Below, piece by piece: positions 1-64,000 of a stretch of DNA of 64,000 nt (positions are counted from its first letter, which is position 1; every line of letters begins with the position of its first letter). The stretch covers positions 1,184,001-1,248,000 of the forward strand of contig OY760183.1 in the NCBI GenBank assembly GCA_963663275.1, written 5' to 3'. A program made the position numbers and the translations under genes. Under the pieces are notes generated by a model that saw only the letters and a program-made list of their open reading frames with translations, was not told the DNA's origin and made no database searches. This DNA is from Chloroflexota bacterium (GTDB taxonomy: Bacteria; Chloroflexota; UBA11872; VXOZ01).

Positions 1-2
1 TG

Positions 3-308
3 AGATTTGGGACGGGAGACGTTTCTGAGCAAGTCGTGCTCTGCACGATTGGGATCTTCGGCGTGCTACTCTCGGTGTCGTGGCTTGGCGTGCTTCACTC
101 CTATCGCCAACTCAATTCAGAAAAGTTCCGCGTGTTGCACGAGTTGGAGAAGGAACTAGCCTTTCCGTTCTTTACGAAAGAGTGGGACCCGGCTGAAGAG
201 GGGGAGAAGAGCAACCGCTACTGGCGGTTGACAAAGGTTGAACGGTCACTGCCGCTCATATTCGGCCTACTCTTCTTGGGACTTCTCGCCTATTCGTTCT
301 TCCAGTAG
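3..308 (+). CDS. Small integral membrane protein, 5'-truncated by the window; resembles the 'RipA-family octameric membrane protein' type found in defence loci
   Basis: Frame open from position 3. TM-W..SYRQLNSEKF.V..ELEK.L...F..EW-loop-TM pattern, recognised from memory of the family. Confidence 0.6.
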   Translation, partial: RFGTGDVSEQVVLCTIGIFGVLLSVSWLGVLHSYRQLNSEKFRVLHELEKELAFPFFTKEWDPAEEGEKSNRYWRLTKVERSLPLIFGLLFLGLLAYSFFQ

Positions 309-416
309 TTCTGGCTGTCCCCTGTTTTCGCCTCGGCGGCAGTCGTAGCACGCCAAAGTACACTCTTTGTCTAGGTAGCCAAAGTAGCCGGATGCGACGA
401 AGCGCCCGCGTCTCAC

Positions 417-788
417 TCAAGGCCGAGCCAGGCGCTTCTTCAGGTTATTCCACTTCCAGGCCACGACTTCGCCCGCGCCGTCGATCGGCTTCGGACACTG
501 CCTCTGCTTCCGCAATTGGAAGCGCTTCTTGCCAATCCGCTTCGCCATCTTCACCTCCCGCCGCACTCCTTGGGCTTGGTGCGTGTGCTCGCCCAGCAGC
601 ACGATGAATACCTGGCAGCGTTTAATTGCCGCCCGCGCCTTTTGCTGCCACTCGGGTGTCGCTTGCTGCAGAGACATGTCATTGATTGAGAAAGGGGAAT
701 CCGGCAGTTTCGATTGCCCAATGAGCGTGTCCTTCAGTTCCGCGTCATGATCGTAGTCGAAGCTGACGAATACTCTGGTCTTTGCCAT
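417..788 (-). CDS. Stand-alone TIR-domain protein (ThsB/MTH538-like, DUF1863)
   Basis: RVFVSFDYDHD start, FIVLLGEHT strand and GVRREV with putative catalytic Glu; RBS GGAG upstream. Confidence 0.85.
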   Translation of the reverse strand: MAKTRVFVSFDYDHDAELKDTLIGQSKLPDSPFSINDMSLQQATPEWQQKARAAIKRCQVFIVLLGEHTHQAQGVRREVKMAKRIGKKRFQLRKQRQCPKPIDGAGEVVAWKWNNLKKRLARP

Positions 789-894
789 GGTGAAGTGTCA
801 CTCCTGACTGCAGACTGCTGCCTGACGACGCCAACTTGAGCATACACCTTGACGATAAGAGCATCGCCACGGCGCACGTAAAGTGTCAGTTTCC

Positions 895-1389
895 TTAGTC
901 CGTGAATAGTTTCAATTGCGTTCCAATTTCAGCGTTGGCCTTTGCCCTGGACAAATGACGACACCCCGACCAACTGTCTTCACAAGGCTCCATGCTTACC
1001 GCAAGATCAGTTCTCTGTTCCCCGTCGATTACCACCTGCCCGTCAATCTTCGTCGTCGTGCGCATGGCAGACGCCAAGCTGCGATAACGTCTTGGCAGCA
1101 CGTGTTCAACTCCATCTGGCGCGCGAAGGTGCGCGTGATAGTGGGGTGGAGGCGGAATTCCCCTCGGGTTGCTTTCCGTTGCAAACTCGTAACGGCACGC
1201 CGCCGGACTGTCTTCACACGGCTCCATGCTTATTGTATAATCATCTCTCTTCACACCATCAATACTTACACACCCTTGAATTCGACTCACTGAACGCATG
1301 GCTGATGCCAAACTGCGAAATTGCGCAGGCAATACACGCTCAGTACCGTCCGGCGCGCGAAGATGCGCGTGGTAGTGGGTAGCGGGCAT
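895..1389 (-). CDS. Hypothetical protein with two tandem copies of a ~65-aa HxHxH...Cx6C domain
   Basis: GGAGG RBS before ATG at 1389. HYHAHLRAPDG...RSLASAMR...IDG...SMEPCEDS...CR occurs twice, 234 nt apart. Confidence 0.75.
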   Translation of the reverse strand: MPATHYHAHLRAPDGTERVLPAQFRSLASAMRSVSRIQGCVSIDGVKRDDYTISMEPCEDSPAACRYEFATESNPRGIPPPPHYHAHLRAPDGVEHVLPRRYRSLASAMRTTTKIDGQVVIDGEQRTDLAVSMEPCEDSWSGCRHLSRAKANAEIGTQLKLFTD

Positions 1390-1471
1390 ATTGTACCTCC
1401 AATCGTGTCTATACAATTAGACCGACTAGACTGACTCACGGCATGATGGGCAGTTATCCATTACTTCTCGG

Positions 1472-1545
1472 CCCATGTGGGACGTGACGTCGTAGCTGAT
1501 GGTAAAGCCCAATTCCTTGTCGGTGAAGGCGTAGTGTTGAGCAAA
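1472..1545 (-). pseudogene. Degenerate duplicate of the methyltransferase 3' end
   Basis: Translates FAQHYAFTDKELGFTISYDVTSHMG versus MTase LAEHYGITDEELDFIINYDIKYRMG. Ungapped match to 2617-2690, about 54/74 nt by hand count. Confidence 0.85.
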
Positions 1546-1552
1546 AGAAGAA

Positions 1553-2581
1553 TTACAATTGCGATAACTCATCCAGGAAGTCTTGCTTCTGCCGCATCGT
1601 GAATACGCGGCAGTTGTATTCCTGATCAAGATGGGTCTGCTTAATCAATTCGGCAAAGTAACTCTCGGTGGCGAGCATGTCTGCGTATGGTAGGACTAGC
1701 GCGGTGATATGAAAGTCGGCCATTTGAGAGGGCTCAGGCTCGTCGTCATGGTAACTCAGGATATCCTTCGCTCTAAGTTTGGCGAAAATCGAGATGAATG
1801 GCGTGTTTGAAAACTGGCAAGATTCTAGGAACATCTCAATCCCGTCACCCTGATTGCAAATCCACTCCAATTCATAGTATCGGCGCAAGGCTTCCTTGCC
1901 TACTTCAGTAAAGAGAGGTTCGTATTGAGAAGTCTTGAAAAACCCTCGCTGGACAGCATCAGTCACTCCAAAGTGTAGCTCTCTGAACATTTGAACGCGG
2001 CCTAGTCTAACCGCTTCTTCATAGCTGTGCCCCTCTTTCCATACCTCGCCCTTGAACTTACGGGAAAGGGAAGTTTGGATGCCGTCTCGCGTTTGTTTCG
2101 CTTCCTTACTATACTCGACCATTATGGGATGCTCTCTGCTGCTGATATCAGGTGACTGTTGCACCGAAATGTCGGGATCCCTGTTGAAGGGGACATACCA
2201 CCAAGGAGTACGTGGTACATCCTGCCCGGCGAATTCTGAGGCCGCCGCTAGAAGCTGTTTGTGGTTGACATGAATGTATGAGTTGAATGACAAGCCACGG
2301 CTGAGCGTGCCAACGACAAAGGAAATTGGGGCGCGTAGCTTGGGACTGAATGAGGCCTCTCTATGATGAAATTCTGAAGTTGGGCAGGCGAACTTGCCAT
2401 TAGATACTCCAGTATGTAGAGCCGAGGACAGATGACTATAGAAGGCGCTATCTTTGCTGAGCCGACCGATGATCTGCGACTTTGTAATCTCGCTGATCCA
2501 GTTCTGATCGAGATAGACAATGGGTTTCTTACCGCGTCGCTGCATTAGAAGCCTCTCTTTCGTAGGCTGATCCAATTTCAA
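1553..2581 (-). CDS. Hypothetical protein, PIN-like fold with large insertion
   Basis: N-terminal VYLDQN, HHREA, C-terminal DFHITALVLPYADMLATE. Lower GC than the core. Start may be ATG 2545. Confidence 0.6.
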   Translation of the reverse strand: MKLDQPTKERLLMQRRGKKPIVYLDQNWISEITKSQIIGRLSKDSAFYSHLSSALHTGVSNGKFACPTSEFHHREASFSPKLRAPISFVVGTLSRGLSFNSYIHVNHKQLLAAASEFAGQDVPRTPWWYVPFNRDPDISVQQSPDISSREHPIMVEYSKEAKQTRDGIQTSLSRKFKGEVWKEGHSYEEAVRLGRVQMFRELHFGVTDAVQRGFFKTSQYEPLFTEVGKEALRRYYELEWICNQGDGIEMFLESCQFSNTPFISIFAKLRAKDILSYHDDEPEPSQMADFHITALVLPYADMLATESYFAELIKQTHLDQEYNCRVFTMRQKQDFLDELSQL

Positions 2582-2597
2582 TGATACCCCTAAGTGG

Positions 2598-5500
2598 TCA
2601 ATTGATGTTCGTTCTTCCCATGCGGTACTTAATGTCGTAGTTGATGATGAAGTCTAGCTCTTCGTCGGTGATGCCGTAGTGCTCCGCCAAGACCTTGTCA
2701 AGCTTGTCGATTATAGCCTTGCTCTGACGGGGGAATGTCTGTTGTATTGTTAGTTTGCCTTGCTTCTTCAGTTCCGACTTAGCCTTCATGTCTTCCATCA
2801 GTTCGTGCGCTATGATTGACAGTCTCTCTAGTCGGCCAGTGTCAGCAGTATCGAACCTTATCATTCTCACTTCGCGCTGATTGAGGTTCCTGCAATCTGA
2901 GAAGCACTGCACCATCCAGGAAAACAGGGATGTATTCAGAATACCAAGCGCCCCATCTCTAATCAAAGCACTTTCGAAACAGACTTCCTTCAGTTCACTC
3001 GGCTTACGTAGCTTCCCCTTCGTATCGTAGATTGCGGGTATGAAATTGAGTATCTGGAGAAAGTGGCTAAGTTTCCTTGTGTACCAAAGGGAGTGCTGTT
3101 GTGAACTCGTTCTCGATTGTTGAGGAACCACCGGAAAACGACTAACTTTGCGGAGTATGGAAGCCTCCAAAGCATGACCAATCTTGGCAATGCCGGCGTC
3201 ATTGCTGACGCGCGTAGAGTCAATGAACGCCAAATCGTGAAAGAGGTATTGGCGGGCATCGGTGCGCCACTTGTTGTAAACCGTCGCAAATGACCTTCTG
3301 GGCCTTGCGCCCTTATCGACAAGGATGATCTGCAGCCGGTTGTGGGGCATCCCATCGAACAGTCTGCCCGGATTGTCGCTGTAACTACTAACGACCACGT
3401 TGCCTGCGTCCATCAGCAGCTTACGCAGCGAAGCGTACCCATCAGTGCACACGGCAGAGGCAGGCACAATCATGCCAAGATGCCCATTAGTTGCGAGATT
3501 GAGCGAGCGCTCCCATGTCATCGCGTAGAGATTGCCGCAAACCTCCGTTTCAAGTCCTCGTACAGAATAGTCACTCTTCACCTTGCTGTACTCCACGTAC
3601 GGTGGGTTCCCGATCACCACGTCGAAGCCGCCTTTGCTCATGATGCCGTAGAACTCGGTGAACCAGTGGAAGGGTTGGTGGCTGGCGCGCCAAGGGGTGT
3701 AGGCGGTGGGTTTGTGGGGAGCGATGCCGTACTCGGCGGCCAGGAGGCGGTCCAGTTCGTCGTCCAGGCGTTGGAGGCGGTCGCGGAGGGCCTGCTTAGC
3801 GGCGGCGGTCACCTCCCCGCCGAGCGTGGTCTGCTGCCGGCGGAACTGGTTGAAAGCCGCGCTGGCGATCTCGGCCTCTTCTTCGATGCGGGCCAGGGCG
3901 GCGCGGTCTTCATCGAACATGGCGCGGCGTTGGCCGTCCGGCGTGATAGTCATGGCTTGGCGCACGGCGTCCAGGGAGGTGAAGCCCACCAGCGTGTTGC
4001 CGGCGCGGACGTTGAAATCCACGTCCGGCAGCGGCTCGATCTGGTCGTAGCGTTCCAGTTGGGCCACCAGTTTCAGGAAGAGGCGCAGTTTGCAGATTTC
4101 CACCGCTTCTTCCATGATGTCCACGCCGTAGAGGTTGTTCAGCACGATTGACTTGAGGATGAAGTACCGCTGGCTGGGATGCTTCTCCACCTGCGCCAGG
4201 ATGCGGCGGAAGTCCCTCAGGTGCTCCGGGCTGCGCTTGCGCTCGGACCTCTCGGCGTCGTCCAGGAAGCCGCGCATCCCCTCCAGGCAGGCGGTGTAGA
4301 GCGGCTCCAGCACGTTCAGGGCGGCGAACAGGAACGCGCCGGAACCGCAGGTGGGATCCAGCACGGAGATTCCGGTGTGGGTGCGTTCGCGGTTGCCATA
4401 GAGCGCGTGCCAGAAGGCGCGCAATAGCTCCGGCCCCTCGCTCTGGGCGATGACGTCCCGGGCGAACCGCTCCACGTCCAGGTTGAGGGTGATGAGGTCG
4501 TTGACCCCGGTGACCTCGCCGGCGGCCAATTTGCCCCTGACCTCCGCGTGGCGCTGGCGGCGGGCGATGACCTCGCGCCAGGTCTCGGTGGGCAGGGCGT
4601 AGTCGTCGGGCGCGGGTTGGTTCCAGTCGCCGCGTTTGGCAACGTCGTGGATGCCGGCGGCGATTTCTTGCGGCAGGGCGTAGGCAAAGCCGCGGTCGTT
4701 GTCACCCTCACCCCGGCCCTCTCCCTCAGAGGGAGAGGGAGTGGAATTGGGAGCGGAAGTGGGAGAACCCTTGTTGGCAGTGGGAGAGGCAGAAGATTCG
4801 AGGCGGGTGGGGTTCTGGGCGTCGCGGGCGTTCCAGGTGATGCCGTGGCCGACGGCGGGGTAGATGTAGCGATCGGGATCGTCGCGCAGCATGCGCCAGA
4901 CGCCGCCGTCCTCGCCAAACGCCACCGGACACTCCCGCTTGGCGGCGTCGAAGAGGAAAGGGACGACCGTGTTGCGCGCAATGTAGCCGGTGATGTCCTC
5001 TTTGGTGTAGTACGCGCCCATCTGCTTCTGGTTGACGTACTTCTCGAAGATGTAACCCAGCACGTCGGGGTTGATCTCGTTGTCCTCCCGGTGGGGCCGC
5101 TCGTCCAGATGCCAGCGGTAGGCGTCGAAGAAGGCGAAGACCCGCTCGAAGGCGGCGTCCGGGATGGCGATGCCGGGGTTGTCGCGCTCCAGGTCGTGCA
5201 CGTCGAAGAGGCCGCCGTTCAGAAAAGGTACTCTGCCCAGCAGGGCGGTGAGTTCCGGCGCGCGCTGGGCTTCGGGCTGGCCGAGACCTTCGTGGAACAG
5301 GCGCAAGAGAAAGAGGCGGTAGAAACGGTGGAAACGCCTGCCGCCACGCGCTTCGACAGGCTCAGCGCGAACGGATTGGGAGTCAGGCTCGGCGCGAGCG
5401 GAATGGGGATCGGGAGACCCGTGGGCAGGCTCGGCGGGAGCGGATTGGGGATCGGAAGACCCTTCGGCAGGTTCGGCGCGACCGGAATTGGCCTCAGGGG

Positions 5501-6281
5501 GAACGGCATAGCCCGCGAGGAGATCGGGAACCAGGGAACCATGCATGGGCGCGTTGCCCGCGGCCGGTTCGGGAGCGGCGGGAAGCGCCTGCACCGCTTG
5601 CAGTTTTCGGCGCAGGTAGTCCGGGTCGCCGTCCAGGAAGCGTTGCTTCTGGATGAAGTAGACGAACATCATGCGGTTGAGCATCAGCGACGCGTACCAG
5701 TCGCGGTCGACGCGGGCCGTGATGCCTTCGATGAAGTCGCTGAAGGCGGTCAGTTCTTTTCTGAATTGTTCGTAGAAGCGTTTGGTGACCTTCTCCACGT
5801 CGAACGTGCCGCGGACGCGGGAGCTAACCTCGGCGATGCCTAGCCCCCGGGCTTCGTCCTCCAGGTCGAAGGCAATGGCCTGGAGGCGTTGGAGCAGGGA
5901 TTCGCCGCTCTGCCCCGCGTGGAACTGCTGCTCACGGCAGGCGGTAGGCTTGCCGTTCTCGCGCTTGACCCACTGCCAGACCTGCGTGGTCTGCTCATCG
6001 TCAACGAAGATGACCAGGTGCTCGAAGGCGCTCTTGGCGGCCTGGACTTCAATCTTTCGCCGCACCGGGTACGGCGGCACCGCGCCGTCCGGGCCCGGCG
6101 CGCACGTGAAGACGACGAAGCCGGCCTTCTCCGCCACCGGCCGGAGAGCGTAGCCGAAACCATCCACTTCCACCATCACAGGGGCGGCCTCATAGTGGTT
6201 CCAGCCCAGGCCTTCCACAAAGAGGCTCGGGAAATCGAAATCCTGGAGGTAAGGGCGGAGTTCGTTGATACCGACTTGCAT
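2598..6281 (-). CDS. Large N6-adenine DNA methyltransferase with C-terminal target recognition domain (Eco57I/type IIG-like)
   Basis: LDPTCGSGAFL (motif I), GVDI, GFDVVIGNPPY (motif IV), GAYYT, PFLNGGLF. Confidence 0.92.
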   Translation of the reverse strand: MQVGINELRPYLQDFDFPSLFVEGLGWNHYEAAPVMVEVDGFGYALRPVAEKAGFVVFTCAPGPDGAVPPYPVRRKIEVQAAKSAFEHLVIFVDDEQTTQVWQWVKRENGKPTACREQQFHAGQSGESLLQRLQAIAFDLEDEARGLGIAEVSSRVRGTFDVEKVTKRFYEQFRKELTAFSDFIEGITARVDRDWYASLMLNRMMFVYFIQKQRFLDGDPDYLRRKLQAVQALPAAPEPAAGNAPMHGSLVPDLLAGYAVPPEANSGRAEPAEGSSDPQSAPAEPAHGSPDPHSARAEPDSQSVRAEPVEARGGRRFHRFYRLFLLRLFHEGLGQPEAQRAPELTALLGRVPFLNGGLFDVHDLERDNPGIAIPDAAFERVFAFFDAYRWHLDERPHREDNEINPDVLGYIFEKYVNQKQMGAYYTKEDITGYIARNTVVPFLFDAAKRECPVAFGEDGGVWRMLRDDPDRYIYPAVGHGITWNARDAQNPTRLESSASPTANKGSPTSAPNSTPSPSEGEGRGEGDNDRGFAYALPQEIAAGIHDVAKRGDWNQPAPDDYALPTETWREVIARRQRHAEVRGKLAAGEVTGVNDLITLNLDVERFARDVIAQSEGPELLRAFWHALYGNRERTHTGISVLDPTCGSGAFLFAALNVLEPLYTACLEGMRGFLDDAERSERKRSPEHLRDFRRILAQVEKHPSQRYFILKSIVLNNLYGVDIMEEAVEICKLRLFLKLVAQLERYDQIEPLPDVDFNVRAGNTLVGFTSLDAVRQAMTITPDGQRRAMFDEDRAALARIEEEAEIASAAFNQFRRQQTTLGGEVTAAAKQALRDRLQRLDDELDRLLAAEYGIAPHKPTAYTPWRASHQPFHWFTEFYGIMSKGGFDVVIGNPPYVEYSKVKSDYSVRGLETEVCGNLYAMTWERSLNLATNGHLGMIVPASAVCTDGYASLRKLLMDAGNVVVSSYSDNPGRLFDGMPHNRLQIILVDKGARPRRSFATVYNKWRTDARQYLFHDLAFIDSTRVSNDAGIAKIGHALEASILRKVSRFPVVPQQSRTSSQQHSLWYTRKLSHFLQILNFIPAIYDTKGKLRKPSELKEVCFESALIRDGALGILNTSLFSWMVQCFSDCRNLNQREVRMIRFDTADTGRLERLSIIAHELMEDMKAKSELKKQGKLTIQQTFPRQSKAIIDKLDKVLAEHYGITDEELDFIINYDIKYRMGRTNIN
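4705..4739. repeat. Family A palindrome, in frame inside the MTase
   Basis: ccctcaccccggccctctccctcagagggagaggg; encodes PSPSEGEGRGEG. Confidence 0.85.
5345..5490. repeat. Family F repeat (cttcgacaggctcagcgcgaacgg) plus ~42-bp tandem derivatives, in frame inside the MTase
   Basis: Encodes AEPAEGSSDPQSAP-AEPAHGSPDPHSAR-AEPDSQSVR-AEPVEA. Same motif is intergenic at 52.7 and 58.0 kb. Confidence 0.8.
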
Positions 6282-6298
6282 TGCAGGATCAATTGCTC

Positions 6299-6697
6299 TC
6301 AGAGGCGGCGCGCAGCGGGGAGGGAAGCCATCTTGCGATCCAGCGTGAGCGTCTCCAGCCCGTGGTGGGCGTAGTCATCGGTAATTAGCTTGTCCAAGAG
6401 GCCGGGCCCTCCAGAGGCGACCAGGGCTTCGATTATGGGTTGCCCGTTCAGCGGGACAACCAAGCCACTGGTGAGGGTATTGCGGAGTTCAGCGCGGGCG
6501 TCTTCCTTTGTGGCGCCGTAGTGGTGTTGGGCTGCCATGTATGCCTCGCCAATTACCTGGTTGGACGCAACAATCTCGGCGCCGCCTGCGGCCAGCGCGC
6601 TCAACTGTTCCACGCAGTACGCGTACGTGTCGGGAGGTCGGCCGGTTACCAACCGCAGAAGCACAGACGTGTCAATCCCGATACGCAGTCGGATCAT
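6299..6697 (-). CDS. vapC: PIN-domain (VapC-like) toxin
   Basis: IGIDTSVLLRL, VIGEA, LLDKLI, TLTLDRK; overlaps the upstream antitoxin. Confidence 0.85.
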   Translation of the reverse strand: MIRLRIGIDTSVLLRLVTGRPPDTYAYCVEQLSALAAGGAEIVASNQVIGEAYMAAQHHYGATKEDARAELRNTLTSGLVVPLNGQPIIEALVASGGPGLLDKLITDDYAHHGLETLTLDRKMASLPAARRL

Positions 6698-6956
6698 ACC
6701 CCTCGTCCCGGAACTTGCGGATGTCCAGCGGCTCGATGTTTGGGTCGATCTTGTCGCGCAGCGTGCCCAGTTTCGAATAGTCGATGCGCTTGGGCTTGGG
6801 CGCGCACCCTGCGGGGTCCTCGCGACTGGGCCTCAGCGTGTATCCGCCACCAGCGGCCTCCACCAACTCAAGCTGGTCGCCGGGGCCCACGCCCATGGCC
6901 TCCAACACGGGCTTGGGAAAGGTTACCTGGCCCTTGGCAGTGATCTTGACTATCAT
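6672..6956 (-). CDS. AbrB/MazE/SpoVT-family antitoxin
   Basis: KITAKGQVTFPKPVLEAMGVGPGDQLE; GGAGG RBS before ATG 6956. Confidence 0.88.
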   Translation of the reverse strand: MIVKITAKGQVTFPKPVLEAMGVGPGDQLELVEAAGGGYTLRPSREDPAGCAPKPKRIDYSKLGTLRDKIDPNIEPLDIRKFRDEGYDPTAYRD

Positions 6957-7030
6957 GTAAGTCCTCCTTAACGCTAGGCTATCACGGGATAGACGGCGCC
7001 GCAATGCGCCAGGCGCAAACCGGGCGTTCC

Positions 7031-10000
7031 CTATGCCTCGTCGCCGGCGAACAGCCCCAGGGAGCATATGATTTGCGGCTCTTGGCTCTCGTCATCGTTT
7101 TCGTCGCGCGTCAGGCAGAGACGGTCCGCCTCGTGCAGACCGATGACGATTTCGGCCAACTGCGCGTCGTCCACGCCGCTGCGGAGTTGCCGGTTCAAGG
7201 TATCCACAGCCGACGGGCGCAGAGGGTCATGGTAGATGTCGTCGATGGCCTTGTGCAGCGCGTCCACGTCGAACAACTGTCCCCTGATGGAGCCGGCGTA
7301 GGCCCTGAGCCGGGTGTAGGCGCGGAAGCGGGCGCCGGAGGGCCGCCCCAACTGGCCGCCGACTCGCTTTTCCTCCCTGACGGCGTGGGCGATACCCTCG
7401 GCCACCAGCCGGTGATGGTCCGGGTGGTGGGGTTGCGCGGGCGTATCCGCCCGGCACTCGGCGGCGGCCAGGATGGCGAGTTGCGATTCGGTGATGCTCT
7501 CGCCGCCGCGGTCAACGTAGGCCAGGGCGTCATTGCCGTCCGCGGTGCGCGTGAAGACCAGGACGCCCTCAGGCCGCTGGGCGATGGGCGTGTGCCGGCG
7601 CGAGGAGAAAACCACGTCCGGCAGGTCTTTGACGGCCTTTTCCAGGCGCGGGTCGGCGTTGATGGCGTTCTTCCAGATCTGGTAGGCGTGGGAGGCCAGG
7701 TCAACCTCGCCGTCGGGCTCGCCGTCCAGGATGCCGGCGCGTTCGTGGTAGAGGTTGAGGACGGCGTCGTCGTCGGCCTCGTCTTCGAAGAAGGCCTCGT
7801 CCGCGCCCACCACCTCGGCGTTCTCCTTGAGCCGTGCGCGCACGCGGCTGCGCAGGTCGATGATGCGCTCCACACCCTCCGCGGGCAGGAATGAATAGCA
7901 GAGTATGTCCTCCGCCCGCTGGCCGATGCGGTCCACGCGGCCGGCGCGCTGGATGAGGCGGATGATGGCCCACGGCAGGTCATAGTTCACCACAACGGAG
8001 CAATCTTGGAGATTTTGGCCCTCGCTCAGCACGTCGGTGGCGATGAGCACGCGCAGTTCGTCAGCTTCGGCCACGGCCTGCCGCTTGTCGTTGCTGACCG
8101 GGCTGAAGCGCCAGGCGAGTTGCGTGGGATCTTGGGCGCTGCCCGTCGCGCTCGCCATGGCGCCGATGCCTCTGGCGCTGAGTTTAGATTCCAGGTAGAG
8201 CACGGTGTCGGCGAATTGGGAAAAGACCAGCACCTTGCGGTCCGCTAACGTCTCGGTGAGGAGTGTGTGGAGCGCGTCCAGTTTAGCGTCGCGCGCCGGG
8301 TCCCACTCCCCGTTAGCGTGGAGGATGTCCACCAGAGCGTCGGCGTCCGACCGAAGGTCCCTCTCCAGGGAATCGAGGAAGAGATCGGAGCGGAGCCACT
8401 TGAAGCGCGTTTGGTACTGTTGCCTGTAGGCCGCGTAGACCTCAGCCGCGCGTTCCGCTAGGCCGGCCGCCGTCCAGGCGCCGGCGGTCTCCTGGATCTC
8501 CATGTCCTCCCGCTCGCCATCGTCCGCAGCGAAAAGCGATTCTGTTCCCTCGTCCGCGTCGGTCAATCGGAGGTCGAGCAGGGCGGCGTCCTGCGACCCA
8601 ACGGGAAGCGGCAGGCCGTGCTCGATGGCGTGGAGGAAGACGTAGTTGCGCAGCGCGTGCCGCTCCACCGACTGCATGAATGCCGCGCCGCTGCTCTCCA
8701 GACGCTTGAAGAGGTTCGTGCGGCAGAAGCCCATCAGCCGCTTGCCCGCGCGCGAAAGGTCGTCTAGCTGGCCGGATTCCTCTGTGCTGGGCGGGACTTC
8801 AGGGTTTGCCTTGAGATAGTTGCCAAGGCCGTAGCGAGGCAGGTGAAGTTCGTTGACGGTTGCCACAACTTCCTGCGAATAGAGCCTGGCAAATTGGTCG
8901 TTTGGGTCCGACTCATCGATGGTGAAGGCTACCGTCTTGGGCACGCGGGCCGGGAAGAAGGACCTGCTGCCGTCTTCATAGGTGAGGAAACTCCGCCCGG
9001 TAGCTTTGTCCGTTGCCGCGTAGTTGTCCTGGATAAAGCTGCGGGTGCGGCGCACCAGATAGAGCCGCATGAGGTCCCGCCAGTCATCGGGATGCTCGCT
9101 GTTGTCGAAGGCTGCCAATGAGTCCGGCTGGGCTTGGTGCAGTCTGTTGAACTCGATCGTGCCCACCTGGCGCAGATACCGTTCGGGCCGGATACCCAGA
9201 CTGGCATCGTCTTTCACGAAGAGGCGCAACTGGTTGGATAGGTCTTTGTAGGACTTATTGTAGGGTGTGGCCGAAAGCAGAATGCACTTGCTGTCATTGG
9301 CGCGAACGTACTCCTGGATGGCGCGGTAGCGCCGGCCCTCGCGGTTGCGGAGATTGTGGCTCTCGTCGATGATCACCAGCCGGTAGCGGCGTTCGTTTGG
9401 CAAGACGCTTTGCACGCTGCTCAGCGAGAGCGTCTTGGCCCGCAATCCATAGCGGTGCGCGTACTCTTGCCACATAGGCGCCAGGTTCTTGGGGCAGATG
9501 ATCAAGGTTTCCAGGTCGTAGTCGTCCTCGAAGATGCGGGCCACGGCGGTTGCCATGAGAGTCTTGCCCAGGCCCACCACGTCGCCGATGAGCACGCCGT
9601 TGCGTTTGTTCAGGTGATGCGCCGCAATCTTGACCGCAGCGGCCTGGAAGTCGAATAAGCGGTTGCCAAAGACCTTGGGAATGTTGAATTCGGCCAGGCC
9701 TGCCCGGGCCTCGTGGGAGAGGTGGTAGGCCATCTTGAGATAGATGTGGTAGGGAAGTATCAGTGCTTCTCTCGCCCAGCTATCTTCAATGATTTGAAGC
9801 AGTTCGCCCGTGATGTCTACGCAGAACCGGTCGTTCCACCTGTCCTCGAACCACTGCTTGAGCTTTACCGTGGCGTCTTGGTCGAGTACGTCAACGTTCA
9901 GTTCACCTTGGCCCGCCAGGCCGGCGAGGGTCAGGTTGCTGCTGCCCAGGAAGCCGATGATAGGGTTGACAGGATCATCGCGGTGCAGCAGGTAGAGCTT

Positions 10001-10423
10001 GGCGTGGAGCGGATGGCGGAGGAACAGCTTGACGATGACCTTCCTGGCGCGAAGCTGGGCCGCCAGCCGCTGCAAGGTCCGTTCGTCTTCATTGGTCGGC
10101 GCGCCGATAGTGAGTTGGCGGCGCAGTTCCTCTGCCAACTGCATCCGCAAGCGGTGCGCGGCTTGGTTGTCCATGCCCTTAGGCGCGCCGCTCAGGCTCA
10201 GCGCCAGCCTGAGTTCCTCGTCAGGCGGGCGCTGCATGCCGATGAGCACGCGGCAGGGGCCGCTCTTCTCGTCCCAGCGGTCCACGTACGGCGCCAAGCC
10301 GCCCCAGCCCCTCAGGTTGAAGTAGCCGACGCAGAAATCCGCCCGGAAAGACAGGGCGAGGGCTTCCTGCAAGGCGGGCAGCAGCTTGGCGCCGGCTTCT
10401 AGATTGTCGAAGATGCGCGGCAT
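7031..10423 (-). CDS. PLD-nuclease domain + SNF2-type helicase (restriction subunit)
   Basis: HAKLY...GSSNLT PLD motif, DVVGLGKT Walker A, DESH, SATP, FSQF, SEGQNLQ, QRAGRVDRIG. Confidence 0.93.
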   Translation of the reverse strand: MPRIFDNLEAGAKLLPALQEALALSFRADFCVGYFNLRGWGGLAPYVDRWDEKSGPCRVLIGMQRPPDEELRLALSLSGAPKGMDNQAAHRLRMQLAEELRRQLTIGAPTNEDERTLQRLAAQLRARKVIVKLFLRHPLHAKLYLLHRDDPVNPIIGFLGSSNLTLAGLAGQGELNVDVLDQDATVKLKQWFEDRWNDRFCVDITGELLQIIEDSWAREALILPYHIYLKMAYHLSHEARAGLAEFNIPKVFGNRLFDFQAAAVKIAAHHLNKRNGVLIGDVVGLGKTLMATAVARIFEDDYDLETLIICPKNLAPMWQEYAHRYGLRAKTLSLSSVQSVLPNERRYRLVIIDESHNLRNREGRRYRAIQEYVRANDSKCILLSATPYNKSYKDLSNQLRLFVKDDASLGIRPERYLRQVGTIEFNRLHQAQPDSLAAFDNSEHPDDWRDLMRLYLVRRTRSFIQDNYAATDKATGRSFLTYEDGSRSFFPARVPKTVAFTIDESDPNDQFARLYSQEVVATVNELHLPRYGLGNYLKANPEVPPSTEESGQLDDLSRAGKRLMGFCRTNLFKRLESSGAAFMQSVERHALRNYVFLHAIEHGLPLPVGSQDAALLDLRLTDADEGTESLFAADDGEREDMEIQETAGAWTAAGLAERAAEVYAAYRQQYQTRFKWLRSDLFLDSLERDLRSDADALVDILHANGEWDPARDAKLDALHTLLTETLADRKVLVFSQFADTVLYLESKLSARGIGAMASATGSAQDPTQLAWRFSPVSNDKRQAVAEADELRVLIATDVLSEGQNLQDCSVVVNYDLPWAIIRLIQRAGRVDRIGQRAEDILCYSFLPAEGVERIIDLRSRVRARLKENAEVVGADEAFFEDEADDDAVLNLYHERAGILDGEPDGEVDLASHAYQIWKNAINADPRLEKAVKDLPDVVFSSRRHTPIAQRPEGVLVFTRTADGNDALAYVDRGGESITESQLAILAAAECRADTPAQPHHPDHHRLVAEGIAHAVREEKRVGGQLGRPSGARFRAYTRLRAYAGSIRGQLFDVDALHKAIDDIYHDPLRPSAVDTLNRQLRSGVDDAQLAEIVIGLHEADRLCLTRDENDDESQEPQIICSLGLFAGDEA

Positions 10424-10520
10424 TTGGGCTTCACCTTTGCCTCTTCCCGGCGCGCGTTCCTATGGCAAACGCCGCCCGTACACTCCTGACCGGACGTGCG
10501 CGCCGCCGCCGTCATCGGAT

Positions 10521-10976
10521 TCACACCGTGTTCTCCTCTTCCAGGAGGTCGCGCAACACGACGACGGGCAAGCGTGGCACGCGGCGAAAGTCCGAGTCGT
10601 TGGTGAGGAAGAGCGCGCAACCGGCGTCAAGCGCGGTTGCGGCGTGGAGGGCGTCGGGTGTTTGCAACCCGGTATCGGCCCGCAGACGGGCAGCGTCTTC
10701 AAAGACCGCATATGGGGCGTCCAACAGCACTACCGCCTTTGACCCAAAAAGCTCGCGGTACTGCGCTTCAATGTCCGTGTTGCCATCCTGTAGTGGCTTT
10801 ACAAGCGTTTCAACGACAATAATGGGGCTGCTCACGATGATGAGATTCCCATCCTGCGCGTGCCGCCACAATGGTTCCAGTAGCGTGCGGTATGGCTCTA
10901 TGCGCTCCACGCTATAGATGAGGACGCTGGCATCGAGATATATCAGGCCGCTATCGGGAAGAGTTAGCGGTCCCAC
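10521..10976 (-). CDS. vapC: PIN-domain (VapC-like) toxin
   Basis: IYLDASVLIY, VETLVKP, TPDALHAATA, FLTNDSDF. Confidence 0.92.
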   Translation of the reverse strand: MGPLTLPDSGLIYLDASVLIYSVERIEPYRTLLEPLWRHAQDGNLIIVSSPIIVVETLVKPLQDGNTDIEAQYRELFGSKAVVLLDAPYAVFEDAARLRADTGLQTPDALHAATALDAGCALFLTNDSDFRRVPRLPVVVLRDLLEEENTV

Positions 10977-11197
10977 GACGCCTTCTCTTGTGCCAAGTAC
11001 GCTCTCACCTCTGCCGCCGTTTGGAACAGCCGGCGCTCCGGCCCGCTGTTCAGTATCTCGATTGCGGAGCGGCCCCGCTTAGCGGATTCGTGCCGCACGA
11101 TCACGTCCACCGTCTGCCCCGGTTCCAACTCCGGGCAGACTATTTCCACCTTGCCGCCCGGCAAGACTGTAGTCTTCCGCTGGATTGTCTCTTGCAT
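10964..11197 (-). CDS. Antitoxin partner of the PIN toxin
   Basis: Own GGAGG RBS and ATG 11197; TTVLPGGKVEI..PEL.PG.TVDV; C-terminal E.ASWD overlaps the toxin start. Confidence 0.75.
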   Translation of the reverse strand: MQETIQRKTTVLPGGKVEIVCPELEPGQTVDVIVRHESAKRGRSAIEILNSGPERRLFQTAAEVRAYLAQEKASWDR

Positions 11198-11359
11198 TGT
11201 GGTCCTCCCTGCTTGCGGCGCTTCCCCTTCGTCGAAGTGGCACAGCACCGCATCCCGCAGCATATCCTTGAGTTGCTCCCAGTTGTCGGCTTGGGTGAAG
11301 ATGCCGTAGCCGCCGTCGCGAGATTTCCGCACTTGAAAGGTTATTTCAGCGTCTGTCAT
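11198..11359 (-). pseudogene. Shortened HicB-like antitoxin remnant fused in frame to the downstream antitoxin
   Basis: EITFQV...GGY.GIFTQADNWEQLKDMLRDAVLCHFDEG; RBS GGAG and ATG 11359; no stop before the next gene. Confidence 0.55.
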
Positions 11360-11488
11360 CGCCTGTCTCCTCATCAGTGTCAGTATACTACGCTTGTACG
11401 ACTCCCCTAGCATCGCTGCCGCGTTTGGTTCTTTCTGAGGCTGGCTCGCGTGTGCGGCACGCGGCCGCGCGACGCCTTGCGCGGAATG

Positions 11489-11869
11489 CTACCGCTGCCC
11501 CAACTGCGCCTTGAATTGGGCCGTATCCCAGTATTCGCGCCATTCAGTGATTTTGCCGTTGTGGCAGGTGATGAAGACGCTGGCGGGGAGGCGGGCGGGG
11601 TTGCCGGTGGCGCGGTGACGGCAGGAGAACTCCCACTCGCAGGCGGCGCTTTCGCCTTGGGCCACCACGGCGCGCAGCGTGAGGCGGATTTGAGCGAAGG
11701 CGCTGAAGAAGGCCGTGAGCGACTGGCGAATGGCGGGCAGGCCGCTAAGCGTCTGCCCGGAGGCGCCGGTGAGCATGGCGTCCGGCGCGAAATCGCGCAG
11801 AATGGCTTCGATGTCCCCGGCGTTCCAGGCGGCGGTCTGGCGCTCCAGAATGTGCGCGGGCGTTGGCAT
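11489..11869 (-). CDS. SnoaL/NTF2-like protein
   Basis: AWNAGDIEAI..FAPDA; GKITEWREYWD. Confidence 0.9.
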   Translation of the reverse strand: MPTPAHILERQTAAWNAGDIEAILRDFAPDAMLTGASGQTLSGLPAIRQSLTAFFSAFAQIRLTLRAVVAQGESAACEWEFSCRHRATGNPARLPASVFITCHNGKITEWREYWDTAQFKAQLGQR

Positions 11870-11896
11870 GGATTGACTACTCCTGTCAGCCCCAAA

Positions 11897-12985
11897 TTAC
11901 GCCGGTACGGCGCCGCGCGCCAGGTAGAGCAGCGCCAGCACGGCAATGCCCCAGAGCGCCACGCTGGCCAGCAGCCACGGATCGCGGAAGAGCAGGGTTT
12001 CGGGGGCGTCGCTGCCGCCGGGATTGCGCGCGGCGCGGAGGTAGCGCAGCAGGCCGAAAGCAACGAACGGCGTGGTGACGATGAGCCGCGGGTCGCCGAA
12101 CGTGGCGGGTGCGAAAAGCGTGTAGAGCACGTAGGCAACGGCGGTGGTGGCCGCCACCAGCCGCAGCCAGCGGTCCAGCGAGGCGGTGGTGTACCGCGCC
12201 AGGTTGCGGCGGTGGGCGGCGGCGCCGGTGCCCAGCAACGCCAACTCGCCCCGGCGCTTGCCCAGGATGATCAGCAGGGAGAGCAACAGCGTGCAGATGT
12301 AGAGCCAGGGCGAGATGGGCGTGAGCACGGCGGCGGTGCCGGCGGCGGCGCGCAGCACGAAGCCGAGGGCGATCAGCGCCGCGTCCAAGAGCGCCACGTG
12401 CTTCAGCCAGGCGCTGTAGGCCAGGTTCATGGCTACGTAGAGGGCGAGGATCGCGCCCAGGACGACCTGAAGCAGGAACGCGCCCGCCAGCGCGCCGCCC
12501 AGCAAGACGACGGCGGCGCAAAGCGCGGCCGGCAGCGGCAACGCTCCCGCCGCCAAGGGACGCTTGCGCTTGAGCGGGTGCGCGCGGTCGGCCTCTACGT
12601 CCAGGATGTCGTTGACCAGATAGATGCCGCCGCTGGCCAGGACGAAAAGGCCGAACGTGAGTACGCTGGCAAGCACGGCGTCACGGTCCGTGAGTTGCTG
12701 GGAGAAGATGACACCGGCGAAGACGAGCACGTTCTTCACCCACTGCTGCGGACGGGTGGAGCGCAGCAGCGCGATGGCGATGGCTAGCGGGGAGCGTTGG
12801 GCCGCGCTTGGCGGCGCGCCGGTCGTCCCGGTCGAGGAGTGCGGCGGCTGCCCCTCACCCCGGCCCTCTCCCCAGGGAGAGGGAGTCTTCGCGCCTGGCG
12901 GCGCGGGATGTGTGGCGGACCGGTAGCCTGCGCCTTTGGCAGGCTTGGAGCGGCTGCTGCCGGTCGTGGAGGAGTTGACGTTCAC
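11897..12985 (-). CDS. UbiA-family prenyltransferase (decaprenyl-phosphate phosphoribosyltransferase-like)
   Basis: RPQQWVKN, YLVNDILDVEADRAHPLKRKRPLAAG, multiple TM helices; GTG overlaps the tilS stop. Confidence 0.9.
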   Translation of the reverse strand: MNVNSSTTGSSRSKPAKGAGYRSATHPAPPGAKTPSPWGEGRGEGQPPHSSTGTTGAPPSAAQRSPLAIAIALLRSTRPQQWVKNVLVFAGVIFSQQLTDRDAVLASVLTFGLFVLASGGIYLVNDILDVEADRAHPLKRKRPLAAGALPLPAALCAAVVLLGGALAGAFLLQVVLGAILALYVAMNLAYSAWLKHVALLDAALIALGFVLRAAAGTAAVLTPISPWLYICTLLLSLLIILGKRRGELALLGTGAAAHRRNLARYTTASLDRWLRLVAATTAVAYVLYTLFAPATFGDPRLIVTTPFVAFGLLRYLRAARNPGGSDAPETLLFRDPWLLASVALWGIAVLALLYLARGAVPA

Positions 12986-13071
12986 GGCTGCCCCTCACCC
13001 CGGCCCTCTCCCCAGGGAGAGGGAGTTTCTTCCCAGGGAGAGGGAGCTTTCGCGCCTGGCGGGGTGGGATG
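12844..13071. repeat. Two direct copies of a family A-containing unit spanning the tilS/ubiA junction
   Basis: cggctgcccctcaccccggccctctcccccagggagagggag at about 12845 and 12985; both read PSPWGEGRGEGQP. Confidence 0.85.
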
Positions 13072-14673
13072 GGGGTTGGGCAGGTCTTCCGCGCGGACGC
13101 CGCGATCCGCAAGAGGGGATTCAGCGGGGACCGTTTCCAGGCGCAGGTGGATGACCTGGCGGGTGTGGGCCGTTACCCGATAGCGGTTGTCAATGCGGTG
13201 GCCTCCCACCCAGACGATAGCGTCCCGCTCATTGACAACCAGCGGCACGCGGTCTCGGCGGCGCGCGGGCACACGGGCATCCACCAGAAAGTCTTGCAGT
13301 TTCTTGGCGCCGGTCATGCCCAGCGGCGTGAAGCGGTCGCCCGGCCGGCGCGCCCGCGCGCGCAGCGGCCCGTCCACACGGGTGGCGTCCAGCCAGGCGT
13401 TCTCGCCGGCGCCGGCGTGGAAATCGGCCTGTTCCGGCGCAACCACTGCGGCGTCGATGCGGCATCCCAGCGGCGCGATCTCTGTGGCGCCGGGAATGCG
13501 CAGCGGAATGGGCGCGAACGGCTCGTACGCCGGCGCATAGCCAATCCAGACGCCGTCCTGTTCGATACGGCAGAGCAGGCCGCCGGGGAGTTTCGCCGCC
13601 GCGCCGGCGCCACCGTCGCGGAGCGTTGCCCGCGCCTGCGCCAGGTGCGCGTATTCCAGCCCCTGCGTGTGCCCGCTAACGCGGGACGCTGCGCGGCGCA
13701 GCGCCGCCGTTTGCAGGGCCGGTGGCAATGCCCGCCAGGCGGCGCGATCGAGCAACACGCCGCCGTCGCAACTTTGGGCGTGGCGATGCAGCCAATCGTC
13801 CGCCGCGCCGATCAGGTAGGCGTAGTCTTCCGCCAGCAGGCGGGCGGCGCGGGCCAGCGTGCGCGCCGCGGCGGGATAGCGCGTTTCCAGCAGCGGCAGC
13901 GCCGTATGGCGCAGCCAGTTTCGCTGCGGCGCGGTGTCCGCGTTGCTGCTGTCTTCCCGATACGTCAGGCCCCGGCGGGCGCAGTACGCGCGCAGGTCGG
14001 CGCGCGAGACGTCCAGCAGCGGCCGCGCCAGGGTGATGGGGGCTTGCGGCTGGCCGTTCTCATGCATTGCCGTAGAGCGCAGAGGCGGTGCCGTTTCAGC
14101 GAGAGGCAGCGCTGTTTCAGCGAGCGGCGGCAGCGGACTGGCGTAGCGCATTCCGGCAAGCCCGCCGAGGCCGCTGCCGCGCAAGAGGTGCAGCAGCACG
14201 GTCTCGGCCTGGTCGTCCTGATGGTGCGCCAGCGCGATATTGCGCGCGCCTACGTCCCGGGCGATGGCGGCCAGCGCCGCGTAGCGCAATTGCCGCGCCG
14301 TGTTCTCCGGTGAGGCGTGCGTCTGCTGCGCGCGGGCGACGTCGATCGTTTGAATGGCGCACGGCAAACCGGCGCGCTCAGCCAACTGCGCCACGAACGC
14401 GGCGTCCGCGTCGGACTCCGCGCCGCGCAACTGGTGGTTGACGTGGGCGATGTGCAGACGCCAGCGTCTGGCCGGCGCGAGTTGCCGCAGGATGTCCAAC
14501 AAGGCCACGGAGTCGGCTCCGCCGGACACGGCTACCACGACTGCGCCGCCGGCCGGCAGCAATGCGTGGGCGGCAATGGCCGCCGCCGCGGCATCCAGCA
14601 GCGGCTCGGTCGGCGGCTCTTGCTCATGGGCCGCGTCCAAGGCGGCATCTGTCGAATCCTCTACACTCTCCAT
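12982..14673 (-). CDS. tilS: tRNA(Ile)-lysidine synthetase
   Basis: AVSGGADS PP-loop, HHQDDQAET, RPLL, EDSSN, C-terminal PGDRF..KKLQDFL. Confidence 0.95.
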   Translation of the reverse strand: MESVEDSTDAALDAAHEQEPPTEPLLDAAAAAIAAHALLPAGGAVVVAVSGGADSVALLDILRQLAPARRWRLHIAHVNHQLRGAESDADAAFVAQLAERAGLPCAIQTIDVARAQQTHASPENTARQLRYAALAAIARDVGARNIALAHHQDDQAETVLLHLLRGSGLGGLAGMRYASPLPPLAETALPLAETAPPLRSTAMHENGQPQAPITLARPLLDVSRADLRAYCARRGLTYREDSSNADTAPQRNWLRHTALPLLETRYPAAARTLARAARLLAEDYAYLIGAADDWLHRHAQSCDGGVLLDRAAWRALPPALQTAALRRAASRVSGHTQGLEYAHLAQARATLRDGGAGAAAKLPGGLLCRIEQDGVWIGYAPAYEPFAPIPLRIPGATEIAPLGCRIDAAVVAPEQADFHAGAGENAWLDATRVDGPLRARARRPGDRFTPLGMTGAKKLQDFLVDARVPARRRDRVPLVVNERDAIVWVGGHRIDNRYRVTAHTRQVIHLRLETVPAESPLADRGVRAEDLPNPHPTPPGAKAPSPWEETPSPWGEGRGEGQP

Positions 14674-14732
14674 ACCGTCATGGTACCCCAGCCGCGCCCG
14701 CCGTTCACTTCACGCCGCGCTGGGCAGCCGCT

Positions 14733-14831
14733 TCACGCCCGCATGGCGCGGTTGATGGCGTTAAGTTTGTCCGGCCGGTTCAGCGTGACCTGCGCGACTT
14801 TATCGGTAACGGTGTAATCGATGAACGACAT
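14733..14831 (-). pseudogene. N-terminal fragment of an enoyl-CoA hydratase
   Basis: AAGGA RBS; MSFIDYTVTDKVAQVTLNRPDKLNAINRAMRA*. LNRP..LNA is the crotonase signature. Not in the ORF track. Confidence 0.8.
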
Positions 14832-14961
14832 AGTTATTCCTTTCATATTTGCGAGACGCGGACCCGGCGTAAGGCGTACCTGCCCGCGCGATTACATACG
14901 ATAGCAACTTCGCTCTCATGGATGATTGCGGCGTGCACAAACAGCTTGCCGCAGCGCGGCT

Positions 14962-15258
14962 TCATGCGTGCTCCGATGCTACCAGCGGCTCGATGCCGCT
15001 GACGTCGGCTGCGGCGCGCGCCACGTCCAAGTCGTACATCCGCTGGAGATTCAGCCAGAAGTCCGGCGTCATGTCGAGGGCCTTGCCGATACGCAAGGCG
15101 GTATCGGCCGTAATTGCGCGGCGGCCGCGCACGATCTGATTGATGCGTATCGGCGCTACGCCGATCGCCTTGGCCAGGCGGTACTGGCTGATGCCGAGTT
15201 CATCGAGAATCTCGGCGAGATGTTCGCCGGGATGGATGGGAGCGGCGGTTGTGTCGAT
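14962..15258 (-). CDS. higA: HigA-family antitoxin (orphan), apparent ATC start
   Basis: PIHPGEHLAEILDELGISQYRLAKAIGV...ITADTALRIGKAL..TPDFWLNLQ..YDL. GAGGAG RBS 8 nt before ATC, with an in-frame TGA upstream. Not in the ORF track. Confidence 0.8.
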   Translation of the reverse strand: MDTTAAPIHPGEHLAEILDELGISQYRLAKAIGVAPIRINQIVRGRRAITADTALRIGKALDMTPDFWLNLQRMYDLDVARAAADVSGIEPLVASEHA

Positions 15259-15303
15259 TGGCTGTTCTCCTCATTGGCGGTTGGCAGTTCCACTATGGCG
15301 TCT

Positions 15304-17766
15304 TTAGTTCTGTAGCGGTTTGCCTGTCCTGAGGATGTGGTCGATGCGCGCTTGCGACTTCGGCTCCCCGCAAAGGCTGACGAATGCCGCGCGTTCCAGG
15401 TCGAGGAAATGCTCCTCAGGCGCCGGAGTGCCGACCGCAGCGTCACCACCGGTGAGGATGAAGGCGAGCTTTCGGGCGATTTTCAGGTCGTGGGCGCTGG
15501 CTTTGCCCGCTTGCGCCTGTTCCTCCACCGGCGCGAGCAGCGCGGCGCGGGCGCTGCTGCCGAGCACCGGCAGTTCGACCGGCTTGGCGCTGTCGGAAGC
15601 GCCCGCTTTGGATAGCGCGATGGCTTCCGCCTTGGCGCGGTAGAGCAGATGATCGGGGTTCGGTTCGATCACGTCGCTGGCGCGCAGATAGCCGATTTCC
15701 AGCGCGTCGGGCGCGTGCTGCGACACTCTTGCCTGGCGAATCGTCTCGAAAGCCCGCCGCACGGCGTGGGCGGTGTCTCGTTTCGTGCCGTCATTCCCGC
15801 GGGCAGCCAGGCCGTCATTCCCACGCAAAGCCTCTTCGTCATTCCCGCGCAGGCGGGAATCCATCTTCTCTTCACCATCGGCGGACACCATCCGCAGCAG
15901 CAGTTCCTTGCAGCCGCCGCCGGCGGGTACCAGGCCCACGGCGGTCTCCACCAGGCCCACGTAGCTTTCCCGCGCCGCCACCATCCGCCGCGCGGAAAGC
16001 CCCAGTTCCAGACCGCCGCCGAGCGCGCGCCCGTAGAGGGCGGTAACGAAAGGCACGGGCATGCGCTTGAGCGCCAATAGGGAGTACTGCAACTTGTGGA
16101 TGAAGGACTCGATGACGTCCCACTGTTGCGCCTGCGCGGCCTGGAGAATGACGGCCAGGTTCGCGCCCAGGCAGAAGTGGGGCTGCGCGTGGCTGCTGAG
16201 CGCGAGACCCCGGAAGGCGGGCGGCACGCGCTCGGCGGCGCTCTCCAGCATGTCGAGCACGTCGGAGTCAATAGTCTGCTTCGGCCCGTGCACGTCCAGG
16301 AAAGCAATGCCGTCGCCCAGGTCGCGGAGCGTCGCGCCGGCGTTGGCGGCCACCGGCGCGGCTTGCGCGCGCAGCCACGGCAAGGAGAGCGTCCGTTCGC
16401 TCCCCGGAACGGGCGTGTAGGCGGCTTGCGGCGTTGCCTGCTCCGCGCCGGTCCGGGTGTAGCGATAGAACGGCTCGTTCCGCTGGGCGAGCGCCGTAAC
16501 CCACGGCGGCGCCGCCAGACCGTCCCGCGCCATGCGGTCCGCCGTTTCCGCGATGCCCATCGCTTCCCACGTCTCGAACGGCCCCAGTTCCCAGGCGAAA
16601 CCCCAGCGCATGGCGTTGTCGATGCTGGCGATCTCGCCGGTCACCTCAGGGACTTTGCCCGCCGCAAAGGCGCAGAGCCGCGAGAGGATGCGCCAGGCGA
16701 GGCGGCCGGCAACGTCGTCGGCCTGCGCCAGGGTCGCGATGCGCGCGCCGCCATCTTCAATTGTGCGAATGGCGGCCAGCGAGGGCGCATCGAGCTTGCG
16801 CTGCGGGCGGTACTCCAGGGTTTCCGGGTCGAGGACGAGGATTTCCCGACGACCGTCAATCTGCGCACGCTTATAGAATCCCTGGCCGCTCTTCTCGCCC
16901 AGCCAGCCGCGCTCCACCATCGCGCGCACGAAATCGGGCACGGCGAACGCCGCCTGTTCCCAGGCTTCCGGCACGGTGGCTTGCAGCTTGTCGCAGATGT
17001 CAACGTAAACGTCGATGCCGATCAGGTCGAGAGTGCGGAAGGTGGCGCTGCGGGGACGGCCCAGCGGCGGACCGGTGACCGCGTCTACCTCGCCGGGGCC
17101 GAGGCCCATCTCACGCATGGCGCGCAGGGTATCCGCGAAAACGTAAAGCCCGATCCGGTTTCCCACAAACCCGGGCACGTCGTGGGCGAGCACGCAGCCT
17201 TTGCCCAGCGTCTCGCTGCCAAAGCGCCGCACGGCCGCGGTAATGGCGGGAGCGGTCTCCGCCGTGGGGATCAGTTCGAAGAGCCGCAGGTAGCGCGGTG
17301 GATTGAAGAAGTGCGCGCCCAGGAAACGCGGTCGCAGGTCCGCGGGCAGCGCGGCGGCGATTGAGTGAATCGGAATGCTGGAGGTGTTCGTGCTGGCAAT
17401 GGCGTCGTCCCGTACGTGCGGCGCGAGCGCCGACCAGAGGCGCCGCTTGACGTCCAGGTCTTCGAAGACCGCCTCAATGACCCAATCGCACTCGTTCAGG
17501 CGCGCGGCGTGGTCGTCCACGTTGCCGGGGCGGATGCGCTCCGCGTCGTCGCGGGCGAACAACGGTGAAGGCCGCATGGCGGCGAGTTTCTCCAGAGCCG
17601 CCTCGGCGCGTTGATTGCGTCCTTTTGCGTCTGGCAGGTCGAGCAACTCGCACACGATGCCAAATCCGGCCAGCAGCGCCGCGATCTGCGCGCCCATGGT
17701 GCCCGCGCCGATGACGGCGGCGCGGCGGACGGTCCAATCGCCTTTCGATGACTGCGGTCCGGCCAA
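15304..17766 (-). CDS. fadN: 3-hydroxyacyl-CoA dehydrogenase/enoyl-CoA hydratase (FadN-like)
   Basis: GAGTMG, EAVFEDL, STNTSS, HFFNPPRY, C-terminal ALGGGLEL and GKPLQN; AAGGAG before TTG 17766. Confidence 0.9.
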   Translation of the reverse strand: MAGPQSSKGDWTVRRAAVIGAGTMGAQIAALLAGFGIVCELLDLPDAKGRNQRAEAALEKLAAMRPSPLFARDDAERIRPGNVDDHAARLNECDWVIEAVFEDLDVKRRLWSALAPHVRDDAIASTNTSSIPIHSIAAALPADLRPRFLGAHFFNPPRYLRLFELIPTAETAPAITAAVRRFGSETLGKGCVLAHDVPGFVGNRIGLYVFADTLRAMREMGLGPGEVDAVTGPPLGRPRSATFRTLDLIGIDVYVDICDKLQATVPEAWEQAAFAVPDFVRAMVERGWLGEKSGQGFYKRAQIDGRREILVLDPETLEYRPQRKLDAPSLAAIRTIEDGGARIATLAQADDVAGRLAWRILSRLCAFAAGKVPEVTGEIASIDNAMRWGFAWELGPFETWEAMGIAETADRMARDGLAAPPWVTALAQRNEPFYRYTRTGAEQATPQAAYTPVPGSERTLSLPWLRAQAAPVAANAGATLRDLGDGIAFLDVHGPKQTIDSDVLDMLESAAERVPPAFRGLALSSHAQPHFCLGANLAVILQAAQAQQWDVIESFIHKLQYSLLALKRMPVPFVTALYGRALGGGLELGLSARRMVAARESYVGLVETAVGLVPAGGGCKELLLRMVSADGEEKMDSRLRGNDEEALRGNDGLAARGNDGTKRDTAHAVRRAFETIRQARVSQHAPDALEIGYLRASDVIEPNPDHLLYRAKAEAIALSKAGASDSAKPVELPVLGSSARAALLAPVEEQAQAGKASAHDLKIARKLAFILTGGDAAVGTPAPEEHFLDLERAAFVSLCGEPKSQARIDHILRTGKPLQN
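15790..15864. repeat. Family G repeat (gtcattcccgcgcaggcgggaatcca) with 24-bp tandem derivatives, in frame in FadN
   Basis: Encodes MDSRLRGND-EEALRGND-GLAARGND. Confidence 0.85.
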
Positions 17767-17891
17767 TGCTGTCTCCTTACGTGTGCGGCGCATACGACGC
17801 GGACGGTCGCCGCGCGATGCCCGAGATGAAAGTCCTCTGCCGCGCCCAGAGGCGGGGGACAAGCCCCCGCGCTACGGTACTATGTTTGGGT

Positions 17892-19499
17892 TTACGTGAT
17901 GATAACCGCGCCCTCGCCGCGGGGGTCGGAGCCGCCGTCCACCGTGCCGTCGGCGCCGAGTGTGACGAGTTGGCAGAGCGCAAAGCGGGAGGGATAGCTG
18001 ATCGGGTCTTGTTCCACCGTGAAACCCTTTGCCCGCAGGGCGTCGCAGGTATCCGTGCGCAGGCGCGCGTCGCACCAGATGGTATCGCCTTCGGCGTGGA
18101 TGCGCGGCGCGGTCACGGCTTCGGTGGCGCTCATGCCGAAATCGACCACGTTCGTAAACGCCTGCACCAGCGCGCTCAGGATGGCGTTGCCGCCCGGCGC
18201 GCCCCAGGCCACGGCGGGCTTGCCGTCCCGCGTAGCGATGGCGGGCATCATCAGGTGCAGCCGCGCCTTGCCCGGGGCAAACGAACTGGCGCGTCCCGGC
18301 CGGGGATCGAAGCGGTTCATGCCATTGTTGTAGACGAACCCCGTGCCGGGTGTCATGACGCCGGAGTGGTTGCCGTTGCTGTGGGTGATGCAGGCGATGT
18401 TGCCCGCCGCGTCCACCACGGTGAGATGCGTGGTGTCCGCGTGCTCTTGGGGCGGCGCGACGCCGCCGACGGTACCAGCCGCCACCGCAGCGCGGAGTTG
18501 GGACGCGCGTTCTTGTGACAGGAACGCGGCCTCCGGTGAGTGAGACAAAAAATCCGGGTCTCCCAGGTAGTCGCGCCGGTCTTGATTGACAAATTGCAGC
18601 GTTGACCCCACGTGGGCGAGGTAGTCCGCGCTGCCGTGTCCCAACGCCGGCAGGTCGAAGCCGTCCAGCACGTTCAGCGCCTGCAGCAGCAGCGGCCCGC
18701 CGCCCGGCGCGCCGTTGCTGTAGACCGTGTAGCCGCGGTAGGACGTGGCGCGGGGCGCGTAGGTCACGGGCCGGTAGGCGGCCAGGTCGGCGCGGGTCAC
18801 GAACGCACCGTTCCGCTCCAGGTCATCGCCGATTCTTGCGGCCAATTCGCCGTTATAGAAATCGTCCGCACCGCGCGCCGCAAGCTGTCCCAGCGTGTCG
18901 GCGTAGGCCGGATTGCGCAGTTGTTCGTCCGGGCTGAACGGCGCGCCATCCGGCTTCAGGTAGAGCGCGGCGCAGTCCGGCGTGGCGCTCAGGCGTTCGA
19001 CGCGGCTCGGCTTGTAGGGTTCCGGCTCCTCGTGCGTCACCTGGGTCATGCCCGGCAGCACGGGGAAACCCTGCCGCGCCACGCGCATGGCCGGTTGCAG
19101 CAGGTCGCGCCAGGGCATGGAGCAGAAGCGGCGCTGCACCTCGCCCAGCGCCGCCACCGCGCCGGGCGTGCAGATGGACGTATAGCCCATGGTGCTGCGG
19201 AAGTCATCGAAGAGGCTTTCGCCGTTGAAATCGCCTTCGCCTTTGTAGTCCGCGACCCACATGTCCGCCGTCACCCGCGACCCGGCGCGCAGGCAGCCGT
19301 CCACGATCACGTGCGCGTCGTGCTCGCGCGAGAAGATGTGCGCCGAGACCATTCCCCCAATGCCGCAGCTAAAGGGGGTGACGATCATCTGCGTGAAGGC
19401 GGTGGCAATGGCCGCGTCGAAGGCGTTGCCGCCCGCTTCCAGGATTTTCGCGCCTTCCTCGGCGGCGCGGGGATGGACGCAGACGACGATACCGGGCAT
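17892..19499 (-). CDS. ggt: Gamma-glutamyltransferase family protein
   Basis: GGNAFDAAIA, TTHLTVVD nucleophile Thr, GAPGG, APRIH, GGSDPRG. Confidence 0.93.
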   Translation of the reverse strand: MPGIVVCVHPRAAEEGAKILEAGGNAFDAAIATAFTQMIVTPFSCGIGGMVSAHIFSREHDAHVIVDGCLRAGSRVTADMWVADYKGEGDFNGESLFDDFRSTMGYTSICTPGAVAALGEVQRRFCSMPWRDLLQPAMRVARQGFPVLPGMTQVTHEEPEPYKPSRVERLSATPDCAALYLKPDGAPFSPDEQLRNPAYADTLGQLAARGADDFYNGELAARIGDDLERNGAFVTRADLAAYRPVTYAPRATSYRGYTVYSNGAPGGGPLLLQALNVLDGFDLPALGHGSADYLAHVGSTLQFVNQDRRDYLGDPDFLSHSPEAAFLSQERASQLRAAVAAGTVGGVAPPQEHADTTHLTVVDAAGNIACITHSNGNHSGVMTPGTGFVYNNGMNRFDPRPGRASSFAPGKARLHLMMPAIATRDGKPAVAWGAPGGNAILSALVQAFTNVVDFGMSATEAVTAPRIHAEGDTIWCDARLRTDTCDALRAKGFTVEQDPISYPSRFALCQLVTLGADGTVDGGSDPRGEGAVIIT

Positions 19500-19506
19500 T
19501 GTATCC

Positions 19507-19968
19507 TTAACTTTCCGCTATCGCGCCGCTGGCCGTGCCGACCACCACCGGCGCGCCGTCTTGGTTCTCGCACTGGATGTCCAGCGTAAAGCGCACGCCG
19601 GCATCCGTTTCTTCCCGCGCCGTTACCCGCGCCGTGCAGGTAACGGCGTCACCCGCGTCCACAATGCCGATGAACTTTGACGTTAGTTCGCCGCCGCTCA
19701 GCCACTGCTCGCCAAAGAGGTCTACCAGCAGTTCCGTCAGGTAGCCGAGGCACATGGCGCCGGAGGCCGCGCGGGTAGGCAGGCCGCTCTGTTGGGCGGC
19801 AGCCAGGTCGGTGTGCACGTTCTTGGCGGGCCAGCCGTCAAAGCGCGGCCAGCCGCCGGAAAAGAGCCACGTGCGGTACGACGTGACCTTCTTCACGCGG
19901 CCCGTCGCCGTGTGGCCGACGGGCGTATCATGCGTTAGCGGTAGCATTGTCGGATTGTCACCCGGCAT
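19507..19968 (-). CDS. MaoC-like hotdog dehydratase
   Basis: NVHTD.AAA.SGLP..AASG; KF.G.V.AGD.V; CENQDG..VVVG.A. Confidence 0.8.
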   Translation of the reverse strand: MPGDNPTMLPLTHDTPVGHTATGRVKKVTSYRTWLFSGGWPRFDGWPAKNVHTDLAAAQQSGLPTRAASGAMCLGYLTELLVDLFGEQWLSGGELTSKFIGIVDAGDAVTCTARVTAREETDAGVRFTLDIQCENQDGAPVVVGTASGAIAES

Positions 19969-20410
19969 CGGTTGCTCCCATGTAGATGTTCGTCGAGACC
20001 CGGCGAAGCACCTGCCGCCCGGTCTCAGTGGTAATCAGCGCCTCCACCACCTGGTAGAGCCGGCCGCGTTTCTCATAGGTATCAAGGACTTTCCAGGAGA
20101 CGGTGAGTGTGCTGCCCACGGGCGCGGGTTCGAGAAAGGTCGCCTCTTCGTGGGTATGAATCGCCGCCACGCCGGCCGGCAGGGAGAACGCGGGGCTGCG
20201 CGTCAGGTTGCTGAAGTTGAAGAGCAGGCCGGCATGGATGATGGGGACCGCCGCATGATCCGATGACGCGCCGCCGCCTTCCATGTAGCGCGGATGGAAG
20301 TCCTCCACGGCGTGCAGGTAGTTTTCGTTGAATTCCTCCGTCACGTGGAACGTGAACGGGGCCAGTTCTTCACCGGCGACGAGCCGGTCGGTGCGCTGCG
20401 GCGTTGCCAC
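19958..20410 (-). CDS. Hotdog-fold (MaoC partner) protein
   Basis: GEELAPF.F.V; F.EP..VG..L.V..KV.DTYEKRGRLY. Confidence 0.75.
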   Translation of the reverse strand: MATPQRTDRLVAGEELAPFTFHVTEEFNENYLHAVEDFHPRYMEGGGASSDHAAVPIIHAGLLFNFSNLTRSPAFSLPAGVAAIHTHEEATFLEPAPVGSTLTVSWKVLDTYEKRGRLYQVVEALITTETGRQVLRRVSTNIYMGATDAG

Positions 20411-20538
20411 GATGTCGTTATCCTCCTTGCCTGCGTGCCACCTTAGTATAGGCGTTTTTCAGGTTTCAGGCGCTCGATTGACTCTCTCGCCAACCCGGCC
20501 TTGCTCCGATGTCTCACCCTCACCCCGGCCCTCTCCCT

Positions 20539-21804
20539 TGTACAGTCCGGGGACATGGGTAACAGTTATTCAGGGAGATAGGTTACACATTTTGTTCACT
20601 GAGGTCTACCGTTCTTATCGGATTGACAGCGAAGTAGACGTTCCAGACGCCGTCGGTTTGCGTGGGTCGCAGGGCGACGCGGGTGTGGGCGAAAGCTCGC
20701 CCCACGCGGAGGGTCTTGCCCTGGAACGAGATGCGGCCGCTGACGTCGACGGCGCGCACCTGGTCGTCGGGAGCGTAGGTGATGGGGGGCAGCGTTTCGG
20801 GAAAGGGCTGTGGACTGGGCGTGTACCGGCTGACGGGCGTGTTGAGCGTGAGGGCGTGGTGCGGGCGTTCCCGGTTGTAGAAGTGCCGCCAAGCGTCGAA
20901 GGCGCGCTGGCAGTGCTCCAGGTTGGTGAAGGTGCGACCGGCCAGGACTTCGCTTTTCAGGGAGCGGTGGAAGCGTTCCAGCTTGCCGAGGGTCTGGGGA
21001 TGGTAGGGACGGCTGTGAAGCACCTTGATGCCCAGGCGCATGAGCCAGACGGTGAGCGGCGTGAAGGGATGGGCGCTGTCGTTGCCCCAGGGGGCGCCGT
21101 TGTCCATGAGCATGGCCGCAGGCAGGCCGTAGCGCCGAAAGACGCGGGTGAGGCGCTCCTGGACGGTCTGACCCCGCTCGTCGGCGCAGGCCTCCACAGC
21201 CAGGTTGTAGCGGGAATGGTCGTCGAGCACGGTGAGCGGATGGCAGCGGTCGCGAGACATGGCGAAATGCCCCTTGAAGTCCATCTGCCAGAGTTCGTTG
21301 GGCAGCGGGCGCTCAAAGCGAATGAAGGGCATGCGCTTGGCGCTCTCGGCCGGGTCGATCAACCCGTGGCGCTTGAGAATGGCGTTGATGGTGCTCCTGG
21401 CGGGCACGTCGGCGTAGCCGCGGTTCCGCAGCATCCGGCCCAGCGCGTCCGCGCCCTTCCCCGGATGTGCCAGGCGCAAGGCGATGATGTGCCGCTCCAT
21501 CTCTGGACGCGTGCGCTGTGGGCTGGTGTGCGGACGCCGCGACCGGTCCCCCAGGTTCTCCATCCCGCCCTGCCTGTAGCGCGTGCGCCACTTGTAGCCG
21601 GTCTTGCGGCTGATGCCCATACGCTTGCACAGTGCGCTCATGCTCACCTCACCCGTCAGCATCACGGCTATAAACTCTTCCCGCTCAGACATAGGTGTAC
21701 TCACTTTCCACGACATGGTCGTCCTCCTCTAGTGACGAATTCCCATGCCTTATGGTGTAACCTATGTCCCTGAAAATGTGTTACCTATGTCCCCGGGCTC
21801 TACA
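20539..21804 (-). mobile_element. IS481-family insertion sequence, 1266 bp
   Basis: Ends TGTACAGTCCGGGGACATGGGTAACA / TGTTACCTATGTCCCCGGGCTCTACA (23/26 inverted match), inner secondary repeats, and tccct duplicated on both flanks. Confidence 0.95.
20583..21716 (-). CDS. IS481-family DDE transposase
   Basis: HTH GISRKTGYKW; WQMDFKG, MDNG, GKLERFHRSLK; YNRERPH. Confidence 0.96.
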   Translation of the reverse strand: MSWKVSTPMSEREEFIAVMLTGEVSMSALCKRMGISRKTGYKWRTRYRQGGMENLGDRSRRPHTSPQRTRPEMERHIIALRLAHPGKGADALGRMLRNRGYADVPARSTINAILKRHGLIDPAESAKRMPFIRFERPLPNELWQMDFKGHFAMSRDRCHPLTVLDDHSRYNLAVEACADERGQTVQERLTRVFRRYGLPAAMLMDNGAPWGNDSAHPFTPLTVWLMRLGIKVLHSRPYHPQTLGKLERFHRSLKSEVLAGRTFTNLEHCQRAFDAWRHFYNRERPHHALTLNTPVSRYTPSPQPFPETLPPITYAPDDQVRAVDVSGRISFQGKTLRVGRAFAHTRVALRPTQTDGVWNVYFAVNPIRTVDLSEQNV

Positions 21805-22231
21805 TCCCTCAGGGAGAGGGGACAAGAGGCCGCTCCGTTCGACTCCCTCTCCCTCAGGAGACCTTTGCATAACTCTGTCATTCCGGTGAAAACCGGAATC
21901 CAGAGTGCTTTTGCAACTAAACGTTGCATGGTTTCAAGCCATTTCACCTCCCATCCCAACCTTCCCTCCAGTGGGGAAGGGGTTACGCAAAGGTCTCCTC
22001 AGGGAGAGGGGACGAGAGGCCGCTCCGTTCCACTCCCTCTCCCTGGGGAGAGGGCCGGGGTGAGGGGAAAATTAGCGCCGATCGTACACAATTCGCACTG
22101 TTCGGCAGAGTTACGCAACGGTCTCCTGAGGGAAGGGGAGCAGGCGCAGATCCCCCTCACCCTAGCCCCCTCCCTCAGGGAGAGGGGACAAGAGGCCGCT
22201 CCGCTCCGTTCCCTCTCCCTGAGGGAGAGGG
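21805..22231. repeat. Cluster of family A palindromes
   Basis: Repeated ccctctccc..gggagaggg(ccggggtgaggg) units separated by ac(a/g)agaggccgctccg linkers. Confidence 0.85.
21858..21997. mobile_element. 140-bp MITE with GAGACCTTTGC.TAAC terminal inverted repeats
   Basis: gagacctttgcataac...gttacgcaaaggtctc flanked by ctcag on both sides, inside a family A hairpin. A lone end also occurs at about 22109-22125. Confidence 0.85.
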
Positions 22232-22237
22232 AACGGA

Positions 22238-23653
22238 CTAAGAGCCCGTCTCCGGTCTTTCGTCCACGAAGCGTTTGAACTTGTAGCCTCCGGCGATTTC
22301 GCCGAAGCCGTCCGCCGGCAGGAACTCAATCTCGGGGCTGACCTCCGTTTCGGCGCGCACGGTAGCCGCGATCTCCTGCCGCAAGCGTGCGCGTTCCGGT
22401 TCGGCGCACGCCGCGCGCACGCGCAGCACGTCGGCGGAGAGCGGGTCGTTGGGCGTTTGCCGCGTAATAACCACCTGGTACTCCTTCACCCCGCGGCTCA
22501 GCAGACCGGAGAGGCCCTCCAGCAGCACGGCCGGATTCACCAGCGTGCCCTTCACCTTGGTCAGGCCGTCCACCCGGTAGGGGCTGCCCAGAAAGCGCGG
22601 CTCATGGCGGCCGCAGTGGGGGCATGGCTTATGGGTCAGCGCCACCACGTCGCCGGCCGCGTAGCGCGGCAGCACCGTGCCCCGGCGGTTGAGGTGGGTA
22701 AGCACCAGCAAGCCCCGCGCGCCGTCGGGCACGGGCGCGTAGGTCTGCGGATCCACCACCTCGAAGAAGAACTGCGCCGGCGTCGGCAGGTGCGCGCCGC
22801 CGTTTTCGCGGCACTCGATGGACGGACCCATGAGTTCGGTCATGCCGTAGCCGTTGTTGACCGTTACGTGGGGGCTGCCCATGCGCGTCAGCCGCGCGCG
22901 CATGTCGTCGCGCATGGCCGTGGGGCACGGCTCGCCCATGGCCATCACCAGCCGCACGGCGCTGAAGTCTCTGCCCAGCGTCTCCGCGCGCATAATCACC
23001 CGCCGCACGTAGGAGGTGATGCCCCAGAGCACCGTGGCGCGCTGCCCCTCGATGAGGTCGATCGCCTCGTCCATGCGCCGGTGCACGGGAAAATCGCCAT
23101 AGGCGCGGCCGGTGAGGGCGCTGAGCAGCCGGCTGCCAACCGCCATGGCCCCCCACGTGGCGCTCAAGAAGCCTTGATGGGGTACCGCGCTCAGGGGAAA
23201 GAGATTCATCACCGTGTCCGCCGGGCCGATGCCGGCGATGCGCGCGCCGCGCCCCAGCAGGTCGATGCGCGCAAACCGGTCGTGCACCGTATCGTAGAAC
23301 GGCGTCGGCTCGCCGGACGACCCCGCCGTGTAGATGATGTCCGCCAGCGTTCTTTCTTCCACGCTCAGGCCCGCTGCGCGGCTGGAATCCAGGCGAAACG
23401 ACTCCGGGTCGCGCACGTAGTCCTGCTTGGTCATGGGCGGCAGCTTGGGGATGTCGTCCACCGTGCGGAAGTCTTCCGGCGTCAGCCCGCGCTCCCGCAA
23501 GACCCGCCGCGCGTAGGGATGCGCCCGCGCCCACAGCGGCGCCATGCGGCTCAGGTACGCGTTCTGTTGGTCGCGCAGCCGCTCAAGGTAGGCGGTTGTT
23601 CCAGCCACGGCAGGTGATGCCGGCGCGTGCGGGCGCTGCGTAGATGTGCTCAT
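22238..23653 (-). CDS. Phenylacetate-CoA ligase (PaaK)-family AMP-binding enzyme
   Basis: KLPPMTK.D, YTAGSSGEP, YGMTE, RYAAGDV, KVKGTLV.P, KFKRFVDER; start uncertain. Confidence 0.85.
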   Translation of the reverse strand: MSTSTQRPHAPASPAVAGTTAYLERLRDQQNAYLSRMAPLWARAHPYARRVLRERGLTPEDFRTVDDIPKLPPMTKQDYVRDPESFRLDSSRAAGLSVEERTLADIIYTAGSSGEPTPFYDTVHDRFARIDLLGRGARIAGIGPADTVMNLFPLSAVPHQGFLSATWGAMAVGSRLLSALTGRAYGDFPVHRRMDEAIDLIEGQRATVLWGITSYVRRVIMRAETLGRDFSAVRLVMAMGEPCPTAMRDDMRARLTRMGSPHVTVNNGYGMTELMGPSIECRENGGAHLPTPAQFFFEVVDPQTYAPVPDGARGLLVLTHLNRRGTVLPRYAAGDVVALTHKPCPHCGRHEPRFLGSPYRVDGLTKVKGTLVNPAVLLEGLSGLLSRGVKEYQVVITRQTPNDPLSADVLRVRAACAEPERARLRQEIAATVRAETEVSPEIEFLPADGFGEIAGGYKFKRFVDERPETGS

Positions 23654-23959
23654 CGAAACCTTGCTTGTCCGTCGTCTCTCGCCGCGGCCCGTGATGGAGA
23701 GCCGTAGCCGCTGTGTTTCGCGGAGGTACGGACGCGCCAATGCGCCGACCTCTCGGATTTCCCGATTCTAGCGCGGTTGATAGGCGGATTCAAGGAGTGC
23801 CAATGAGCATACGTCGGCGCAGTGAAGTACTAGACAGCTTGTTACAGAAGTGTACGTGTGTCAAAATTGGTGCAACTGGGTTGCGCCCCGCACCCGTTGG
23901 ACATCATGGCGATTCATGCGTTGTATCAGTCCCAATAGTCTCGGGGGACGAGTGAAGCG

Positions 23960-25804
23960 ATGCAAATGAGAATGTGTAGAGCAGCATTGAAAAGTACTGC
24001 ATCTGGCTTGCTGCTGTTGGGAGTTGCATTGCTGCTGCTGTCTATGGGTTGTACTGAGGAGCCCCCAAGCAGCTATGCACGTCCCTATCCAAGCTTGACT
24101 TGGACTCCAGACGGGTCGCACATTCTCTTCTCCCACGAAGACGCACGCGGGACGTTTGTGATCGATGCCGCGGGCACGCGCTTGAACTCAATACCCGAGA
24201 ATACCGGGCTTGGGGACTATGATCATCCAGCCAGCGCATCAGCTTCTCTTTCACCCGATGGCTCGCGGGTTGCCTACGCTGTTGTAATCGACCTAAGCGA
24301 GTCGAAGGAGGCCACCTTCTTTGATCTATTCGACTCTGAGATTATGGTCGCGAACTTAGATGGCACAGGCGTGCGCAGGCTAACGCACGACGTTCGATCG
24401 GAGGACTTTAGCCCCGCCTGGTCGCCGGATGGCAACCGGATTGCCTTTATCAAGGATGTTCGCTATGCCGAGTCCCACATAGGCCCCTTAGCCATAATGA
24501 ACGCAGATGGATCGGACGCGCGGACAATCAGGCTGCCGCCCGATGTCACGTATGTGCTCTATCGACCGGTATGGTCTCCCGATGGCAGTTGGATCGCGGC
24601 CATAGGCGGCGGTGAAGCACTTTCAGGCAGCCATCTCTTCTTGGTGCGGCCGGACGGCTCCGGTGTCCTAAACGTCGGGCCCGCTACGGGTCACCCGGCA
24701 TGGTCTCCTGACAGCAGCAGGCTTGCCTTCTTCCAGTTCGAATATGAGGCAGAGACCTGGGTTTTGTATACGGCGAACGCGAATGGAACGGACAGGCGGC
24801 GGTTGGCGGCATTTGAGCAGATGGAAAACTGGTCGCACCCTCAGCTTTCTTGGTCGCCGGACGGTTCAGCGCTGCTCTTCGCCTATGAACATAAGTACGG
24901 ACACCCTTCAAGCACGGGGCACGTGGTCGGCGTGGATGACGGGAGCATACTTGCCAATGTGGAGGGCCTTGTTGCCGCGTGGTCGCCGGACGGTTCCCGT
25001 ATTGCAGTCTTAACCCGATTGACCTCCACTTCTAAGGAGATAGTGTCCAATAGCCCAGTGCTGTACACGATGGCGTGGGATGGTTCAGATATACAGGTTC
25101 TGGTGCGCGAAACCGACAAGGGATTGGTCGCTGAAAATTCGGATTGGCGCGACGTATCTGGTGACATTGCGGCGTGCGCCGACCTCTACGGAGACAATCC
25201 AGGCTTGGCGGCAGACTGCCGGGCATTGTTGCGGAGTCTCTACGACTTGGCCGGGGATACCATCCTCAACTGGAGCGCGGAGGTCCCGATAGAAAGGTGG
25301 CAAGGGGTTGTAGTAGAAGGCGACCCGCCCCGAGTACGGCATCTGGGACAGACTTTTACCCCTGGCCTGAATGGTGTAGTCCCGCCGGCTTTAGGCAGTC
25401 TTGATAGTCTGGAGATATTGTTGCTCCCGTACAACAGTCTGACAGGAAGCATTCCAGCAGAGTTAGGTAACCTGAGCGAGCTTAAGTGGTTGGGCTTAGA
25501 AGGAAACGCATTGTCTGGGAGTATTCCGGCAGAACTTGGCGAACTTAGGAGTTTGATTCAATTGGATCTTAAAGGCAACCAACTGAGCGGCAGCATTCCG
25601 CCAGAACTGGGTAATCTCACAAGCTTGCAGAGTTTAAATCTTGGAGAAAACCGGCTCACCGGCAGCATACCTCCGGAACTGGGAAACCTTGCACACCTGA
25701 GAGTGCTGATCATCGATAGGAACAACCTGAGCGGCTGTGTGCCGAGTGCATTGTCCGATACGTTGACCGAGTTCTGGTCCGACGGTCTGGAATTCTGCAA
25801 GTAA
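23960..25804 (+). CDS. Lipoprotein with TolB/PD40 beta-propeller and C-terminal plant-type leucine-rich repeats
   Basis: LSMGC lipobox; repeated WSPDGS; LTGSIP.ELGNL..L..L.L..N repeats; LSGCVP cap. Confidence 0.9.
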   Translation: MQMRMCRAALKSTASGLLLLGVALLLLSMGCTEEPPSSYARPYPSLTWTPDGSHILFSHEDARGTFVIDAAGTRLNSIPENTGLGDYDHPASASASLSPDGSRVAYAVVIDLSESKEATFFDLFDSEIMVANLDGTGVRRLTHDVRSEDFSPAWSPDGNRIAFIKDVRYAESHIGPLAIMNADGSDARTIRLPPDVTYVLYRPVWSPDGSWIAAIGGGEALSGSHLFLVRPDGSGVLNVGPATGHPAWSPDSSRLAFFQFEYEAETWVLYTANANGTDRRRLAAFEQMENWSHPQLSWSPDGSALLFAYEHKYGHPSSTGHVVGVDDGSILANVEGLVAAWSPDGSRIAVLTRLTSTSKEIVSNSPVLYTMAWDGSDIQVLVRETDKGLVAENSDWRDVSGDIAACADLYGDNPGLAADCRALLRSLYDLAGDTILNWSAEVPIERWQGVVVEGDPPRVRHLGQTFTPGLNGVVPPALGSLDSLEILLLPYNSLTGSIPAELGNLSELKWLGLEGNALSGSIPAELGELRSLIQLDLKGNQLSGSIPPELGNLTSLQSLNLGENRLTGSIPPELGNLAHLRVLIIDRNNLSGCVPSALSDTLTEFWSDGLEFCK

Positions 25805-25888
25805 CCATCAAAGTGCGATAATGCTCTTGTTGAATTCAGGCGATGCTGCAAAAGGACGTGCCAATTAGAAACCAGGAGGAGAATTGCG

Positions 25889-26866
25889 TTGGCAACCACA
25901 CAGATGTTATCCGAAATGATCACCGATTCACGGGCGTGGACGGCGCGGACGATCGACGCGGAGGCGTCGTGGCGCTATGGGTTGACGGCGGATTGCTTTG
26001 CCGAGCTTGACGCTTTTCTGGCGCAGTGGCGCGGCCAGGACCAGCCGCTCACCGAAACGCGCATCCGGCGCGCGGACTTTCCGGCCTGCGCCGCGGTGCT
26101 GGATGGCGCGCTGGCCGGTTTGGAGACCGGGCGGGGCTTTGCCATCGTCGAGCGCGTGTCTTTGGATCGCTACTCGCGTGACGAAGCGCAGGCGCTCTAC
26201 TGGGCGGTCGGCCAGCTTCTCGGCGCGCCTTTTGCCCAGGACGTGAAAGGCACGCTGCTCTACGACGTGCGCGACACCGGGCAAGACCCCACCAAAGGGG
26301 CGCGCTTCTCCGTGAGCAACGTGGAGAGCAGCTTTCACATGGACCACTGCTTCGGCGATCCGACCCCCGACATCCTGGGTCTGCTCAGCCTGCACGGGGC
26401 GAAGTCCGGCGGCCGGAGCCAGTTCCTCAGCGCCTATACGCTCCACAACGAACTGCTGCGCCAATGCCCGGACGACCTGCCGGCGCTTTACGAGCCGTTC
26501 TACTTCGACCGGCGGGGGCAATTCAAGGAAGGCGAGAAGCCGGTGTTCGAGGCGCCGGTCTTCCGCTGGGACGCCGCGGGCTTGCACATCCGCTATCTGT
26601 ACTACTACATCCTGATCGGCCGGGAACGCATGGGCAAGCCGTTCAGCCCGGCGCAGAGGCGGGCGCTGGAGGCGGTGGAAGCCACGCTGCGCCGCGACGA
26701 CCTGCACGTGGAACTGCTGCTGGAACCGGGCCAAATGCTCTTCACCAGCAATCACTGGCTGCTGCATAACCGCACGTCGTTCGAGGATTATCCCGAACCG
26801 GAACGGCGGCGCCACCTGGTGCGCCTCTGGCTGAGCAACCGCAACGGCGCGGCGGCGCATCATTAG
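25889..26866 (+). CDS. TauD/TfdA-family Fe(II)/2-oxoglutarate dioxygenase
   Basis: FHMD (HxD), LLHNRTSF.D, RRRHLVRLWL; AGGAG RBS. Confidence 0.9.
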   Translation: MATTQMLSEMITDSRAWTARTIDAEASWRYGLTADCFAELDAFLAQWRGQDQPLTETRIRRADFPACAAVLDGALAGLETGRGFAIVERVSLDRYSRDEAQALYWAVGQLLGAPFAQDVKGTLLYDVRDTGQDPTKGARFSVSNVESSFHMDHCFGDPTPDILGLLSLHGAKSGGRSQFLSAYTLHNELLRQCPDDLPALYEPFYFDRRGQFKEGEKPVFEAPVFRWDAAGLHIRYLYYYILIGRERMGKPFSPAQRRALEAVEATLRRDDLHVELLLEPGQMLFTSNHWLLHNRTSFEDYPEPERRRHLVRLWLSNRNGAAAHH

Positions 26867-26899
26867 AGGGTTGGCTCCCCCTTGCAGTGGGTTACGGTT

Positions 26900-27605
26900 A
26901 GGGTGAGAGCGGCGTCCGGTCCCCTCTCCCTCTGGGTTACGTTAGGGTAGCGATGTCTCGTTCCCTCTCCCGCTGGGAGAGGGTTAGGGTGAGGGCGAAT
27001 CCCCGTAGGTAGGGGCACGACATGTCGTGCCCCTACCTACGGAAAGAACCGACAGATTTCTAGCCGCGTGGATGCTCAACCCTTGCCAATAGGCCGTAGC
27101 GCGAGACGCGGAGAGCAGTTTTTTCTTCGGGCCGTAGCGCGGGGGCTTGTCCCCAATGCTGTCGCATTAAACACAATGAGAGTGAAAACAACGCTCGTTT
27201 CTCCGGTAGCGCAGGTTTGTAACCTGCGTCTTCCGTAGGGTCAATCCATTTCGTTCTCACTTTGCTTGCTCCGGCGGGGGACAAGCCCCCGCGCTACGTT
27301 TACGCGACAGCATTGGGGCTTGTCCCCCGCCGGAGCGTGAGGCGCAGAACGTCAGACGCAGGTTACAAACCTGCGCTACCGGAGGGTGGGACACGGAGGG
27401 TGGGACACGGAGGGTGGGACACGGAGGGTGGGACACGGAGGGTGGGACACGGAGGGTGGGACACGGAGGGCGAAACATCACTCCAGGCCGTAGCGCGGGG
27501 GCTTGTCCCCCGCCGGAGCGTGAGATGCAGAACGTCGGAGGCAGAACGTCAGACGCAGGTTACAAACCTGCGCTACCGGAGGGCGGGACACGGAGGGCGG
27601 GAAGC
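26900..27605. repeat. Mosaic intergenic repeat cluster (families A, B, C, D)
   Basis: A at about 26963-26995, D palindrome 27003-27042, B/C pairs 27206-27297 and 27490-27576. Confidence 0.9.
27381..27470 (+). repeat. 14-bp tandem repeat GGAGGGTGGGACAC x6 plus partial
   Basis: Counted directly. Confidence 0.95.
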
Positions 27606-27714
27606 GGAGAGCGATGCTTCCATTAGGCGGTTGCGTGGCGCGCAACGGCGGACTCTCGTCCGCACACACGATCCAGAGGCAAGGCGCTGAGCTACTTCAC
27701 GGAGGAACAAGAGC

Positions 27715-28302
27715 ATGGCGACCAAAGATGAGTTGCGGGAGAGCGTCCGCCGGAGCTTTCCCGAATTAGCCGAGATTGCGGACGATACGCTGCGGGAGCG
27801 GGTGGTAGAGGCGTGGGCGTTCGCGTTGTCAGAGACCGAGTTCACGTCCATCGAGCAGATTCGCGCCTCCGGCAATCCCACCACGCCCGCCATGAAGTGC
27901 GGCACCCAGGCCGACCACCTGCGCGGCGTGGCGCGCATCGCCCTGAACATGGCCGACGCCCTGGAGCAGGTGGTGGGGCCGTTGGGCATCGACCGTGACC
28001 TGTTGTGCGCCGCCGCGCTCTGCCACGACCTCGGCAAGCCGTTCGAGTTCAGCCCGGCCAACCAGGCGCGCTGGCGGGCCGACCCGCGCAAAGTCGGCTA
28101 CCCCTCGGTGCGCCATCCGGCCTATGGCGTCCACGTCGCGCTCACGGTCGGCCTGCCGGAAGCGATCGTACACACGGCCGGCGCGCACTCCGCCGAGGGC
28201 GAGAACGTGGAACGCAGCCTGGAGAACACCATCGTGAGCCTGGCGGACCACGCGTACTGGACCGTCCTCAGGCGGGCGGGCGCGCTGGATGAGGAAGCAT
28301 AG
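27715..28302 (+). CDS. HD-domain protein
   Basis: DHLRGV, ALCHDLGK, RHPAYG, HSAEGE, AD; GGAGG RBS. Confidence 0.88.
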   Translation: MATKDELRESVRRSFPELAEIADDTLRERVVEAWAFALSETEFTSIEQIRASGNPTTPAMKCGTQADHLRGVARIALNMADALEQVVGPLGIDRDLLCAAALCHDLGKPFEFSPANQARWRADPRKVGYPSVRHPAYGVHVALTVGLPEAIVHTAGAHSAEGENVERSLENTIVSLADHAYWTVLRRAGALDEEA

Positions 28303-28421
28303 ACCGGACACGCAAGCAGGCAGTGCGCCGCCGCAGCGCGCTCATAGAATACGCCGCAACGCTGCCGAAGATAGAGAAGCGCCGCGTAAGGACGCCATCA
28401 ACCAAGAGACGTGAGAAGCGA

Positions 28422-29240
28422 ATGAAGGAGACCGGCATGGGCACGTCCGCGATGCGACTCGCCGTGCGCCACATCGTTCACGAGCCGAACCCGCCGCACT
28501 TGCCGTACCGGGAAGAGCACTTTGGATACGTCCATCTTGACATAAGTATTCCGCCGGAGCGGGCGGCCCTGGTGCTGGTTGACTGCTGGGACCGGATCAT
28601 CGTGGAGAGCTTCCAGGAACGCGCCGAGCGCATCTGCGAACACACGATTCGTCCGGCACTGGCGGCCTCCCGCGCGGCCGGGATTACGGTGATTCACGCG
28701 CCTTCACCGCCGGTGGCGGAGAAGTTCCGGCAGTTCTGGCCGCCGGACGCCGCCAGTCAGGAAGCGCCGCCACCACTGGCGGCGCGGGACTGGCCGCCGC
28801 AAGACTTTGCGCACAGGCGCGGTAAGTGGGGGCGTTTGCAGGCCCGGCGCAGCGGCCTCCATCAGGAACAACTCGACCGCATCGACCGCCACCGCTCCAT
28901 CCATCCGGCGGTGCTGCCCGCTGCGGGCGACTACGTCATTGCCACCGGCGCTCAACTCCACGAACTCTGCCGCGAGCGCGGCATCCTCTACCTCTTCTAC
29001 GCTGGGTTTGCCACCAATATCTGCGTGCCGGACCGCGACTACGGCCTGCGCGCCATGCGCGAGCGCGGCTATGCGCTGGTCTTGCTGCGCGACGCCACCA
29101 CCGCCGTGGAGGCCAGGGATACACTGCCCCTGCTGGCCTGCACCAGCGTGATGATCCATCAATTCGAACTGCGCGACGTTGCGGGGACCGTTACGTCCGA
29201 CGAGTTCTTGACGGCCGTGAAAGGGCTGAAAACACCGTAG
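28422..29240 (+). CDS. Isochorismatase-family cysteine hydrolase-like protein
   Basis: AALVLVDCW, VIHAP, YAGFATNICV, LLRDAT; start uncertain (28422-28452). Confidence 0.75.
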   Translation: MKETGMGTSAMRLAVRHIVHEPNPPHLPYREEHFGYVHLDISIPPERAALVLVDCWDRIIVESFQERAERICEHTIRPALAASRAAGITVIHAPSPPVAEKFRQFWPPDAASQEAPPPLAARDWPPQDFAHRRGKWGRLQARRSGLHQEQLDRIDRHRSIHPAVLPAAGDYVIATGAQLHELCRERGILYLFYAGFATNICVPDRDYGLRAMRERGYALVLLRDATTAVEARDTLPLLACTSVMIHQFELRDVAGTVTSDEFLTAVKGLKTP

Positions 29241-29407
29241 CCGATCCGTGGGGCAGCCTAGCCCTGATTTGGAAGAGAAGGCCCGTGCAATTGTAAAGGT
29301 ACAGAGGACTACCAGGATAGAGAAGGGGTCCAAAGCAGCCTCAGGGACGTGCGGGCGCTTGTCGCTAAGTTGGAGAAACTCGTGTATCGCTCACAAGGAG
29401 GGGGAGC

Positions 29408-29665
29408 ATGAACCAGGAAGTCATACGCGATCTGAATCACATGGATGAGAACTGGACATCCGAGATCGAGGTGGTACAGGGAACGCACGAAGAGATTACC
29501 GCCATCAAGATGATTCTCAAAGTGAGCGGTCGCCGACGGACAGGCATAGCGCGCGTGCTGTACCAGCGTCCCGTCTTGGAGCACCCTCTTGCGGGAATCG
29601 ATCCCGTGGATGAAGCCACGAACAGAGCGTTCGTCCAGGCCGCAAGTCAATTCGGCATTACGTGA
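29408..29665 (+). CDS. Hypothetical protein
   Basis: Strong AAGGAGG RBS; 85-aa ORF with no recognised motif. Confidence 0.55.
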   Translation: MNQEVIRDLNHMDENWTSEIEVVQGTHEEITAIKMILKVSGRRRTGIARVLYQRPVLEHPLAGIDPVDEATNRAFVQAASQFGIT

Positions 29666-29794
29666 CGCGGCGAGACTGTCTTCATTTGCCTGCTTGCCGA
29701 AATTTCTCTCTCTGGGTAAATCGTGCACGTGCAGCAACAGAGCCTGTTCCGAACGTGACGCGGTGAAGAATGGGTACCCATTCCAGGACGCTCT

Positions 29795-30637
29795 CTACGA
29801 CTGCGCATACTCCAGCCAGCGCACAAATCCCGACGCGCACCAGTAGTTCGGGTCTCTTTCCGCCAGGGCGATCCACTCGTCCACCACCGGTTGAATGCGC
29901 ATGGAGCGCAGGCGCGCGGAGCCGATCTTCCCGTAAGCAAGCAAGCCCTTTTCGGCAAAGATGTCTTCCGCCACCAGGCGCTTATCCGTGCCGATGCTGG
30001 GCCAGATGCCGTTGCGGGTCCAGCCGCGCACCTGCGCCAGCAGCGCCGCGCGCCGGCCGGGGGCGGCGCGCGCCAGTGCCCGGTGGACCAGGTGCGTCTC
30101 GACGAAGTGCACCATGGTGAGGCGTTGGCAATTGACGCCGATGAGGCAGTAGAAGACGTTCCAATCGTAGAAGCGCTGCCAGGGGCTTGCCGCGGCGAAC
30201 GCGCCGGGGCCCCAGGGGCTTTCACGTTGGCCGGAAGCGCCGTGGTTTGCCGTGAGCGTCGCGGCCCGCGCGCCGATAGCGGCTACCGAGTGCGTGTAGT
30301 GGTTGCTGCGCAGCGCCGCCGGCCGCCGCCGGAAGGTCTCCGGAATCAGCCCGCAGTAGGTGGGCGTTTCCGTGATGCTCCAGAGGTCCCACACGCGGCG
30401 TCTGTCTTTCAGTTCCTGCCAGGAACTCAGCGTCGGCGCGGCAACCGTGCCGGTAGGCCCCACCGCGTCCAGGAAGCCGTCGATGACGGCGTCCGCGCCG
30501 CCGGCCACCGTGCCCATGCTGCTCAGGGAGCTATGGAACAGCGCCGTATCGCCCGCGCCCAGGCCCGCCGCGCGCAGGGCGTCCGCAATGTCCGCCCGCG
30601 TAACGCGCAAAGACGGATCGCCCGGCTCGTGGTCCAT
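29795..30637 (-). CDS. AAC(3)-family N-acetyltransferase
   Basis: GL.AGD..LFHSSLS, G.IPETFR, RS.H.THSVAAIG, T.VHFVE. Confidence 0.88.
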   Translation of the reverse strand: MDHEPGDPSLRVTRADIADALRAAGLGAGDTALFHSSLSSMGTVAGGADAVIDGFLDAVGPTGTVAAPTLSSWQELKDRRRVWDLWSITETPTYCGLIPETFRRRPAALRSNHYTHSVAAIGARAATLTANHGASGQRESPWGPGAFAAASPWQRFYDWNVFYCLIGVNCQRLTMVHFVETHLVHRALARAAPGRRAALLAQVRGWTRNGIWPSIGTDKRLVAEDIFAEKGLLAYGKIGSARLRSMRIQPVVDEWIALAERDPNYWCASGFVRWLEYAQS

Positions 30638-30720
30638 GTAGCCCCCGGCGGCGGCCTGCGGCTCCACCCTGGCTTTCACGCGCCGGGCGGATTGCTCCGG
30701 GTTGTCCCTCGATACTACCG

Positions 30721-31683
30721 TCACGTCGGGAGCGTGGCGGCCGGCGGCACGACGTCGTCGATCGCGCCGCATTCAGAGGCGGACAGCTTCACCTCGAGCG
30801 CGCCCAGGTTATCCTGGAGTTGCTCCGGCGTGCGCGGGCCGATGATTGGCGCGGTGATGCCGGGTTGCGCCAGCAGCCAGGCGAGAGCCAACTGGCTCAG
30901 TTTGATGCCTTTCGACTTGGCAATTTCCTCCAGGGTTTCCAGCGCGTCGAACGTCGGCGCGTACGCCTCAGAACTAAAGTCCATGCCCCGGTCGGCGAAG
31001 CGCGAGTCGGTGGGGGCGCGCTGGTCCCGCCGGTACTTGCCGGTGAGCCAGCCGCCGGCCAGGGGGCTGAACGGCACAACGCCCAGACCGTACTTGCGCG
31101 TCAGCGGCAGCACCTCGGCCTCAATCGAGCGGTCAAGCACGTTATACAGCGGCTGTTCCGAGACGATCGGCTCGAAACCGTGGCGGTCGCTGGTCCACAG
31201 CGCCTCGCAGAGTTGCCAGCCGGCGAACTTCGACGTGCCAAAATAGAGGATCTTACCCTGGCGCCGCAGGTCTTCCAGCGTGCGCAGGGTTTCCTCGATT
31301 GGCACGGTGGGATCCGGCCGGTGGAGTTGGTAGAGGTCGATGCGGTCGGTGTTGAGCCGCCGCAGGCTGGCGTGCACCTGCTCCATGATGTGGTAGCGGC
31401 TGCTGCCCCGCTCGTTCGGGCCGTCGCCCATGGGGTGGAAGACCTTGGTAGCCAGCACCACTTGGTCGCGGCGGTCGTGAATGGCGCGGCCCACAATCTC
31501 CTCGGCGTAGCCCCTGGGTTCCGAGTAGACGTTCGCCGTGTCCACCACGTTGATGCCGGCGTCCAGCGCGGCGTGTATGAGCGCGATGCCGGTCTCTTCG
31601 GGAATGCGCACGCCGAAATAGGCGGTGCCCAGCCACAACGGCGAGACCTTGACGCCGGCGCTCCCCAGATTGCGGTACTCCAT
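30721..31683 (-). CDS. Aldo/keto reductase
   Basis: DTANVY, LATK, SLRRL.TDRIDLYQLH, FSPLAGG.LTGKY, PIIGPR. Confidence 0.95.
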   Translation of the reverse strand: MEYRNLGSAGVKVSPLWLGTAYFGVRIPEETGIALIHAALDAGINVVDTANVYSEPRGYAEEIVGRAIHDRRDQVVLATKVFHPMGDGPNERGSSRYHIMEQVHASLRRLNTDRIDLYQLHRPDPTVPIEETLRTLEDLRRQGKILYFGTSKFAGWQLCEALWTSDRHGFEPIVSEQPLYNVLDRSIEAEVLPLTRKYGLGVVPFSPLAGGWLTGKYRRDQRAPTDSRFADRGMDFSSEAYAPTFDALETLEEIAKSKGIKLSQLALAWLLAQPGITAPIIGPRTPEQLQDNLGALEVKLSASECGAIDDVVPPAATLPT

Positions 31684-31935
31684 GTTCTACGCTCCTTGTG
31701 GTTCCGTGTTTCGCTGTCCCCTTAGCATACCGCCTTGCGCCGCTGCGCGTGAAGCGGCGGCTTTCATTTCTCCCGCCGTCCTGTCATACTGAGGCTATCC
31801 CCCCCTACTCTGCAATTGGTTCGTATTGTGCCTGAACCGGGCATGATTCGGCACGCGCATACTCCGGTTGGAATGGGTAGCACCACGCAGGAGCGCGCTT
31901 GAGGCTGCGCGCGGGCGTTACAGAAAGCACGGCAG

Positions 31936-34900
31936 ATGAATCTCGATGGCATTCGCGGGCTCGCCGCCGCCCTGCCGTGGGCGGAGGCGGCGCGGCGTTG
32001 GCCGGCGACACACGGCGCACAGCAGGCGGCGGTGCGCGCCGGCGCGCGGCCGGTGCTGGCCGCCGTTGCCCAGCAACACGCCACCCGGCCGCTGCTCGTC
32101 GTCTGCGCGGACCGGGACCGCGCCCACCGCTTCTACCAGGAACTCCGCTCGTGGTCGCCGCAACCGGCGAACGCGCTCTTCTACCCGGACCTCGACTATC
32201 TGCCGTATGAAAATCTGCCCCATTTCTCCAGCACGCTCAGCGCGCGCATCGCCGTGCTCGGCGCGTTGCTGGCCGGGCAGAACGCCAACCTGCCGGCCGG
32301 TGAATACCCGGTTGTGGTTACGTCGGTGCGGGCGTTGTGCGAGCGGCTGCCGTCGCCGGCGGAATTGGGCGAACACACGCTGGTGCTCGCGCCCGGGCAG
32401 CGCACCGAGCCGGCGGCGCTCAAGAACCGGCTGCTCCGCTTCGGCTACGAGCCGATGCCGCAGGTGGAAGAGCCGGGCACGTTTACCAGCCGCGGCGGCA
32501 TCGTGGACATCTTTCCGCCCTCGGAAGAGCAGCCAATCCGCATCGAGTTCTTTGGCGACGAGATCGATTCGGTGCGTCCCTTCAACGTTTCCACCCAACG
32601 CAGCACGGCGCAGCACACGTCGCTCTCCATCCTGCCCGCCAACGAAGTGCCCACCTGGCGCAGCGCCGACTTTAGCGCCGCCGTGGGCGCGCTGGACCGG
32701 AGCGGCCTGCGACCGGAAGTGCGCGAGCAATGGGAGCGGCACCTGCGCCTGCTGGAAGAGGGCGCGTACTTCGAGCACGCGTCGTTCTACACCATGCCGT
32801 TTCTCGAACACAACCTGCTCCACTACCTGCCGGACGGCCTGCTGCTGACGGAGGACACCGCCCACCTGCAAGACGTGGCGCGCGACCTGGAGACCCAGAC
32901 CGCCGAACGCAAGCGCCGCCTGATCGCGGGCGGCGAACTCTCCGCCGATTGGCCGGAGGCGTACCACACCGCCGCCAGCGTCCAAGAGCAGATGAGCGCC
33001 TACGCCCGGCTGGACGCGCGCGACCAGAGCGAGAAGGAAAACGATGGCCTGGACGTGCTGCCCGTCTACGCCGGCCGCCCGGGACGGCTGGCGAAAGGCG
33101 TGGGCAGTTTCAGCGCGCAGGGCATGCGCGTGGTGCTGGCAACCACCCAGGTGGAGCGCGTGACCGAGATTCTGCTGGAATACGACTTAGCGCCCACGGT
33201 TCTGGATTCGCTCGCAAGCCCCCCGCCGCCGGGCAGCGTCAGCGTCCTGCCGCTTTCATTGGCGGAAGGTCTCCGCTGCGAGCAAGCGGGACTGCTGCTG
33301 CTCTCGGACGCCGAAATCTTCGGCTGGAAGCGGCCGCCGGCGGCGGCGCGCCTGCGTCCCTCGGCGCGCGGCCAGCGGCTCCTGGACGAACTGCAAGTCG
33401 GCGATCACGTCGTCCACGTAGACCACGGCATCGGGCGCTTTGCCGGTATCCAACGTATGCCCGGCCCTTCCGGCGAGCGCGAGTACCTGGTGGTGGAGTT
33501 CGCCCGAGACGCGCGCATCTACGTGCCCACCGACCACATGGACCGGGTGGAGAAGTACGTCGGCATGGGCGAACGCGCGCCGAACCTTTCGCGCCTGGGC
33601 ACGCAGGAGTGGCAGCGGGCCAAGCAGCGCGCCCAGCAATCGGTGGTGGACATGGCGCAAGACCTGGTGGACGTGGCCGTTGCGCGGGAGTCCGAACCGG
33701 GCCACGCCTTCGCCAGCGACACCGATTGGCAGCGGCAACTCGAACAGGCTTTTCCTTACGCGGAGACGCCGGACCAGGAAAAGGCCATCACCGACGTCAA
33801 GGCCGACATGGAACAGCCCAAGCCGGCGGACCGCCTCATCTGCGGCGACGTGGGTTTTGGCAAGACCGAGGTGGCGATCCGCGCCGCGTTCAAGGCGGTG
33901 ATGGACGGCAAGCAGGTCGCCGTGCTGGTGCCCACCACCGTGCTCGCGTTGCAGCACTACGAGACGCTGAGCAGCCGCTTGCGCCCGTTTCCGGTGCGTG
34001 TGGGTCTGGTCAGCCGCTTTCGCACCCCGAAAGAGATACAGAAGTACCTGGCGGATCTCAGCGCCGGCACGCTGGACATCGTCGTCGGCACCCACCGCCT
34101 GCTCTCCAAGGACGTGCGCTTCAACGACCTGGGGCTGGTGATTGTGGACGAGGAGCAGCGGTTCGGCGTGGCGCAGAAAGAGCACTTCAAGCAACTGCGC
34201 AAGCAGGTGGACGTGCTGGCGCTCTCGGCCACGCCCATCCCGCGCACGCTGCATATGGCGCTGGCGGGCATCCGCGACCTGAGCGTGATCGAGACGCCGC
34301 CGCCCAACCGCCTGGCGGTGAAGACCTACGTCACCGCCTTTCACGACGACCTGGTCCGCGACGCTATCCAGCGGGAACTCAATCGCGGCGGCCAGGTCTT
34401 CATCGTGCACAACGACATCGAGACGATCTACTCGCTGGCGTACCACGTGCGCGAACTGGCGCCGGCGGCGCGGGTCACCGTGGGCCACGGTCAGATGGAA
34501 TCGGACCGGCTGGAGAAGGTGATGCACGCCTTCGTGCAAGGCGAGTACGACATCCTGGTGAGCACCACCATCATCGAGAACGGCCTCGATATTCCGCGCG
34601 TGAACACGCTCATCGTCAACGACGCCTGGCGCTTTGGGCTGGCGCAACTCTACCAACTGCGCGGCCGCGTGGGCCGCGCCGACGTGCAGGCCTACTCATA
34701 CTTTCTCTACAACCCGGTAAAGCAGCTTACGGAAGAGGCGGAGAAGCGATTGGACGCCATCATGGAGGCGACGGAGTTGGGCGCGGGCTTCAAGATCGCG
34801 TTGCGGGACCTGGAAATTCGCGGCGCGGGCAACCTGCTGGGCGCGGAGCAGCACGGCTTCGTGAACGCCGTGGGCTTGAACCTCTATACCAAGATGCTCA

Positions 34901-35412
34901 AGCAGACGGTAGCGGCCATGCTCGGCCAACAATCCAAAGAGGATTTGCCGCCGGAGCAGGCGCTGGAAACTGTGGTGGACCTGCCGCTGGCCGCCTATAT
35001 ACCGGACGAGTACGTGGGCGGTGTGGGCACCAAGATGAAGCTCTACCAACGAGCGGCCGCCCTGAAAGCGCGGGCAGAGACCGAATCGTTCGCCGAGGAA
35101 CTCCGCGATCGGTTCGGCCCGCCGCCGCCGGCGGTGAAGAACCTGCTCTTCCTCCTGCGGCTGCGGGCGCGGGCGGCCGACAACGGCATTCTCTCGCTGG
35201 CGTTCGAGGACGACGCGCTCGTCATCCGCTTCCGCGAGGAGCGCGTCTTCGACCGCATGGGAATCTTCAAGGAGTATGGCACCGACGTGCGCATGACCCG
35301 CACCGTCGTGCGCTGGCGAGTGGGCCGCGACGAAGAGAAATGGCGCGACGGCCTGGAAACGCTGCTGGAGATGCTGCTGGAAGCGAAGACACTGGTAGGG
35401 TCTCAAAGGTAG
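31936..35412 (+). CDS. mfd: Transcription-repair coupling factor
   Basis: RGGIVDIF, VHVDHGIG, GDVGFGKTEVA, DEEQRFG, SATPIPRT, LYQLRGRVGR, DLEIRGAGNLLG. Confidence 0.98.
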   Translation: MNLDGIRGLAAALPWAEAARRWPATHGAQQAAVRAGARPVLAAVAQQHATRPLLVVCADRDRAHRFYQELRSWSPQPANALFYPDLDYLPYENLPHFSSTLSARIAVLGALLAGQNANLPAGEYPVVVTSVRALCERLPSPAELGEHTLVLAPGQRTEPAALKNRLLRFGYEPMPQVEEPGTFTSRGGIVDIFPPSEEQPIRIEFFGDEIDSVRPFNVSTQRSTAQHTSLSILPANEVPTWRSADFSAAVGALDRSGLRPEVREQWERHLRLLEEGAYFEHASFYTMPFLEHNLLHYLPDGLLLTEDTAHLQDVARDLETQTAERKRRLIAGGELSADWPEAYHTAASVQEQMSAYARLDARDQSEKENDGLDVLPVYAGRPGRLAKGVGSFSAQGMRVVLATTQVERVTEILLEYDLAPTVLDSLASPPPPGSVSVLPLSLAEGLRCEQAGLLLLSDAEIFGWKRPPAAARLRPSARGQRLLDELQVGDHVVHVDHGIGRFAGIQRMPGPSGEREYLVVEFARDARIYVPTDHMDRVEKYVGMGERAPNLSRLGTQEWQRAKQRAQQSVVDMAQDLVDVAVARESEPGHAFASDTDWQRQLEQAFPYAETPDQEKAITDVKADMEQPKPADRLICGDVGFGKTEVAIRAAFKAVMDGKQVAVLVPTTVLALQHYETLSSRLRPFPVRVGLVSRFRTPKEIQKYLADLSAGTLDIVVGTHRLLSKDVRFNDLGLVIVDEEQRFGVAQKEHFKQLRKQVDVLALSATPIPRTLHMALAGIRDLSVIETPPPNRLAVKTYVTAFHDDLVRDAIQRELNRGGQVFIVHNDIETIYSLAYHVRELAPAARVTVGHGQMESDRLEKVMHAFVQGEYDILVSTTIIENGLDIPRVNTLIVNDAWRFGLAQLYQLRGRVGRADVQAYSYFLYNPVKQLTEEAEKRLDAIMEATELGAGFKIALRDLEIRGAGNLLGAEQHGFVNAVGLNLYTKMLKQTVAAMLGQQSKEDLPPEQALETVVDLPLAAYIPDEYVGGVGTKMKLYQRAAALKARAETESFAEELRDRFGPPPPAVKNLLFLLRLRARAADNGILSLAFEDDALVIRFREERVFDRMGIFKEYGTDVRMTRTVVRWRVGRDEEKWRDGLETLLEMLLEAKTLVGSQR

Positions 35413-35418
35413 CCCGCC

Positions 35419-35763
35419 ATGTCGAAGCAGGAAACTATCTATCTTGAAGATATCCAAAGAGAGTCAGAGCAGATCCAAGAATTCGTAAAGAGTATGACCC
35501 TTGCAGAGTTTACCCGTGATGTGAAGACCCAGTATGCTGTTCGACTGGCACTCGCCCACATTGGTGAAGCAGTAAAACGGCTGCCAGTGTCACTCACCAC
35601 ACAACACCCACAGATACCCTGGAGGCAGATTGCCGGAATGCGTGACCGCTTGGTGCATGAGTATGCTACCGTGGAGGTGACCATCGTTTGGCGAACGGCT
35701 ACGACAAATGTACCGGAGCTAGCGAAAGCGGTTTCCACAATTCTGCATGAGAAGCTGCAATGA
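35419..35763 (+). CDS. HEPN/DUF86 (HepT-like) ribonuclease toxin
   Basis: IGEAVKRL, PQIPWRQIAGMRDRLVHEY (Rx4H). Confidence 0.92.
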   Translation: MSKQETIYLEDIQRESEQIQEFVKSMTLAEFTRDVKTQYAVRLALAHIGEAVKRLPVSLTTQHPQIPWRQIAGMRDRLVHEYATVEVTIVWRTATTNVPELAKAVSTILHEKLQ

Positions 35764-36110
35764 CTGCTATCAAGAGACTGAGTCGAGATGCCGCCTTGCG
35801 CTTGATCGAGGCAAATCGAGAGCAACTCAAGCGCCTTGGCGTCGAGCGAATCGCCCTGTATGGATCGGTGGCGCGGAACGAGGCCACGGCTGAGAGTGAC
35901 GTGGACGTGCTGGTCGAATTGGCCGACGCGTTCCTGACGCTGGAAGGCTATATGAACGTCTGCTTCTTTTTGGAGGAGCTATTCGGGCGGCGTGTAGACG
36001 TGACAACCCTCGGTAGCCTGGAGCCGCGCCTGAAGTCCGGCGTGTTGGCCGATGCGGTGTATGCCAATCTGGCGGGCAAGACCCCGGCCGCCGTTAACGC
36101 GGACTCCTAA
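35760..36110 (+). CDS. Minimal nucleotidyltransferase (MntA-like) antitoxin
   Basis: YGSVARNEA..ESDVDVLVE; LEELFGRRVD; ATGA overlap with the HEPN gene. Confidence 0.92.
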   Translation: MTAIKRLSRDAALRLIEANREQLKRLGVERIALYGSVARNEATAESDVDVLVELADAFLTLEGYMNVCFFLEELFGRRVDVTTLGSLEPRLKSGVLADAVYANLAGKTPAAVNADS

Positions 36111-36280
36111 GGCAGCGGCGGAAGTCTCCGGCGCAGTACGATTGGGTTTGGGCGCCGCAGCGATAAGCGACGGCCACGCGCACACCGGCCTGAAAAGTGT
36201 GCGCCCTCGTGTGCGTGCGCTCCTACTGTCCAGCGCTTATGCCAGGTTGCGCGGTCCACTCCGATTGGTCTTTGAACTTC

Positions 36281-36991
36281 ATGAGCGCCACACTTTCACC
36301 GGCTATCGGCACGTATCAAGAGAAGTCGCTCCACGCGGCGCTCAAGGCCTGGTACGCCGCGCCGGGCGATCGCGCCGAGCAGCCTGTGGACGGCTTCGTG
36401 ATCGACCTGGCGCGGGGCGATGAGCTTATCGAGATCCAGACGCGCAACTTTGGCGCGCTCAAGCGCAAGCTCACCGCGCTCCTGAGAAATCACACGGTGC
36501 GTCTCGTGCATCCGATTGCCGCGCGGAAGTGGATCGTGCGGCTGGGCGGAGACGGGACAACCGCGCTTAGCCGCCGTCGCTCGCCCAAGCGCGGCACGCT
36601 GCTGGACGTGTTCGACGAACTCGTCAGCATCCCGCATCTGGTCGGCCACCCGCGCTTCTCGCTGGACGTGCTGCTGGTCGAGGTGGAGGAGACGCGCCGC
36701 CAGGACGGCCGCGGCAGTTGGCGGCGGCGCGGCTGGAGCATCGAGGACCAGGCGCTCGTCGGCGTGCGGTCGCAACACCGCTTTCACGGCCCGGCGGACT
36801 TTGCCGCCCTCCTGCCCGCCGCGCTGCCGGAACCGTTCACCAGCGGCAAAATTGCCAACGCGCTCGGCGCGCGCCCCAGCCAAGGCCAAAAGATCGCCTA
36901 CTGCCTGCGCCACATGGGGGCAATTGAACTGGTCGGTAAGCAGGGGAACGCTTACCAATACCGGCGGTCAGCGTTGCCCGCTGCTCCTTAG
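36281..36991 (+). CDS. Conserved hypothetical protein, PD-(D/E)xK-like nuclease fold with C-terminal HTH
   Basis: EKSLH.ALK..Y; V.GFVID....LIEIQT; C-terminal wHTH-like segment. Confidence 0.65.
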   Translation: MSATLSPAIGTYQEKSLHAALKAWYAAPGDRAEQPVDGFVIDLARGDELIEIQTRNFGALKRKLTALLRNHTVRLVHPIAARKWIVRLGGDGTTALSRRRSPKRGTLLDVFDELVSIPHLVGHPRFSLDVLLVEVEETRRQDGRGSWRRRGWSIEDQALVGVRSQHRFHGPADFAALLPAALPEPFTSGKIANALGARPSQGQKIAYCLRHMGAIELVGKQGNAYQYRRSALPAAP

Positions 36992-37112
36992 GGCAAATAA
37001 CTACCTTCCCGGCAATGAAGAGAGCACCCGGCAGTGTTGACATCTCAGGTCACCGCTACGAGAAGACACTCCCGACTTTCCACAACACCATGGCAGGGAA
37101 GAACTGCCCTCC

Positions 37113-37182
37113 GTCATTCCGGCGCAAGCCGGAATCCAGAACGCGCCCGGCAAAGATGGATTCCGGCTTGCGCCGGAATGAC
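37113..37182. repeat. Inverted pair of family G repeats between convergent genes (possible bidirectional terminator)
   Basis: gtcattccggcgcaagccggaatcca...tggattccggcttgcgccggaatgac. Confidence 0.85.
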
Positions 37183-37197
37183 GAGAAGGGTTCCGGC

Positions 37198-38265
37198 CTA
37201 CTTCAGCGGGAAGCTCACCGGCGCGGGTGAAATCTTACCCGCTTTTTGGATGCCCACGGCGATTTCCAGAGCGTGGCGGGCTTCCTCGCCGGTGATGGCC
37301 GGCGGCCGGCCTTCGTGGATGGCCCGCACCATGTCTTCCACCTGCACCTGGTGGCCGTTCCAGCCTTTCACCGTCGGGTCGGCGGCGGCGGTCATGCGCG
37401 CCGAGTAGCCGGACTTCATCTCCTGTTCCTCCTCTTCTTCCCGGTCGCCCTGGATGCGCCAGGTAACGACGCCGGCGTTCGTCAGGCAGATGCTGCCCTT
37501 TTCGCCAAAGAAGTGGAAGTTGTGGTCCAGCCCCGGGTAGGCCGAGGTGGTGAATACCATGTTGCCGAACGAGCCGTTGGCAAAGCGCGCGTTCACCACG
37601 GCCAGGTCTTCGGTCTCGATGTCGTGGGTAAAGGTGCCGAGTTGGGCGGTGAGCGACTCCACCGGGCCCATGATCCACTGGAGCAGGTCGATGCTGTGGA
37701 TGCCCTGGTTCATGGACGCGCCGCCGCCGTCGAACTTATACGTGCCGCGCCAACTCACCGGGCCGCCGCCGGAAAAATACTCCGCCGTGCGCAGCCAGTA
37801 GAGTTGCACGTCGGCGTAGAAGACCCGGCCCAGGCGGCCCGCTTCGATCGTCTCCTTCACCTTGGCGTAGAGCGGATGCAGGCGCGATTGGAAGATTGCC
37901 GCCAGCTTGACGTTGTTTTCGCGGCAGGCCGCGATGAGGGCGTCGGCCTTCTCCAGCGTGACGTCCAGGGGTTTCTCGCAGATCACGTGCTTGCCGGCCT
38001 GCGCCGCCTGGATGCCCAACTCGGCGTGGGTGCCGGTGGGCGTGCAGACGTTCACCACCTGCACGGCGTCGTCGGCCAGCAACTCTTCCACGGAGCCGTA
38101 AGCCGTGACGTTGTGGTCACCCGCGAGGCCTACCGCGAACTGCGGCTCCATGTCGGCGATGCCGATCAATTCCGCCCCGGCCGCGTCCACTATTGCCTGC
38201 GTGTGGGAACGGGCAATGCCCCCGGCGCCGATGACGCCAAAACCGACCGTCTGTTGTGTTGCCAT
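37198..38265 (-). CDS. Gfo/Idh/MocA oxidoreductase
   Basis: GAGGIA, GKHVICEKPL, GGASMNQGIHSID; GGAGG RBS. Confidence 0.93.
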   Translation of the reverse strand: MATQQTVGFGVIGAGGIARSHTQAIVDAAGAELIGIADMEPQFAVGLAGDHNVTAYGSVEELLADDAVQVVNVCTPTGTHAELGIQAAQAGKHVICEKPLDVTLEKADALIAACRENNVKLAAIFQSRLHPLYAKVKETIEAGRLGRVFYADVQLYWLRTAEYFSGGGPVSWRGTYKFDGGGASMNQGIHSIDLLQWIMGPVESLTAQLGTFTHDIETEDLAVVNARFANGSFGNMVFTTSAYPGLDHNFHFFGEKGSICLTNAGVVTWRIQGDREEEEEQEMKSGYSARMTAAADPTVKGWNGHQVQVEDMVRAIHEGRPPAITGEEARHALEIAVGIQKAGKISPAPVSFPLK

Positions 38266-38535
38266 ATCGTCATTTCCTCCCTCTGCTCGTCGTCTGCCGT
38301 CTGTGCCAATGTGTTGGGTGAGGCGCGCCCCGCGCCGTTGTCCCAGGCGGGCACGGGCCGCGCGGCGCGAACGCCGCACATTGAGCATAGCATATTCCCG
38401 GTTACGCATCCCGACGGTCTTTACGCGCGGAATGGCAGAGGCGCGACTTCAGGGTGAAGCGGGTATGACGTCAGAGCGTTAGGAACACGAAATCAGGGTG
38501 GTAGGGGCACAACGTCAGGGTGGTGCGGGCGTGAA

Positions 38536-38583
38536 GACAATGGTGGTAGGGGCACGACATGTCGTGCCCCTACCACCATTGTC
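38536..38583. repeat. 48-bp perfect palindrome, family D core
   Basis: gacaatggtggtaggggcacgaca|tgtcgtgcccctaccaccattgtc. Confidence 0.92.
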
Positions 38584-38618
38584 GTGCGTGACCGGGAGCG
38601 CCAACCGCGCCGCGGGGC

Positions 38619-39920
38619 TTACGCCACCTCGGAATGCTGCCGGTCCAGTAGCAGCGTATCGTCGCGGTGCGGGCCGACGCCCACCATGCAGATGCTCTGG
38701 CCGCCGGTCAGTTCGCTGATGCGCTCCAAATACGCCTGGGCGTTGGGCGGCAGATCGCGCCACGCGCGCGCCTCCGTCGTGCGCTCTTGCCAGCCGGGGA
38801 GTTCTTCGTAGACCGGCCGGGCGCGGGCCATCAGGCGCGTATCCGGCACGGTCTCGTAGCGCGTGCCGTCCACGTCGTAAGCCACGCAGACCTTGAGCGC
38901 CGGCAGTTGGTCGAGCACGTCGATCTTGGTGACGGCAATCGAGGAAAAGCCGCAGAGTTCGGCGGCGTAGCGCACGGCCACGGCGTCGAACCAACCGCAG
39001 CGGCGGGGACGGCCGGTCGTTGCGCCATACTCTTCGCCCACCTCGCGCAGGGTCTCCCCCATCGCGCCCTCGAGTTCGGTGGGCACCGGGCCTTCGCCCA
39101 CGGCGGTGGTGTAGGCCTTGACCACGCCGATGATGTTGCCGATGCGGTGCGGCGGCACACCGGCGCCGGTGGCGCTGCCGCCGGCAATCGGGGACGACGA
39201 CGTGACGTAGGGATAGATACCCCAATCGACGTCGCGCAGCGCGCCAAGCTGGCCTTCCAGCAGGACCGTCCGGTCTTCCCGCAGCGCCTGCTGCACCAGC
39301 GGATGCGTATTCGTGACGTACGGGGCAAGTTGCGCGCCCCAGTCCAGCGCCTGCTCCAGCAGAGCGTCATACGAAAGCGGATCGTGGTCGTAGACCCGCG
39401 TGAGCAGGCGGTTCTTCACGTCCAGGACCTGGCGCAAGTAGCCGCGCAGGTGCGCCGGGTCGGTCAGGTCGCCCATGCGCAGGCCGACCCGCGCCGCCTT
39501 GTCGGTGTAGCAGGGGCCGATGCCGCGCTTGGTGGTTCCTTGGGCGTTCTTGCCGCGCGCTTCCTCTTCCAGGCCGTCCAGCAGCACGTGATAGGGCATC
39601 ACCACCTGCGCGCGCTCCGAGACGCGCACGCGGCCCGGGGGCGTCTCCACGCCGGCGTCGTTCAGCAGTTTCATCTCGCTGAGGAGCGATTGCGGGTTGA
39701 TCGCCATGCCCGCGCCGAGCAGGTTGCGCACGTGGGGGTAGAAGATGCCGCAGGGGAGGAGATGCAGCGCGAATTTGCCATGGCTGTTCACGACCGTATG
39801 ACCCGCATTGTCTCCACCCTGATAGCGGATCACCATGTGGGCCTGCGACGCCATGACGTCTACCACGCGCCCCTTGCCCTCATCACCCCACTGGGCGCCA
39901 ACCACGGCTGTAACTGGCAT
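38619..39920 (-). CDS. purA: Adenylosuccinate synthetase
   Basis: QWGDEGKG, NAGHT, GTTKRGIGP, PYVTSS, GATTGRPRRCGW. Confidence 0.98.
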   Translation of the reverse strand: MPVTAVVGAQWGDEGKGRVVDVMASQAHMVIRYQGGDNAGHTVVNSHGKFALHLLPCGIFYPHVRNLLGAGMAINPQSLLSEMKLLNDAGVETPPGRVRVSERAQVVMPYHVLLDGLEEEARGKNAQGTTKRGIGPCYTDKAARVGLRMGDLTDPAHLRGYLRQVLDVKNRLLTRVYDHDPLSYDALLEQALDWGAQLAPYVTNTHPLVQQALREDRTVLLEGQLGALRDVDWGIYPYVTSSSPIAGGSATGAGVPPHRIGNIIGVVKAYTTAVGEGPVPTELEGAMGETLREVGEEYGATTGRPRRCGWFDAVAVRYAAELCGFSSIAVTKIDVLDQLPALKVCVAYDVDGTRYETVPDTRLMARARPVYEELPGWQERTTEARAWRDLPPNAQAYLERISELTGGQSICMVGVGPHRDDTLLLDRQHSEVA

Positions 39921-40104
39921 GGATGCCTCCCTCAACGCAAGCCAAACCAAGACCTCGGTTTGGCAAAAGGACCGGATGCGGGCGTCACCGGCGTGACGCG
40001 CCATTCCTCATACTACCCTATGCCCGCGCGGGAAACAAACGCGGATGATTGCGGGAAGATGCGGGGGTCTGATTGGCCCCCTTTTTGTTTGCCCGGCGGC
40101 CTTG

Positions 40105-40716
40105 CTACGCGGCTTCCGTCTCATCGCGCGCCGCGCCTGCCGGGGCAAGCATCGTCAACACCGCAATCAGCAGGAACGCGGCCAGCGCCATGACGGGGAT
40201 GGAGACGAAGCCGAACTCCCGCACCCACATCACGTTGCAGGGCGCGTCCACGCCGCAACTCGTCGCCCGGTCTAACCCGGGTACTCGTTGCACCAGCGTG
40301 TGGTAGCCGGCAACCAGCGCGCCGGCGCCCGCCAGCGGCAGCGCGTACCAGCGGACGGCGCCGTCGTTTCGCAGCGCGCCGGCGCCAAGCACGAGTACCA
40401 GCGGGTACATGGCAATCCGCTGCCACCAGCAGAGCACGCAGGGCGGATAGTGGAGTATTTCGGAGAGGTAGAGGCTGCCGCCGGCGGCGACCAGTGACGC
40501 AATCCACGCCAGCCGCAGCGCGGATTCCCGCCCGTAGGCCAGGGCGGACGCGCGCCAGCGCGCCGTTGCGCTCATGCCTGCGGCGTCGTGGGCAGGAAGC
40601 GCGCGCTCCCATGCGGCCAGGATTGCGATAAGCGCCGCGGCCGCGATCGCGATCAGGGTGAGGACGGCCAGGGCCTGGGGTATGGTCCACACGGGATAGG
40701 GCGCTCCTTCATCCAA
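40105..40716 (-). CDS. dsbB: Disulfide bond formation protein B (BdbC/DsbB)
   Basis: SLYLSE, PCVLCWWQR..MYP, second Cys pair, FGFVSIP; start uncertain. Confidence 0.88.
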   Translation of the reverse strand: MDEGAPYPVWTIPQALAVLTLIAIAAAALIAILAAWERALPAHDAAGMSATARWRASALAYGRESALRLAWIASLVAAGGSLYLSEILHYPPCVLCWWQRIAMYPLVLVLGAGALRNDGAVRWYALPLAGAGALVAGYHTLVQRVPGLDRATSCGVDAPCNVMWVREFGFVSIPVMALAAFLLIAVLTMLAPAGAARDETEAA

Positions 40717-40804
40717 TTGACATCCGCCAACCCGACGCCAAGGCGGTTGCGCGCCGCGATGGGCCGCACACAGCCCGGCGGGATTCCGGTACGGACGGGC
40801 TCGC

Positions 40805-42034
40805 TCAAGACGCCGCCATCGTCCGTTTCTCGACTGCTCGCACGTCAAAGCGGCCCACGGGCGGCAGCGGCTCGCCGATGAGCGGCGCGGCGTAGGCGCG
40901 GAACTCGGCGGACGGCATGTTGCCTTCCTTGTTGATGTACGCGCGGGGCAGGTAGTTTTCGGCGTTCGCCACCGCCGCCAGCGGCGCGGTGCCGGTAGTG
41001 CACTCGTAGGGGTCGTTGCCGACGCGCTCCAGCGTAATCATCACGCCGCCGGCGCCGCCAACCGCCTCGCGCACCGCCGCCCGGCCCACCATGTAGGCCT
41101 CCTCCCGGTCCACATGCGAGGCGGCGAGCATCGACGACCGCTGCAGGGTGCCGGGCCGGTTGGCCCGCGCCTTGATGCCCAGCCGCTCGCGTATCTGCCG
41201 GGCCAGGTAGTTGGCGCTGCCGGCCACGATGATGTGGCCAAAGGAATCCGAGTTCACGGTCGCTTCCGATAGCCCGACGATGTCGCCTTCCGCCGTCTTG
41301 AGCATCTCCGCTACCGCCACCGTGGCAAAGCCGTTCTTCACGAAGCAGCGCGAAACGTCATCCAGGAACTTCTCTTCGCTAAAGGGAATTTCCGGCACGT
41401 ACACCAGGTGAGGCGGATCGGTCTCGTCCACTTTGCCCAGGCAACTGGCGGCGGTCAGCCAGCCGGCGTGGCGTCCCATGCTCTCGTAGAGCGCGACTCG
41501 ATCATAGCCGGCCATGGCTTCCACGTCCCGTCCCATGTCGCGCACCGACATGGCGCAGTAGCGGGCGGCGCTGCCGTAGCCGGGACAGTGGTCGGTGTAC
41601 ATGAGGTCGTTGTCAATCGTCTTGGGCACGCCGATCACGCGCAGTTCATAGCCCTCGTGCTCGGCCAGGTCGGCAATGCGCTGGCTGGTATCCATCGAGT
41701 CGTTGCCGCCGTTGTAGAGGAAGTAGCGGATATTGTGGGCGCGAAAGACTTCCAGGATGCGGGTGTAGTCGTCCGGCCGCAGTTTGCGGCGGCAGGAGCC
41801 CAGAGCCGCGGCCGGCGTCTGCCGGATGCGCTCCAGTTCGGCCGCGCTCACGCCGCCCAGATCCATCAGGTCTTCTTTCAGCAAGCCTTCTACGCCGTGC
41901 CGCAAGCCATAGATATTCTCGATGGCGTCCTGCGCGCCCGCCTCGTGCAAGATGCCCACGAGCGATGCGTTGATAACGGCGGTGGGCCCGCCCGATTGGC
42001 CTACTGCCAGATTGCCGCGTAGAGTGTCAGGCAT
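40805..42034 (-). CDS. pfkA: 6-phosphofructokinase (PPi-dependent type)
   Basis: QSGGPTAVINAS, GGNDSMDT, PKTIDND, MGRHAGW. Confidence 0.93.
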   Translation of the reverse strand: MPDTLRGNLAVGQSGGPTAVINASLVGILHEAGAQDAIENIYGLRHGVEGLLKEDLMDLGGVSAAELERIRQTPAAALGSCRRKLRPDDYTRILEVFRAHNIRYFLYNGGNDSMDTSQRIADLAEHEGYELRVIGVPKTIDNDLMYTDHCPGYGSAARYCAMSVRDMGRDVEAMAGYDRVALYESMGRHAGWLTAASCLGKVDETDPPHLVYVPEIPFSEEKFLDDVSRCFVKNGFATVAVAEMLKTAEGDIVGLSEATVNSDSFGHIIVAGSANYLARQIRERLGIKARANRPGTLQRSSMLAASHVDREEAYMVGRAAVREAVGGAGGVMITLERVGNDPYECTTGTAPLAAVANAENYLPRAYINKEGNMPSAEFRAYAAPLIGEPLPPVGRFDVRAVEKRTMAAS

Positions 42035-42056
42035 GGAAGGCATCCCTCCTCTTGGA

Positions 42057-43097
42057 TTAGGCACGCGCGTACTGTGTCAGGAAGTCGATGTTTTGATCGC
42101 GGTATTCAGGCAATTGTGCTAAGGCGTCTTCGGCGCTACGGCCGTGGTGGATGATCTCACTGATGACGTTGCCCACGGCCAGGGGATCGTCCTGGCCCGG
42201 ATAGAGCACGTTGCGTCCCACCATCGCGCCGCGCACGTTCGGCCCGCCTTGCAAGCCGCGGGCGAATTCGCGTATCGTCGGCTCGGGATCGTTGTGCGAC
42301 GCGCCGCCCAGCATCAGCAGCGGCATCGTCGTCGCCCGCACCACCCGCTCGTAGTCCTCGCACACGGGAATCTTCAGCCAGGTGCGCGCGGTGTTGCCGC
42401 CCACGCCCGCCAATACGCCGATCTGCTTCAGCAACGCTATCGGGTCTTTAACCGGCTGGTAGCCGTTCTCGGTGCGCTCGACCGGCAGCGGCTCCAGAAA
42501 GCTCGGCAAGCCCATGTCGCTCAGTTGGCTCACCGCCTCGGCGATGTACATGAGCGTTCTGCCGGAACCCGGCTCAGCGGGATCGAGACGCCACAGCACC
42601 TTGGCGCCGTCCAGGCGCGCCTTGGCGATGCCGTCGGCGGAATAGGCGCTCATGTCGTCGTCCATCTCGAAGGCCGTGCCGGCCAGGCCGGAGCGGTTCA
42701 TGGAACCCAGCAGTACCGTGTTGTCCAGAAAACCCGGCCCGCCGCCCTGCTTCACCAGGTGGTTGACGATGAAGACGTCGTCCAGCACGTCGGGCGTGGC
42801 CATGAGCCCGTCGATGAGGCCGCCCACCAGCGCCCGCAGCACGCGGCCCAGGTAAGCGTGCCGGTTCGTCATGCCCAGCGGATCGGTGGGCGTGGCGGTG
42901 GACATGCGGGCGGGATGGTCCGCCGCCAGGATGACGAGTTTGCCGTCCGGCGCCAGGCGCATGCGCCGCTTGCGCGCGCGCTGCTCCTGCTCCACAATCT
43001 CCGGCCGGTCCACCCGCGCGTCGGTGATGCGCCAGAAGACGTCTTCCGGGAAGAACCGGTCTAAATCGAAGGCGTATGCGCCGGACGCTTCTGCCAT
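42057..43097 (-). CDS. Class I aldolase-like TIM barrel (Cgl0159-like)
   Basis: ILAADHPAR, GSMNRSGL, WLKIP, LMLGG, GAMVGRNVLYP; GGAGG RBS. Confidence 0.78.
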   Translation of the reverse strand: MAEASGAYAFDLDRFFPEDVFWRITDARVDRPEIVEQEQRARKRRMRLAPDGKLVILAADHPARMSTATPTDPLGMTNRHAYLGRVLRALVGGLIDGLMATPDVLDDVFIVNHLVKQGGGPGFLDNTVLLGSMNRSGLAGTAFEMDDDMSAYSADGIAKARLDGAKVLWRLDPAEPGSGRTLMYIAEAVSQLSDMGLPSFLEPLPVERTENGYQPVKDPIALLKQIGVLAGVGGNTARTWLKIPVCEDYERVVRATTMPLLMLGGASHNDPEPTIREFARGLQGGPNVRGAMVGRNVLYPGQDDPLAVGNVISEIIHHGRSAEDALAQLPEYRDQNIDFLTQYARA

Positions 43098-43230
43098 GTC
43101 TTTCCTCCGGGCACGGACTCTAAAGGCCACAAACGGGTCTGCCAACACCCTATTATAGCCGACGCGGGCGCGCTCGACTTGCGGGCTAATCCCCCGCGCG
43201 CCTGGTAGTCCAACACGATTGTATTGTTGG

Positions 43231-43323
43231 GCAGCGTAGGTTTGTAACCTGCGCCAGCTTGCCGCAGCGTGGAGCGACGGCGCCAAACCGAGGGGCTGGG
43301 CACAGGTTACAAACCTGTGCTAC
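43231..43323. repeat. Inverted pair of family B REP-like repeats
   Basis: gcagcgtaggtttgtaacctgcg...gcacaggttacaaacctgtgctac. Confidence 0.85.
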
Positions 43324-43427
43324 CGGCGCTCCTACCCATCAATGCAAAAAATGTCGAACCACTAGGTTACAATAAGTGAAAACAGGCACGTAACGCAAGA
43401 AGTCGCGCAAACAGTGGAGGAAGCCGC

Positions 43428-43847
43428 GTGTCGGGTAACGCCGCACCTCAGCCCCACGTTCCCGCCGAGACGAAAGGGCGGCACAAGACCATCGCCGTGG
43501 CCGCCCCGGCCTGGCACCTCCGCGCGCTGGTCCGCGCCGCCGTGGAGAACAAGCGCACCCGCGTGGTGGAGGCGTCATCTCTGGAGTCACTGCGCGCGAT
43601 CGCTGGCGATGAACGGCTCGATCTTGTGATTCTCGATGCCGAACTTGCCCGCCACGGCGCGACTGCGCCCTCTGCCCAACGCACGCGCGGCCCGGCGCTG
43701 GCCGGCGCGCCGCTCCTCTTACTCACGGATCCCAGCGCCCCCGCCGCCGCGCCGCACGTGAGCGCACTACAGCCGGACCGCACGCTCCACAAGCACTTCA
43801 GCCCCTTCGAACTCCTGAACGCAGTCTACGCCCTTACCGGGTATTGA
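43428..43847 (+). CDS. Atypical receiver-domain protein
   Basis: DLVILD, PLLLLT, KHFSPFEL; lacks the N-terminal acidic pair; GGAGG RBS. Confidence 0.65.
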   Translation: MSGNAAPQPHVPAETKGRHKTIAVAAPAWHLRALVRAAVENKRTRVVEASSLESLRAIAGDERLDLVILDAELARHGATAPSAQRTRGPALAGAPLLLLTDPSAPAAAPHVSALQPDRTLHKHFSPFELLNAVYALTGY

Positions 43848-43916
43848 GCCGCGATACACGACCTTTCGCTCGGCATGGGTGGAAGCTGACGGTAGGGTTG
43901 GCGGCAGAGACATTTC

Positions 43917-43944
43917 TTGACAAGCCCAGCATTCCGGTTAAGCT
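43917..43944 (+). promoter_or_regulatory. Possible sigma70 promoter of the RCC1-repeat gene
   Basis: TTGACA-16 nt-TAAGCT. Confidence 0.45.
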
Positions 43945-43974
43945 AGATACCAGTAAAGCAGCGGTAGAGAGAGC

Positions 43975-45828
43975 ATGCGGAGTTTCTGGCAGCGCAGAGG
44001 AAAGGCGGTTGCGATGGCGCATCTTTGCCGCGCGTGGGCAGCCGCGCGCGGGCGCGCGCGCCAATGGGCGGGGACTGGCGCATTCTGCTTGATTGCGGCG
44101 GCGATGCTGTTGGCATGTGCGGCAGGGCAGCAGGGCACGCCTGCGACTGAACTGCCCGTAGATACCCCTGCGTCCAAGACTGGAACTACTGCCACAGATT
44201 CAACGCCTGCACCAACCCCGCCAGGCACACCCACGCCAACCGCCACTCCCGCGGTTCGCTTCACGGCGATCAGCAGCGGCATTGTCCATACGTGCGCGTT
44301 GCGCGAGGACGGCACGCCGATCTGCTGGGGGAGCAATGAAAGAGGCCAAGCTTCGCCGCCGGCGGACGAGCGTTTCACTGCCATTAGCAGTGGCAGCCGC
44401 TACTCCTGCGCATTGCGCGAGGATGGAACGCCCGTTTGCTGGGGTTGGAATGAATACGGCCAAGCGTCTCCTCCGCTTGGAGAACGTCTCAAAGCAGTCA
44501 GCAGCGGCCACACGTATACGTGCGGCTTGCGCCTGGACGGAACTGCGCTCTGTTGGGGCGAGACGGAGCTCAGCGGGGCGTCACCGCCTGCAGGCGAGCG
44601 CTTCGACGCCATTAGCAATAGCGGTCGGCATACGTGCGCGCTTCGTGTTGACGGCACGCCAGTCTGCTGGGGTGACGCAGGACATGGCGGAGGGGAGCCG
44701 CCGGCGGGAGCGCAACTCACGTCCATAAGCACCGGATTGAACTTTTCTTGCGGGCTGCGCGCAGACGGGACCCCCGTATGTTGGGGCAGCGACTTCGAAG
44801 GAGAAAGCTCACCGCCGGATGGCGAGCGGTTCACCGCTATCAGTAGCAGTACCAAGTACAGTTGCGCGTTGCGCGAGGACGGCGCTGCCGTTTGCTGGGG
44901 CGGAGGCAACCTCGGTCAAACCTCACCGCCTGCCGGCGAGCGCTTCACCGCCATTAGCACCGCGTTCGGCCACGCCTGCGGCATCCGCCAAGACGGCACG
45001 ATCGCTTGCTGGGGTTTGGACGTGTCGCCGCCGGCAGGCGAACGCTTTACGAGCATTAGCAGCGGCGATGAATACACCTGTGCGCTGCGCGAGGATGGCA
45101 CTCCTGTCTGTTGGGGTAAAGAGGGTCCCCGCCCTATAACCCCGCCGGCAGGTGAACGCCTCGTTGCCATCAGCAGTGGCTTCATCCAGACATGCGGGCT
45201 CCGCGCCGACGGGACACTCATCTGCTGGCCCGGCTTTGAGGAGCTTGGCATATTTCTCAAGGACCAGCGGTTCACTGCGGTAAGTGCCTCAGGTGCTACC
45301 ATCTGTGCGCTCCGCACGGACGGAACGCCACTGTGTTGGGGGGTCAATCCGGGACTGTCGCCGCAAGACGTGCGTTTTACCGAGATCAGCGCCGGCTATT
45401 TCTTCAGTTGTGGTTTCCGCGCTAACGGCAGTCTGCTCTGTTGGGGGTACAGCGGTGAAACGCATTCGCCCGTGGAAGATGAAAGCCTCGCTACGGTCAG
45501 CGTCGGTTTCGGCCACGGCTGCGCGCTGCGCCAAGACGGTTCGCCTGTGTGCTGGGGCGAAGACCAGTTCGGTGAAACACTGCCTGCGGCAACACCGCCG
45601 GAAGGTGAGTATTTCACCGCCATTAGCGCCGGCGCGTTTGCTACCTGCGCTCTGCGCGCCGACGGCAGCCCGGTCTGTTGGGGAGAACGAACACCATCAG
45701 TGCCGCAAGACGAACGCTTCACGTCTATAAGCGTGGGCGCTCATCATACCTGCGGCCTCCGCGCCGACGGCGTCGCCGTCTGCTGGAGCAGTCTCGATTA
45801 CGGCCAGGCGTCTCCTCCTGCCGAATAG
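43975..45828 (+). CDS. RCC1-like repeat lipoprotein
   Basis: LLAC lipobox, Pro/Thr linker, about 14 repeats of F.AISSG..HTCALR.DG..VCWG...PP.GER; start may be 44014. Confidence 0.9.
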   Translation: MRSFWQRRGKAVAMAHLCRAWAAARGRARQWAGTGAFCLIAAAMLLACAAGQQGTPATELPVDTPASKTGTTATDSTPAPTPPGTPTPTATPAVRFTAISSGIVHTCALREDGTPICWGSNERGQASPPADERFTAISSGSRYSCALREDGTPVCWGWNEYGQASPPLGERLKAVSSGHTYTCGLRLDGTALCWGETELSGASPPAGERFDAISNSGRHTCALRVDGTPVCWGDAGHGGGEPPAGAQLTSISTGLNFSCGLRADGTPVCWGSDFEGESSPPDGERFTAISSSTKYSCALREDGAAVCWGGGNLGQTSPPAGERFTAISTAFGHACGIRQDGTIACWGLDVSPPAGERFTSISSGDEYTCALREDGTPVCWGKEGPRPITPPAGERLVAISSGFIQTCGLRADGTLICWPGFEELGIFLKDQRFTAVSASGATICALRTDGTPLCWGVNPGLSPQDVRFTEISAGYFFSCGFRANGSLLCWGYSGETHSPVEDESLATVSVGFGHGCALRQDGSPVCWGEDQFGETLPAATPPEGEYFTAISAGAFATCALRADGSPVCWGERTPSVPQDERFTSISVGAHHTCGLRADGVAVCWSSLDYGQASPPAE

Positions 45829-45900
45829 CCGTTGTCTTTTCACTGCGGCAAAACCGCGCGGAAGCGGGGAATTGGCAAGGGCTTCCCAATCCACCGCATG

Positions 45901-46067
45901 GCCCTGACTGGGGTATGTAAGTGTCATTCCGAGCGCAGCGAGGAATCTAAAGATGCTGACTTTGCAGGGCTGCGCTTTAGATTCCGCGAACAGGGTTCGA
46001 CACTCCGCTGCGCTCCGTTCAGAATGACACGTGAAGTCGACTATAGAATACATACCTCTGTCAGCCC
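45901..46067. mobile_element. MITE family E, diverged copy
   Basis: gccctgactggggta...tacctctgtcagccc; internal gtcattccgagcgcagcgaggaatct; flanks gcatg/gcagg. Confidence 0.75.
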
Positions 46068-46188
46068 GCAGGTCCCCAGCGTGGCTGCCACGCACTTGGG
46101 GTGTTCATTCCCGCATTGCGGGCGGCGTGCGGGTATGCCATGCTAGGCGCTAGAGAGTGCGTCCGCGGCTCCCGCGGGCAGGGATGAC

Positions 46189-47112
46189 GTGAGCGCCGAC
46201 GCCCAAGAGATTGCGAGGTGCGAGCCTATGCGGAGTTTTCGTGTCACGGCGGTTTCGTTGCGCAGCCGGCCGGCGTCGCCGGAGGCAAATCTCGGCCATC
46301 ACGCGGCGTGGGTCGCGCGGGCCGCGGCGGACGAGCCGGACCTGATCTGCTTTCCCGAACTCGGCCTGACCGGCTACAGCATCACGCCGGCCATTTGGGA
46401 GGCGTCCGAGCCGGTGCCGGGGCCTTCCACCCAGGCGCTGGCGGACCTGGCGCGGGAGCACAACGTCATGCTGGCGGCGGGCATTGCCGAAAACGACCGC
46501 GACATCGTGTATAACACCTATGTCATCGTTGGGCCCGAGGGGTATATTGGCAAGTCGCGCAAGATCCACATTCCGCCGGCGGAGGTGGGCTACTGGCGCG
46601 GCGGCGGCATTCCGCCGGTGATCGACATTGGCGCGGCCAAGGTCGGAGTGAACATCTGCTTCGACAACTGGCTGCCGGAGTCGGGCCGCATGGTGGCGCT
46701 GCAAGGGGCGGAGGTCATTCTGGCGCCGTACGTGTGGTCGGTGGGCGATTGGGGCGAGCCGCCGGACCACGCCAGCCGCAACCGGGCCTGGAAAGATTAC
46801 GCCGGCCGCACTTTTCCGGCCCGCGCCATCGACAACGGCGTCTTTCTGGTTGCCGTCAACGCCTGTGGGCCGCCCCCCACCGGCGCCAGCACGCATTTCA
46901 GCAATCCCATGGTCGTGGTCTATAATCCCCTGGGGCAACTGGTGGCGGCCTCGCCGGACGACGCCGGCGACGAGGTGATGGTGACCGCCGACCTGGATAA
47001 ACAGCTTCTGGCCGAGCGGCGCTCGCAGGGCGTCTTCCACCCGCGCTTCCGACGGCCGGAGCTCTACGGCCTGCTGGCGGAAGGCGATATTGGCCCGCAA
47101 GAGCCGCGCTAG
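46189..47112 (+). CDS. Carbon-nitrogen hydrolase (nitrilase family)
   Basis: FPELGLTGY, RKIHIP, ICFD (E-K-C triad), RRPELY. Confidence 0.93.
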   Translation: MSADAQEIARCEPMRSFRVTAVSLRSRPASPEANLGHHAAWVARAAADEPDLICFPELGLTGYSITPAIWEASEPVPGPSTQALADLAREHNVMLAAGIAENDRDIVYNTYVIVGPEGYIGKSRKIHIPPAEVGYWRGGGIPPVIDIGAAKVGVNICFDNWLPESGRMVALQGAEVILAPYVWSVGDWGEPPDHASRNRAWKDYAGRTFPARAIDNGVFLVAVNACGPPPTGASTHFSNPMVVVYNPLGQLVAASPDDAGDEVMVTADLDKQLLAERRSQGVFHPRFRRPELYGLLAEGDIGPQEPR

Positions 47113-47146
47113 CGGGGGTTAATTCCGCCCGAGGCGCAAGAGGTTC

Positions 47147-47326
47147 AGGGGCGCGACACAGATTTCGCGGCAACGATGGCGGCGCAGACGGCGTTGGGGC
47201 ACGACACGGGTTTCGGGGCAACGAACGCGGCGCAGACGTCGTTGGGGCACGGGTTTCGGGGTAATGAACGCGGCAACAAAGGTGTAGGGGCACGACATGT
47301 CGTGCCCCTACACCTTTGTTGCCGCG
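47147..47326. repeat. Degenerate ~48-bp tandem units ending in a 58-bp perfect family D palindrome (47269-47326) between convergent genes
   Basis: cgcggcaacaaaggtgtaggggcacgaca|tgtcgtgcccctacacctttgttgccgcg. Confidence 0.88.
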
Positions 47327-47352
47327 AAAACAACCGGAAACGACGTCCGGGG

Positions 47353-49821
47353 TCAGGCCTGCTCCACCAGCACGCGCACGTCCAGGCGCAGCACGTCGCC
47401 GTCCCGGTCTATCACCACCGTATCGCCGGCGTGGAACTTTTCGGCCAGCAGACCTTCGGCAAGCTCATTCTCGATCAGGTTCTGGATCACGCGCCGCAGC
47501 GGCCGCGCGCCGTTATCCGGGTCGAAGCCCTGTTCCACCAGCAGTTCTTTCGCGTCGTCGGTAACGTCCAACGTAATTTCCTGTTCGGTCAGCCGGGCCT
47601 GCACCTCGGCCAGTTGGATATCGACTATGTTGATGATGTCTTCTTTGGAGAGGTGCCGGAACGTCACGACGCTATCCACGCGATTCAGGAACTCAGGGCG
47701 GAACGTCTTCTTGATTTCCGCCATCACCCGTTCCCGCATCTCTTTGTACATCTGTTCCTCGGTGCGCAGGTCGGAGGCGTCCAGCCGGAAGCCGACGGCG
47801 GCGTCGCGTTTGATCAGGTGCGCGCCCACGTTCGAGGTCATGATGAGGATCGTGTTGCGGAAGTCCACCGTGCGGCCTTTGCCGTCGGTCAGGCGTCCGT
47901 CTTCCATGATCTGCAGCAAAACGTTGAAGACGTCCGGGTGGGCTTTCTCGATTTCGTCCAGCAGCACCACCGAATAGCTGCGCCGCCGCACCGCTTCGGT
48001 GAGTTGGCCGCCTTCTTCATAGCCCACGTAGCCCGGCGGCGCGCCCACCAGGCGGGAGATGGTGTGCTTCTCCATGTACTCTGACATGTCCAGCCGCACC
48101 ATGGCGTCGCTGCTGCCGAACATGAACTCGGCTAAGGCGCGGGCCAGATACGTCTTGCCGGAGCCGGTGGGCCCGACGAAGATGAACGAGCCGATGGGGC
48201 GCTTGGGGTCTTTGAGGCCGGCGCGGGCGCGGCGCACAGCCTTGGAGACGTTGCTGATGGCCTCGTCCTGGCTCACCACCTTCTTGTGCAGGTTCTCCTC
48301 CATGTGGAGCAGCCGCGCGGATTCCTCCTGGGCGATGCGGGTCACCGGAATGCCGGTCCACATGGAGACCACGGTGGCCACGTCCTCTTTGGTGACCTCG
48401 GGCCACTTCTCTTCCTGGTTGGGCCAATCCGATTCCAGGGTTTCGATCTTCTTGCGCAATTCCGCCTCTTTTTCGCCCAGGCCCACCGCCTCGTCGTACT
48501 GGCGGCCCTCGATGGCGTCTTCCTTTTCGCGCACGATGCCGTCCAGGTCTTTCACCGCGTTGCGCAGGGCGTTGGAGGTGTTGGCCTGCTGGATGCGCAC
48601 CCGCGAGGCCGCCTCGTCGATGAGGTCGATCGCCTTGTCCGGCAGGAAGCGGTCGGTGACGTAGCGGCCGGACATTTCCGCCGCCACTTTGACGGCTTCG
48701 TCGACGATGTGCACCTTATGGTGCTCCTCGTAGGCTTCCTTGACGCCCTGGAGCACGGCAATCGTCTCTTCGATGTCCAGTTCGCGCACGTGCACGGGCT
48801 GGAAGCGGCGTTCCAGGGCGGCGTCGCGCTCGATGTACTTGCGGTATTCGTCCAGGGTGGTGGCGCCGATGCATTGCAGTTCGCCGCGGGCCAGCGCCGG
48901 TTTCAGGATATTGGCCGCGTCCACCGCGCCTTCCGCCGCGCCCGCGCCGACAAGGGTATGCAACTCGTCGATGAAGAGCATGCAATCGCCGGAGCCGCGA
49001 ATTTCCTCGAGAATCTTCTTCAGCCGTTCTTCGAATTCACCCCGGTACTTGGTGCCGGCCACCAGCGCGCCGATGTCCAGGGTAAGCAGCCTTTTGCCCA
49101 GCAGGGTTTCCGGCACGTCGCCCTCGATGACGCGCTGCGCCAGGCCCTCCACAATCGCGGTCTTGCCGACGCCGGGTTCGCCGATGAGCGCCGGGTTGTT
49201 CTTGGTGCGGCGCGAGAGGATCTGCACCACCCGTTCGATCTCCTGCTGGCGGCCGATGACGGGATCGAGCTTTTCGGCGCGGGCCGCGGCGGTGAGGTCG
49301 ATGCCCATCTGGTCGATCAAAGGAGTGCGTGAAGTGGATGACTGGCGGCCGCCGCTCTCGTGAGTCAGGCGCGAGGGTTGCTGGCTCACCGCCTGGATCA
49401 CCTTTTGCCGCACTTTTTCCAGGCTTACGCCCAGGCTCTCCAGCACGCCGGCGGCGATGCCCTCGCCTTCGCGCACCAGTCCCAGCAGCAGGTGCTCGGT
49501 GCCGATGTAGTTGTGCCCCAGGCGGCGCGCTTCTTCCGTGGCAAGCTCGATGACCTTCTTGGCGCGGGGCGTCAGGCTGATGTCGCCGACGTTCACGCGC
49601 TCGCCGCGCCCGATGATGAACTCCACCGCGCCGCGCACCTTGGTGAGGTCTACGCCCATGTCGTAGAGCACCTTGGCGGCGATGCCGTCCCCTTCGCGCA
49701 CCAGTCCCAGCAGCAGGTGCTCGGTGCCGATGTAGTTGTGGTTGAAACGGCGCGCTTCTTCGGTGGCAAGCGCGAGAACCCGCTTGGCTCGGTCCGTATA
49801 CTTATCGTACAGGGGACTCAC
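47353..49821 (-). CDS. clpC: ATP-dependent Clp protease ATP-binding subunit
   Basis: Two Clp-N repeats, [11 protein letters not shown]-like middle domain, [11 protein letters not shown] ClpP-binding loop. Confidence 0.97.
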
Positions 49822-50534
49822 GAAGTATCTCCTTGGCTCACCGCTTGCCTAACCTGTCGCCGCAGTCTTTCCAGGGTTACGCCCAGCGACCGCAAAATGC
49901 CCGCCGCAATGCCTTCACCCTCACGCGCCAGACCGAGAAGCAGGTGCCCTGTGCCAATCTGCTCATGACCTAACCGGCGCGCCTCTTCCGCCGCAAGACT
50001 AATCGCCTTCCTTGCGCCAGGCGTCAGCCTGATCTCGGTTCCCGCGTCTTGCTCTGCCCTTCCGGTAGTAACCTCTTGACCGGCGCGTTCTTCCGTTTCG
50101 CTCGCAGCCTCTACCGCCGCGCCCAGTTCCGTCAGGTTCACGCCCAGGCTTTCCAGGATGCCGGCCGCGATGCCTTCGCCTTCGCGGACTAGACCGAGCA
50201 GGAAGTGCTCGGCATCGATGTCCTCGTGTCCCAGGCGGCGCGCTTCTTCGGTCGCAAACTCAATCACCTGCTTGGCGCGGGGCGTCAGGCGCATTTCGCT
50301 TACCTGCCCGCCCTCACCGCGACCGATGATGTACTTCACCGCGTCCCGTACCGTGGTGAGGTCCACCCCCATCTCGGCCAGGGTTGCGGCGGCTTTGCCC
50401 TCACCCTCGCGCACGATCCCCAACAACATGTGCTCGGTGCCGATGTAGCTGTGGTCGAGGCGGCGCGCTTCTTCCGTTGCCAGCGCCAGCACCCGCTTGG
50501 CCCGGTCCGTGTACCGATCGAACAGAGGGCTCAC
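49818..50534 (-). CDS. Clp N-terminal-domain-only protein (three Clp repeats, no ATPase)
   Basis: Three EEARRL.H..I...H.LLG..REGEG.AA units; N-terminus nearly identical to ClpC; GTGA overlap with the clpC start. Confidence 0.9.
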   Translation of the reverse strand: MSPLFDRYTDRAKRVLALATEEARRLDHSYIGTEHMLLGIVREGEGKAAATLAEMGVDLTTVRDAVKYIIGRGEGGQVSEMRLTPRAKQVIEFATEEARRLGHEDIDAEHFLLGLVREGEGIAAGILESLGVNLTELGAAVEAASETEERAGQEVTTGRAEQDAGTEIRLTPGARKAISLAAEEARRLGHEQIGTGHLLLGLAREGEGIAAGILRSLGVTLERLRRQVRQAVSQGDTS

Positions 50535-50610
50535 GGCACTGCTCCTGGGTTCCGTTGCCGCCCGCGGCGGCGCGTACGCAGAGCGGCCGCGCGGGCCGGC
50601 TGCCCGGCCG

Positions 50611-51795
50611 CTAGGCCTCTTCCGCCGCGTGTTCCTCCTCAGCCTCGTCCGCCGCCGCTTCCTCTTGCTCCGCGGCCATCAGGTTCGCCAACTGCTCTTC
50701 CAGATTTACCGGAGACAGTCTCATGCGGTGGCGCTGCGGATCGGCGCTGAGCACCCGAAAGATGAGTTCCTGGCCTTCTTGCAGCATGTCGCGTCCCTCG
50801 GGCGACATCTCGGAATTGTGCGCCAGGCCCTCGATGCCGTCCTCCACGCGCACGAACGCGCCAAAGGGCGCGATCTTGATGATGAGTCCCGGCACCTCTC
50901 TGCCCACCGGATAGCGCGCCTCGATGCCTTCCCACGGGTCTTTCTGGGTGCGCTTGATCGAGAGGCCGATCTTCTTGCTCTCGTGATCCAGGCTGAGCAC
51001 GCAGACTTCCACCTTCTGCGCCACCTGGAGCACCTCGCTGGGGTCTTCCACCCGGCTCCAAGAAATCTCGGATATGTGGACGAGGCCGTCCGCGCCGCCC
51101 AAGTCGACGAACGCGCCGAAACTGCACAGGTTGCTCACCACGCCTTCGCGGGTCTGGCCGACTTCCAGTTCCTTCAGCAACTGTTCGCGCTGTTGGGCGC
51201 GCATCTCGCGCTCCGCCAGGCGTTCGGAGAGGATGAGCCGGTTGCGGCGGCGGTCTACCTCGATGATCTTCAGCTTCAGGCTGCGGCCGATTAGTTCGGA
51301 GAGCCGCGCCAGCAGGTCTTCTTCACTGGCGTCGCGGTTGGGCGGCCGCTCCAGGGAGACAAGCTGGGAACTGGGCACGAAGCCGCGCAGGCCGATGTCC
51401 ACGATGACGCCGCCCTTGTTGGCGTCGATGACGGTGGTTTCCAGTATTTCGCCGTCCTGGTAGCGTTGGTCGATCTCCCGCCAGGCGCGTTCGGCCATTG
51501 CGCGCCGGATAGAAAGGAGCGCGTGCCCCTCGGCGGTTTCCGGGTTAACCACGTAGACCAGCACCTTCTCACCGACGCTCATTTCCACCACTTCGTCCAT
51601 GCGCGCCAGTTCCCTGCCGGAGACGACGCCTTCCGCCTTGAGGCCGATGTCCACCATGATTTCGTCATCGGCAGCCTGGACGACGACGCCTTCAACCACG
51701 TCACCGCGCCGCACTGTGCGAATGGAGCTTTCGATCTCTCCCAGGAGAGACTCCATCGTCATCGCTTCTTCGGTAGTCGTTGGTGATTCTTGCAC
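50611..51795 (-). CDS. rpsA: 30S ribosomal protein S1
   Basis: Four S1 domains; FGAFVDLGG.DGLVHISEISW; AAGGA RBS. Confidence 0.95.
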   Translation of the reverse strand: MQESPTTTEEAMTMESLLGEIESSIRTVRRGDVVEGVVVQAADDEIMVDIGLKAEGVVSGRELARMDEVVEMSVGEKVLVYVVNPETAEGHALLSIRRAMAERAWREIDQRYQDGEILETTVIDANKGGVIVDIGLRGFVPSSQLVSLERPPNRDASEEDLLARLSELIGRSLKLKIIEVDRRRNRLILSERLAEREMRAQQREQLLKELEVGQTREGVVSNLCSFGAFVDLGGADGLVHISEISWSRVEDPSEVLQVAQKVEVCVLSLDHESKKIGLSIKRTQKDPWEGIEARYPVGREVPGLIIKIAPFGAFVRVEDGIEGLAHNSEMSPEGRDMLQEGQELIFRVLSADPQRHRMRLSPVNLEEQLANLMAAEQEEAAADEAEEEHAAEEA

Positions 51796-51880
51796 TGGTT
51801 ATCCTTACCTTCTCTCACGTATTGCCGCCGCCGCGCAAAGCCAGACAAGCGTATCCGGCGCTTTCGCGCAGTCTGGCACC

Positions 51881-51910
51881 ATTATAGTCAATGCCAGCGT
51901 CAAAAGTAAA
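51881..51910 (-). promoter_or_regulatory. Putative rpsA promoter
   Basis: Perfect TATAAT on the minus strand with TTTACT 18 nt upstream. Confidence 0.5.
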
Positions 51911-52033
51911 GGCAGCAGAGGCCGCCGCCGACCCCGGCGCGGCCCCGGTCTTGGCGAAAAGCGCCGCCTATCCGCCGCGCCGTCCATCTGGTATGCTGGG
52001 GAATGCACAGCCGCAAGCGAGGGAGAGCCGCAC

Positions 52034-52360
52034 ATGTCGATGAAGATGCTGCGCCAGATGCAGCAAAAGATGACGAAGATTCAGGAAGAGTTGGGGCGCG
52101 AGACGGTGGAGAGCACGGCCGGCGGCGGCGCGGTGAAGGTCGTGATGACCGGCCATCAGCAGGTGCGGTCCGTTCAAATCCTGCCGGACGTGCTGGAGGC
52201 CGCGGTCACGCCGGAAGGCGAGGTCGACGAGGATGGGCTGGAAATGCTGCAAGACCTGCTCACGGCCGCCGTCAACGACGCGGTGGAGAAGTCGCAGGAA
52301 CTTGCCAGCCGCCGCCTTTCCGCGGTCACCGGCGGCATGAACATCCCCGGCATGTTCTAG
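52034..52360 (+). CDS. ybaB: YbaB/EbfC nucleoid-associated protein
   Basis: QMQ.KM.KIQEEL...VE.TAGGGAV.V; LQDL..AAVNDA; lies upstream of recR. Confidence 0.95.
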   Translation: MSMKMLRQMQQKMTKIQEELGRETVESTAGGGAVKVVMTGHQQVRSVQILPDVLEAAVTPEGEVDEDGLEMLQDLLTAAVNDAVEKSQELASRRLSAVTGGMNIPGMF

Positions 52361-52425
52361 CCGGCATGTTCTCGTAGGAGAGCTTGGCAAGTCTCAAGCC
52401 GGCGCGCAAAAGACTCCCTCTCCCT

Positions 52426-52578
52426 GGGCTGACAGGGGTAGGAAAGTGTCATTCCGAGCGGAGCGAGGAATCTAGAAGTGATGAGCTTACAGGGCAATGC
52501 CTTAGATTCCTCTCTCCGCTGCGCTCCGCTCGGAATGACACGTGAAGTCGGATGTAGAATGCCTATCCCTGTCAGCTC
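52426..52578. mobile_element. MITE family E (153 bp) inserted in a family A palindrome
   Basis: gggctgacagggg...ccctgtcagctc flanked by tccct/tccct. Confidence 0.88.
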
Positions 52579-52695
52579 TCCCTGGGGGAGAGGGCCGGGG
52601 TGAGGGGGGAGAGTTCACGGTTCCAACTCCATCCCACCTGTTAGATCCTGTTTACGATACTGCTTAGGGGAGAGTTTTCAAAGCCGATAAAGACC

Positions 52696-52806
52696 GTTCG
52701 TGCTGAGCACTTCGGCAAGCTCAGTACAGGCCTGTCGAAGCATGAACGCCTATCCGCCACCTTGCGGCTGTTCCGTTCACCCTTCGACGCGGCTCAGGGC
52801 GAACGT
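52696..52806. repeat. Family F repeats
   Basis: gttcgtgctgag..., cctgtcgaagcatgaacg, gttcacccttcgacgcggctcagggcgaacg. Confidence 0.75.
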
Positions 52807-52895
52807 TCCTCCTGCGGACAAGACGATCGTAAATCGGTTCTTAGGCAGAGCGACTCGAAGGCCAAAAGTAGGGAGAAAGCGAAGCGGTGGCACGG

Positions 52896-53495
52896 ATGAG
52901 CCTGCCGGCGCCCGTAGCGCGGCTCATCGAGGAGTTGACCCGGCTGCCCGGCATCGGTCCGCGCTCGGCGCAACGGCTGGCGTTCTATCTGCTGCGTTCG
53001 TCGCCGGACCTGGCCCGCAACCTGGCGGCGGCTCTGGAAAACCTGCGCGCCCAGACGGTCTGGTGCTCCCGCTGCTTCAACCTCAGCGAGCGCGATCCCT
53101 GCCCCATTTGCCAGGATCCGGAGCGGGACCAGACCCGCGTCTGCGTGGTGGAAGAGCCGCTGGATCTGCTGGCGATCGAGCGCACCGGCCTCTACGCGGG
53201 CCTCTACCACGTGCTCCACGGCTCGCTCTCGCCGCTGGAAGGCCGCAATGTGGAGGACGTGAAGATTGCCGAACTGGTGGCGCGGCTGCGGGCGCAGCCG
53301 GTGGAAGAACTGATTCTGGCCATGGACGCCGACCACGAGGGCGACACCACGGCTAGCTACGTGGCCCAGGTGGCGGCGTCTTTCGCGCGGCGCATCACGC
53401 GCCTGGCGCGGGGCCTGCCCACCGGCGCGGACCTGGAGTACGCCGACGAGAGCACCATCGCGAGCGCCTTGCAAGGGCGTCAGGACAGCGCCTAG
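52896..53495 (+). CDS. recR: Recombination mediator RecR
   Basis: LPGIGPRSAQRLA, C4 zinc finger, VCVVEEP, YHVLHG, TRLARGLP.G.DLEYAD. Confidence 0.97.
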   Translation: MSLPAPVARLIEELTRLPGIGPRSAQRLAFYLLRSSPDLARNLAAALENLRAQTVWCSRCFNLSERDPCPICQDPERDQTRVCVVEEPLDLLAIERTGLYAGLYHVLHGSLSPLEGRNVEDVKIAELVARLRAQPVEELILAMDADHEGDTTASYVAQVAASFARRITRLARGLPTGADLEYADESTIASALQGRQDSA

Positions 53496-53498
53496 GCT

Positions 53499-54287
53499 AT
53501 GCCCCGCCGCGATCCGCGCCGCGTCTGGGAACTGGCGCGCCGCTACCGGACGCTCGCCGCCCGTTTCCCGCAATTCGCCGTGGCCGAGATCGGCGCGGTG
53601 GAACGCTTCGGCCTGCGGTTCCCGCTGCTGGCGGTAGAGGCGGGAGAGGGGCCGCGCGGCGCCATCATCCTGGCCGGCACCCACGGCGACGAGATCGCCG
53701 GGCCGCTGGCGCTGCTCGCGTTCTGGGAAGACGCGGCGAACCACGCCCTGCTGGAAGGCATCCGCTTCCTCTGCCTGCCGCTCATCAATCCGGTTGGCTT
53801 CGCGCGGGGCATACGCGGCAACGGCGCGGTGGACCTCAACCGCCACTTTGGGCGGCCTACGGCCCAACCGGAAAACGAAATCGCGCTGGACTTCCTGCGC
53901 GAACGCCGGGCGGACCTGCTGGTCTCGCTGCACGAGGACGTGACGTCCGGCTGCTTCTACATGTACGAGAGCGGCGTGCGGGAGCGCGGCGTGTTTGCGC
54001 GGATCGTGGCCGACGACGCGGCGCTGCTCGACGCGCTGGAGGCGCAAGGCCATCCGGTTTGCAAGGGCGATGAGGTGGACGGCAACTACAACCGCAGCGG
54101 CCTGGTGGTGTCCAATCCCGGCTCGGTGCGCGCCAGCCGCTCCGGCGCTCTGGAAGCGGTGCTCATGCGCCTTGGGGCGATCCGGCGCGTGGTGGGCTTC
54201 GAAACCCCCGGCACGCTGCCCCTCCGCGACCGCATCCACCAACAACAGACCGCGCTCCGCCACGTGCTCGGCTCGTTCCTGGTGTAG
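53499..54287 (+). CDS. M14-like metallopeptidase/succinylglutamate desuccinylase family
   Basis: AGTHGDE.AG, NP.G, DLNR, SLHED, ETP. Confidence 0.85.
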   Translation: MPRRDPRRVWELARRYRTLAARFPQFAVAEIGAVERFGLRFPLLAVEAGEGPRGAIILAGTHGDEIAGPLALLAFWEDAANHALLEGIRFLCLPLINPVGFARGIRGNGAVDLNRHFGRPTAQPENEIALDFLRERRADLLVSLHEDVTSGCFYMYESGVRERGVFARIVADDAALLDALEAQGHPVCKGDEVDGNYNRSGLVVSNPGSVRASRSGALEAVLMRLGAIRRVVGFETPGTLPLRDRIHQQQTALRHVLGSFLV

Positions 54288-54320
54288 CGGCGCCGATTGT
54301 CCGTAATGCGGCCGCCATAC

Positions 54321-54571
54321 CGTAGCGCGGGGGCTTGTCCCCCGCTGGCACAAGCACAAACGTAGCGCGGGGGCTTGTCCCCCGCCGGAGACGTGGGGGT
54401 ATCAGAAGCGGGGCGATTCTGATAGGCGCGTAGGGCGGTTCGCGAACCGCCCCTACACCATGCAAGGCGTAGCGGTAGCGCGGGGGCTTGTCCCCCGCCG
54501 GGGCAGGAGAGACGATACCGCAAAGGACGGGCTCTACGGGGACGGCGGCGCAGGTTACAAACCTGCGCTAC
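54321..54571. repeat. GTAG-type REP cluster (C, C, H, C+B pair) downstream of tRNA-Cys
   Basis: gtagcgcgggggcttgtcccccgc x3; gtagggcggttcgcgaaccgcccctac; gcaggttacaaacctgcgctac. Confidence 0.88.
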
Positions 54572-54657
54572 CGGAGGTGTGGCTGCGTGGGGGGCATCCG
54601 CCGCGGATGGATGCCGGCGCGCGGCGGCACGTTGGGTTGATTGCGGGAAACGACTAC

Positions 54658-54732
54658 TGGAGGCGACGAGCGGAATCGAACCGCTGTATAAGGGTTTTGC
54701 AGACCCTCGCCTTACCACTTGGCTACGTCGCC
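54658..54732 (-). tRNA. tRNA-Cys (GCA)
   Basis: GGCGACGTAGCCAAGTGGTAAGGCGAGGGTCTGCAAAACCCTTATACAGCGGTTCGATTCCGCTCGTCGCCTCCA; cloverleaf with encoded CCA. Confidence 0.97.
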
Positions 54733-54777
54733 GATCCGGCTGCGAAAGGGGAGCGCGCGCTACTCTCTCGCCTATTG

Positions 54778-54806
54778 AGTATAGCCTTGCGGCTACAGCG
54801 TGTCAA
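54778..54806 (-). promoter_or_regulatory. Sigma70 promoter of tRNA-Cys
   Basis: TTGACA-17 nt-TATACT on the minus strand. Confidence 0.8.
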
Positions 54807-54851
54807 AAGCGAATCGTGCTATTCTGCTTCTTGGGGGAAGAATCGCGCATC

Positions 54852-55607
54852 GTGCAAGACTGGTACCAACGACTCCAATTCGACCGTCTCATCGTGCTGA
54901 GCGTGCTCGCCACCACCGGCGTGCTTCTCACGCTCCGCGCGGAAGCGGCGCTGCTGCTCGTGGCCGTGCCGGTGCTGCTTGGCGTGGTCGCGGTGGCCTT
55001 GCGCCAGGTGATCGTGTCGCGGGGCGATGACGCCACCTGGATGCTGACGCCGCTGCTGCTCACGTTGGCAAACGCCCTCTTCTGGCGGATCATTCCCGAC
55101 GAGCGCGCCTCCCTCATCGGCAGCGCGCTCTTTGGCGTGCTCTTCCTGGTTGCGCTCGTGGATTACCACCGCAGCCGCGCGCAGCGCAAGACGGGGGCGG
55201 CCGCGTGGCCCAACCAGGCGGTCGTCTACGTCACGTTCTTCATGTTCTGCGCCACGCTCAGCGCCTGGAATATCAATCTGGTCGTGTATGCCGCGCTTGT
55301 GGGCGTGTGCGCCTATGGGGCGAGTTTCGCCATGCTCCTGCGCCGCGATATGCCGCGCGCGGCGGCGTGGCGCTATAGCCTGCTGGTCGCGGTCGTGGTC
55401 GGCGAGGTCTCATGGGCGCTCAACTACTGGCCGCTGCCGACGCTGCACGAGGCGCTCACGCTGCTGCTGCACGCCCACGTCGCGCTGGGCGTCATGCAGG
55501 CGCACTATGCCAGGAAATTCGGCTTCTCATTGGCGCTGGAATACGGAGCGGTCTGCGCTATCGCGGTGGCGCTTATAGTCTGGACAACGCTGCGGCCGCT
55601 GGGGTGA
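54852..55607 (+). CDS. Multi-pass membrane protein (DUF5656-like)
   Basis: About 8-9 hydrophobic helices; E..WALNYWP and LEYG motifs; start uncertain. Confidence 0.7.
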   Translation: MQDWYQRLQFDRLIVLSVLATTGVLLTLRAEAALLLVAVPVLLGVVAVALRQVIVSRGDDATWMLTPLLLTLANALFWRIIPDERASLIGSALFGVLFLVALVDYHRSRAQRKTGAAAWPNQAVVYVTFFMFCATLSAWNINLVVYAALVGVCAYGASFAMLLRRDMPRAAAWRYSLLVAVVVGEVSWALNYWPLPTLHEALTLLLHAHVALGVMQAHYARKFGFSLALEYGAVCAIAVALIVWTTLRPLG

Positions 55608-56616
55608 GGCGCGGGACGATGGCGCCGACCGCTGCGCCGGCGGTGTTGCGCACGTCCGGCGGGTGCAGTTCTTGCAGCCGGTCGCGCTGCTCGGCGCTGA
55701 TAACGCCTATCGCCGCCAGCAGTTGCGGCGCCAGCGCCGGGTGGGCGCGGGCGTCGCCGTCCTCTATCTTGACCGCGATGCCCCAGCCCTGCGCCAGCGC
55801 GCCGGCGCAGAAGAGCGCCTCCGCGCCGCTCTTGGAGACCACGTTCTCACCCGCTACCCGCATCAGGTCCGTGGTAAAGCCGTTCGTGCCGGAGACCATC
55901 TCCGGATGCTCGCGCATCGCCCGCGAGATGCGCCGCAGCGCGGCCGCGCGCTCAGCCGAGACGCCTGCCGGCTGGCCGCCTGAGTCGGGCTGCGCCAGAA
56001 CGGCGAACGCCCGTGCGATCCGCCGCAGCGGCAGGGCGAACACCGGCGCGTTGCAGCCGTCCACGGCCACGTAGACGTCTGCCGGCGCCATGCCCGCCGT
56101 CTCCGCCACTACCTGTCGCAAACGAACCTGCACGGGATGATCCGGCGCGGTGTAGCCTTGCGCGTCCCAGCCGGCGTGTTGGCAGAGGGCCAACATGCTG
56201 GCGTGCTTGCCGGAACAATTATTGTGGATCTTGCGCGGCGGCTCGCCGGCGCGGACCAGCGCCGCCGCGCTGGGCGCGTGGTTAGGCGCGTGCGTGCCGC
56301 AGGCCAGCGCCCCTTCATCCAGGCCGATCTTCTTTAGAATGCTCTGTACCGCGGCCACGTGGAACGGCTCGCCGTAGTGCGAGGCGCAGGCCACCGCAAC
56401 CTCGCGGTCGGTCAGGCCAAAGCGTTCCGCCGCGCCGCTCTCCACCATGGCCAGCGCCTGCAGCGGCTTGGCCGACGAGCGCAGGAACGTCACGCGCTCC
56501 GCGTCCCCGGCGGCGTACAAAAGGTTGCCGGCGGCGTCCGCTACCGCCGCGTGCGCCCGGTGCACGCTCTCCACCAACGCGCCGCGCGTGACCTCGATCT
56601 GCAACGGTTCGGACAT
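55573..56616 (-). CDS. L-asparaginase II (Rhizobium AnsA type)
   Basis: RG.LVES.H, RSSAKPLQA, ASH.GE, NNCSGKH, DGC.AP, SKSGAE. Confidence 0.93.
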   Translation of the reverse strand: MSEPLQIEVTRGALVESVHRAHAAVADAAGNLLYAAGDAERVTFLRSSAKPLQALAMVESGAAERFGLTDREVAVACASHYGEPFHVAAVQSILKKIGLDEGALACGTHAPNHAPSAAALVRAGEPPRKIHNNCSGKHASMLALCQHAGWDAQGYTAPDHPVQVRLRQVVAETAGMAPADVYVAVDGCNAPVFALPLRRIARAFAVLAQPDSGGQPAGVSAERAAALRRISRAMREHPEMVSGTNGFTTDLMRVAGENVVSKSGAEALFCAGALAQGWGIAVKIEDGDARAHPALAPQLLAAIGVISAEQRDRLQELHPPDVRNTAGAAVGAIVPRLTPAAAALSRL

Positions 56617-56747
56617 AACTCTCTCCCTTCTCCTTTTCAGCACGTGCCAGCGTACCATAGAATAGCGGTAGCGCGGGCGTGTTGCCCGCCGGGTGTGTTG
56701 GGGCGCGGCGGCTGTGCGCGGCAGAAACGCGAAGGAGGCGGAAGAAC

Positions 56748-57938
56748 ATGGAACGGCTGAACATCGCCCTGGTGGGCGCGGGACGGCGGGGCGCCGGCGC
56801 GCACGCGCCGGTAATCAATGCGCTGGACGACGTGTTCAACTTCGTTGCCGTCTGCGACGCCACCCCGGAACGGGCGCAGGCGGTGGCGGCCCAGTACGGC
56901 TGCAGAGCGTACACGTCCGTGCGCGACCTGGTAGATCACGAATCGCTCGACATTGCCGACGTGGTGGTGCCCAGCGACTCCCACCACGCGCTGAGTTGCT
57001 TCTTCTCCGGCCACGGCGTGCACCAGATTGTGGAGACGCCGATCGCGGTAACGCTGCCGCTGGCCGATCTCATGATCGAGACCGCCCGGCGGAACGGCGT
57101 GAAACTGGAGGTGGCGGAGAACTACTACCGCCAGCCGCTGATGCGCTTGCGGCAGGCGGTCATCGACTCCGGCGTCATCGGCCAGGTCAGCCGCATCTAC
57201 CGCATCTTCGAGGAAGGCGGCTTCCACGGCATGAGCATCCTGCGCCTCTGGGCGGGGGCCGACCCCACCGGGATCATGGGCGTCTCCCACACCAGCCCGG
57301 TGGCGCCGATCGTCGATCGGATGCTGCGCCGCCACGAGAGCGAACGGCTTTCCATCGGCGTAATCGAGTTCGCCAACGGGGTGGCGGCGCTGTCGGCCTA
57401 CTCCAACGTCATCCACGCCCGCTCGCTGGGCCGCGGCGCGTTCCGCTGCTCGCAGATCGACGGCACCCACGGCGCGATTGTGGGCGACGACGTGCACGCC
57501 GTGCCCGCGGACCAACTGCTCACCGGCGCGCAAAGCACGCCGGCCTCGCCCCAGCGCGTGACCAGCGAACGAAACGGGGTTGAGGTCCTGGAACGCCTGG
57601 AGGTGGCGCTGCCCGACCGGCGCGTCACCTGGGAAAACCCACTCCGCCGCTATCCGCTGGCCGAGGGGCAGGTGCAGGTTGCCGACGAACTGCTGAGCAT
57701 CGCCGCGGCGGTGCGCGACGACGCCGAACCGGCCTACGGCGCGGCCGCCGCGCGCCTGGACCAGGAGATGAACATCGCTATGATGGAATCCGGCGACAGC
57801 GACCGGACGACGATTCCCTTGCCCTTGCAACAGCCCACGGCGTACGAGGAGCGGCACCACGAGAGCTTCCTGGAGAAGTACGACTGCGCGCCGACGGACG
57901 TGGAAAAGCTGGTGGATACGTTCTATCCGCGCAATTGA
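56748..57938 (+). CDS. Gfo/Idh/MocA oxidoreductase
   Basis: GAGRRG, VETPIA, VAENY; AGGAGG RBS. Confidence 0.88.
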   Translation: MERLNIALVGAGRRGAGAHAPVINALDDVFNFVAVCDATPERAQAVAAQYGCRAYTSVRDLVDHESLDIADVVVPSDSHHALSCFFSGHGVHQIVETPIAVTLPLADLMIETARRNGVKLEVAENYYRQPLMRLRQAVIDSGVIGQVSRIYRIFEEGGFHGMSILRLWAGADPTGIMGVSHTSPVAPIVDRMLRRHESERLSIGVIEFANGVAALSAYSNVIHARSLGRGAFRCSQIDGTHGAIVGDDVHAVPADQLLTGAQSTPASPQRVTSERNGVEVLERLEVALPDRRVTWENPLRRYPLAEGQVQVADELLSIAAAVRDDAEPAYGAAAARLDQEMNIAMMESGDSDRTTIPLPLQQPTAYEERHHESFLEKYDCAPTDVEKLVDTFYPRN

Positions 57939-57981
57939 GCGCCCGGATTCAATTGAGGGTCATGCGGACGTGCGCTACCAT

Positions 57982-58130
57982 CCGTTCATGCTTCGACAGG
58001 CTCAGCACGAACGGTTGCGCAGGCTCAGCACGAACGGTTGGACAGGCTTAGCACGAACGGAGAGTGATAGGGACAGAAGGGCGCACTCGCGCCGGAGCCG
58101 TTCGCCCTGAGCCAAGTCGAAGGGTGAACG
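57982..58130. repeat. Family F cluster
   Basis: caggct(c/t)agcacgaacgg x3 and an inverted ccgttcgccctgagccaagtcgaagggtgaacgg. Confidence 0.85.
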
Positions 58131-58308
58131 GCTCCGGCACAGTAATGATGCTACTGAATTGAGGCTTGTTCCTCACCTCCCGGCGCAAAGAACAAACACC
58201 GTTTTCGCAGAGGCGCATTGGTCGCGTCGCCGCGAACCGATTGAGAAGCCAAAGTCAAAGACAACCCCGACCGCAGTGGAGAACGGCAGAAACGGAAAGG
58301 AAACCGCA

Positions 58309-58644
58309 ATGAAACAGCCGGTAGTCATTTCATGGGACGAGGCGCGCAAGCGCGTTCACGAGCGCGGCTTCTCGCTGCCCTTCGTGGGGGAGGGCAGCGG
58401 AGCGGAAGTCCTGCAACTGCACCTCTCCTCGATCAACCCGGGCGAGGCGGCGCACCCGCCGCACGAGCACGGCGGCGAGGAGATCATGTTCCTCATTTCG
58501 GGACGCGGCATGGCGACGCTTGGGGATGAGGAGCAGCCGATGACGGCCATGGCCGCGCTCTTCGCGCCCGCGGGCACGCGCCACGGCCTGCGCAACAACG
58601 GCGACGAGCCGATTAAGTACCTGGTCATCCGCACCGCTGAGTAG
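58309..58644 (+). CDS. Cupin-domain protein
   Basis: PG...HPPHEH..EE...SG.G; P.G..HGLRN.G. Confidence 0.9.
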   Translation: MKQPVVISWDEARKRVHERGFSLPFVGEGSGAEVLQLHLSSINPGEAAHPPHEHGGEEIMFLISGRGMATLGDEEQPMTAMAALFAPAGTRHGLRNNGDEPIKYLVIRTAE

Positions 58645-58739
58645 CCCGGCGCGGAACCCGCTCCGCGGGACGTTCGCGCTTGCCTAAGCTGGGAGGTAGC
58701 CGCCGCTGTCGATTGCCGATTGCGCGGCGGACGTCGTCT

Positions 58740-59543
58740 CTACGGCCACGTGCCGGCCAGGGCGCGTTTCAGCGTATCGCCTCTCATGCCGCAACGCAGC
58801 GCCTCCAGGGCCAGGATGTCCTCCGGCGGGATGTTGCCCAGGTTGACGTTGGGGCCAAACTCGAGGATAAGCCACTGCTGCTGGTTCTTGATCGGCGCTT
58901 CCCAGATGAGGTCGTCCACGTTGTTCACGCCGCCCAGGATTTCCTGCACCATCTCGGTCTGCACGTCGCCGCCGCTATCGAAGATGCCGACGCCGTGGCC
59001 GGATTCACGCGCCTCCACGATGACCTTGTGCGCGCCCTGGGCGAGGTCGCTGGCAATCTGCTCGTGCATGGTGGTGGTGGCGATGGCGTCTTTGGGGTCT
59101 TTCTTCCCCACCTCGGTGAGCACCTTGAAGCCGGCGTCCAGGGCGCGGGCGATGATGTCATTGCGCGTGGCGGCGTCCATCTCGATGGTGCCGTCGGAGA
59201 CCTCGATGGTGTTGAAACCAAGCTCTTTAGCGCGGGCGACGTAGGCGGCCACCTTGCCCTGGGCCTCCGCCGCCTCCAGGAACGTGCCGCCGGGGTAGAT
59301 GTCCACGGCGGCCGCCTGCACCAGCGCGATCTTCTCCCGCAACACGTCCTCCTCGTAGAACGCCGAGGTGCCGAACGTGAGCTTGAGCGAATCGATGACG
59401 TGCGCCGCCATTCGCATCAGATCGGCGGTGGCGTTGAGGCCAAGCCCCTTGTCCAACACCATGGTGTAGCCGGTAGCGCGCGGTTTAGCAGTAACGCGCG
59501 TGCTAACCGGCGGGTCGACAATTCCTTCCCAGGCCTGCGGCAT
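58740..59543 (-). CDS. comA: Phosphosulfolactate synthase
   Basis: G.TMVLDKG, K..FGTS, PGGTFLE, IEVSDG, EVGKK, VIVEARESG, WEAP, VNLGNI, LE.LR.G.RGDT. Confidence 0.93.
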   Translation of the reverse strand: MPQAWEGIVDPPVSTRVTAKPRATGYTMVLDKGLGLNATADLMRMAAHVIDSLKLTFGTSAFYEEDVLREKIALVQAAAVDIYPGGTFLEAAEAQGKVAAYVARAKELGFNTIEVSDGTIEMDAATRNDIIARALDAGFKVLTEVGKKDPKDAIATTTMHEQIASDLAQGAHKVIVEARESGHGVGIFDSGGDVQTEMVQEILGGVNNVDDLIWEAPIKNQQQWLILEFGPNVNLGNIPPEDILALEALRCGMRGDTLKRALAGTWP

Positions 59544-59651
59544 GTGCTGAATCCTCCTCGCAATGCAAAGCTACACACGTATCAGCTCTTGTCGTTCACT
59601 TTCCCCGGAGAGGGCGGTACATTCACTCGACGGCGTCCGGTTCCCTCTCCT

Positions 59652-59803
59652 GGGCTGACAGGGGTAGAGAACCGTCATTCCGAGCGGAGCGAGGAATCCA
59701 GAACCGACGCTTTTACAGCGAACGCCTTAGATTCCTCTCTCCGCCGCGCTCCGCTCGGAATGACACGAGAAGCCGGATGTTGAACGCCTACCCCTGTCAG
59801 CTT
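59652..59803. mobile_element. MITE family E (152 bp) inserted in a family A palindrome
   Basis: gggctgacaggggta...tacccctgtcagctt flanked by ctcct/ctcct. Confidence 0.88.
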
Positions 59804-60262
59804 CTCCTGAGGGAGAGGGTTAGGGTGGGGGGCGCTCCGGCAGCGCAGGTTTGTAACCTGCGCCCCTCTACGGTGAATCCTATGCGTACTCGTATCCCAT
59901 GCGTGATCTTGTCTCTTGGTCCGGCGGGGGACAAGCCCCCGCGCTACGTTGACTTCTCGATTTGGTTCCCTCTCCTGAGGGAGAGGGTTAGGGTGAGGGG
60001 GCGCTCCGGTAGCGCAGGTTTGAAACCTGCGTCCCTCTACGGTGAATTCTATGCGTACTTGTATCCCATGCGTGATCTTGTCTCTTGGTCCGGCGGGGGA
60101 CAAGCTCCCGCGCTACGTTGACTTCTCGATTTGGTTGCCTCTCCTGTGGGAGAGGGTTAGGGTGAGGGGGCATTCCGGTAGCGTAGGTTTGTAACCTGCG
60201 TCCGCTGCCGTCATACCGGCACACGTGGCGGACCGGCAGCGGGGGACAAGCCCCCGCGCTAC
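59804..60262. repeat. 169-bp tandem composite A+B+spacer+C, two full copies and a third with a different spacer
   Basis: B starts at 59840, 60009 and 60178. Confidence 0.92.
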
Positions 60263-60287
60263 GTTTGAAGAATGCCTGAGAAATCGC

Positions 60288-61337
60288 TCAGAGTCCTTCC
60301 ATGCAGTTGTGCGTACCGGCCAGAATGTCTTTGGCCCGCACGATCAGGCCGGTATGGTCGTGGGCCAGGCGATTCATAGCGTCCAGCCGCTTGGCCGCGA
60401 TGTCCGGCGCGTCGACGCCCGGCAGCGGGATGCGGTCGTACAGCAGCGCCGTGCCGCCGATTTTCTCGGAAGCGTTATCGAACAAGAGTTTGACCATCTT
60501 GGGGCCGGGCTTTACGTCTGAGACAACCGCCGTCTCGCGTCCCGATTCGATCTTGGGGAAGAGCAGCGAGAGTTGCGGATTGACCAGCTCGCCGGCTGCC
60601 GGCGCGACCGGCGCCAGGTCCACCGCCAGTTTGTGCGCCCACACGTTTGCCACGTCCGGCAAATCCAGGCCGAGCCGCGCCGCCGCGTCCGGAAAGTCGT
60701 AGACGAAACTGCCCTGGCGAATGTTGTCCACCAGCGAGCCCTTGTGGAACACCACGTCGCCGCCGCGAAACTCCAGGTGAGTCATCTCCGTGCTGAATAC
60801 CTGATAGCCGCGTCGCAGCCCCTCCAGCAGGAAGACCGTCTTGCCCGCGCCCGCGCCGCCAACCACCAGCATGAGTTCGTTGCGGTCGGGCAGGTACATG
60901 GCGGAGGCGTGGAAACTAAAGATGTCGTGGCGTCGTTCCAGCACCGCCAGCGCAAAGCGAAAGAACACCCCCAGATTGCCAAAGAGCGTGCAGCGCCGGT
61001 CCGAGCACGCCGCCTCCAACGCGCTGAAGTCCGCTACGGCAAAGACTTCGTCAGCGCCGATGCGCACGGCGGGCGGTTCCTTGGGCGCGTCCAGGATTAC
61101 CATGCGCCCGTCAAACGGCTCGGCATACGGTATCTCCGGCACTGCATGGACGTTCGTGACGAGCGACTGGATGACTGAGCGACTCTGGAAGAACTCCGGG
61201 TTGCTGATGAGGCCGCGGTTATTGGAAATCAACCCAAACCGCGCCCGCAGGACCCGCACCGCGCGCCGGGCAAGGCCGCCATGCTCCGGCTCAATTGCCA
61301 AAGAGGAACCCGTAGAAACAGCGTGCTCGTCGTTCAT
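60288..61337 (-). CDS. HPr-kinase-like P-loop protein
   Basis: FHASA..........GGAGAGKT followed by GY.VFSTE. Confidence 0.7.
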   Translation of the reverse strand: MNDEHAVSTGSSLAIEPEHGGLARRAVRVLRARFGLISNNRGLISNPEFFQSRSVIQSLVTNVHAVPEIPYAEPFDGRMVILDAPKEPPAVRIGADEVFAVADFSALEAACSDRRCTLFGNLGVFFRFALAVLERRHDIFSFHASAMYLPDRNELMLVVGGAGAGKTVFLLEGLRRGYQVFSTEMTHLEFRGGDVVFHKGSLVDNIRQGSFVYDFPDAAARLGLDLPDVANVWAHKLAVDLAPVAPAAGELVNPQLSLLFPKIESGRETAVVSDVKPGPKMVKLLFDNASEKIGGTALLYDRIPLPGVDAPDIAAKRLDAMNRLAHDHTGLIVRAKDILAGTHNCMEGL

Positions 61338-61592
61338 GAAAGCGGAATTCCGTCTATGCGCTCAGGCCCGGCAAATGGGGCCGGCAACGCACTGCTTCTC
61401 CAGTAGCGCAGGTTTGCAACCTGCGCCCAGCCGCCGCGGCTACCGCCCGCAGTGCTGCCACTCTAGCACGGCGCTACGGCGCGTTCAAGGATGCGCGCGG
61501 AACGAAGAGCGCCCCAAACGGTCCTTGCGGCGCGGTGTACACTAAGGGAGCGGCCGTCACGCGCCTCTCGAAACTCATACCGGATTAGCCAC

Positions 61593-62372
61593 ATGCGCCT
61601 TGCTGTCCTGGCCGACATTCACGGCAACATCTATGCGTTGGAAGCGGTGCTGGCGGATTTGGAGCGGCAAGCGCCGGATATGGTGGTGGTGTTGGGGGAT
61701 AGCGTGGTGAAATTTCCGCACAACCGGGCGGTGTTGGACGCGCTGGACGGGTTGCCGCACGTGGGGATTGCCGGCAACATGGAGCGGTGTCTGCAATTAT
61801 TCCTGGGCTACGAGTGCGCGGAACTCTCGCGTTACGATTCCGGCGAAGGGAAGTTGTTCGTGATGCGGCGGGCGTTCGCTGAAGTTGGCGCGGCGCGGGC
61901 GGCGCGGTTTCGCGACCTGCCCAACGAGCGTTCTCTGTCACTGGTTGGGCGCCATGACGTGCTGTTGTGTCATGGCGCGCCCGGGCATTTGACGGACTCG
62001 ATCTATCCCGCGCCCGACGCCGCGCCGCCGGGTCCCAACCAACCGAGCACCACCGATAGCGAACTCCACGCCAAGCTGCGGGGCGTAACGGCAAGCCTCG
62101 TCCTCTGCGCCCACACCCACCGGCGGATCGAACGCCGCTATAATGGAATACTGGTGGTGAACCCCGGCGCGGTGGGGCACACCTACGAGCGCAAGCACGA
62201 CCCGCGCGCCGGTTACGCCATCTTGACCCATGATAGCGGCGCGTGGCAAGTGGATTTTCGCGCGGTACCTTTCGACGGCGAGCGTGCCGTACGAGAGATG
62301 CTGGCAACCGCGCCGCCGGAGGCCGCCGCCGCGCGCCGGTATCTGGAACGCATCGCGGCGTACGTTGTCTGA
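61593..62372 (+). CDS. Metallophosphoesterase
   Basis: ADIHGN..ALEAVL, GD, GNME, CHG, AHTH, NPGAVG. Confidence 0.92.
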   Translation: MRLAVLADIHGNIYALEAVLADLERQAPDMVVVLGDSVVKFPHNRAVLDALDGLPHVGIAGNMERCLQLFLGYECAELSRYDSGEGKLFVMRRAFAEVGAARAARFRDLPNERSLSLVGRHDVLLCHGAPGHLTDSIYPAPDAAPPGPNQPSTTDSELHAKLRGVTASLVLCAHTHRRIERRYNGILVVNPGAVGHTYERKHDPRAGYAILTHDSGAWQVDFRAVPFDGERAVREMLATAPPEAAAARRYLERIAAYVV

Positions 62373-62429
62373 GCGCCTGAGCCGGTTAGGTACTGCCTTG
62401 CCAGGCGTGCGGCGATGCTCGGCGTGTTT

Positions 62430-62487
62430 GGGCGGTTCGCGAACCGCCCCGACGGCTAGAGGCGTAGCGCGGGGGCTTGTCCCCCGC
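62430..62487. repeat. H and C REP-like repeats
   Basis: gggcggttcgcgaaccgccc; gtagcgcgggggcttgtcccccgc. Confidence 0.85.
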
Positions 62488-62531
62488 TTCTTGGTGCAAA
62501 AAGCAAATCCATCTGAGGCAAGGCGCAAATC

Positions 62532-63863
62532 ATGCCCGTTACCCGCATCATTACCGACCTTGCAGAAGCGCGCAATACCGTGCTCAAGCGCACGCCGCTG
62601 GGTGACGAAGAACTGCCCGCGCCGGTGGCGGCGCGCATCCGGGAGGTCTTTGGCGCGGATCTTTCCGCCGGCGAGGTGGCGGACCGCATTCTGGCGGACG
62701 TGCGGGCCGAGGGCGACGCCGCTCTCCTGCGGTACATGCGGCACTTCGACGGCGCAGCGCCGGAACCGCTGGAGGTCACGCCCGCGGAGATTGCCGCGGC
62801 CCAGGACGAGGTCGATGACTCGCTGCTGCAGGTCTTGCAGCAAGCGGCGGCGCGCATCGGCGCGTATCACGAACGCCAGCGGCGCAACTCGTGGCTGGAT
62901 TTCGAGACCGGCCTCGGCGAGATGGTGCGGCCCTTGGAGCGCGTGGGCATCTATTCGCCGGGCACGGAGCGGGTCTATCCGTCGTCGGTGCTGATGTCGG
63001 TCGTGCCGGCGCTGGTGGCGGGCGTGGAGGAGATCATCCTGGCCACGCCGTGCCGCGCCGACGGCAGCGTGCATCCGCTCAAACTGGCGGCGGCGGCAAT
63101 CGCCGGGGTGCATCGGGTCTTCAGGATCAGCGGCGCGCAGGCCATTGCCGCGCTCGCGTGCGGCACCGCGCAGGTACCCAAGGTGGATAAGATCCTCGGC
63201 CCGGGCAATATCTTTGTAATCCTGGCAAAGCAGAGGGTCTACGGACAGGTGGGCATCGACCAGTTGCCCGGGCCGACGGAGACGCTCATCGTGGCGGACG
63301 CCGCGGCCGAGCCGGCGGAGGTGGCGGCTGATCTGCTCGCCCAGGCCGAGCACGATATGCTGGCAACGCCGCTTTTGATTACGGATTCCGCCGACCTGGC
63401 CGCCCGTGTCGAGCAGGAACTGGCGGCGCAACTGGCGGACTTGCCGCGCCAGGAAGAGGCCGCCTATTCGCTGCTGCACAACGGCGGCATCGTGGTAGCG
63501 CCCGATTTGGAAACGGCCATCGATGAAGCGAGCGAGTACGCGCCGGAGCATCTCTGCCTGCTGACCCGGGAGCCGTGGCAATGGGTGGGCAAGGTGCGCA
63601 ACGCCGGCGGCGTCTTCGTGGGCAGCGCCTCGCCGGAGGTGCTGGGCGACTACATCGCCGGCCCGAGCCACATCATGCCCGTGGGCGGCACGGCGCGATT
63701 TTCTTCCCCGCTTACCGTGCAGGAGTTCTATAAGAGCACGTCGATCGTGGCGCTTGATGCCAAGACGGCCGCGGCTATCGCCGAACCCGCCGCGCGCCTG
63801 GCCGAGGCGGAAGGTTTCGTGGCGCACGCCCGGGCGGCGCGCCGGCGGGCGCGCCCAACCTAG
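62532..63863 (+). CDS. hisD: Histidinol dehydrogenase
   Basis: YPSSVLM, GAQAIAALA, GPGN.FV..AK, PGPTE, AQAEHD, APEHL, GDY.AGPSH.MP. Confidence 0.96.
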   Translation: MPVTRIITDLAEARNTVLKRTPLGDEELPAPVAARIREVFGADLSAGEVADRILADVRAEGDAALLRYMRHFDGAAPEPLEVTPAEIAAAQDEVDDSLLQVLQQAAARIGAYHERQRRNSWLDFETGLGEMVRPLERVGIYSPGTERVYPSSVLMSVVPALVAGVEEIILATPCRADGSVHPLKLAAAAIAGVHRVFRISGAQAIAALACGTAQVPKVDKILGPGNIFVILAKQRVYGQVGIDQLPGPTETLIVADAAAEPAEVAADLLAQAEHDMLATPLLITDSADLAARVEQELAAQLADLPRQEEAAYSLLHNGGIVVAPDLETAIDEASEYAPEHLCLLTREPWQWVGKVRNAGGVFVGSASPEVLGDYIAGPSHIMPVGGTARFSSPLTVQEFYKSTSIVALDAKTAAAIAEPAARLAEAEGFVAHARAARRRARPT

Positions 63864-63955
63864 AGGGGGCCTTGCGCAACGAAACCTGACAGGCGAGAAG
63901 TTTCCCTCTCCCTTCGAAGACCGTTGTGGTACCGGAGTCGGCGTGCAATGAAACT

Positions 63956-63987
63956 CCCTCTCCTGGGGGAGAGGGCCGGGGTGAGGG
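63956..63987. repeat. Intact (empty) family A palindrome
   Basis: ccctctcctgggggagagggccggggtgaggg. Confidence 0.85.
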
Positions 63988-64000
63988 GAAAACCTCGTTG

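Follow-up and report, generated by a model that had tools for sequence, protein, structure and literature searches.

Related systems

Islands at gene 3′ ends and integron arrays regenerate the gene end at which they insert and hold tandem cassettes separated by repeats, and they rely on an integrase and a fixed crossover core. Long target duplication and homology-facilitated displacement are also already known as a class of mechanism. Furuta et al. 2010 (PMC2853133) describe insertions of RM loci with long target duplication, whose inserts are <20 kb, whose direct repeats are >30 bp and of variable length, and which, in the part of the paper available, carry no mobility gene; the mechanism is left open there. 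Type IIG genes with allelic diversity in the TRD are described there as well, and in one case a repeat lies inside an M gene. Kirchberger et al. 2017 (PMC5361080) describe sequential effector displacement in the T6SS clusters of V. cholerae and Rhs orphan arrays.

Two methyltransferase (MTase) systems are also relevant. M.Ssp6803IV (slr6050) has been tentatively assigned to GA(m6A)GGC, and its mutant would not segregate (PMC6105098); within the available part of that source, its activity is not shown in vitro. MANTIS/Gao_RL (bioRxiv 10.64898/2026.09.23.753747) combines an adenine MTase with a helicase-nuclease effector and, according to the available part of the preprint, needs the AAA+ ATPase MtsA and MtsB.

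Operon and methyltransferase architecture

The window, meaning the whole stretch of 64,000 nucleotides that was analyzed, contains most of an operon with the order PLD-SNF2 helicase, type IIG-like MTase, DprA-like gene.

7031..10423, minus strand: PLD-nuclease/SNF2-helicase fusion, 1130 aa, the operon's first gene (Pfam PLDc_2, SNF2-rel_dom, Helicase_C)
6299..6959, minus strand: MazE-like and PIN toxin-antitoxin (TA) pair, between helicase and MTase (Pfam PF04014, PF01850)
2598-6281, minus strand: type IIG-like N6-adenine MTase, whole gene, 1227 aa (NPPY at aa 892; Pfam Eco57I)
3582..6281, minus strand: MTase conserved core (GC3 0.84)
2721..3581, minus strand: MTase variable region, putative TRD (GC3 0.58)
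2617..2720, minus strand: native conserved tail, ...HYG.T.EELDFIINYDIKYRMG, a conserved block at the MTase 3′ end
G000:C1:1180795-1181442, minus strand: DprA-like gene, which closes the cargo interval (PF02481)

The best PADLOC match of the helicase is HKD+Snf2 C3a139 (E 4e-49), and the MTase matches the PADLOC profile PDLC03628 REase_MTase_IIG with 1184 bits. The profile match and the helicase domains are both present, and by profile the MTase is a predicted type IIG-like member of the PDLC03628 family with a PLD-SNF2 partner. It shares 50.9% identity over 693 aa with the 1100-aa pSYSX MTase of Synechocystis, which we identified as slr6050 (M.Ssp6803IV) from the plasmid and the length; the pSYSX locus has a matching helicase partner, separated from the MTase by a VapC pair. 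The system was found in 41 of the 401 genomes sampled in this phylum. The DprA-like gene is present in 30 of 69 loci (PF02481; several below or near cut-off), with two copies in L018, and the host also encodes ComEC.

GC3 drops from 0.84 to 0.58 at the NPPY motif of this MTase, and across loci it averages 0.64 in the core, 0.41 in the TRD and 0.65 in the tail, a conserved stretch of ∼25–40 codons that follows the variable TRD. Between related loci the core, the tail and dprA align, whereas the TRD and the cargo are unalignable. This MTase is 79% identical to that of L148 in the core and 26% in the TRD, versus 66% and 64%, respectively, for L012; the TRD is exchanged independently of the core. 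Tail DNA identity correlates with that of the TRD (Spearman 0.28) about as well as with that of the core (0.30), a comparison that does not favor the tail staying with the core. Among 69 homologues, some of them picked by the tail motif itself, the native tail is the fourth most conserved 25-aa block (0.88).

Duplicated methyltransferase ends

Two further copies of the tail lie downstream of the MTase, and we refer to such copies as orphan tails.

1472..1545, minus strand: orphan tail 1, decayed (matches the native tail at 54 of 74 nt)
G000:C1:1183234-1183305, minus strand: orphan tail 2, ∼700 nt left of window base 1

The initial annotation had noted, by hand count, a ∼73% recurrence of 74 nt of the MTase end at 1472-1545. 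Alignment bears this out, with 54 of 74 nt (73%) identical and no gaps relative to 2617-2690. The best other 74-nt match within the window reaches 41 of 74 on the plus strand and 37 on the minus strand, and 1000 shuffles of the 74-mer compared with 1-2597 gave at most 38 identities. Orphan tail 1 is in the MTase reading frame (HYAF...HMG versus HYGI...RMG) and begins 7 nt past the stop of the 1553-2581 ORF, so that the two copies do bracket this PIN-like gene. Orphan tail 2 is the better copy, agreeing with the native tail at 60 of 75 nt; it terminates in its own stop codon and is preceded by the TIR/8xMP cassette. These repeats of 74–75 nt lie 1.1 and 3.4 kb from the native tail.

Both copies appear old and decayed. 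Orphan tail 1 differs from the native tail at 20–21 sites, which fall at all codon positions and in 12 cases at positions 1–2. The longest exact run shared with the native tail is 16 nt in orphan tail 2 and 8 nt in orphan tail 1, which is therefore too decayed to be a likely present-day substrate. Relics of the tail occur at the same locus in five of 15 congeners (E<1e-4), all of which lack the MTase there. The derived bases shared by orphan tail 1 and these relics are too few and too scattered for ordering events. In G016, a breakpoint at the tail end separates a left side like this genome from a right side like G012, which has a short similar stretch without the tail at the matching junction.

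The probability that the duplication reflects chance similarity or an assembly artefact is negligible. The copy in L021 runs to the contig end and may be an artefact of that record, but reversed-sequence controls gave no comparable matches, and the 54 identities here exceed the shuffle maximum of 38. Because the copies in this window differ at ∼20 of 74 sites and have relics in congeners, they are not an assembly artefact, and for this window both readings are refuted.

The resident tail ranks only 52nd and 31st of 166 among the alleles closest to the two orphans of this locus. Both orphans thus appear closer to other alleles than to the resident tail, and the resident 3′ end looks replaced.

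Cargo between the methyltransferase end and the DprA-like gene

1553..2581, minus strand: cargo 1, 330-342 aa, predicted PIN/VapC-like fold interrupted by a helical insertion (structure match; GC 0.49)
895..1416, minus strand: cargo ORF, 165-173 aa, with two internal repeats (958-1145 and 1192-1379, 69%)
417..788, minus strand: cargo, ThsB-like TIR protein (Pfam PF08937)
1..308, plus strand: 8xMP membrane-protein gene, 3′ part (Pfam PF24838)
Outside the window, left of the 8xMP gene: second TIR gene (PF08937), then orphan tail 2
Left of orphan tail 2: VapBC and DUF2283 TA genes (PF01850, PF10049), then the DprA-like gene

Cargo 1 has no Pfam match, appears in the Atlas in unnamed clusters only, and returned nothing at E<=0.001 in a Foldseek search against the PDB. 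Its AF2 model (pLDDT 90.5) nonetheless supports the PIN-like label given earlier: the top rows of a structure search are all PIN, and the model matches VapC/PIN domains with a middling best Z of 7.7, to VapC21. Thirty-six homologues were found besides cargo 1 itself, none of them named or with a Pfam family, and homologues lie at the same locus in G001 and G010. The ORF at 895..1416 has no Atlas match at 0.9 or more, and the ThsB-like TIR protein has an 84% homologue at the same locus in G016. A cargo-anchored search of metagenome contigs for relatives of the cargo gave 17 stretches, none of them confirmed. Small-share read runs were left out of the evidence. In run X5, the contig over cargo 1 has a depth of 14, versus 38–67 for contigs close by, and coverage of part of the TRD is very thin; this hints at heterogeneity weakly at best. 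Across loci the cargo is mostly TA and defence-like, in line with the annotation of the downstream genes here as defence cargo. Its content is highly variable, with the first downstream gene falling into 47 clusters in 59 loci.

Orphan tails across loci

Recurrent orphan tails flanking variable genes had been set beforehand as a test of the initial annotation, and they were found across phyla. A downstream copy of the MTase end is present in 20 of 128 loci; the TRD has no downstream copy in any of the same 128. Copies of the neighboring gene ends are nearly absent as well: there were no orphans of the helicase end in 71–72 loci, even though inserts >300 nt occur at the helicase-MTase junction in 19 of 66, and one copy of the dprA end in 68. 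This helicase-end control, in which the present locus is counted if its end was recovered, includes no helicase-tail duplication beside the MazE-like/PIN pair. HMM controls found no short orphans of six other conserved MTase blocks in 69 loci, and the metagenome set contained no orphans of five other conserved blocks. Most loci lack an orphan, as in the MTase-anchored set, in which three of 34 have one.

These counts carry several qualifications. The loci are not independent (L221 = L224, L074 = L158). L155 and L181, with interrupted MTase frames, and L166, with a whole paralogue, were counted as lacking an orphan, and a second, 37-nt copy in L017 was counted as one. L017, L044 and L073 were rejected as displaced tails, being IS insertions inside the MTase gene, and were not counted as such. 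E. coli genomes yielded a 42-nt intergenic match only. A plasmid search returned seven records, and the one of these that was analyzed, L204, has no orphan tail. Separately, of seven viral-contig matches, three have no long frame upstream. A literature search, in which subscription journals were thinly covered, returned no account of orphan tails for this MTase family.

Wherever both genes are seen, the orphans lie between the MTase and the DprA-like gene. Arrays also occur: in L027, three orphans separate two nucleotidyltransferase-HepT pairs and HicAB. The anticipated empty state, with the DprA-like gene directly after the MTase, exists in seven of 59 loci, a cross-species comparison with one genome sampled per species. 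The suggestion that the old tail is displaced stands only in part. The 3′ end of the present locus looks replaced, but this is a minority pattern: among ∼165 tails, the closest to 17 of 27 orphans is their own resident tail.

The initial annotation also likened the arrangement to Rhs orphan modules. This analogy fails because the orphans carry no variable domain. No tblastn match to pooled TRDs was found within 900 nt upstream of orphans, although families outside the pool could escape this search. There are likewise no orphan copies of the block before NPPY, the conserved junction 5′ of the variable domain, and without it the orphans cannot serve as spare specificities.

Origin of the tail copies

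The annotation of the MTase end as a candidate attachment site is not supported. The left ends of the 27 orphans spread over model columns 3–94, about 90 nt, with no constant repeat boundary or fixed crossover core. Tail codon identity is 0.46, within the 0.40–0.52 of seven other blocks, so that synonymous conservation is not elevated and no constraint on the DNA shows beyond that on the protein. Nor is there a linked recombinase: no integrase family was found in 73 + 31 ORFs chosen around orphans and no IntI-type integrase near the locus, and, as had been noted, the window contains no integrase, the host's only two PF00589 genes (tyrosine recombinases) lying >1.4 Mb away. In a variant of this idea, a recombinase acting in trans would integrate cassettes as circles, using a core within the tail, and would regenerate the gene end; direct-repeat geometry, tandem arrays (L027) and resident-matching copies are expected from circle integration, and 25 of the 27 orphans extend as far as the INYDIKYRMG end of the model. 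Given the variable left ends, the ordinary codon identity and the missing integrase, we consider this very unlikely.

A less remote but still minority possibility is that the orphans are neutral scars. Repeated replacement and deletion at a defence hotspot would reduce dead MTase alleles or tandem duplications to remnants anchored on the right; these would play no part in later insertion and would persist because they hold the stop and also the ribosome-binding site used by the following gene, which is often addictive. Consistent with this, decaying relics persist in congeners without an MTase at the locus, 12 of 21 differences in orphan tail 1 fall at codon positions 1–2, orphans usually run straight into the next gene, and L021 and L070 resemble short local duplications. 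However, scarring alone gives no reason for the helicase and dprA ends being spared, and near-identical orphans (92–98%) already lack any TRD remnant. It also leaves unexplained the pair L246/L275, in which homologous cargo lies behind unalignable TRDs and the tail copies group by locus at 13 informative sites and by position at none. The cargo of this pair is a Y1 transposase-like gene, which may move by its own route.

On balance, we lean toward host recombination using the MTase tail as a short homology arm and leaving partial duplicates, since no conserved DNA other than the tail separates the swappable TRD from the cargo slot. Speaking for this reading are the restriction of the duplication to the tail, the alignment of related loci outside the TRD and the cargo, the varied first downstream genes and left ends, the 17 orphans closest to their own resident tail, the by-locus grouping in L246/L275, the array in L027, the mean GC3 values and the ComEC of the host. 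Genes would accumulate between the MTase 3′ end and the DprA-like gene as the host recombines DNA, probably incoming, by a homologous or homology-facilitated route; we infer this pathway, the order of events and any present activity. New cargo, with or without a new TRD, would be joined in front of the resident tail, leaving a partial tail copy with a stop codon behind the cargo, and repeated events would stack cassettes with no need for a dedicated recombinase. In this genome, two events would have produced the two orphans now seen in decayed form, and a low-GC allele comprising the TRD, the tail and the C-terminal extension would have been acquired as the 3′ end of the MTase, either together with cargo 1 or later. 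Recombination through the tail leaves the first orphan of a cassette and the complete absence of TRD remnants unexplained; 75–110 nt is a short arm for recombination, the exact runs of 8 and 16 nt that the present copies share with the native tail are shorter still, and the by-locus test of L246/L275 is one pair. Among the 15 of 83 joints listed from four contig sets, none lies between tails.

Alternatively, the operon may drive its own capture: breaks made by the PLD-helicase, e.g. after a specificity change, would be repaired by annealing at the tail, perhaps with help from the DprA-like protein, giving an insertion with long target duplication inside the system. The DprA-like gene adjoins the MTase in the empty state, is present in 30 of 69 loci and bounds the orphans where both genes are seen, L018 has two copies of it, and Furuta et al. 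2010 (PMC2853133) suggest double-strand breaks behind long target duplications. However, orphans also occur in loci with no DprA-like gene found in the flank (L027, L070, L093), and the function of this gene is putative. We regard self-driven capture as improbable. Equally doubtful is its extension, in which the helicase/MTase/DprA-like operon is an integrase-free gene-capture platform whose own proteins promote tail recombination, so that a single joint takes up TRD changes as well as TA/defence cassettes, and tail-bearing cassettes spread between alleles like integron cassettes.

Implications and comparison with known systems

The tail copies mark the end of the MTase gene as a recurring gene-insertion joint, for which the searches turned up no dedicated insertion enzyme. 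A tail that works as a recombination arm would offer a concrete route for defence-island growth without an integrase and would link changes of methylation specificity to the acquisition of further defence genes. Independently of how the copies arise, the interval from the MTase to dprA is a hotspot with sharp boundaries, in a system that is widespread but has hardly been studied. Its cargo differs in almost every genome, often without a Pfam family, and provides candidate anti-phage genes, e.g. the split-PIN protein.

Among related MTase systems, the pSYSX locus differs from this one in having no orphan tail and a different TRD. The pairing of an adenine MTase with a helicase-nuclease resembles MANTIS as described in the available part of the preprint; MANTIS needs AAA+ MtsA and MtsB, whereas no AAA+ gene (Pfam) was found among the ten ORFs scanned in 1-11413. 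The regenerated gene end and the tandem cassettes split by repeats recall 3′-end islands and integron arrays, although neither an integrase nor a fixed crossover core was found here. A conserved 5′ anchor, a variable 3′ domain and arrays pushed downstream are shared with the T6SS/Rhs arrays, for which homology-facilitated illegitimate recombination without an integrase is likewise proposed (PMC5361080, in the part available); there the remnant is an immunity gene or a variable domain, whereas here it is a conserved tail without a variable domain. Like the insertions of Furuta et al. 2010, so far as the available part of that paper describes them, those at this locus have direct repeats >30 bp, an insert <20 kb, no mobility gene (the cargo being PIN-fold, TIR and 8xMP) and an RM context. 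The insert does not itself contain R and M genes, the MTase here being the target. RM genes are the passenger in those insertions and the target varies; here, one fixed target, the MTase's own 3′ end, recurs across phyla, the passengers are TA/defence genes, and arrays build up.

A duplicated methyltransferase tail beside defence genes

Duplication of the 3′ end of the type IIG-like methyltransferase (MTase) gene is real, cross-phylum and tail-specific, and it marks a slot for defence cargo. In the window alignment, the native tail (2617–2690) recurs at 1472–1545 (orphan 1) with 54 of 74 nt identical and no gaps. The next-best placements of the 74-mer reach 41 and 37, and 1000 shuffles of it gave a maximum score of 38, which bears out the duplication claimed in the initial annotation. 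Orphan 1 begins 7 nt past the stop of a PIN-like gene, as described there, and preserves the MTase reading frame; its longest exact run with the native tail is 8 nt, and mismatches fall at all codon positions. Whole-genome tblastn located orphan 2 ∼700 nt left of the window (G000:C1:1183234–1183305 (−), host-genome coordinates), identical to the native tail at 60 of 75 nt and ending in its own stop codon. It is better preserved than orphan 1 and closes a TIR/8xMP/TIR cassette.

Read along the minus strand, the locus runs from the helicase through the MazE/PIN pair and the MTase to cargo 1 and orphan 1, followed by a 173-aa ORF, TIR, orphan 2, VapBC, DUF2283 pairs and a DprA-like gene, with 8xMP and one TIR gene between TIR and orphan 2 on the opposite strand. 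The MTase and DprA-like genes lie 5.2 kb apart.

1553–2581 (−): cargo 1, whose PIN-like fold is interrupted by a long helical insertion
895–1416 (−): 173-aa ORF, two ∼62-codon repeats with 69% DNA identity
417–788 (−), 1–308 (+), G000:C1:1183446–1183856 (+): TIR/8xMP/TIR cassette, convergent

Cargo 1 has 36 homologues, none named. Its structure model (pLDDT 90.5) has VapC/PIN domains as nearest neighbours at a middling Z of 7.7, in keeping with its earlier PIN-like label; acidic residues D13, D261 and D277 are invariant in 29 aligned family sequences, and no obvious antitoxin adjoins the gene. Family searches with the 173-aa ORF gave no match. The cassette is a candidate Thoeris-like putative defence module. 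Elsewhere in the window, two clusters of degenerate internal repeats (44257–45786 and 49382–50535, 66–83% identity) are probably repeat-protein genes. Dispersed palindromic repeat families occur at 4702–4756, 12845–13029, 17842–17879, 21755–22238, 26914–27614, 54305–54582 and 59642–60267, some within coding frames, including the N-terminal half of the MTase.

The methyltransferase and its variable region

Against PADLOC model PDLC03628 (type IIG-like) the MTase scores 1184 bits; the partner protein carries PLD, SNF2 and helicase-C domains. The core, up to NPPY, was detected at E ≤ 1e-40 in 41 of the 401 genomes sampled from the phylum. A homologue on Synechocystis pSYSX (50.9% identity) is consistent with slr6050, which the available text of PMC6105098 tentatively assigns to GA(m6A)GGC. 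Just downstream of this homologue, at pSYSX 51619–55295 (L204), lie a ThiF/E2/multi-ubiquitin cassette and HTH and IrrE genes.

The inferred target recognition domain (TRD), which follows NPPY, is decoupled from the core across 69 full-length homologues: our MTase matches that of locus L148 at 79% in the core and 26% in the TRD, and that of L012 at 66% and 64%. Mean GC3 is 0.64 in the core, 0.41 in the TRD and 0.65 in the tail; in our MTase it is 0.84 before NPPY and 0.58 after it, and in cargo 1 it is 0.56. Three loci (L017, L044, L073) carry IS elements of three DDE families within the TRD-coding part.

Recurrence and specificity of orphan tails

Scanning GTDB genomes for the tail pattern yielded at least 124 stretches, at least 78 of them with flanks; many of the matches lie in short frames. 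Because this set was selected by the tail itself, other anchors were also used. Counting loci with at least 1 kb downstream, orphans occur in 3 of 34 phylum loci anchored on the MTase core (39 fetched; L147, L148, L149) and in 11 of 59 metagenome loci found by TRD plus tail (80 loci; 10 of the 11 distinct); reversed sequences gave zero matches in the metagenome search. The family members in L013, L147 and L149 end in a C-terminal tail of another class; in L147 and L149 an old-type tail relic lies downstream, beginning 8 nt past the MTase stop in L149.

The DprA-like gene is present in 30 of 69 loci. Since it immediately follows the MTase in only 7 of 59, and other first genes form 47 clusters, the interval between the two is a cargo slot; orphan tails recur beside variable genes, as predicted. 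The downstream genes had been said to look like defence cargo, and those around orphans include PIN, HEPN, GmrSD, Schlafen, AAA and Mrr genes alongside many family-less ORFs. In L027, three orphans separate HicAB and two nucleotidyltransferase-HepT pairs from one another. Between native and orphan tail, L242, L246 and, by homology to L246, L275 have Y1 transposase-like genes (IS200-like and RAYT-like) as cargo. Orphans of L018, L242, L062, L255 and L027 carry 10–35 nt insertions at nearly the same site, just before the INYD codons; those of L018 and L242 are mutually similar and resemble small palindromic repeat elements.

The tail yields 10 short orphans in 8 of 69 loci, the window locus included. 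Six other conserved 40-codon blocks yield none in the 69 loci, where only a whole paralogue (L166) and a frameshift (L035) were found. In a model-free test, 20 of 128 loci had a downstream copy of the MTase end; the corresponding counts were 0 of 128 for a TRD stretch, 0 of 71 for the end of the helicase gene and 1 of 68 for that of dprA. Tail versus helicase gives Fisher's p = 2e-4 with one duplicate removed, overstated because loci are related. Inserts >300 nt nevertheless occur at 19 of 66 helicase-MTase junctions.

Origin of the orphan tails

The initial annotation likened the tail to an attachment site and to Rhs orphan modules. Left ends of 27 orphans are ragged (columns 3 to 94 of the 120-nt model), no TRD remnant was detected upstream of them, the tail has a synonymous conservation of 0.46, ordinary against other blocks (0.40–0.52), and both host tyrosine recombinases lie >1.4 Mb away. 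A true attachment site is therefore very improbable, and spare Rhs-type modules are likewise disfavoured. No integrase had been visible in the window; simple calling around orphans found no integrase families among 73 + 31 ORFs.

We slightly favour, as the most likely reading, that the tail would serve as a short homology arm for host recombination; the host has ComEC. In its favour, the homologous cargo of L246 and L275 sits behind TRDs that do not align, and at 13 informative sites the native and orphan tails cluster by locus, at 0 by position, meaning that the resident tail was duplicated separately in each or that the copies were homogenised afterwards. Against it, this is a single pair, tail identity follows the TRD as well as the core (0.28 versus 0.30), and none of the 15/83 contig joints listed is tail-to-tail. 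The orphans could instead be neutral scars, which we regard as unlikely, or reflect operon-driven capture, which we doubt still more.

Displacement of an old tail, also proposed earlier, is plausible at the window locus, where other alleles are closer to orphans 1 and 2 than the resident tail is (rank 52 and 31 of 166), but is a minority pattern overall: 17 of 27 orphans (one tie) are nearest their own resident tail among ∼165. The flanking SnoaL gene is present in 16/16 congeners. In the 15 whose interval was recovered, the MTase is missing from this position throughout, yet tail relics persist in 5 at E<1e-4 (6 at E<0.05). G010 retains the 3′ part of cargo 1 and then a relic, G016 the TIR/8xMP/TIR cassette (76–84%) and then a relic, and G001 cargo 1 (55%) with no relic detected. 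Given decayed orphans and relics kept in MTase-less congeners, the copies at this locus are old scars that members of the genus share; the MTase probably gained its present low-GC 3′ end with or after cargo 1. Well-preserved tails lie elsewhere on the chromosomes of congeners G006 and G011 (L184:9680–9790, L185:10151–10257) without an intact MTase, in L185 with only small MTase fragments joined ahead.

Comparison with known systems

Our literature searches, which covered neither subscription papers nor supplements, found no published account of the orphan-tail pattern. Integrons and gene-end islands offer further comparisons. MANTIS requires extra ATPase subunits, according to the accessible part of its description. 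Two known systems come closest, judging from the available text of each report. In insertion with long target duplication at RM loci (PMC2853133), the RM genes travel as passenger, whereas here the MTase is the target. Sequential effector displacement (PMC5361080) proceeds by homology-facilitated illegitimate recombination and leaves behind variable domains or immunity genes, whereas here it is the conserved tail that remains.
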